A stretch of 22,880 nucleotides of DNA from Chlorokybus atmophyticus. Taxonomy: Eukaryota > Plantae > Mesostigma and Chlorokybus algae. The DNA lies in assembly GCA_009103225.1 (NCBI GenBank), contig RHPI01000385.1, positions 485,092-507,971 on the forward strand, read 5' to 3'. A program made the translations under genes and the position numbers. This document shows positions 1-22,880 of the stretch, in pieces (position 1 is the stretch's first letter; each line of letters starts with the position of its first letter). Under the pieces are notes generated by a model. That model did not search any database. It worked only from the letters and a program-made list of their open reading frames with translations, and was not told the origin of the DNA.

Positions 1-200
1 TAATTACATACATATACATACATATATACATGTACGTATATGTATATATACATGCTTATACATATACATATGTATGTAGATGTATGTATATATACATGCA
101 TATATATGTATGTAGATGTATATGTGTATATATATATATGTATCTGTATATATATATATACATATATACATATATATATATATGCTTACATATATCTCTC
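1..200. repeat. Degenerate (TA)n/(TATACA)n microsatellite
   Basis: Almost pure TA dinucleotide with interspersed CA/TG. The Y/I/M-rich ORFs here are artefacts of the repeat. Confidence 0.95.
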
Positions 201-539
201 TTCGCAAACGACGGCGCTGGTGCGGACGGGCGTCGACGGTCGGCCCGGGGGTGAGCGCCGACGGCGCGGCGCTCGGTTAACCGAGGGCAGTCGCGCGGCC
301 GGTGCGGCGCCGGCCTAGCGCGCGGCTCCCGGCCATTCCCGCCGGTCGGGCCGCGCGGGGCGTCTCTGCGGCCTTCTGAGAGCGGTGCGGGCTTCCGACT
401 CCGTAATATGCCGCAGGACTTCGTTGGCGGGAACAAAAAAAACCCGTCGGTGATGTGCTTACCGTTGATGGACCGCGCGCGGCCGGCACTCTGACAGCGT
501 CGTAGTAGGGAAACTTGTCCCGCGGCCACGGACTGCCAT

Positions 540-2250
540 GGGTCGGAAGAAGGGAGATGGCCCATACTGCAGCGAGGCATTTGCCCTCGTAGCTGCTGTA
601 GTTGGCTTCGGCGCTTGTTGCGACCGGCTTCCTGCTACAGTCTACCCCCGCTAAGAGACTTCGCTCCAAGAGAATAACCCCGCTTATAACATAGAATGTG
701 AGATTACCAATGGTTTTACAGGCAAATGTTGGTGCCTAAAAGAATATGACTAACCGCGAAGAGCATATAATTTTTTCATGAAAATCTTGCAAGTTTGAGT
801 GTGCATATTCCCAACATTGAGGGAGGAGACGTGACGGGTGTGGCATAAGGCGTGATGAGCGTGACGATCAGGGCATGATGGGCAAGGTGTGATGCGCAAC
901 TAGCGTGATGGGTGTAATGGCGCAACGGGCGTAACCTGATGCGCGTGACGTAATGAGCGTGACGGGCGTGATGAAACCGCGTGTATAGCATATTTATGCT
1001 CTTGACATCTAAGAGCATGTTATTCTCTTATACGCCAAGAGGATAACCTCGCCAAGAGCATACGATTGCTGGGGACAAACAGTATGCTCTTAGCGAGGGT
1101 AGACTGTACCGGCGTATTACACCATCCGCTCCTTCTTGTTCTGCGTGCTGCACCAGCATAGCTCCCGTCTCGAGCTTGCTCCAATGGGTATGGAGGATGA
1201 AGGGCTTGGGGTAGTCAAGGCGCTAAAAAATGGGAGCTGTGGTGAGCCTGCGTTTCAGCTTCTCGAAGGCTTGTTGCTGAGGCTCCTTCCACGCGAATTC
1301 CACCCCTATCTTTAGTAGCTCGTTGAGGGGCTGTGCTATCTTTGCGAACTCCTTAATGAACCGGCGATAGTAGTTAGCCAGGCCGAAGAAGGCGCGCATG
1401 CGTGTGAGGACCATTGGGGTAGGGATAGCTGCCAGGGCCTCCACCTTTGCCTGCAGTATACTGTAGTACACCGCGTAGGGCACAATCATGTGCTCCAAGT
1501 AAGGCTTGTGGGTGAAGTAGTGCACTTGTCGGGTGCACAATCATCCCCACTCCCTTAAGCCTCTCCAGCACCTCCTCGACATGCTGTAGGTGCTCTTAAT
1601 TGCTGCGGTTGAAGATGAGGACGTCGTTGATGTAGCACTGCGCGAAGTCCAGCCCTTTCAAGGCTTTATCTATGACGCGTTAAAACTTGGCGGGGGCATT
1701 TTTCGGCCCAAACGGCATCACCTTCCATTGGTACAACTGTCGGTTGCCTCAGAAAGAGGTGTTATGCTTGTCCTCATCCTTGATAGCGATTCAATTGTAC
1801 CATTGGCGCATGAAGGATGCTGAGGACTGTGCAGTCTCCCACATCATCAAAAATACCCTCTGCTGTGGGCATGGGGTACCTGTCTTGCTTGGTCTTATTT
1901 TTGAGGGGACGATAGTCGCGACACGTGCGCCATTGTGTTTAGTTGCATGCTCAGTCCTTTTGCAGCGGCATGACGGTTGCTGCTGCAAAGTTCGATGTGG
2001 ACTCTTCAATAAGGCCCGCATCAAGCAGAGTCTTACATCTCTGCTCCACCAAGTCCTCTTCCAACTTGGAGATCCTGTATTGCCGTCAGAACACCGGCTG
2101 GGTGTCCACCAGCTTGATGTTCATCTATTACACTAAGCACGTACCTGAATCCTTCATGTTGAAGCTGGATTGGCTCCTCCACTTCTTGATGAGAGCCTTC
2201 AACTTTTCTCGTGCGTCCTCTGTGGTAAGAGGGCCAATGGCATGATCCCA
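540..2250 (-). pseudogene. Element A reverse transcriptase-RNase H (frameshifted, split by MITE)
   Basis: Readable motifs: IKLVDTQPVF..YRISKLEEDLVEQRCKTLLDAGLIEES, DYRPLKNKTKQDRYPMP, CYINDVLIF (YxDD degenerate), MRAFFGLANYYRRFIKEFAKIAQPL, LDYPKPFILHTHWS, AEANYSSYEGKCLAAVWAI. Confidence 0.9.
638..1106. mobile_element. MITE / non-autonomous Tc1-mariner (pogo-like) element
   Basis: 20-bp TIRs CAGTCTACCCCCGCTAAGAG (638-657) and CTCTTAGCGAGGGTAGACTG (1087-1106), 1 mismatch. TA on both sides (636-637, 1107-1108). It interrupts the RNase H of element A and has no coding capacity. Confidence 0.9.
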
Positions 2251-2424
2251 CAAGGTTGCATTGGCAACCATGGGAATGTCTTCCACTATCACCGCTGCTT
2301 GCTGTCCCATGTGTGCCACCTCAAGGGCTGTGTGAGCTGCTTTGATGTCGGCAACACACTTAGCCCACCCCCCAGCCAGATGTCCTCGAAGAACACATGG
2401 CAATCCTGTAACGCGAAGCTTAGC

Positions 2425-3395
2425 TCTAGCAGCCACACCATGCTGTTTTGGTCTATGGCGCGGCCGAACAGCTGGCATTGCTAGCTATTGGTCAGCTATG
2501 ACTTTGTGATACTCTTGGGGAAGAAGGTGGCGCGTTTGCGCTTGCGAGCACAAGGTTCTTCTAGTTTGCCTGCCGCTTCATCGAATATGCCATCGCCACC
2601 ATTGCAAAACAATATGACCCAACTAGGTAGGACACCAAAGTGGGGAGTGCGCGGCGTGGCTGTCCCGGATGGTTGCACTGGTAGGAATTATTGTGATCGT
2701 GACGTGTGACAGGCTGGGCCTTGCGGCCATGGTCAAATATATTATTGACGAAGAGAGGTTGCGTGGCTGCGTGCTGCGCGCGTACTCCTCTGTCATCAGT
2801 TCCTATGTGGGAGCCAAATTTGTCCACTTGGCCACCACGCGACGGGCACGCGAGCCGTGACGTGCTGCGTTCACCTTTAGTGGGTGCCCAAAAATGGAGC
2901 ACTCATGTCAGTAGCTGGAGGCCACTGGTGACACGTGGGGACGCTTGTCGTCCTCCAAGTGCACGTTCTCGATGATGTACCCGAGCGGCCTGGAGATCTA
3001 ATGCGGTTGAAGCAGATGAACGACCCTCATTACGTTAACTCCCCAAACAAACCTGAGTGAGGGTCTGCAAGGCCTTGCCCTTTTTTTGCTTTTACAGTGT
3101 CCTTGACACCGTGCGACTCTCATCCAGCTTTCAGCAAGTCAATGTTATCGAGGGACAGCAAAAGTCCTCTGTGATCGGCCGAATTTTTTTCGGCAATGCC
3201 TTGAGGCTGCCTTGCACACCATGGGCAATTGCTGTGGATAGCGCTCGTGCAGCTGGCGTAGGTGGTGCTTGAGGGCTGTTTGCGCGTGTGGGTTGGGATC
3301 ACAGTAGAATTACTCAATGACCTTGACCTCTGTGTCGAGGACAGCGGCTAAACCACTGCCAATGCCTCCGCACAGCTCCAACACCGTAATGCCTT
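2425..3395 (-). pseudogene. C5 cytosine DNA methyltransferase domain within pol of element A (disabled)
   Basis: Motifs occur in order across frames: I GITVLELCGGIGSG (~3358-3393); II FYCD; IV/V AG*ESH...GQGLADPHSGLFGEL (~3040-3130); VI GYIIENV (2962-2982); VIII VNAARHGSRARRVVAKWTNL (~2815-2875); IX EPCARKRKRATFFP; X LFGRAIDQNSMVWLL (~2425-2470). Confidence 0.85.
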
Positions 3396-3749
3396 GCTGT
3401 CGCCGGAAGGAGTGGAACTCCACCACCCCGGTGGCCACCATGTGTTGATTGTGCGCCTTGTCTTGTCTTTTGTAGTTGTGAAAGCGCGAGGTGATCAGTG
3501 GCTGGGTCAGCAAGAGGTGCGTCCACCCATGCACACCAACGGCGTTTGGCCGGTCTTGCAATGCCACTTCAACCGTGGCATCCTCCTGCTCCTCACTGTA
3601 AGGAATGCCCGTGGGAGAGGAGTCGTTAGTGCGGCAAGGAGCTGCGGCTGCGGCAGTGACTCGGGTGCGATCGCTGTCATGTCTGGTTTATGCAGACTGC
3701 ATGTGGCTACGGCAGCCATTTTGCATTAGACACGCGTGCGTGACACCAG

Positions 3750-4352
3750 CATGAGAGGCAGGAAGTTTTGTACCTCTCTATCATCTTTACTTTAATGTGG
3801 TCAGAACCAAGCCCGTTCTGTCCAGCAATCAAGGCGCATGCCCATAGGGAAGTTGAAGTCTTGCCCTAGCATAAATTGAAAAAGCCAGCGTTGGTGACCA
3901 CATTGCTATATGATCTCTGTAGTGTGGGTTGGGTTAAGCCCTATCAACCGAATGCGAGAAGGCCTCTTTGGTGACCCCAATTACCTTGTCGTGCTGCCTG
4001 TGGCAGTATCCAATACGTACGAACATGGCATCAAGTCCGAGCTGGTGATGCCAGGGGACTGAGTGAGGAAGCGCCCGCTGATAACAATGTGCGCTTCGGT
4101 GTCCAGCATCACACGCTTAAGTGCCAGGCCGATAATAGTTACATGCTTGCCTTGGTTGACGACTATGGCAGCATTGGCGTTGATGCGCAGCCTCTGTATG
4201 CGGGCTGCAAGCATCCGTGCCTCATGTCGCTTAGCTGCGGGTGCTAACCGCATTACAGCCAGAGCTCCTCTATCTGCCGGATTATGAGGATCACCTCCTT
4301 GCCCTCTCCCTCTGCTCAACCGGCCTTTTCGTGGTGGCCAATAAACACGCGG
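3750..4352 (-). pseudogene. Element A aspartic protease (disabled)
   Basis: KRVMLDTEAHIVISG (D-T-G-A-like, G>E), SDLMPCSYVLDTATG, then MLGQDFNFPMGMRLDCWTERAWF after a frameshift. This is a retropepsin pattern. Confidence 0.75.
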
Positions 4353-4849
4353 TGTAACAATTGGGGCCCGACCACTAGGCTATGGTGGTAAAAGACACTA
4401 CCATGAGTGAGGTTTGTCACAATTTATCCCAATTCGTAACATTCCTCCCCAATCTAACCCATGAGTTCCTCATAATCCAATGAGGCACTAGCCCACGTCA
4501 TCGTGTTCGCGACCGTACCACGATCGGTCTGCTCGCGGCCTGTTGGTTCTGGCCCACGAACGATTCAAACCGATCGAACGGCCATCCTCACTACGCGACC
4601 TGCTATCGCACCGCGACCGCTCACGCGGCCTTTGATTGAACTGGCTTAGCGCGCAGGTCGTGATCCCGCGCCCAGCCTAGGGCAAGCCGCCCCAAATGTT
4701 TTTGCCTTGATTTGCCTCAGTCCCCTACGGGAATTGAACCGGAGATGTCAAGCTCCATTGTAACAATTTGAGCCCGACCACTAGGCTATGGTTGTAAAAG
4801 ACACACCATGATGAATGAGATTTGTCACAATTTATCCCAATTCGTAACA
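4353..4849 (-). mobile_element. TRIM-1 (miniature LTR element, 497 bp)
   Basis: Two ~90-bp TG...CA direct repeats (4353-4441, 4759-4849). Minus-strand PPT GGGGAGGAA at 4442-4450. PBS-like TGGAGCTTGA just inside the right repeat. Probable 4-bp TSD GCGG/GTGG. Confidence 0.85.
4730..4788 (-). promoter_or_regulatory. tRNA-type Pol III internal promoter spanning the LTR/PBS junction of TRIM-1
   Basis: A box TAGCCTAGTGG (4788-4778, inside the LTR) and B box GGTTCAATTCC (4740-4730, internal region). Confidence 0.7.
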
Positions 4850-5043
4850 GTGGAGGCCTTCGTGCAAGGGGTTTGGATGCTGGTTGTGGTGGAGATGATT
4901 GTGGGTGCCGCTTTTTGCGGCTGGTATCATGCCTGCAGATGATCCCTAACGGCTAAGGAGGAAAGCCCGGTGAGCCTGATATTTGTGGGCCTGCCTCGCT
5001 GTCAGCTTGCTTTGCGACGTGGGTCCATCGGACAGCATGAGCT
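4850..5043 (-). pseudogene. Element A gag-protease linker fragment
   Basis: In frame with both the 11936-12498 fragment and the protease ORF once the insertions are removed; one internal TAG. Confidence 0.6.
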
Positions 5044-5048
5044 GCATC

Positions 5049-5382
5049 TGTAACGGAGTGCTACCTCTATAGAGGTTCCCCGCCCTTATTTAGGATTACA
5101 TAAGGGTCCCAACGGGTATATACAGCCAATTAAGCCGTATTAGGGCCGCTAACCTAATGTTAAGGCCCTAATGTAGTGTTACTTAACTGTAACACTGATA
5201 TCGACGTGAGACATGAGTCTCATGTCGATATCAGCTGTATGGCGGCACTGCTAACGCAGCAGCCGCCATAGCCAGGGCATCTTCTGCTTCGGCAGTGGCC
5301 CTGGCGGCGGCGGTGACGGCGTCGTGGCTGGTGGCGGTGTTGGGGTAGGGGATTAAAGGGGGCGGTAGCACCCCTCCTTACA
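5049..5382 (+). repeat. Element B 5' LTR (334 bp)
   Basis: TGTAACGGAG...CCTCCTTACA. About 5 substitutions versus the 3' LTR. Confidence 0.97.
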
Positions 5383-5383
5383 T

Positions 5384-5395
5384 TGGTATCGGAGC
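5384..5395 (+). promoter_or_regulatory. Primer-binding site of B (initiator-Met type)
   Basis: TGGTATCGGAGC, 1 nt after the LTR; one difference from the canonical plant TGGTATCAGAGC. Confidence 0.9.
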
Positions 5396-5399
5396 ACGG

Positions 5400-5630
5400 G
5401 CGGCAAGGGGCATGTGGGAGGGGCGGCGGCAGGCGGCAGGCGGCAGGGGCGGCGGCAGGCGGCAGGGGCGGCGGCAAGCGGCAGCGACGTTAAACTAGTG
5501 GTAGTTAAAGTGTTTTATGTTTTAACTATAATAGTTAAACGCTGCTGCTGGTGCCTAGCCTAGCCTAGCCTAGCCTAGCTTGCCATGCCATGCATGCCAT
5601 GCCTAGCCTAGCATGCCTGTCCTAGTCTAG
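5400..5630 (+). repeat. Short tandem repeats in the B leader: (GGCGGCAG)n, then (GCCTA)n/(GCCAT)n
   Basis: Directly visible at ~5420-5485 and ~5552-5625. Confidence 0.8.
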
Positions 5631-6213
5631 TTTGTTATTGTGTGAAGGGAGCCGGCCATTCAGGCCTATCCCTGAAGCATTGCATTGCAGCACAACACAT
5701 AGTAAAAATACATTGATTGTATTATATTGTGTGTGTACCACCACGTGGATTCGTGGTGGTGTAAGGGTTTTTCTATTAATTTGGAAATTCCCTTGGGGGG
5801 GGCAGTTCGGTGGCAACATCGACTGTCTCAGTGCCGCCATTTTGAGCGGTGAGGCCGCCAGAATTTTCTGAGCGGCCGATATCAAACTCACCATTCACAA
5901 CTGGTCGATATCGGCCTGTAAGGTCGATTTGACGAGATTTTGGCACCCTGTGTGTCAATCACAGTTGTGAATTGTGCTGGGTTGTACAAAGTGAAAACTT
6001 TGAGAAATCATAACTCGTAAACCGTCGCGTGGATTCGCGCACGGTTTGTTGCAGAGTGAGTGTCTAGTTGAGAGGTGTGTGGAGAGCTCTTTTGGGGCTG
6101 TATACTCCACCGTAACGCCTCAAAACTTGACGAGACAAAATCATTAGATTTTACCTGTATTGCAGTGCACAATCTGAGTACTTGTGCACTTGCTAACGGC
6201 TGTCTTTGGGCAG

Positions 6214-7677
6214 ATGTCTGACCAAGGAGAGGGAGGTGAGAAGTACTTTACCGTCCCTGACTCATCGTCATCATACGAACCATCAAGTGATGACAAAGTG
6301 AGAGACTCGGACACGAGTGAGAGCTACAAGCTCACTGAGAGTGACAAGGAGGAAGCTGCGCAGGATAGCGAAGCTTCTCCCGATCAATCTACTCAGAGTG
6401 GGCCAGCTACAATGGACACACAGTCTGTCATTGGTGGGGCTATTGAGAAGTATGCGCGAGAGCGCAAAGCCTTGATCGATGCTCACCCACAGCTTCGTCA
6501 GGAAGTGTGGGATGCATGGGCACAAAAGGTTCGTGATAGCTATGCAACAGATTTTGCCACTCTCCCTCGCGCGAGCAAGGAAATGGTGATCCGCATGATT
6601 GAGCACGAGTTGACGAACAATGTTCCGCCACTCGTGCGCGGTGATCCGAAGGTGGCTGCTCTGATGGCTGTTTACAATAAGCCTCTCCCTTACCAAGGCA
6701 AGCGAATGGCGTTTGAGACTTTGGCCAACTTGGGAGTGGAAACCTCACAGCGTTGCAAGGACGTGTTCTGGTACTTGGGACCTAACTTGGAAGACAAGTT
6801 GACTGGCCGAGTGCAGTTGACGGCACGCCTCGATGCTATGCAGGCTGAGTTGGTGGCGCTGCGCCAACAGGTGGCGGGTGCTACTTCAGCAGCTGGAGCA
6901 TCAGCGGGGCTGCCGGTTACAGCACTGAACAAGCCTGAGAAGTTCAAGCCCAACGGCAGTGTCAGCATCCATGATTGGGCGGTAACTGTTGAGCACTACT
7001 TGACAGCACTGAAGCGACCAGTTGGCGAGCACATTGCTGTTGCTGAGTTGCTCATGCCATCTGACGCTCTCGCCGAGTGGGCGAGGCAGACAGAGGATGG
7101 TGCGGCCAAGACAGTGGAGGCACTATTCAAGTTCCTTGTGGAGCGCTATGGTGGCATGGATCCAGCTACTCAGGCTCGCAACAAGCTCAACAAGCTGCGA
7201 CAGAATGGCAGGACGGCTTCAGTCTATCTGCAGGAGTTCCAAGCGTTGGTGGGCCGCGTGAACAGTGGCCTCATGCCCATGGACAAGGCTGAGCAGTTTG
7301 AGTTGTACAAGCGCGGCTTGGATGCGCGTGTGCGCGATCAGCTGCAGTACAACACGGCAACGGGACTTCCTTTGGTTCCTGAGGACTTGGCCCAGCTGCA
7401 GAAGCTGAGCGTGTATCTGTACAGTGATGACACGGCGGTGCAGGAAAAGGCACATGTGGCAGCTGCGGCCAAGCCGCACGGGGTGGGAGGGAAGCGTTAC
7501 CCTCAGCCGAGTGCGCACACGGCAAAAAAGGCGAAGACATTCACGCCTCCTACCGGTGGCACATCTGCTGGTGGTGGTACACCCGCTGCGGCTCGCACCT
7601 GTTACGTATGTCACCAGCCGGGTCACATTGCGAAGAACTGCCCCGCCAAGAAGGGCAAGGCCAAGAAGGTTGAATAG
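6214..7677 (+). CDS. gag: Element B Gag (long N-terminal extension, capsid-like region, CCHC zinc knuckle)
   Basis: Open frame with first ATG at 6214. KPEKF, ARNKLNKLRQNGRTASVYLQEF and CYVCHQPGHIAKNC are present; ends in TAG. Confidence 0.92.
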   Translation: MSDQGEGGEKYFTVPDSSSSYEPSSDDKVRDSDTSESYKLTESDKEEAAQDSEASPDQSTQSGPATMDTQSVIGGAIEKYARERKALIDAHPQLRQEVWDAWAQKVRDSYATDFATLPRASKEMVIRMIEHELTNNVPPLVRGDPKVAALMAVYNKPLPYQGKRMAFETLANLGVETSQRCKDVFWYLGPNLEDKLTGRVQLTARLDAMQAELVALRQQVAGATSAAGASAGLPVTALNKPEKFKPNGSVSIHDWAVTVEHYLTALKRPVGEHIAVAELLMPSDALAEWARQTEDGAAKTVEALFKFLVERYGGMDPATQARNKLNKLRQNGRTASVYLQEFQALVGRVNSGLMPMDKAEQFELYKRGLDARVRDQLQYNTATGLPLVPEDLAQLQKLSVYLYSDDTAVQEKAHVAAAAKPHGVGGKRYPQPSAHTAKKAKTFTPPTGGTSAGGGTPAAARTCYVCHQPGHIAKNCPAKKGKAKKVE

Positions 7678-10600
7678 GATTACGCCGTGATTAATGTAGA
7701 TGCGGTTGATAGCCAGTTGCTTGAGATGCAAGCAGCAAGCTGGTTTGATGATCTGTCTCAAGTGCATGTAATGACACATGCATGGCAAGCACATGACAAG
7801 TTGCCACTCTTTGATGTTAAAAAAGTGGAAGAGAATGCTTGTGTGCTGGTACATGTGGAGTTCAACATGCTTACCGGTGTGTTGCATGCATTGACTGAGT
7901 TGCAGAATAAGCACAGAACCTTGAGTATGGTGGTGATGGTGCCAAAGTATCATGGCCCATGGTTAAAACATACTCGGGGAGGGTCTGTGTTGAAGCAATT
8001 CAGCAAGCGTGAAACAGGGACAATACGGTTGTCAGCCATATTGATCAACCCTCGCATTAGTCACGGACTCTTGGCTACGTTTCAAAGACGGGTGGTACCT
8101 GTGTTGTGGACATTTAGTGGCACAATGCAGGGTGTAAACAGTTCGTTCTTAATTGACACTGGTGCAACACACAACTTCGTTGAGGAACAATGGGTTGTAC
8201 GCAACAAGATAGCGTGTAAAACCTCAGCATTTTCAGCTGCCGGTGCGGGGGGTGCGTTGCCAGTGAAAGGGGAAATAAAAATGAAAGTAAAGATTGGTAA
8301 TTATCATGCCACTTTTACTTTCATAGTGGTATCCATCGACATATCAGGTGTTGATGTGGTATTAGGACAGGAATGGCAGGAAAATGTCAAAATGACATTG
8401 GATACTGGCGCACGTTTGTGCACGGTAAAGAAAGGTCGTAAGCGTGTAACATTGTCTGTGAAAGGGTCACATAGCTTGGACCACAAGCAGCCCGACCCTG
8501 CGCTACTCACTGCACTGCAAGTGAAACGTGCGTTACGCAAAAACACACCGGCTTTTCTGGTACACTTAACGTCGTCGGACGACTTTGTGCCGGGAAACAC
8601 AGAAGGTGTTGCAGACATCATTGAGAAGTATCAAGATGTGTTCTCAGATGAATTGCCAGGCTTACCTCCTGATCGAGCTGTCGGACACACAATACCACTA
8701 ATTCCTGACAGTGAACCTCCGTTTCGGCCTATATATAGGCTGAGCCCCCGAGAGAGGGGGGAAATGGAAACTCAAATCAAAGAGTTAATGGAAAAGGGAT
8801 TGATTGAACCGAGTTCTTCACCCTTTGGCGCGCCCATCTTGTTTGTGATGAAAAAGAATGGAAAGCTGCGCATGTGTGTGGATTACCGTGCTTTGAACAA
8901 GATCACGGTAAAGAATCGATACCCGTTGCCCCGGATTGATGATGTGTTTGATAAACTGTCGGGAAATGCGTACTTTAGTACGTTGGACTTGACAAGTGGG
9001 TATCATCAAATCCGGATTCATCCTTCTGATGTTTACAAGACAGCATTCAGAACACCTTCGGGCCATTATCAATACAAAGTGTTACCTTTTGGATTGATTA
9101 ATGCGCCGGCAGTGTTTCAGAAGGAAATGAATAAGATTTTTGGTGGCATACTTGGCAAGTATGTTATGGTTTACTTGGATGACATCATTGTCTTTAGTAA
9201 AACCAAGGAAGAGCATAAGCAGCACTTGGAAGCGGTGTTCGCCTTGCTGCGTACACATCGCTTGTTTGCCAATCTTGCGAAGTGTGACTTCTGCAAGACG
9301 GAGTTGCCATTCTTGGGGCACATTGTGAGCGGTGCGGGTGTGAAACCTGACCCTCGCAAAGTGCAAGTTGTAAAGGATTGGCCTCAACCTAAGAATATCC
9401 ATCAGCTGCGATCATTCTTGGGATTGGCAAACTACTTTCGCAAGTTTATGATGGGGTACTCCACAGTAGTGGTGCCTTTGACAAAACTGTTGCGAAAAGA
9501 TGCTCCATTCTTATGGACAGCTGAACAAGAAGCTGCTATGCAACAGGTGAAGCTAGCTTTGACTTCTGCTCCAGTGTTGGCATTGCCAAACTGGGACAAG
9601 CATTTCACTGTAGTTAGCGATGCGTCCACCCTTGGGTGTGGTGCAGTACTGTTGCAAGATGGCAGACCATGTGCTTATGAGAGTAGGAAGTTCATCCCAG
9701 CAGAGGTGAATTACACTACCACCGAGCAAGAGTTGCTTGGTATAGTACATGCTCTGGAAACATGGCGATGTTACTTGGAGGGGGTTCAGTTCACAGTGGT
9801 GACTGATCATAATCCATTGGTGTATTTCTCAACACAGCAAAACTTGTTACGAAGGCAAGCTCGCTGGAATGAGTTTCTGTCTCGGTTTACCTTTGAGTGG
9901 GTATACCGACCAGGCAGAACCAATGTTGCTGATCCTCTGAATCGTTGTCCATCATTGTTGGCAGCTATGCGTGCGCAATTGCTTGCGATGCGCGGTACAT
10001 TGCCACCGGATGATGAGTTTGTGCAAACTGTTGTGCAAGGGTATGCTTGTGACCCATGGTTCTCGTCAGAAGACAACGTGCAAAAGCTGAGCAAACGAGA
10101 CAACTTGTATTATGTGGGCAGCAGCTTGGTAATACCTGACCATGCTGGATTGCGTGCGAAATGCATAGCTGATGTACACGATCCACCATACGCTGGGCAC
10201 TTTGGCAGTCGCAAGACTGTTAAAGCAGCGCAACAGTTGTATTGGTGGCCATCGTTGCCTGTTGACGTAAAACGGTATGTGGACACGTGTGACAAATGTC
10301 AGCGTGATAAGCCGTTACGTCAGAAACCAGCTGGTTTGCTGCGACCATTGCCTATTCCTGATGGCAAATGGGAAAGTGTGAGTATGGACTTAATTACTGA
10401 GCTCCCAGAGACAGCATTAGGTCACACTGCGGTTGCAGTTTTTGTGGATCGTTTGACAAAAATGGTCCACATTGTCCCTTGTCGCACGGAGATAGGCTCC
10501 CGTGAGTTGGCGATGGTTTTTGTCGCGTCTGTGTTTAAGTTGCATGGCTTGCCCCGCAACTTTGTGTCAGATCGCGATCCGCGATTTGTGGCTCAGTTTT

Positions 10601-10932
10601 GGAAGTCGCTCTGCAGCTTCTTACACATTCAGCAGAACATGAGCACTGCTTACCATCCACAGACGGATGGTCAGACAGAACGCGCCAATCAAGTGATTGA
10701 GGAAACCATCAGGCATTATGTGAGCCCGAATCAGAGTGATTGGGATATTTATCTCCCAATGGCTGAGTTTGCGATCAATAATGCATGGCAAGAGAGTGTG
10801 CAGGAAACTCCGTTCTTCTTGAATTACGGAATGCATCCACTGAGTCCTGCGAACATTAAGTTGCCCGCTACTGACGTGACTCGCGTACCTGCAGCGCGCG
10901 AGATGGCTTTTCGGCCATGCAGGATAGGTTAG
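7678..10932 (+). CDS. pol: Element B Pol: MTase-like domain, protease, RT, RNase H, integrase (in frame with gag)
   Basis: LIDTGATHNF; LRMCVDYRALN; VYLDDIIVFS; VVSDAS...ELLGIVHAL...TDHNPL; HDPPYAGH...CDKC; SMDLIT, SDRDPRF, GQTERANQ. Frameshift near 10910. Confidence 0.95.
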   Translation, partial: DYAVINVDAVDSQLLEMQAASWFDDLSQVHVMTHAWQAHDKLPLFDVKKVEENACVLVHVEFNMLTGVLHALTELQNKHRTLSMVVMVPKYHGPWLKHTRGGSVLKQFSKRETGTIRLSAILINPRISHGLLATFQRRVVPVLWTFSGTMQGVNSSFLIDTGATHNFVEEQWVVRNKIACKTSAFSAAGAGGALPVKGEIKMKVKIGNYHATFTFIVVSIDISGVDVVLGQEWQENVKMTLDTGARLCTVKKGRKRVTLSVKGSHSLDHKQPDPALLTALQVKRALRKNTPAFLVHLTSSDDFVPGNTEGVADIIEKYQDVFSDELPGLPPDRAVGHTIPLIPDSEPPFRPIYRLSPRERGEMETQIKELMEKGLIEPSSSPFGAPILFVMKKNGKLRMCVDYRALNKITVKNRYPLPRIDDVFDKLSGNAYFSTLDLTSGYHQIRIHPSDVYKTAFRTPSGHYQYKVLPFGLINAPAVFQKEMNKIFGGILGKYVMVYLDDIIVFSKTKEEHKQHLEAVFALLRTHRLFANLAKCDFCKTELPFLGHIVSGAGVKPDPRKVQVVKDWPQPKNIHQLRSFLGLANYFRKFMMGYSTVVVPLTKLLRKDAPFLWTAEQEAAMQQVKLALTSAPVLALPNWDKHFTVVSDASTLGCGAVLLQDGRPCAYESRKFIPAEVNYTTTEQELLGIVHALETWRCYLEGVQFTVVTDHNPLVYFSTQQNLLRRQARWNEFLSRFTFEWVYRPGRTNVADPLNRCPSLLAAMRAQLLAMRGTLPPDDEFVQTVVQGYACDPWFSSEDNVQKLSKRDNLYYVGSSLVIPDHAGLRAKCIADVHDPPYAGHFGSRKTVKAAQQLYWWPSLPVDVKRYVDTCDKCQRDKPLRQKPAGLLRPLPIPDGKWESVSMDLITELPETALGHTAVAVFVDRLTKMVHIVPCRTEIGSRELAMVFVASVFKLHGLPRNFVSDRDPRFVAQFWKSLCSFLHIQQNMSTAYHPQTDGQTERANQVIEETIRHYVSPNQSDWDIYLPMAEFAINNAWQESVQETPFFLNYGMHPLSPANIKLPATDVTRVPAAREMAFRPCRIG

Positions 10933-11458
10933 CGTTGGCAAAAGACTGTCTGCGCGCAGCGCAAGACAGACAAAAAGCCCAAGCTGATGCGCATCGTAGA
11001 GAGGCCACTGGCCTCTCTACGATGTGGGCTGTTCGGTGCTTTTAAGTACCAAAAACGTATCCATCAAGGGAGTGGGTACCCGCAAGTTTTTCCCTCGCTG
11101 GATAGGCCCTTTCAAAGTGACTGATCGGGTCGGCACTCACGCGTATCGTTTGGACTTGCCAAAGTCGATACGCATTCACAATGTGTTTCATGTGAGTGTA
11201 CTGAAACCGTATCGTTCGGACGGTCGGGTTCAACCTCCTCCACCCCCCGTTGCAGTGGATGGCGACGATACTTTCGAGTATGAGGTGGAAGCAATCCTGA
11301 GTCACCGTAAGCCTCGACGCGGACGCGCGCCGTCTTACTTGGTGATATGAAAAGGGTATGGTGTTGAGCACAACACGTGGGAGCCCGAAAGGAATCTTAC
11401 CAACTGCCAAGAGATTCTTCGGGGGTACTGGAGTGCTGTGTCCACACGCGGACGGTAA
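10911..11458 (+). pseudogene. Element B integrase C-terminus (GPY/F-type motif) and chromodomain, disrupted
   Basis: AMQDRLALAKDCLRAAQDRQK, then RWIGPFKV, then YEVEAILSHR...YLVI*KGYGVEHNTWEPERNL. Two frameshifts (~10910, 11010-11017) and TGG>TGA at 11348-11350. Confidence 0.92.
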
Positions 11459-11568
11459 AAGGGTGCTGGCAGACATCTTTACCGCTTCGGCCCTGGTTCT
11501 CTTTCTGCTTTGGTTCTCGGTGCTCATAGTGGGGCTTTGCTAACCCTTCAATGAGGACATTGAAACCT

Positions 11569-11581
11569 AAGTGGGGGGGAA
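11569..11581 (+). promoter_or_regulatory. Polypurine tract of B
   Basis: AAGTGGGGGGGAA abutting the 3' LTR. Confidence 0.9.
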
Positions 11582-11930
11582 TGTAACGGAGTGCTACCTC
11601 TATAGAGGTTCCCCGCCCTTATTTAGGATTAAATAAGGGTCCCAACGGGTATATACAGCCAATTAAGCCGTATTAGGGCCGCTAACCTAGTGTTAAGGCC
11701 CTAATGTAGTGTTACTTAATTGTAACACTGATATCGACATGAGACATGAGTCTCATGTCGATATCAGCTGTATGGCGGCACTGCTAACGCAGCAGCCGCC
11801 ATAGCCAGGGCATCTTCTGCCAGGGCATCTTCTGCTTCGGCAGTTGCCCTGGCGGCGGCGGTGACGGCGTCGTGGCTGGTGGCGGTGTTGGGGTAGGGGA
11901 TTAAAGGGGGCGGTAGCACCCCTCCTTACA
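11582..11930 (+). repeat. Element B 3' LTR (349 bp)
   Basis: Copy of the 5' LTR plus a 15-bp tandem duplication (CCAGGGCATCTTCTG). Confidence 0.97.
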
Positions 11931-11935
11931 GCATC

Positions 11936-12498
11936 CCTGACCAATGTCCCTTCCCACGTGGCCGTCAGCTCTGTGTCCACATCGGTCCAGTGGTGGTATT
12001 GCGGCATGGGCTCCTATTACACTGCGTGTAGCAGTTGTCGCCGCATGTCGTTGGTGATGGTGGGGACCCGCGAGAGCCCTGCCATGTAGGCATCCCATTT
12101 CCCTTGTAACACACCTACATCAAGCACCGTCATGGCGCGTGCGCGTATGGTGCATTGGAGGTTGGTCTGCTGCACATGTAGCGCATGAGCAATGGTGGTG
12201 CGCCGACGCTGTCGTGCGGCTTCTACTCCTGGCAGCCGTAGAATTCCTTATTGCACTCCCTCCAGGGTGTTCGGAGCAGTTGTGGCAGCTTTATCGCATG
12301 CTTGTCGCAGCGAGCGGAGGAATGCCCCCAACCATGATGCTTTGTTGCCAAAGGCAAATATCATATGATGGGGACAACGAGGAGATTCGCAATGAGCCAT
12401 GTCACCAGCCATGCTTGGATTGCGCTGCCCTCTCGCATCCCTATCATCTGTCATCGTGCACTGCCCTCCGGCCTGTGCGACATGGTTGCTTGTCGTTG
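11936..12498 (-). pseudogene. Element A gag-like region (degenerate)
   Basis: One long frame with sparse stops (WLGAFLRSLRQAC...GVQ*GILRLPG...QGKWDAYMAGLSRVPTITNDMRRQLL) that continues across the B insertion site. Gag identity rests on position, not on a recognised motif. Confidence 0.5.
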
Positions 12499-13317
12499 GG
12501 TAAATTCACCTAATTTCGGAAGGTTGTTAGCCTGTAAATTTCCTACAGTGCTTTTTTGGCGGTAGAGTATGTATGTTTTTTGAAGCTGAGGGTTTTAAGT
12601 ACTCAGCGGTACTTATTTTTATTTTTGGACAAATACTGCCCCGTCGGTAGTGCGCAAAAGTAGGGTGGTTTTGGGGTTTCCGCAAAAGCGGAGTTGACCC
12701 CAATTTTTAAAGTACCTCACTACCTTTTGAGCTATTTGACGGCTCTCCCAGGGTAGTAAATGGCTAATTCTTTATAGTTAAGACCGGTGGCGACCTTATA
12801 CATCACTATTGTGGCCAACACCAACATTTTAAGCGGCCCAACTTGGATATAACAATCATACCACCGCGGTGCCCATAACCATGTGCAAGGGCACTTACTA
12901 AGTGCCCCTGCACATGGTCCCTATAGTATAGGAAGAATCAGAATCACTTGAAGTGGATTAACTTTGGGTGTACCGCCGCGAATAATGTGAAACTTGAAAA
13001 CTTACTCTTACATAAATGCAGGATTTCGTAGCGCTCAACCCCGCCCTAGTTGGTGAAGTATTGCAAATGTTACTAATAAATTAAGCGTTGTGAAAAGTAA
13101 GATTACAAATGTGAATTACAAGTTGACATACACTCATAATTATGGTGCTAGCGCAATACATGGTCGTTTAAGCCGGTCTTAAATTTGTTGAATAGCTCTT
13201 AATGAACTCTATCATCCCTATAAATTACACTATAATCGGACGTTGCATGCGCCGTTCAGCTCACCTCAAGTACCCATCTATGAAATTAGGGTCAACTCCG
13301 ATCTAGGTGAAGTTACC
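12499..13317. mobile_element. Non-autonomous TIR DNA element (819 bp, AT-rich; possibly PIF-Harbinger or Zator-like)
   Basis: Ends GGTAAATTCACCTA and (reverse complement) GGTAACTTCACCTA, 13/14 identical. Flanks TTG/TAG could be a mutated 3-bp TSD. The subterminal motif CGGAGTTGACCC recurs at ~12689 and inverted at ~13289. No ORF. Confidence 0.65.
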
Positions 13318-13339
13318 TAGGAGCGCGCCGCGGAGTTGT

Positions 13340-14204
13340 TGTAACGTGGGACACACACTTACCTGCTCGTGTATGTCACATACTTGTGCACAGGCACAAG
13401 AACTTCTTCACAACATACCATGGTGCAGCACCTTGTTAAAGGAATGACCAGCACCGCAACGGGATGGAGAGGATGCACAACAAACCCTCCACTCAGCTCA
13501 CACACACTCAAGCACACCCCACTCACGTGCAAGGCTGCTACGGACACTACAACCCACTTGGGATGAGAGCCAGAGCCCCTTGAACAACTGAACTAGGCAC
13601 CCCACACACAAGAGTCGAGTATGCACATGCTGAGCTGCCTCAACACTTGTTGAGGCCGTTCATATACCCCCTCTTTGCTGCTGTCCAACCTAGAACAACC
13701 ATGTCCAAGGCTACTTGCCTTGTCATGGCTGCGTTGACCTATACTCATGCCTAGGAGCTGCCACATCAGCCCTAGGGCATCTTGTCAACGCCCAAGACTG
13801 ATCACACATCAGCCTCGGACATCGTGAACGCCCAAGGCTGGTCACATCAGTCTAGGACCTCATACATATGCATACATATGCGAACATATGCGAACATATG
13901 CATACACATGCATACATCACTCATATCCGCACATATGAACTCATATGCGGACACATGCATGCATATGCAACCATATGCATATACATGCGGACATATGACA
14001 CCGACCAGCTCTGTGCTTGCTAGTAGACAGTGCCTATGTGTAGCTACAACGCCCTTGCACACTAAGTGCACAGAAACAAACTTCATGAGCACATATGCCA
14101 AGTACTACACAACTTGACTATACGGGATCCTCACTTAGTTCTTCCTACTTACCACATAAGTAAGGAACATGAGAGTGACTTTTGCCAGCCCTTTGGGCGT
14201 GACA
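13340..14204 (-). repeat. Element C 3' LTR (865 bp)
   Basis: Near-identical to 19676-20537. Contains a CATATG-rich array (~13860-13995) and a ~40-bp degenerate tandem repeat (~13760-13860). Confidence 0.97.
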
Positions 14205-14217
14205 TATCTCCCCACTT
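14205..14217 (-). promoter_or_regulatory. Polypurine tract of C
   Basis: AAGTGGGGAGATA on the minus strand, abutting the 3' LTR. Confidence 0.85.
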
Positions 14218-14452
14218 GCATTGCAACTCCCATGTTGCAAATGATGGAGCTCTTTGCCCCGCACAATGATTGCCAGCCAGGTTGGCCAAGCCTGCTGAAC
14301 CACCGCACACTACGCGTAAAACAAAATGCAAGTCGCGAGAGTGACAACCAACTCTGATACTAAGTACCAGTGCGCGCGTATTGGCATGTCACATGGAAGA
14401 GAAAGTTGCACGTGTTTGTACAACACCTATGTTGCAACCCGAGCACATGCTC

Positions 14453-17400
14453 TCAAGTGGCATCTGTGCATTTAAGCTCACTCTCAAGCTCACCCAACTT
14501 GTCAGCACAGTTTGTCAAGTTGGAAATAGGCTCCCAGGTGTTATGCTCTTCGCCATAACCAAGCCACTTGACAAGATATTCAGTGCGGAAGGTCTTCTTG
14601 TACTTCCGGAACCTCTTGCCAACAACTGCCTCAACCTCATACTCGAGGTCTCCCTCTACCTCCACATGGAGGTGGAGGAGGCTGCACCGGGCCATCACTT
14701 CAGTATGGCTTCAACAGTGCCTCATGGAACACACTGTGGATTCGCATGCTCTTTGGCAATTCAATCTTAAGGGCACGGTCACCAACAGCTGCTGTAATTG
14801 TGCACGGCCCTAGCCACCTGGGTAGAAGCTTGCGCACACCACTAGTCTTGAGTCTAATGTTCTTAGAACTCAGCAAGACCTTGTCTCCTATTTTGAGATC
14901 AGCACCAGGCTTGCGCTGCCGATCAGCATATTTTTGCCGATCTTGGGCTGCTCTCAAGCAGTCCTTGGCACTTGCCAATGCAGCATGCATCTGCTCTGTA
15001 AAGTCTCAAGCCGTTGGCACTTTGCTAAATGGCTAAACTTGCAGAGACATTGGTGTCAACGGATGACGACCATAGTTGAGAAAGAACGGAGTGCTGTGCG
15101 TTGACTCTTGCCATGCATTGTTTACAGCAAACTCGGCCAATGCAAGGTGCACATCCCAGTCATCAAACCTGGGTGATGTGTAGTGGCGCAGCACGTCTAC
15201 AAGCACCTGGTTTGCACGCTCCGTCTGTCCATCACTCTGTGGATGGTAAGCAGTGCTCAAGCTCTGCTTAGTTCCCAAGTATTGGCACACAGCCTGCCAG
15301 AACTGACTGGTAAACCTGGGATCACGGTCTGATACCAACTCTTTGGGTACACCGTGCAGTTTGAACACCGTGTTCACAAAAGCATATGCAAACTCTTGCG
15401 CGCTCACATCTGTGCGACATGGCTCAAACCGGACCATCTTGGTCAACCGATCAACAAAGACAATGATGGCATCATGCCCTTGTTTTGTCTCCCATTAATA
15501 GCTTGGGATAGCCAACGGCTTAAGTAGCCCTGCTGGCTTGCGGTGTGAGGCCTTGTCACGTTGACAAGTGTCACAACTTTGCACATACTTGGTTGCATCA
15601 GCAACCAATGTCGGCCACCAGTACTGTCGCTGCAGTAACTTGATGGTCTTGATCATGCCCATGTCACCGCTGTATACAGCATTGTGTGCCTCAAACAAGC
15701 ATTCTTGCCTAAGTCCGTGTGCATCTGGCACAATCAACTTGCCCTCGCGGTACTACAACCCTTTGTGACAAATGATCTTGTCGTCTCCTTGCTTAAGCAG
15801 CTCGGCAAACCAGTTGTCAAGTGCATAAGCCCGTGGTAGACGTGCCACAATGTCTTCAATATCAACAGCCAGTGGGTCCTCCTCACTTGCATTGGAAGCT
15901 ACCATTGCTGCATCACCGCTAGCTGCCTCACTTGCAACTAGCAACTCACATGTTGCTGGCTGCGCTGATGTACCAGCACCTGTGTCATCAAACTGTGCCC
16001 ACCCTTGACTGCGTGCACGTGCACGTGTCGTTGCTGCCAATAACAAAGGCGAGCGACTTAAGGGATCTGCCACATTCACCCTACCTGAACGATACACCCA
16101 AGTTAAGTTGAAACGCGACAAAAACTCAGCCCACCTTGCTTGTCTTCGGGACAAGGTTGGTTGGGTCCGAAAGAAAACAAGTGGGTTGTGATCGGTAATC
16201 ATCGTGAACCCACCTTCCACCCCCTCCGGATAGCAGCGCCACTCCTGTAGCGCATGGACCATTCCAAACAACTCTTGCTCAGTTGTGGTATAGTTTCTCT
16301 CAGTAGGAGAGAACTTCTTGCTCAAGTACGCAAGAGGGTGTCCTGAAGCAACACAGCTCACGTGCCATTTAGAGATGCATCGCTAATCACCTCAAAGGGC
16401 TTGGTGAAGTCTGGCAACTGTAACACAGGTGTTGTCACCAGAGCCTCTTTGATAGAATAAAAGGCACCTGTTGCCCGTGTCCCCACCTCCACACAACCTT
16501 GTTACGTAGCAGTTTTGTGAGAGGAGCAACTCGCGATGAGTATCCAAGGATGTACTTCCGGAATTAATTGCTTAGCCCCAAGAATGCTCGCAACTCATGC
16601 ACGTTCTTGGGTACGGGCCATTCTTGGACCTTAGCAACCTTCTTGGAGTCAGGGCGCACGCCCTCCTTGCTTACAATGTGCCCCAAGAACACAAATTCCG
16701 TCCTCCCAAACTCACACCTGGGCATGTACGCAAAGAACTTGTTTGCACGCAGCGTTTCAAAAACGTCACGCACATGTGTAACATGTGACTCAGGGTCTTT
16801 ACTGAAGACCATGATGTCATCGAAATACACAAGTACTGTCTTCCCAATCAGCTTGTGAAACACACGGTTCATCATAGCTTGAAAGGTAGCTGGCGCATTC
16901 GTCAGCCCAAATGGCAACTTTGTACTAAAAGTGTCCCACAGGCGTTTTAAACGCTGTCTTGGGCACATCTTCCGGTGTGATCCGGATCTGGTGGTACCCA
17001 CTGATCAAGTTTAAGGAGGTGAACACTGAGGCCCCGCTCAGTTAATCAAGCAAATCATCTATCCTCGGCAACGGATACCTGTTCTTAATGGTAAGCTTGT
17101 TTAAGGCCCTATAGTTCACGCACATTCGCAGCCTGCCGTCCTTCTTAGGTACGAACAGAATGGGTGCTTCGAAGGGAGAGCTACTTGGCTCAATCAATCC
17201 CTTCGCAAGAAAGGCCTTGATTTGCCTCTTCATGTCCGCAAACTCAGCTGCACTCAACTTATACACAGGCCTAAATGGAGGTTGTCCTCTTGATACGAGA
17301 GGGATAGTGTGCCACACTTCCCGCTCAAGAGGCAACTCAGGCAACTCAGCTTGAAACACATAAAAATCCTCATGCAGCAGAGCGTCAAGTGCATTGTCCT

Positions 17401-18369
17401 GTGAGCTGCTAACAGTCTCACCGGGTGGAGTGGTGGCCTCATCGCTGGCAAGTGGCTTGACCAGAGGACCAGAAGAGGTTCAGCACCTCTCCGCACAGCT
17501 CTTTTCACCTGCATGGCACTCAACAATAGAGGGAACACGTCACTTGATGTGTCACCGTGAGTGGAGGGCATGACATCACACCCTTCAACTCTCAGGGTCA
17601 CACGCCCTCGCCCTTTGCGCACGCTGCAAAGGCCAGTGTCTGCATCTGTGCGCAGGCCATTAGCACGCTCCCAGCGAGCACCAAGAATGACATCAACACC
17701 TGGTACTTCAACTGGCACAACCAAGAACCTCAGTTGAGCATGATAGCCTTGCACACGCAAAGACAGATGCACGGACCCTTTGACTGGGATCTCATGCTCA
17801 TCAAGTGAGGTCACTGCCTCACTTGCCTTCTCGACATGAATGCCAAGACGCCGCACCAGAGACTCACTTATAAAGTTCTTCGGTGTACCAGTATCTATCT
17901 TCAGAGTAGCTGGTATGCGTGCAACTGACGCCTTGAACAACCATGTAAGGTCCAAGTGATTTCCCCGGTGGAGAACAGGCGGGTCATACATGACACGCAC
18001 ATAGCACCCTATGCCAGTTTGTGACTTGTCAATCTCCTGAATGACTTGCATACCCTTTATAAAGGACGACCATGGTCCTCTATACGCGGGCACAATGACA
18101 CATGCACTTGTGTTATGCGGACTCTTGCTCTTGCACTCAACATAGTGCTTGAGCACCGTTGACAACTTGTCAAAGGGCGCATTGAGCAGCACTTGCTTGC
18201 TCACACAGTCATGCATCAGAAATTTGGGGTCGATAGGCACACCCACATCATTTTCCCACACAGCAACATCGCATGTCAACAGGGAAGCATGTGGATTGCC
18301 AACAGTCATCAAGCAACTTACAGAGTTGGCAACAGGGCTACTAGTAGAACAGCTCTTCACCTCGAGTTC
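14453..18369 (-). pseudogene. pol: Element C pol: MTase-like domain, protease, RT, RNase H, integrase, chromodomain; many stops and frameshifts
   Basis: KIDTGTPKNF; [11 protein letters not shown]; VYFDDIMVFS; ELFGMVHAL..TDHNPL; EAHNAVYSGD...CDTC; SDRDPRF; GQTERANQ; RWLGPC; YEVEAVVGKR...YLVKWLGYGEEHNTWEP. Confidence 0.93.
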
Positions 18370-19359
18370 CTATGCGACAGGCTTGTCGTTGGAGGGGTTG
18401 GGGCAGTTCGCCACGCGGTGGCCTTTCTCCCTGCACTTGAGACACAGTCCGGCATTGAAGCGTGCATTCCTCAGCTTCACGCTAACTCCGGGGATGCTGG
18501 TAGCACGCTTCTTGTTGACTGGCTGAAAGGGCTGCTTGCCCTTGCCGTCTGGGCGGTCGCGCTTGCGACTGTTGTTGCCACTGCCACTTCCCACAGCGGG
18601 AGTGGTCGAGCTCGAGGGCTGGTTGGCAACAATGGCAAACTTCCATGCCTGGTTGATCATGCGCTGGCTGTTGTCATACTGCACAGCCGTGCGCTTCATC
18701 AAGTCATAGTCAGCATGCGTGAAGGACTCCAGGCCCTCCTTGAAGGTCAATTGCTTTGCCGTATCCTCAGGCAAAGCCGCCCAGTACTTGTCCATCTTCT
18801 CTGCCTCTGACAAGGGCATGTCGGGGCCAACTTCAGCACACACCGACTCGAAGCAGACAGTGAAGTCCTCAATGGACTGATTGGGCTTGACTTTCAAGCG
18901 TCTCAACTTGTCACGCGCCTTCTGTGACGGGTTCACACCCACGTAGGCCTACAACATAGCAGTCTCAAACACGTCAAGGCTTGCGACATCCTTGCCAGCA
19001 GCCTCAAGATGTGGGGAAGCCCCTTCCCACATGCGGGCAGCACTTCCCCGCAAGTACGATGCCAAAAGCGACACTGCTTTGGCCTCAAGCCCAGGCAATA
19101 CCTCAGCGACATGCAACACACGCTTACAACCAGAAAGCCAGTCACGCACGGCAACACCAAGATCCTTGCCCTTCCCATCATGGGCACCGGAAAAGAACTC
19201 CAAGCGTGGCATCATCTTGTGGGTGTTTGCGGCTGCCATCTTGGCTAGCTGCTGCTCGTGTTGCTCCTTCATGGAGGCATTGGCCGTGACCATGGCTTGC
19301 ACCTGGTTTTGCAGCTCCATCACTTGGGCCGCGAGTGCGTTGGCGTTCGGATCAGTCAT
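18370..19359 (-). pseudogene. gag: Element C gag with one premature in-frame TAG (18949-18951)
   Basis: Coiled-coil start MTDPNANALAAQVMELQ, YLRGSAARMW, ARDKLRRLKV...IEDFTVCFE, and knuckle CLKCREKGHRVANC. ORFs 18949..19359 and 18370..18942 are in the same frame. Confidence 0.9.
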
Positions 19360-19662
19360 TGTTGAAGGAAAATCTGCTCGTGCATAAGCACGTAATGAGT
19401 GTAGTGTTCAACACACACACGCGCGCACAAGTCCAGCTGTGCACGCAGCAAAACGCAGCGAAAATGCACTCAACTAGTGCGCAAATCAGCGTGAATACAA
19501 CCCACACCGTGCATGCAAGTGTGCGTGCAGCTGGTGCAACCAACTACATGCACAATCAGCGTGCAAACACTGCCATGTAGCGCGTGCAAGCAAAGAATGC
19601 AACACACGCACCGTGTAGCAAGTGTACAAGCTGATGGGCAAGCATGCAAGGCTTGAAAACAA

Positions 19663-19674
19663 GCTCCGAGTCCA
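19663..19674 (-). promoter_or_regulatory. PBS of C (variant iMet type)
   Basis: TGGACTCGGAGC, 1 nt after the 5' LTR. Confidence 0.75.
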
Positions 19675-19675
19675 A

Positions 19676-20537
19676 TGTAACGTGGGACACACACTTACCT
19701 GCTCGTGTATGTCACATACTTGTGCACAGGCACAAGAACTTCTTCACAACATACCATGGTGCAGCACCTTGTTAAAGGAATGACCAGCACCGCAACGGGA
19801 TGGAGAGGATGCACAACAAACCCTCCACTCAGCTCACACACACTCAAGCACACCCCACTCACGTGCAAGGCTGCTACGGACACTACAACCCACTTGGGAT
19901 GAGAGGGAGAGCCCCTTAAACAACTGAACTAGGCACCCCACACACAAGAGTCGAGTATGCACATGCTGAGCTGCCTCACTTGTTGAGGCCGTTCATATAC
20001 CCCCTCTTTGCTTCCCTCCGACCTAGAACAACCATGTCCAAGGCTACTTGCCTTGTCATGGCTGCGTTGACCTATACTCATGCCTAGGAGCTGCCACATC
20101 AGCCCTAGGGCATCTTGTCAACGCCCAAGACTGATCACACATCAGCCTCGGACATCGTGAACGCCCAAGGCTGGTCACATCAGTCTAGGACCTCATACAT
20201 ATGCATACATATGCGAACATATGCGAACATATGCATACACATGCATACATCACTCATATCCGCACATATGAACTCATATGCGGACACATGCATGCATATG
20301 CAACCATATGCATATACATGCGGACATATGACACCGACCAGCTCTGTGCTTGCTAGTAGACAGTGCCTATGTGTAGCTACAACGCCCTTGCACACTAAGT
20401 GCACAGAAACCAACTTTATGAGCACATATGCCAAGTACTACACAACTTGACTATACGGGATCCTCACTTAGTTCTTCCTACTTACCACATAAGTAAGGAA
20501 CATGAGAGTGACTTTTGCCAGCCCTTTGGGCGTGACA
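19676..20537 (-). repeat. Element C 5' LTR (862 bp)
   Basis: About 10 substitutions and one 3-bp indel versus the 3' LTR. Confidence 0.97.
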
Positions 20538-20542
20538 GTTGT

Positions 20543-21868
20543 TGTTCCCTTACCATACCAGCTCCTCCTTGTTGTGTGGTGTCCTCTTACAGAGTGAGGT
20601 AACCTCGCCTGGCATCACACTGCTTTATGGGCATATTCTCAACCTAGGAAGGCAGCAGCGAGGCAATTTACCCCCCTTCTTTTGTTGAGGATATGCCAAA
20701 ATCAGTGCCAACGCCCTCCCTTGGCCAGCAGCAGTTGCTTGCCCTTGCGGAGTGATCGTGGTTGTTGAAAGTGGCATCAATGCGAGTGCACTCGAGGGAC
20801 AGGCGACGCCAGATGCCTCTGCAGGCTGGCTAACGTACGCCTGCCGTCGTGAGTCCATTTGTGCCACTTAATCTAGTCAATAGCAGTATGCTTGTTCGAG
20901 GGCCGAGATTCGCTCTTGTCGGCTCCTTTGGACACGCCCACGAAGTACTGGTCAGTTCCTAGCGGTATGCCTGATGTGGTCATTACAAGGTCTTGCACCG
21001 AGCGACGCTGGAGTCCGAGCGGGTCCAATGGTGAGGGCTCGAAGTCAGTCTGCTGAGCGGGCATCGGCTGCCGTGATCAAGTGGGTGCCTCTTGCAGCCT
21101 TGCATGCAATGCCAAGAACAGCTGGATTACCCACTCAACACAGCAGGTTGCCGATAGGTGACCCCGAAGAGGGGGTTGCGCATCTCTGGAGCAATGCCTG
21201 CAATAATCTCATCCTCCAGCTGTTGTTGTGTGGACTCCGAGAGCATGTGGTACTCTGGAGGTGGTAAGGGGAGAATGCGATCATCCCATGCTACTCGCGT
21301 GGTGCGTTGCCCCCCGGACCGTACGCAATAGCTGTTTGTTCGATGTCGCGTAGAATGGATGCCCAAGCGCGCTCCGCTTGGTGTCCACGCAGTACTTGTT
21401 TCGTCTCGTCAAGGTGTGGTGGGGCTGCACGCAGTCCTAATGGTGCTGTGGTAGTGGCGACTGCGGAGGGTGTGGCAACATCAACGACAGCAATGGTGGT
21501 GGCACCCGCAACAGTTGTGGTGACAGAGGTTGCTGCTGTGAGTGAAGCGGCAGTTGTGGCCGGTGCAGAGGCTTTAGTTGTAGCAAGGGTGGTGCCTTCA
21601 CCACCGATGGGTTCAACAGCCATGGCTGCAGCAGTATCATGCTTTCCATTTTTGGGGCCAATGCGGTGCCAGGGGTATCCGCACTTGCTGCACCTGTTGG
21701 CGGTGTCGTCAACGGTGTCGTCCCAACAATAGTTGTGGCTGCCGAGGCAGCACCACTTGTGGCTTTCAAAAATGCCGCTGTTAATGACACGCCAGCTTTT
21801 CTACGCACCCGCCTTGTCGACTGCACACGCGATGGCGAAGGAGTGTCCCTCTCCCGTTTTGATGCCAT
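20543..21868 (-). pseudogene. Degenerate Ala/Thr-rich ORF, probably the 5' part of element A gag
   Basis: Chain of minus-strand ORF pieces starting MASKRERDTPSPSR, in the same orientation and position as expected for A. No recognised motif. Confidence 0.4.
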
Positions 21869-22051
21869 TGGTGCCCAGCTGGCAGAGTAGCAGGCTTGAT
21901 AGTCTGCTCCTTATTTTCTTCCAACTGCGCCACGTGTGCCATAAGGGCTGCCACTCAACAGCTGGTGGGTTGGCTTGTGCTTAAATGGCACCAGCTCTAG
22001 CACGAGGATGTCCCTCATGTTCTTTGCGCTGTGGAGGGCGGTTCTTCCCTA

Positions 22052-22289
22052 TGTAACCAGGCTTTTCTTTGCGAGCGCCGGCGTTGTTGTTGTTGTTGTT
22101 GGGGTTGTGGACACCAGCGTCGTTGCTAATGCCACGGGACGACGAGATCATAACGCCACAATGGCCACAAAACACACTTCTTGCTTTTGTGGCCTAATGG
22201 TTCGTTACATTTATTATCGGAGCTTGAGACCGGAAGGTCGTGAGGTTAAAACCGCCTCGCGGCAGACCAAGAAGGGATTTTAAGCTCGT
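22052..22289 (+). mobile_element. TRIM-0: 158-bp LTR (22052-22209) plus degenerate PBS; truncated by the TRIM-2 insertion
   Basis: TGTAAC...GTTACA termini, followed by TTTATTATCGGAGCTTGAGACC, which resembles the TRIM-2 PBS region. Its second LTR is not in the window. Confidence 0.6.
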
Positions 22290-22880
22290 TGTAACGGGAA
22301 GGTACATTAAATTACCACAAATCGACCATAAAAGTACCAAGTCTTTTGTGGTCGAGTGGGCTGTGACATTGGTCATCGGAGCTTGAGACCCGGGTTCGAT
22401 TCCTGCCTTGCACACGAATTCCGCGGTCGTTGTTTCTCGATCCAATAACATCGTAAATGGTCACTTCATGAGTGCCATCATCGATGGGTCGCGACTTGCC
22501 TAATGGCAGTCGCGCCGAACTGACCAGTTCAGTCGGCGCGGCAGGGCGCGACCTGCCTATCGCGGCGACGCGACCTGTGGGGCCGGCAGCGGCGCGCTAT
22601 GCGCGCGCTGACCGGTATGGGCCTAAATTGGCCGGTCCTTGGACGGTGGGGCCGGTGACCGACCTTAACAAACCCCTTGGGTAACTCCCCAGCTGATGGC
22701 CGCCAGCTGCCGGGGACGTCAGCGTTCTTAAGTGGGGGGGAATGTAACGGGAAGGTACATTAAATTACCACAAATCGACCATAAAAGCACCAAGTCTTTT
22801 GTGGTCGAGTGGGCTGTGACATTGGTCATCGGAGCTTGAGACCCGGGTTCGATTCCTGCCTTGCACACGAATTCCGCGGT
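22290..22880 (+). mobile_element. TRIM-2: tandem array of a 453-bp miniature LTR element
   Basis: 79-bp LTRs at 22290-22368 and 22743-22821 (1 mismatch), each followed by TTGGTCATCGGAGC and the same internal sequence. PPT AAGTGGGGGGGAA at 22730-22742. Confidence 0.9.
22349..22403 (+). promoter_or_regulatory. tRNA-type Pol III internal promoter (A box plus B box) spanning the LTR/PBS junction of TRIM-2
   Basis: A box TGGTCGAGTGG (22349-22359) and B box GGTTCGATTCC (22393-22403) start 44 nt apart, as in tRNA genes. Repeated in the next unit from 22802. Confidence 0.75.

Follow-up and report, generated by a model that had tools for sequence, protein, structure and literature searches.

A divergent Dam-type methyltransferase domain at the start of Pol in a dead chromovirus of Chlorokybus atmophyticus

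The Pol polyprotein of element C, an LTR retrotransposon of the chromovirus type, begins with a domain that, judged by its sequence, is a worn and divergent Dam-type adenine methyltransferase module; its homology to that family runs through relatives. The element lies in a stretch of 22,880 nucleotides from Chlorokybus atmophyticus, all of which was analysed and which is called the window here. We hold, with a probability of about three in four, that the region is the first Pol domain of a DAM-chromovirus, resembling phage Dam, the methyltransferase domain of DIRS1-type elements and PCIF1, that the family to which it belongs occurs in two states, and that the copy in C is a relic.

A retrotransposon-borne adenine methyltransferase could write or exploit 6mA, a chromatin mark of active genes in many unicellular eukaryotes. 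The idea of 6mA-writing retrotransposons was opened by a preprint (Fernandez-Moreno et al., bioRxiv 10.64898/2026.05.21.726589, 22 May 2026). The C copy is dead and in itself of no biological importance. The split of its family into members with and without the catalytic signature bears on whether the job of the domain is methylation at all.

Element C and its neighbour in the window

Element C is a complete LTR retrotransposon on the minus strand (13340..20537). Its LTRs are 865 bp long, end in TG...CA and are 98.6% identical by self-BLASTN, with nine substitutions and three indel columns between them in 865; in the orientation of the element, the 5′ LTR is at 19676..20537 and the 3′ LTR at 13340..14204. 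Identical 5-mers (GTTGT) beyond both ends, at 13335-13339 and 20538-20542, form the target-site duplication. Inspection of the sequence points to a likely primer-binding site adjoining the 5′ LTR (19661..19675, minus strand), with a similar string in the same place in a second element, A, and to a purine-rich tract adjoining the 3′ LTR (14205..14219, minus strand), likely the polypurine tract, of which A also has a similar one. A tRNA search found no tRNA genes in the window, so there was none to compare with the primer-binding site.

The coding part of C, all on the minus strand, is broken. Gag (18370..19359) has one in-frame stop and carries, at 18397-18444, just upstream of the DAM-derived domain, a weak match to a zinc knuckle (Pfam zf-CCHC, 16 bits). 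Pol, which we annotate as a single broken gene (14453..18369, by tblastn against relatives), has about 4-5 frame changes and about 6-12 in-frame stops, as estimated by tblastn with seven comparators. Between the gag stop and the protease end, a stretch of 237 codons, neither stops nor frame changes occur. Downstream of the DAM-derived domain, Pfam recognizes an aspartic protease with a D-T-G triplet (17659..17925, residues 146-234; Asp_protease_2, 30.6 bits; RVP_2, 26.6 bits), a reverse transcriptase spanning more than one frame (16672..17152; RVT_1 in two pieces), a partial RNase H (16110..16340; RT_RNaseH, 79.6 bits), the zinc-binding domain of the integrase (15549-15716, within 15240..15716; Integrase_H2C2, 66.6 bits) and part of its catalytic core (15240-15401; rve, 31.1 bits), the integrase C-terminal SH3 domain (14703-14888, within 14495..14888; SH3_Tf2-1, 53.9 bits), and a chromodomain (14495-14641; Chromo, 65.3 bits). 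This order of domains makes C a Ty3/gypsy chromovirus. The original prediction had seen a chromovirus here, with the domain lying after Gag and ahead of the protease, and this placement is borne out by the zinc knuckle on its upstream side and by the protease and the series from reverse transcriptase to chromodomain on the other. Membership of C among the DIRS1-type elements was considered and rejected on account of its DDE integrase (H2C2 and rve), direct LTRs and 5-bp target-site duplication. The nearest named pol relatives are from green algae (Haematococcus, Chromochloris and Closterium). Element C is dead: since both gag and pol are broken, no particle can be obtained from this copy.

Element A, also a chromovirus-type LTR element, is on the plus strand (5049..11930), with LTRs at 5049-5382 and 11582-11930 and a target-site duplication of GCATC. 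Its gag (6184-7677) is open. From 7687 on, pol reads open over 1081 codons, and at least one frame change occurs close to its 3′ end. The gag stop has the same context, UAG-G in frame with pol, in element C, element A and the relative L002. Ten open reading frames in the flanks of the two elements (1-4319, 12139-12513 and 21307-21868) gave no Pfam match.

Homology and fold of the domain

The DAM-derived domain of C, Dam/PF05869-like in sequence and PCIF1-like in predicted fold, comprises about residues 9-130 of Pol (17971..18336, minus strand), as delimited by phmmer, MAFFT and AlphaFold2. The interval from which the study started, 17977-18285, corresponds in minus-strand translation to residues 26-128 of the open frame that begins right after the gag stop. 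The residues quoted for it match the translation exactly, including the tetrad N-A-P-F (18172..18183, minus strand), which is at the position of the methyltransferase catalytic motif. The protease match starts at residue 146; about 145 residues precede it, of which about 120 belong to the domain and the rest to a linker.

When residues 1-145 were searched with phmmer against 1.84 billion representative proteins, 192 matches were found at E<=1e-3 and 18 at E<=1e-10; the best was to P0121 (E 2.1e-16), and P0122 matched at E 2.0e-14. Among 120 pol relatives, 51 match the C domain by phmmer (E down to 1e-16), including ones that are positive for Pfam Dam. Aligned by hhalign to a family profile built without C or A, residues 45-130 of C scored 99.7% with an E-value of 8e-27. 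Significant alignment to the family is limited to about these residues, which also form the confidently folded core of the domain (17971..18228, minus strand; hhalign and pLDDT). The core has all eight of the residues that are most conserved in the family (H72, Y73, K77, P81, T84, S85, A86 and P91; column shares 89-98%), and its secondary structure is predicted to run strand-helix-strand-helix-strand-strand. The AlphaFold2 model of the domain has a pLDDT of 78.8 and a pTM of 0.71, with pLDDT above 89 for residues 51-130 and low values for residues 1-44. Around the first motif (residues ~28-40) MAFFT pairs C with the Thr/Asp columns of the family, a pairing that has no statistical support of its own. 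The first-strand Asp and N-A-P-F are kept; of a conserved 9-column loop, none of the nine columns is present. The N-terminal half of the domain is eroded.

Taken alone, the C domain matches no methyltransferase model. Comparison with Pfam PF05869 by HMMER, which the original prediction had put forward as a check, gave no match even at E<=10 (cut-off 28.1 bits); NCBIfam TIGR01712 was matched by neither C nor A at E<=1 (cut-off 97.05 bits); no other methyltransferase model of Pfam or NCBIfam was matched by C, and Pfam PCIF1_WW was absent too. The link to Dam is transitive, because C matches P0121 and P0122, and these themselves match PF05869 over the same stretch, with 30.5 and 39.5 bits, a range that holds P0173 as well. 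The PF05869 match lies directly before the protease in P0033, P0034, P0045, P0057, P0065 and P0119 (27.5-31.3 bits). In the domain alignment A2, which like A3 and A4 was built from short relatives and not from full-length polyproteins, 25 of the 55 members match PF05869 (best 5.9e-10), passing or approaching the model, and two match PCIF1_WW. Relatives also match TIGR01712, down to E 4e-8. It should be noted that the relatives match about positions 17-115 of the 165-169 in these profiles and not their full length, the tetrad being included, and that their scores of 26-49 bits are far under the TIGR01712 equivalog cut-off of 97 bits.

The model of P0173, a relative with the canonical tetrad, has a pLDDT of 89 and a class-I methyltransferase fold. 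With Foldseek its best PDB match is PCIF1 (E 5e-7, probability 1.00, TMq 0.55; 15-17% identity over ~160 columns), followed by KsgA, ZCCHC4, METTL16 and M.EcoKI; all seven matches at E<=1e-3 are methyltransferases. By this model, the fold of the family is that of a class-I methyltransferase. When PDB sequences were searched with a profile of the family alignment, apart from PCIF1 (E 0.1) all matches were to relatives of the protease, such as DDI1. The C model itself gave weak matches, none at E<=1e-3: the best against the PDB had E 0.04, which is also its value against the PCIF1 structure, and the best in BFVD had E 1.7e-3. The top-ranked PDB matches are mostly SAM methyltransferases, and so are most of the named ones in BFVD, among them N6-adenine methyltransferases of phages and viral PCIF1-WW proteins. 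The proposed fold comparison thus returned significant methyltransferase matches for the relative P0173; for C, the proteins ranked at the top were mostly methyltransferases, at scores short of significance. Taken with P0121 and P0122, the family fold upholds the earlier assignment of a Dam-type, PF05869-like adenine methyltransferase module to a Ty3/gypsy chromovirus.

Element A has a degenerate homologue of the domain at the start of its pol (7837..8010, plus strand, by hhalign and BLASTP; the whole domain would span about 7687-8091). Between C and A, BLASTP found 33% identity over 249 residues with the protease included (E 8e-39), and hhalign aligned residues 51-108 of A to the profile built without either element (91.7%, E 7.8e-7). 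The A domain has no Dam match in Pfam (E<=0.01) or NCBIfam. In the place of N-A-P-F it reads H-V-E-F, and the Asp and the loop Asn are missing. Word-indexed protein searches with the domain alone (A residues 1-145, or the 145 residues of C) returned nothing, an effect of the index and the length window and not of absence, because full HMMER gave the 192 matches. A metagenome scan for close copies of the C domain yielded 72 pattern matches, none of which was confirmed, and we found no copies of C's own family that could place the loss of the loop in the family or in the single copy.

That the region might be an ordinary spacer between Gag and protease, no methyltransferase at all and with N-A-P-F arising by chance, draws on the standing of C alone, which has neither a methyltransferase profile match nor a structural match at E<=1e-3. 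We regard it as very improbable. The phmmer (E 2e-16) and hhalign (E 8e-27) results reject a chance match of C to the family, the family in question has those 25 of 55 members passing or approaching PF05869, and even the weak structural matches of C are at the top mostly methyltransferases, particularly adenine-N6 ones.

The catalytic signature and the possible roles of the domain

At the tetrad columns, 203 relatives have N-P-P-F in 54 cases, N-A-P-F in 27 and N-P-P-Y in 7, the remainder being mixed; an N-x-P-aromatic tetrad is missing in more than half. N-A-P-F, the form found in C, is thus the second commonest, and it is also present in nine long open polyproteins. The original prediction had looked to conservation of the tetrad and of a V-P position among family copies. 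The V-P position is indeed conserved (P in 95% of relatives); the tetrad is kept in only about half of them.

Two other sites go with the tetrad. The first-strand Asp is present in 94% of members with a canonical tetrad vs. 44% of the others (p 6e-13), and the loop Asn in 85% vs. 22% (p 4e-17). The eight core residues do not follow this division (7.5 of 8 vs. 7.4 of 8). The signature is non-canonical in 24 of the 60 long open polyproteins. This co-variation shows a family that, as far as its sequences tell, is split into two states: either Asp, loop Asn and tetrad are kept together, or all three are lost and the core is kept. The division is drawn from database proteins, some of which may be decayed copies, as an open frame is no proof of a live element. 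The three sites together make up what one would expect to see in an active adenine-N6 methyltransferase. For the signature-less state we infer a further role that does not involve catalysis, for instance in binding or as a scaffold, because these members keep the C-terminal core equally well. A rough tree from ~60 columns requires at least 34 changes of signature state, vs. 66 with shuffled labels, and suggests many independent losses of the signature.

In our reading, the domain would be a methyltransferase module of class I, compact in build and set between the end of gag and the protease. The original prediction that it is made only as part of Gag-Pol agrees with its place as the first Pol domain and with a UAG-G gag end in frame with pol. 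In working relatives, the domain would be made only upon readthrough of the gag UAG and would enter the particle in small amounts, as the N-terminal part of Gag-Pol. Being first translated after a leaky gag stop would fix both the timing and the amount of its production. In members with the intact signature it may act as an adenine-N6 methyltransferase, the candidate substrates being cDNA, RNA:DNA hybrid or RNA; in signature-less members the retained core may bind or scaffold.

That C itself encodes an active DNA adenine-N6 methyltransferase and labels the cDNA of the element with 6mA in the particle, as the main reading of the original prediction would have it, appears improbable. The domain does retain the first-strand Asp and a recurrent form of the tetrad, its DAM-plus-protease stretch is without stops, and in ichthyosporeans and Euglena DAM-LTR copies reportedly carry more 6mA than LTR elements of other kinds (10.64898/2026.05.21.726589). 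Yet C lacks the 9-column loop with its co-varying Asn, and a comparable deletion is found in just 4 of 93 relatives with the canonical tetrad. Model confidence is low in the N-terminal half, the broken gag and pol would give no particle, and the only published assay of relatives, by heterologous expression in dam-deficient E. coli, gave no 6mA (10.64898/2026.05.21.726589). As the loop is missing and pol is broken, activity of the C copy is doubtful and it is probably no longer an enzyme; most likely, this relic does nothing today. Methylation of RNA instead of DNA by the members with an intact signature, for example of their own capped transcript or genomic RNA in the manner of PCIF1, is likewise unlikely in our estimate. 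It would account for the negative result in E. coli, it has behind it the closest solved fold, that of a cap-specific adenosine methyltransferase, along with the PCIF1_WW and PDB sequence matches given above, and Iyer et al. (PMC4738411) put the DIRS1 domains in the PCIF1 clade. However, the Pfam and NCBIfam matches are to phage DNA N6-adenine methyltransferases, the WW and helical domains of PCIF1 are missing from the family, the 6mA enrichment of the preprint is on DNA, and similarity of fold does not fix the substrate.

A pseudo-enzyme is the possibility to which we give more room, tentatively and at less than even odds. The domain of A, probably that of C, and those of about half of the relatives would be kept for a non-catalytic job: they might bind the RNA or the cDNA of the element, influence the form of Gag-Pol or the way it is cleaved, or mimic the PCIF1 of the cell. 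The equal conservation of the core without the signature, the 24 signature-less long open polyproteins and the number of state changes on the tree are consistent with it, and A, having lost all three sites, still has the domain within its open frame of 1081 codons. Iyer et al. (PMC4738411) proposed such a role for the DIRS1 domains. The strong three-site co-variation in the other half of the family argues that catalysis matters there, and the evidence from open frames and from a tree of so few columns carries the cautions stated with it. The same module is found at the Gag-protease junction of the Ty1/copia polyproteins P0237, P0239 and P0245, and because it occupies the same junction there, it may move between LTR superfamilies as a cassette; Ty1/copia carriers are unmentioned in the preprint (10.64898/2026.05.21.726589). 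A broader proposal, possible but doubtful as a whole, is that the Dam-derived module is not simply a DNA 6mA enzyme: in much of the lineage (A, perhaps C) it would serve Gag-Pol, without its signature, as a part that binds or scaffolds, it might act on RNA like PCIF1 where the signature is intact, and it would be such a cassette.

Comparison with known systems

The original prediction knew of no characterised Ty3/gypsy example. This is out of date, as the preprint describes a "Chlorophyta DAM-chromovirus-like clade" among the DAM-LTR retrotransposons (Fernandez-Moreno et al., 10.64898/2026.05.21.726589). Like C, elements of this clade belong to Ty3/gypsy, carry a chromodomain and have a Dam-type domain within their polyprotein, and the five-stranded sheet with flanking helices described in the preprint matches the compact fold predicted here. 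They differ in that C is without the loop, and none of the three signature sites is left in A. A conserved catalytic pocket is emphasized in the preprint; among the relatives collected for this study, about half no longer have the catalytic signature. Its DAM screen used hmmsearch at E<=1e-5, by which both C and A, having no match to any Dam model, would be missed; DAM-derived domains thus extend well below the detection limit of an HMM screen.

With the methyltransferase domain of DIRS1-type elements, that of C shares a domain family according to both the preprint and Iyer et al. (PMC4738411), and the preprint derives the DAM of LTR elements from DIRS. Iyer et al. assign the DIRS1 domains to the PCIF1 clade and judge them probably inactive. 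The elements themselves are different: those of the DIRS1 type have a tyrosine recombinase, whereas in C there is a DDE integrase together with a chromodomain, LTRs and a target-site duplication, and the domain opens Pol, ahead of the protease. According to the preprint, the alignment of eukaryotic DAMs covers just a portion of the prokaryotic domain (10.64898/2026.05.21.726589); in keeping with the partial coverage noted above, the relatives of C match just the first ~60% of the phage PF05869/TIGR01712 profiles, and C itself has no match. Of solved structures, the one closest to the family is PCIF1/CAPAM of eukaryotes, and the likeness is one of fold only: its chain has ~470-490 residues against ~130 in the family domain, with the WW and helical domains as additional parts. 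In sum, C is a divergent member of a kind of element that has already been described, too divergent for detection by an HMM screen, and its kinship with the chlorophyte clade is putative, drawn from its domain make-up and pol relatives.

Two LTR elements and the place of the domain

At least two LTR retrotransposons are present in full in the window. One, element C (13340-20537, minus strand), has TG...CA ends, a 5-bp TSD (GTTGT) and LTRs at 13340-14204 and 19676-20537 (865 bp, 98.6% identity), which differ by nine substitutions and three indel columns. Read 5′ to 3′, its coding part runs from gag, in which there is a weak zinc knuckle, through the domain considered here, an aspartic protease, RT, RNase H and an integrase (zinc domain, core and SH3) to a chromodomain. 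This series, chromodomain included, makes C a chromovirus, as originally predicted. Element A (5049-11930, plus strand; TSD GCATC) is broadly of the same kind, with an open gag and a pol that stays open over 1081 codons and has at least one frame change close to the 3′ end.

The LTR substitution divergence of A (5/349) is similar to that of C, whereas its reading frames are far more open. In C, gag has one in-frame stop; set against seven comparators, pol shows about 4-5 frame changes and some 6-12 in-frame stops, none of which falls in the 237 codons between the gag stop and the protease end. For LTRs about 1% apart in substitutions, such a load is heavy. Probably C was copied from a source already defective, or else its LTRs have been homogenised. 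Outside both elements lie two direct repeats, one of 138 bp (22290-22427 and 22743-22880; 99% identity, spacing 453 bp), cut by the window end, and one of about 90 bp (4353-4441 and 4759-4849; 91% identity, spacing about 406 bp). The ORFs in the flanks that hold them have no Pfam match.

The gag of C ends in UAG followed by G, with pol in the same frame (18370-18372), and the same is seen in A (7675-7677) and in a relative, L002 (1621-1623). The shared context suggests programmed stop-codon read-through. Another relative, L001, differs in having pol overlap gag in another frame. As the first of Pol, the domain would in working elements arise only by read-through or frameshifting. The proposal that it is made only within Gag-Pol thus holds for working elements on grounds of anatomy, and its packaging in the particle may be supposed.

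Homology and fold

The residues assigned to the domain at 17977-18285, and N-A-P-F at 18172-18183, are exactly as described. They form residues 26-128 of an open frame immediately following the gag stop of C, and in that frame the protease starts at about residue 146. The proposed HMMER check against Pfam Dam (PF05869) returned nothing for this domain even at E ≤ 10, and NCBIfam gave no match. The Dam-type identity lacks such direct matches but is borne out by homology to relatives that do pass PF05869. With residues 1-145 of C as query, full HMMER over 1.84 billion representative proteins yielded 192 matches at E ≤ 1e-3, of which 18 reached E ≤ 1e-10 (best 2.1e-16), and C's domain matched the pre-protease region of 51 of 120 relatives of the element A pol. 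PF05869 matches 25 of the 55 members of the domain-scale alignment (best 5.9e-10) and occurs just ahead of the protease in six full-length chromovirus polyproteins (27.5-31.3 bits). The nearest relatives of C, P0121 and P0122, score 30.5 and 39.5 bits across the stretch that C matches; with TIGR01712, the NCBIfam phage N6-adenine methyltransferase model, they give E of about 1e-6 to 4e-8, far under the equivalog cut-off.

Against a family profile from which C and A were left out, hhalign matched C at 99.7% (E 8e-27), limited to residues 45-130, and the first 145 Pol residues of A at 91.7% (E 7.8e-7). C and A are 33% identical over 249 residues, protease included (BLASTP). Judged by sequence, the pre-protease stretch of A is a homologue still more divergent than that of C. 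We regard the identity of C's domain as Dam-derived as firm (probability about 0.93).

The AlphaFold2 model of C's domain, run with the family alignment (pLDDT 78.8, pTM 0.71), is of high confidence at residues 45-130 and low at 1-44. The structural comparison that had been proposed was run with Foldseek, which found nothing at E ≤ 1e-3 for C; most of the PDB structures ranked highest are SAM-dependent methyltransferases, in the main adenine-N6 enzymes (KsgA, PCIF1, Erm, Dim1 and M.BceJIV among them; weak, best E 0.04). Named BFVD matches (best E 1.7e-3) include phage N6-adenine methyltransferases and giant-virus PCIF1-WW proteins, the latter, with weak E-values, from Tetraselmis virus 1, Cafeteria roenbergensis virus and Bodo saltans virus. 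The relative P0173, which keeps the N-x-P-aromatic tetrad (canonical), gave a model of pLDDT 89 with significant matches, PCIF1 ranking highest (E 5e-7, probability 1.00, TMq 0.55), followed by KsgA, ZCCHC4, METTL16 and M.EcoKI. From these two models, the family is predicted to have a compact methyltransferase fold, of which C retains the C-terminal two-thirds.

The catalytic signature

N-x-P-F, whose conservation among family copies the prediction called for, is kept only in part among relatives. In the columns of C's N-A-P-F, 54 of 203 aligned relatives have N-P-P-F, 27 have N-A-P-F and 7 have N-P-P-Y; fewer than half have N-x-P-aromatic. The best-kept positions lie outside the tetrad: H72, Y73, K77, P81, T84, S85, A86 and P91 (C numbering; 89-98%), all of which C retains. 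Of the 170 relatives that retain the N-terminal half, the tetrad is canonical in 93 and non-canonical in 77. The other parts of the signature follow it: the first-strand Asp is found in 94% of canonical vs. 44% of non-canonical relatives (p 6e-13), and the loop Asn in 85% vs. 22% (p 4e-17), whereas the two groups are alike in the number of the eight core residues retained (7.5 vs. 7.4 of 8). Non-canonical forms make up 24 of the 60 polyproteins that have 1100 residues or more. The way the three sites vary together favours catalysis in roughly half of the family; for the remainder it favours a second role that is non-catalytic. A rough core tree, resting on few columns, requires at least 34 state changes vs. 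66 ± 4 with shuffled labels, which suggests that the catalytic state changed independently many times.

Tetrad and Asp are both present in C, but all nine loop columns are missing, which is the case in only 4 of the 93 canonical relatives. Its copy is likely an inactive relic. In A, the domain (about 7687-8091, plus strand) opens the 1081-codon pol and has H-V-E-F at the tetrad; tetrad, Asp and loop Asn are all lost. It appears to be methyltransferase-derived and retained without the catalytic signature. Intact relatives may serve in DNA methylation, RNA methylation or binding alone.

Other carriers and known systems

The HMMER search with C's domain also found three Ty1/copia polyproteins, P0237, P0239 and P0245, that carry PF05869 (34, 48.9 and 29.4 bits). 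Their order is copia-type gag, zinc knuckle, protease barrel, integrase and RVT_2; Dam follows the zinc knuckle and precedes the protease, at the junction it occupies in chromoviruses. In P0176 (1369 aa), a gypsy-type protein with protease, RT and RNase H, the match to C's domain is at residues 1272-1332, close to the C terminus instead of ahead of the protease, so the position of the module varies among LTR elements.

The original prediction knew of no characterised Ty3/gypsy example, but a preprint describes DAM domains, DIRS-derived, in non-DIRS LTR retrotransposons, a "Chlorophyta DAM-chromovirus-like clade" among them (bioRxiv 10.64898/2026.05.21.726589, 22 May 2026). There, DAM-LTR copies carry more 6mA in ichthyosporeans and Euglena, and expression in dam-deficient E. 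coli gave no activity. Our literature search found no report of Ty1/copia with Dam, and the preprint makes no mention of copia or Ty1. C's domain is thus a new, divergent addition to a kind already known, albeit in preprint form only. Neither C nor A would pass the screen used there (hmmsearch, E ≤ 1e-5). Iyer, Zhang and Aravind assigned the domain of DIRS1 to the PCIF1 clade; in their view it is probably inactive and may bind RNA or mimic PCIF1 (PMC4738411). The best match of the P0173 model, PCIF1, is a cap-specific adenosine methyltransferase, and as regards fold the Foldseek result is in line with that assignment.
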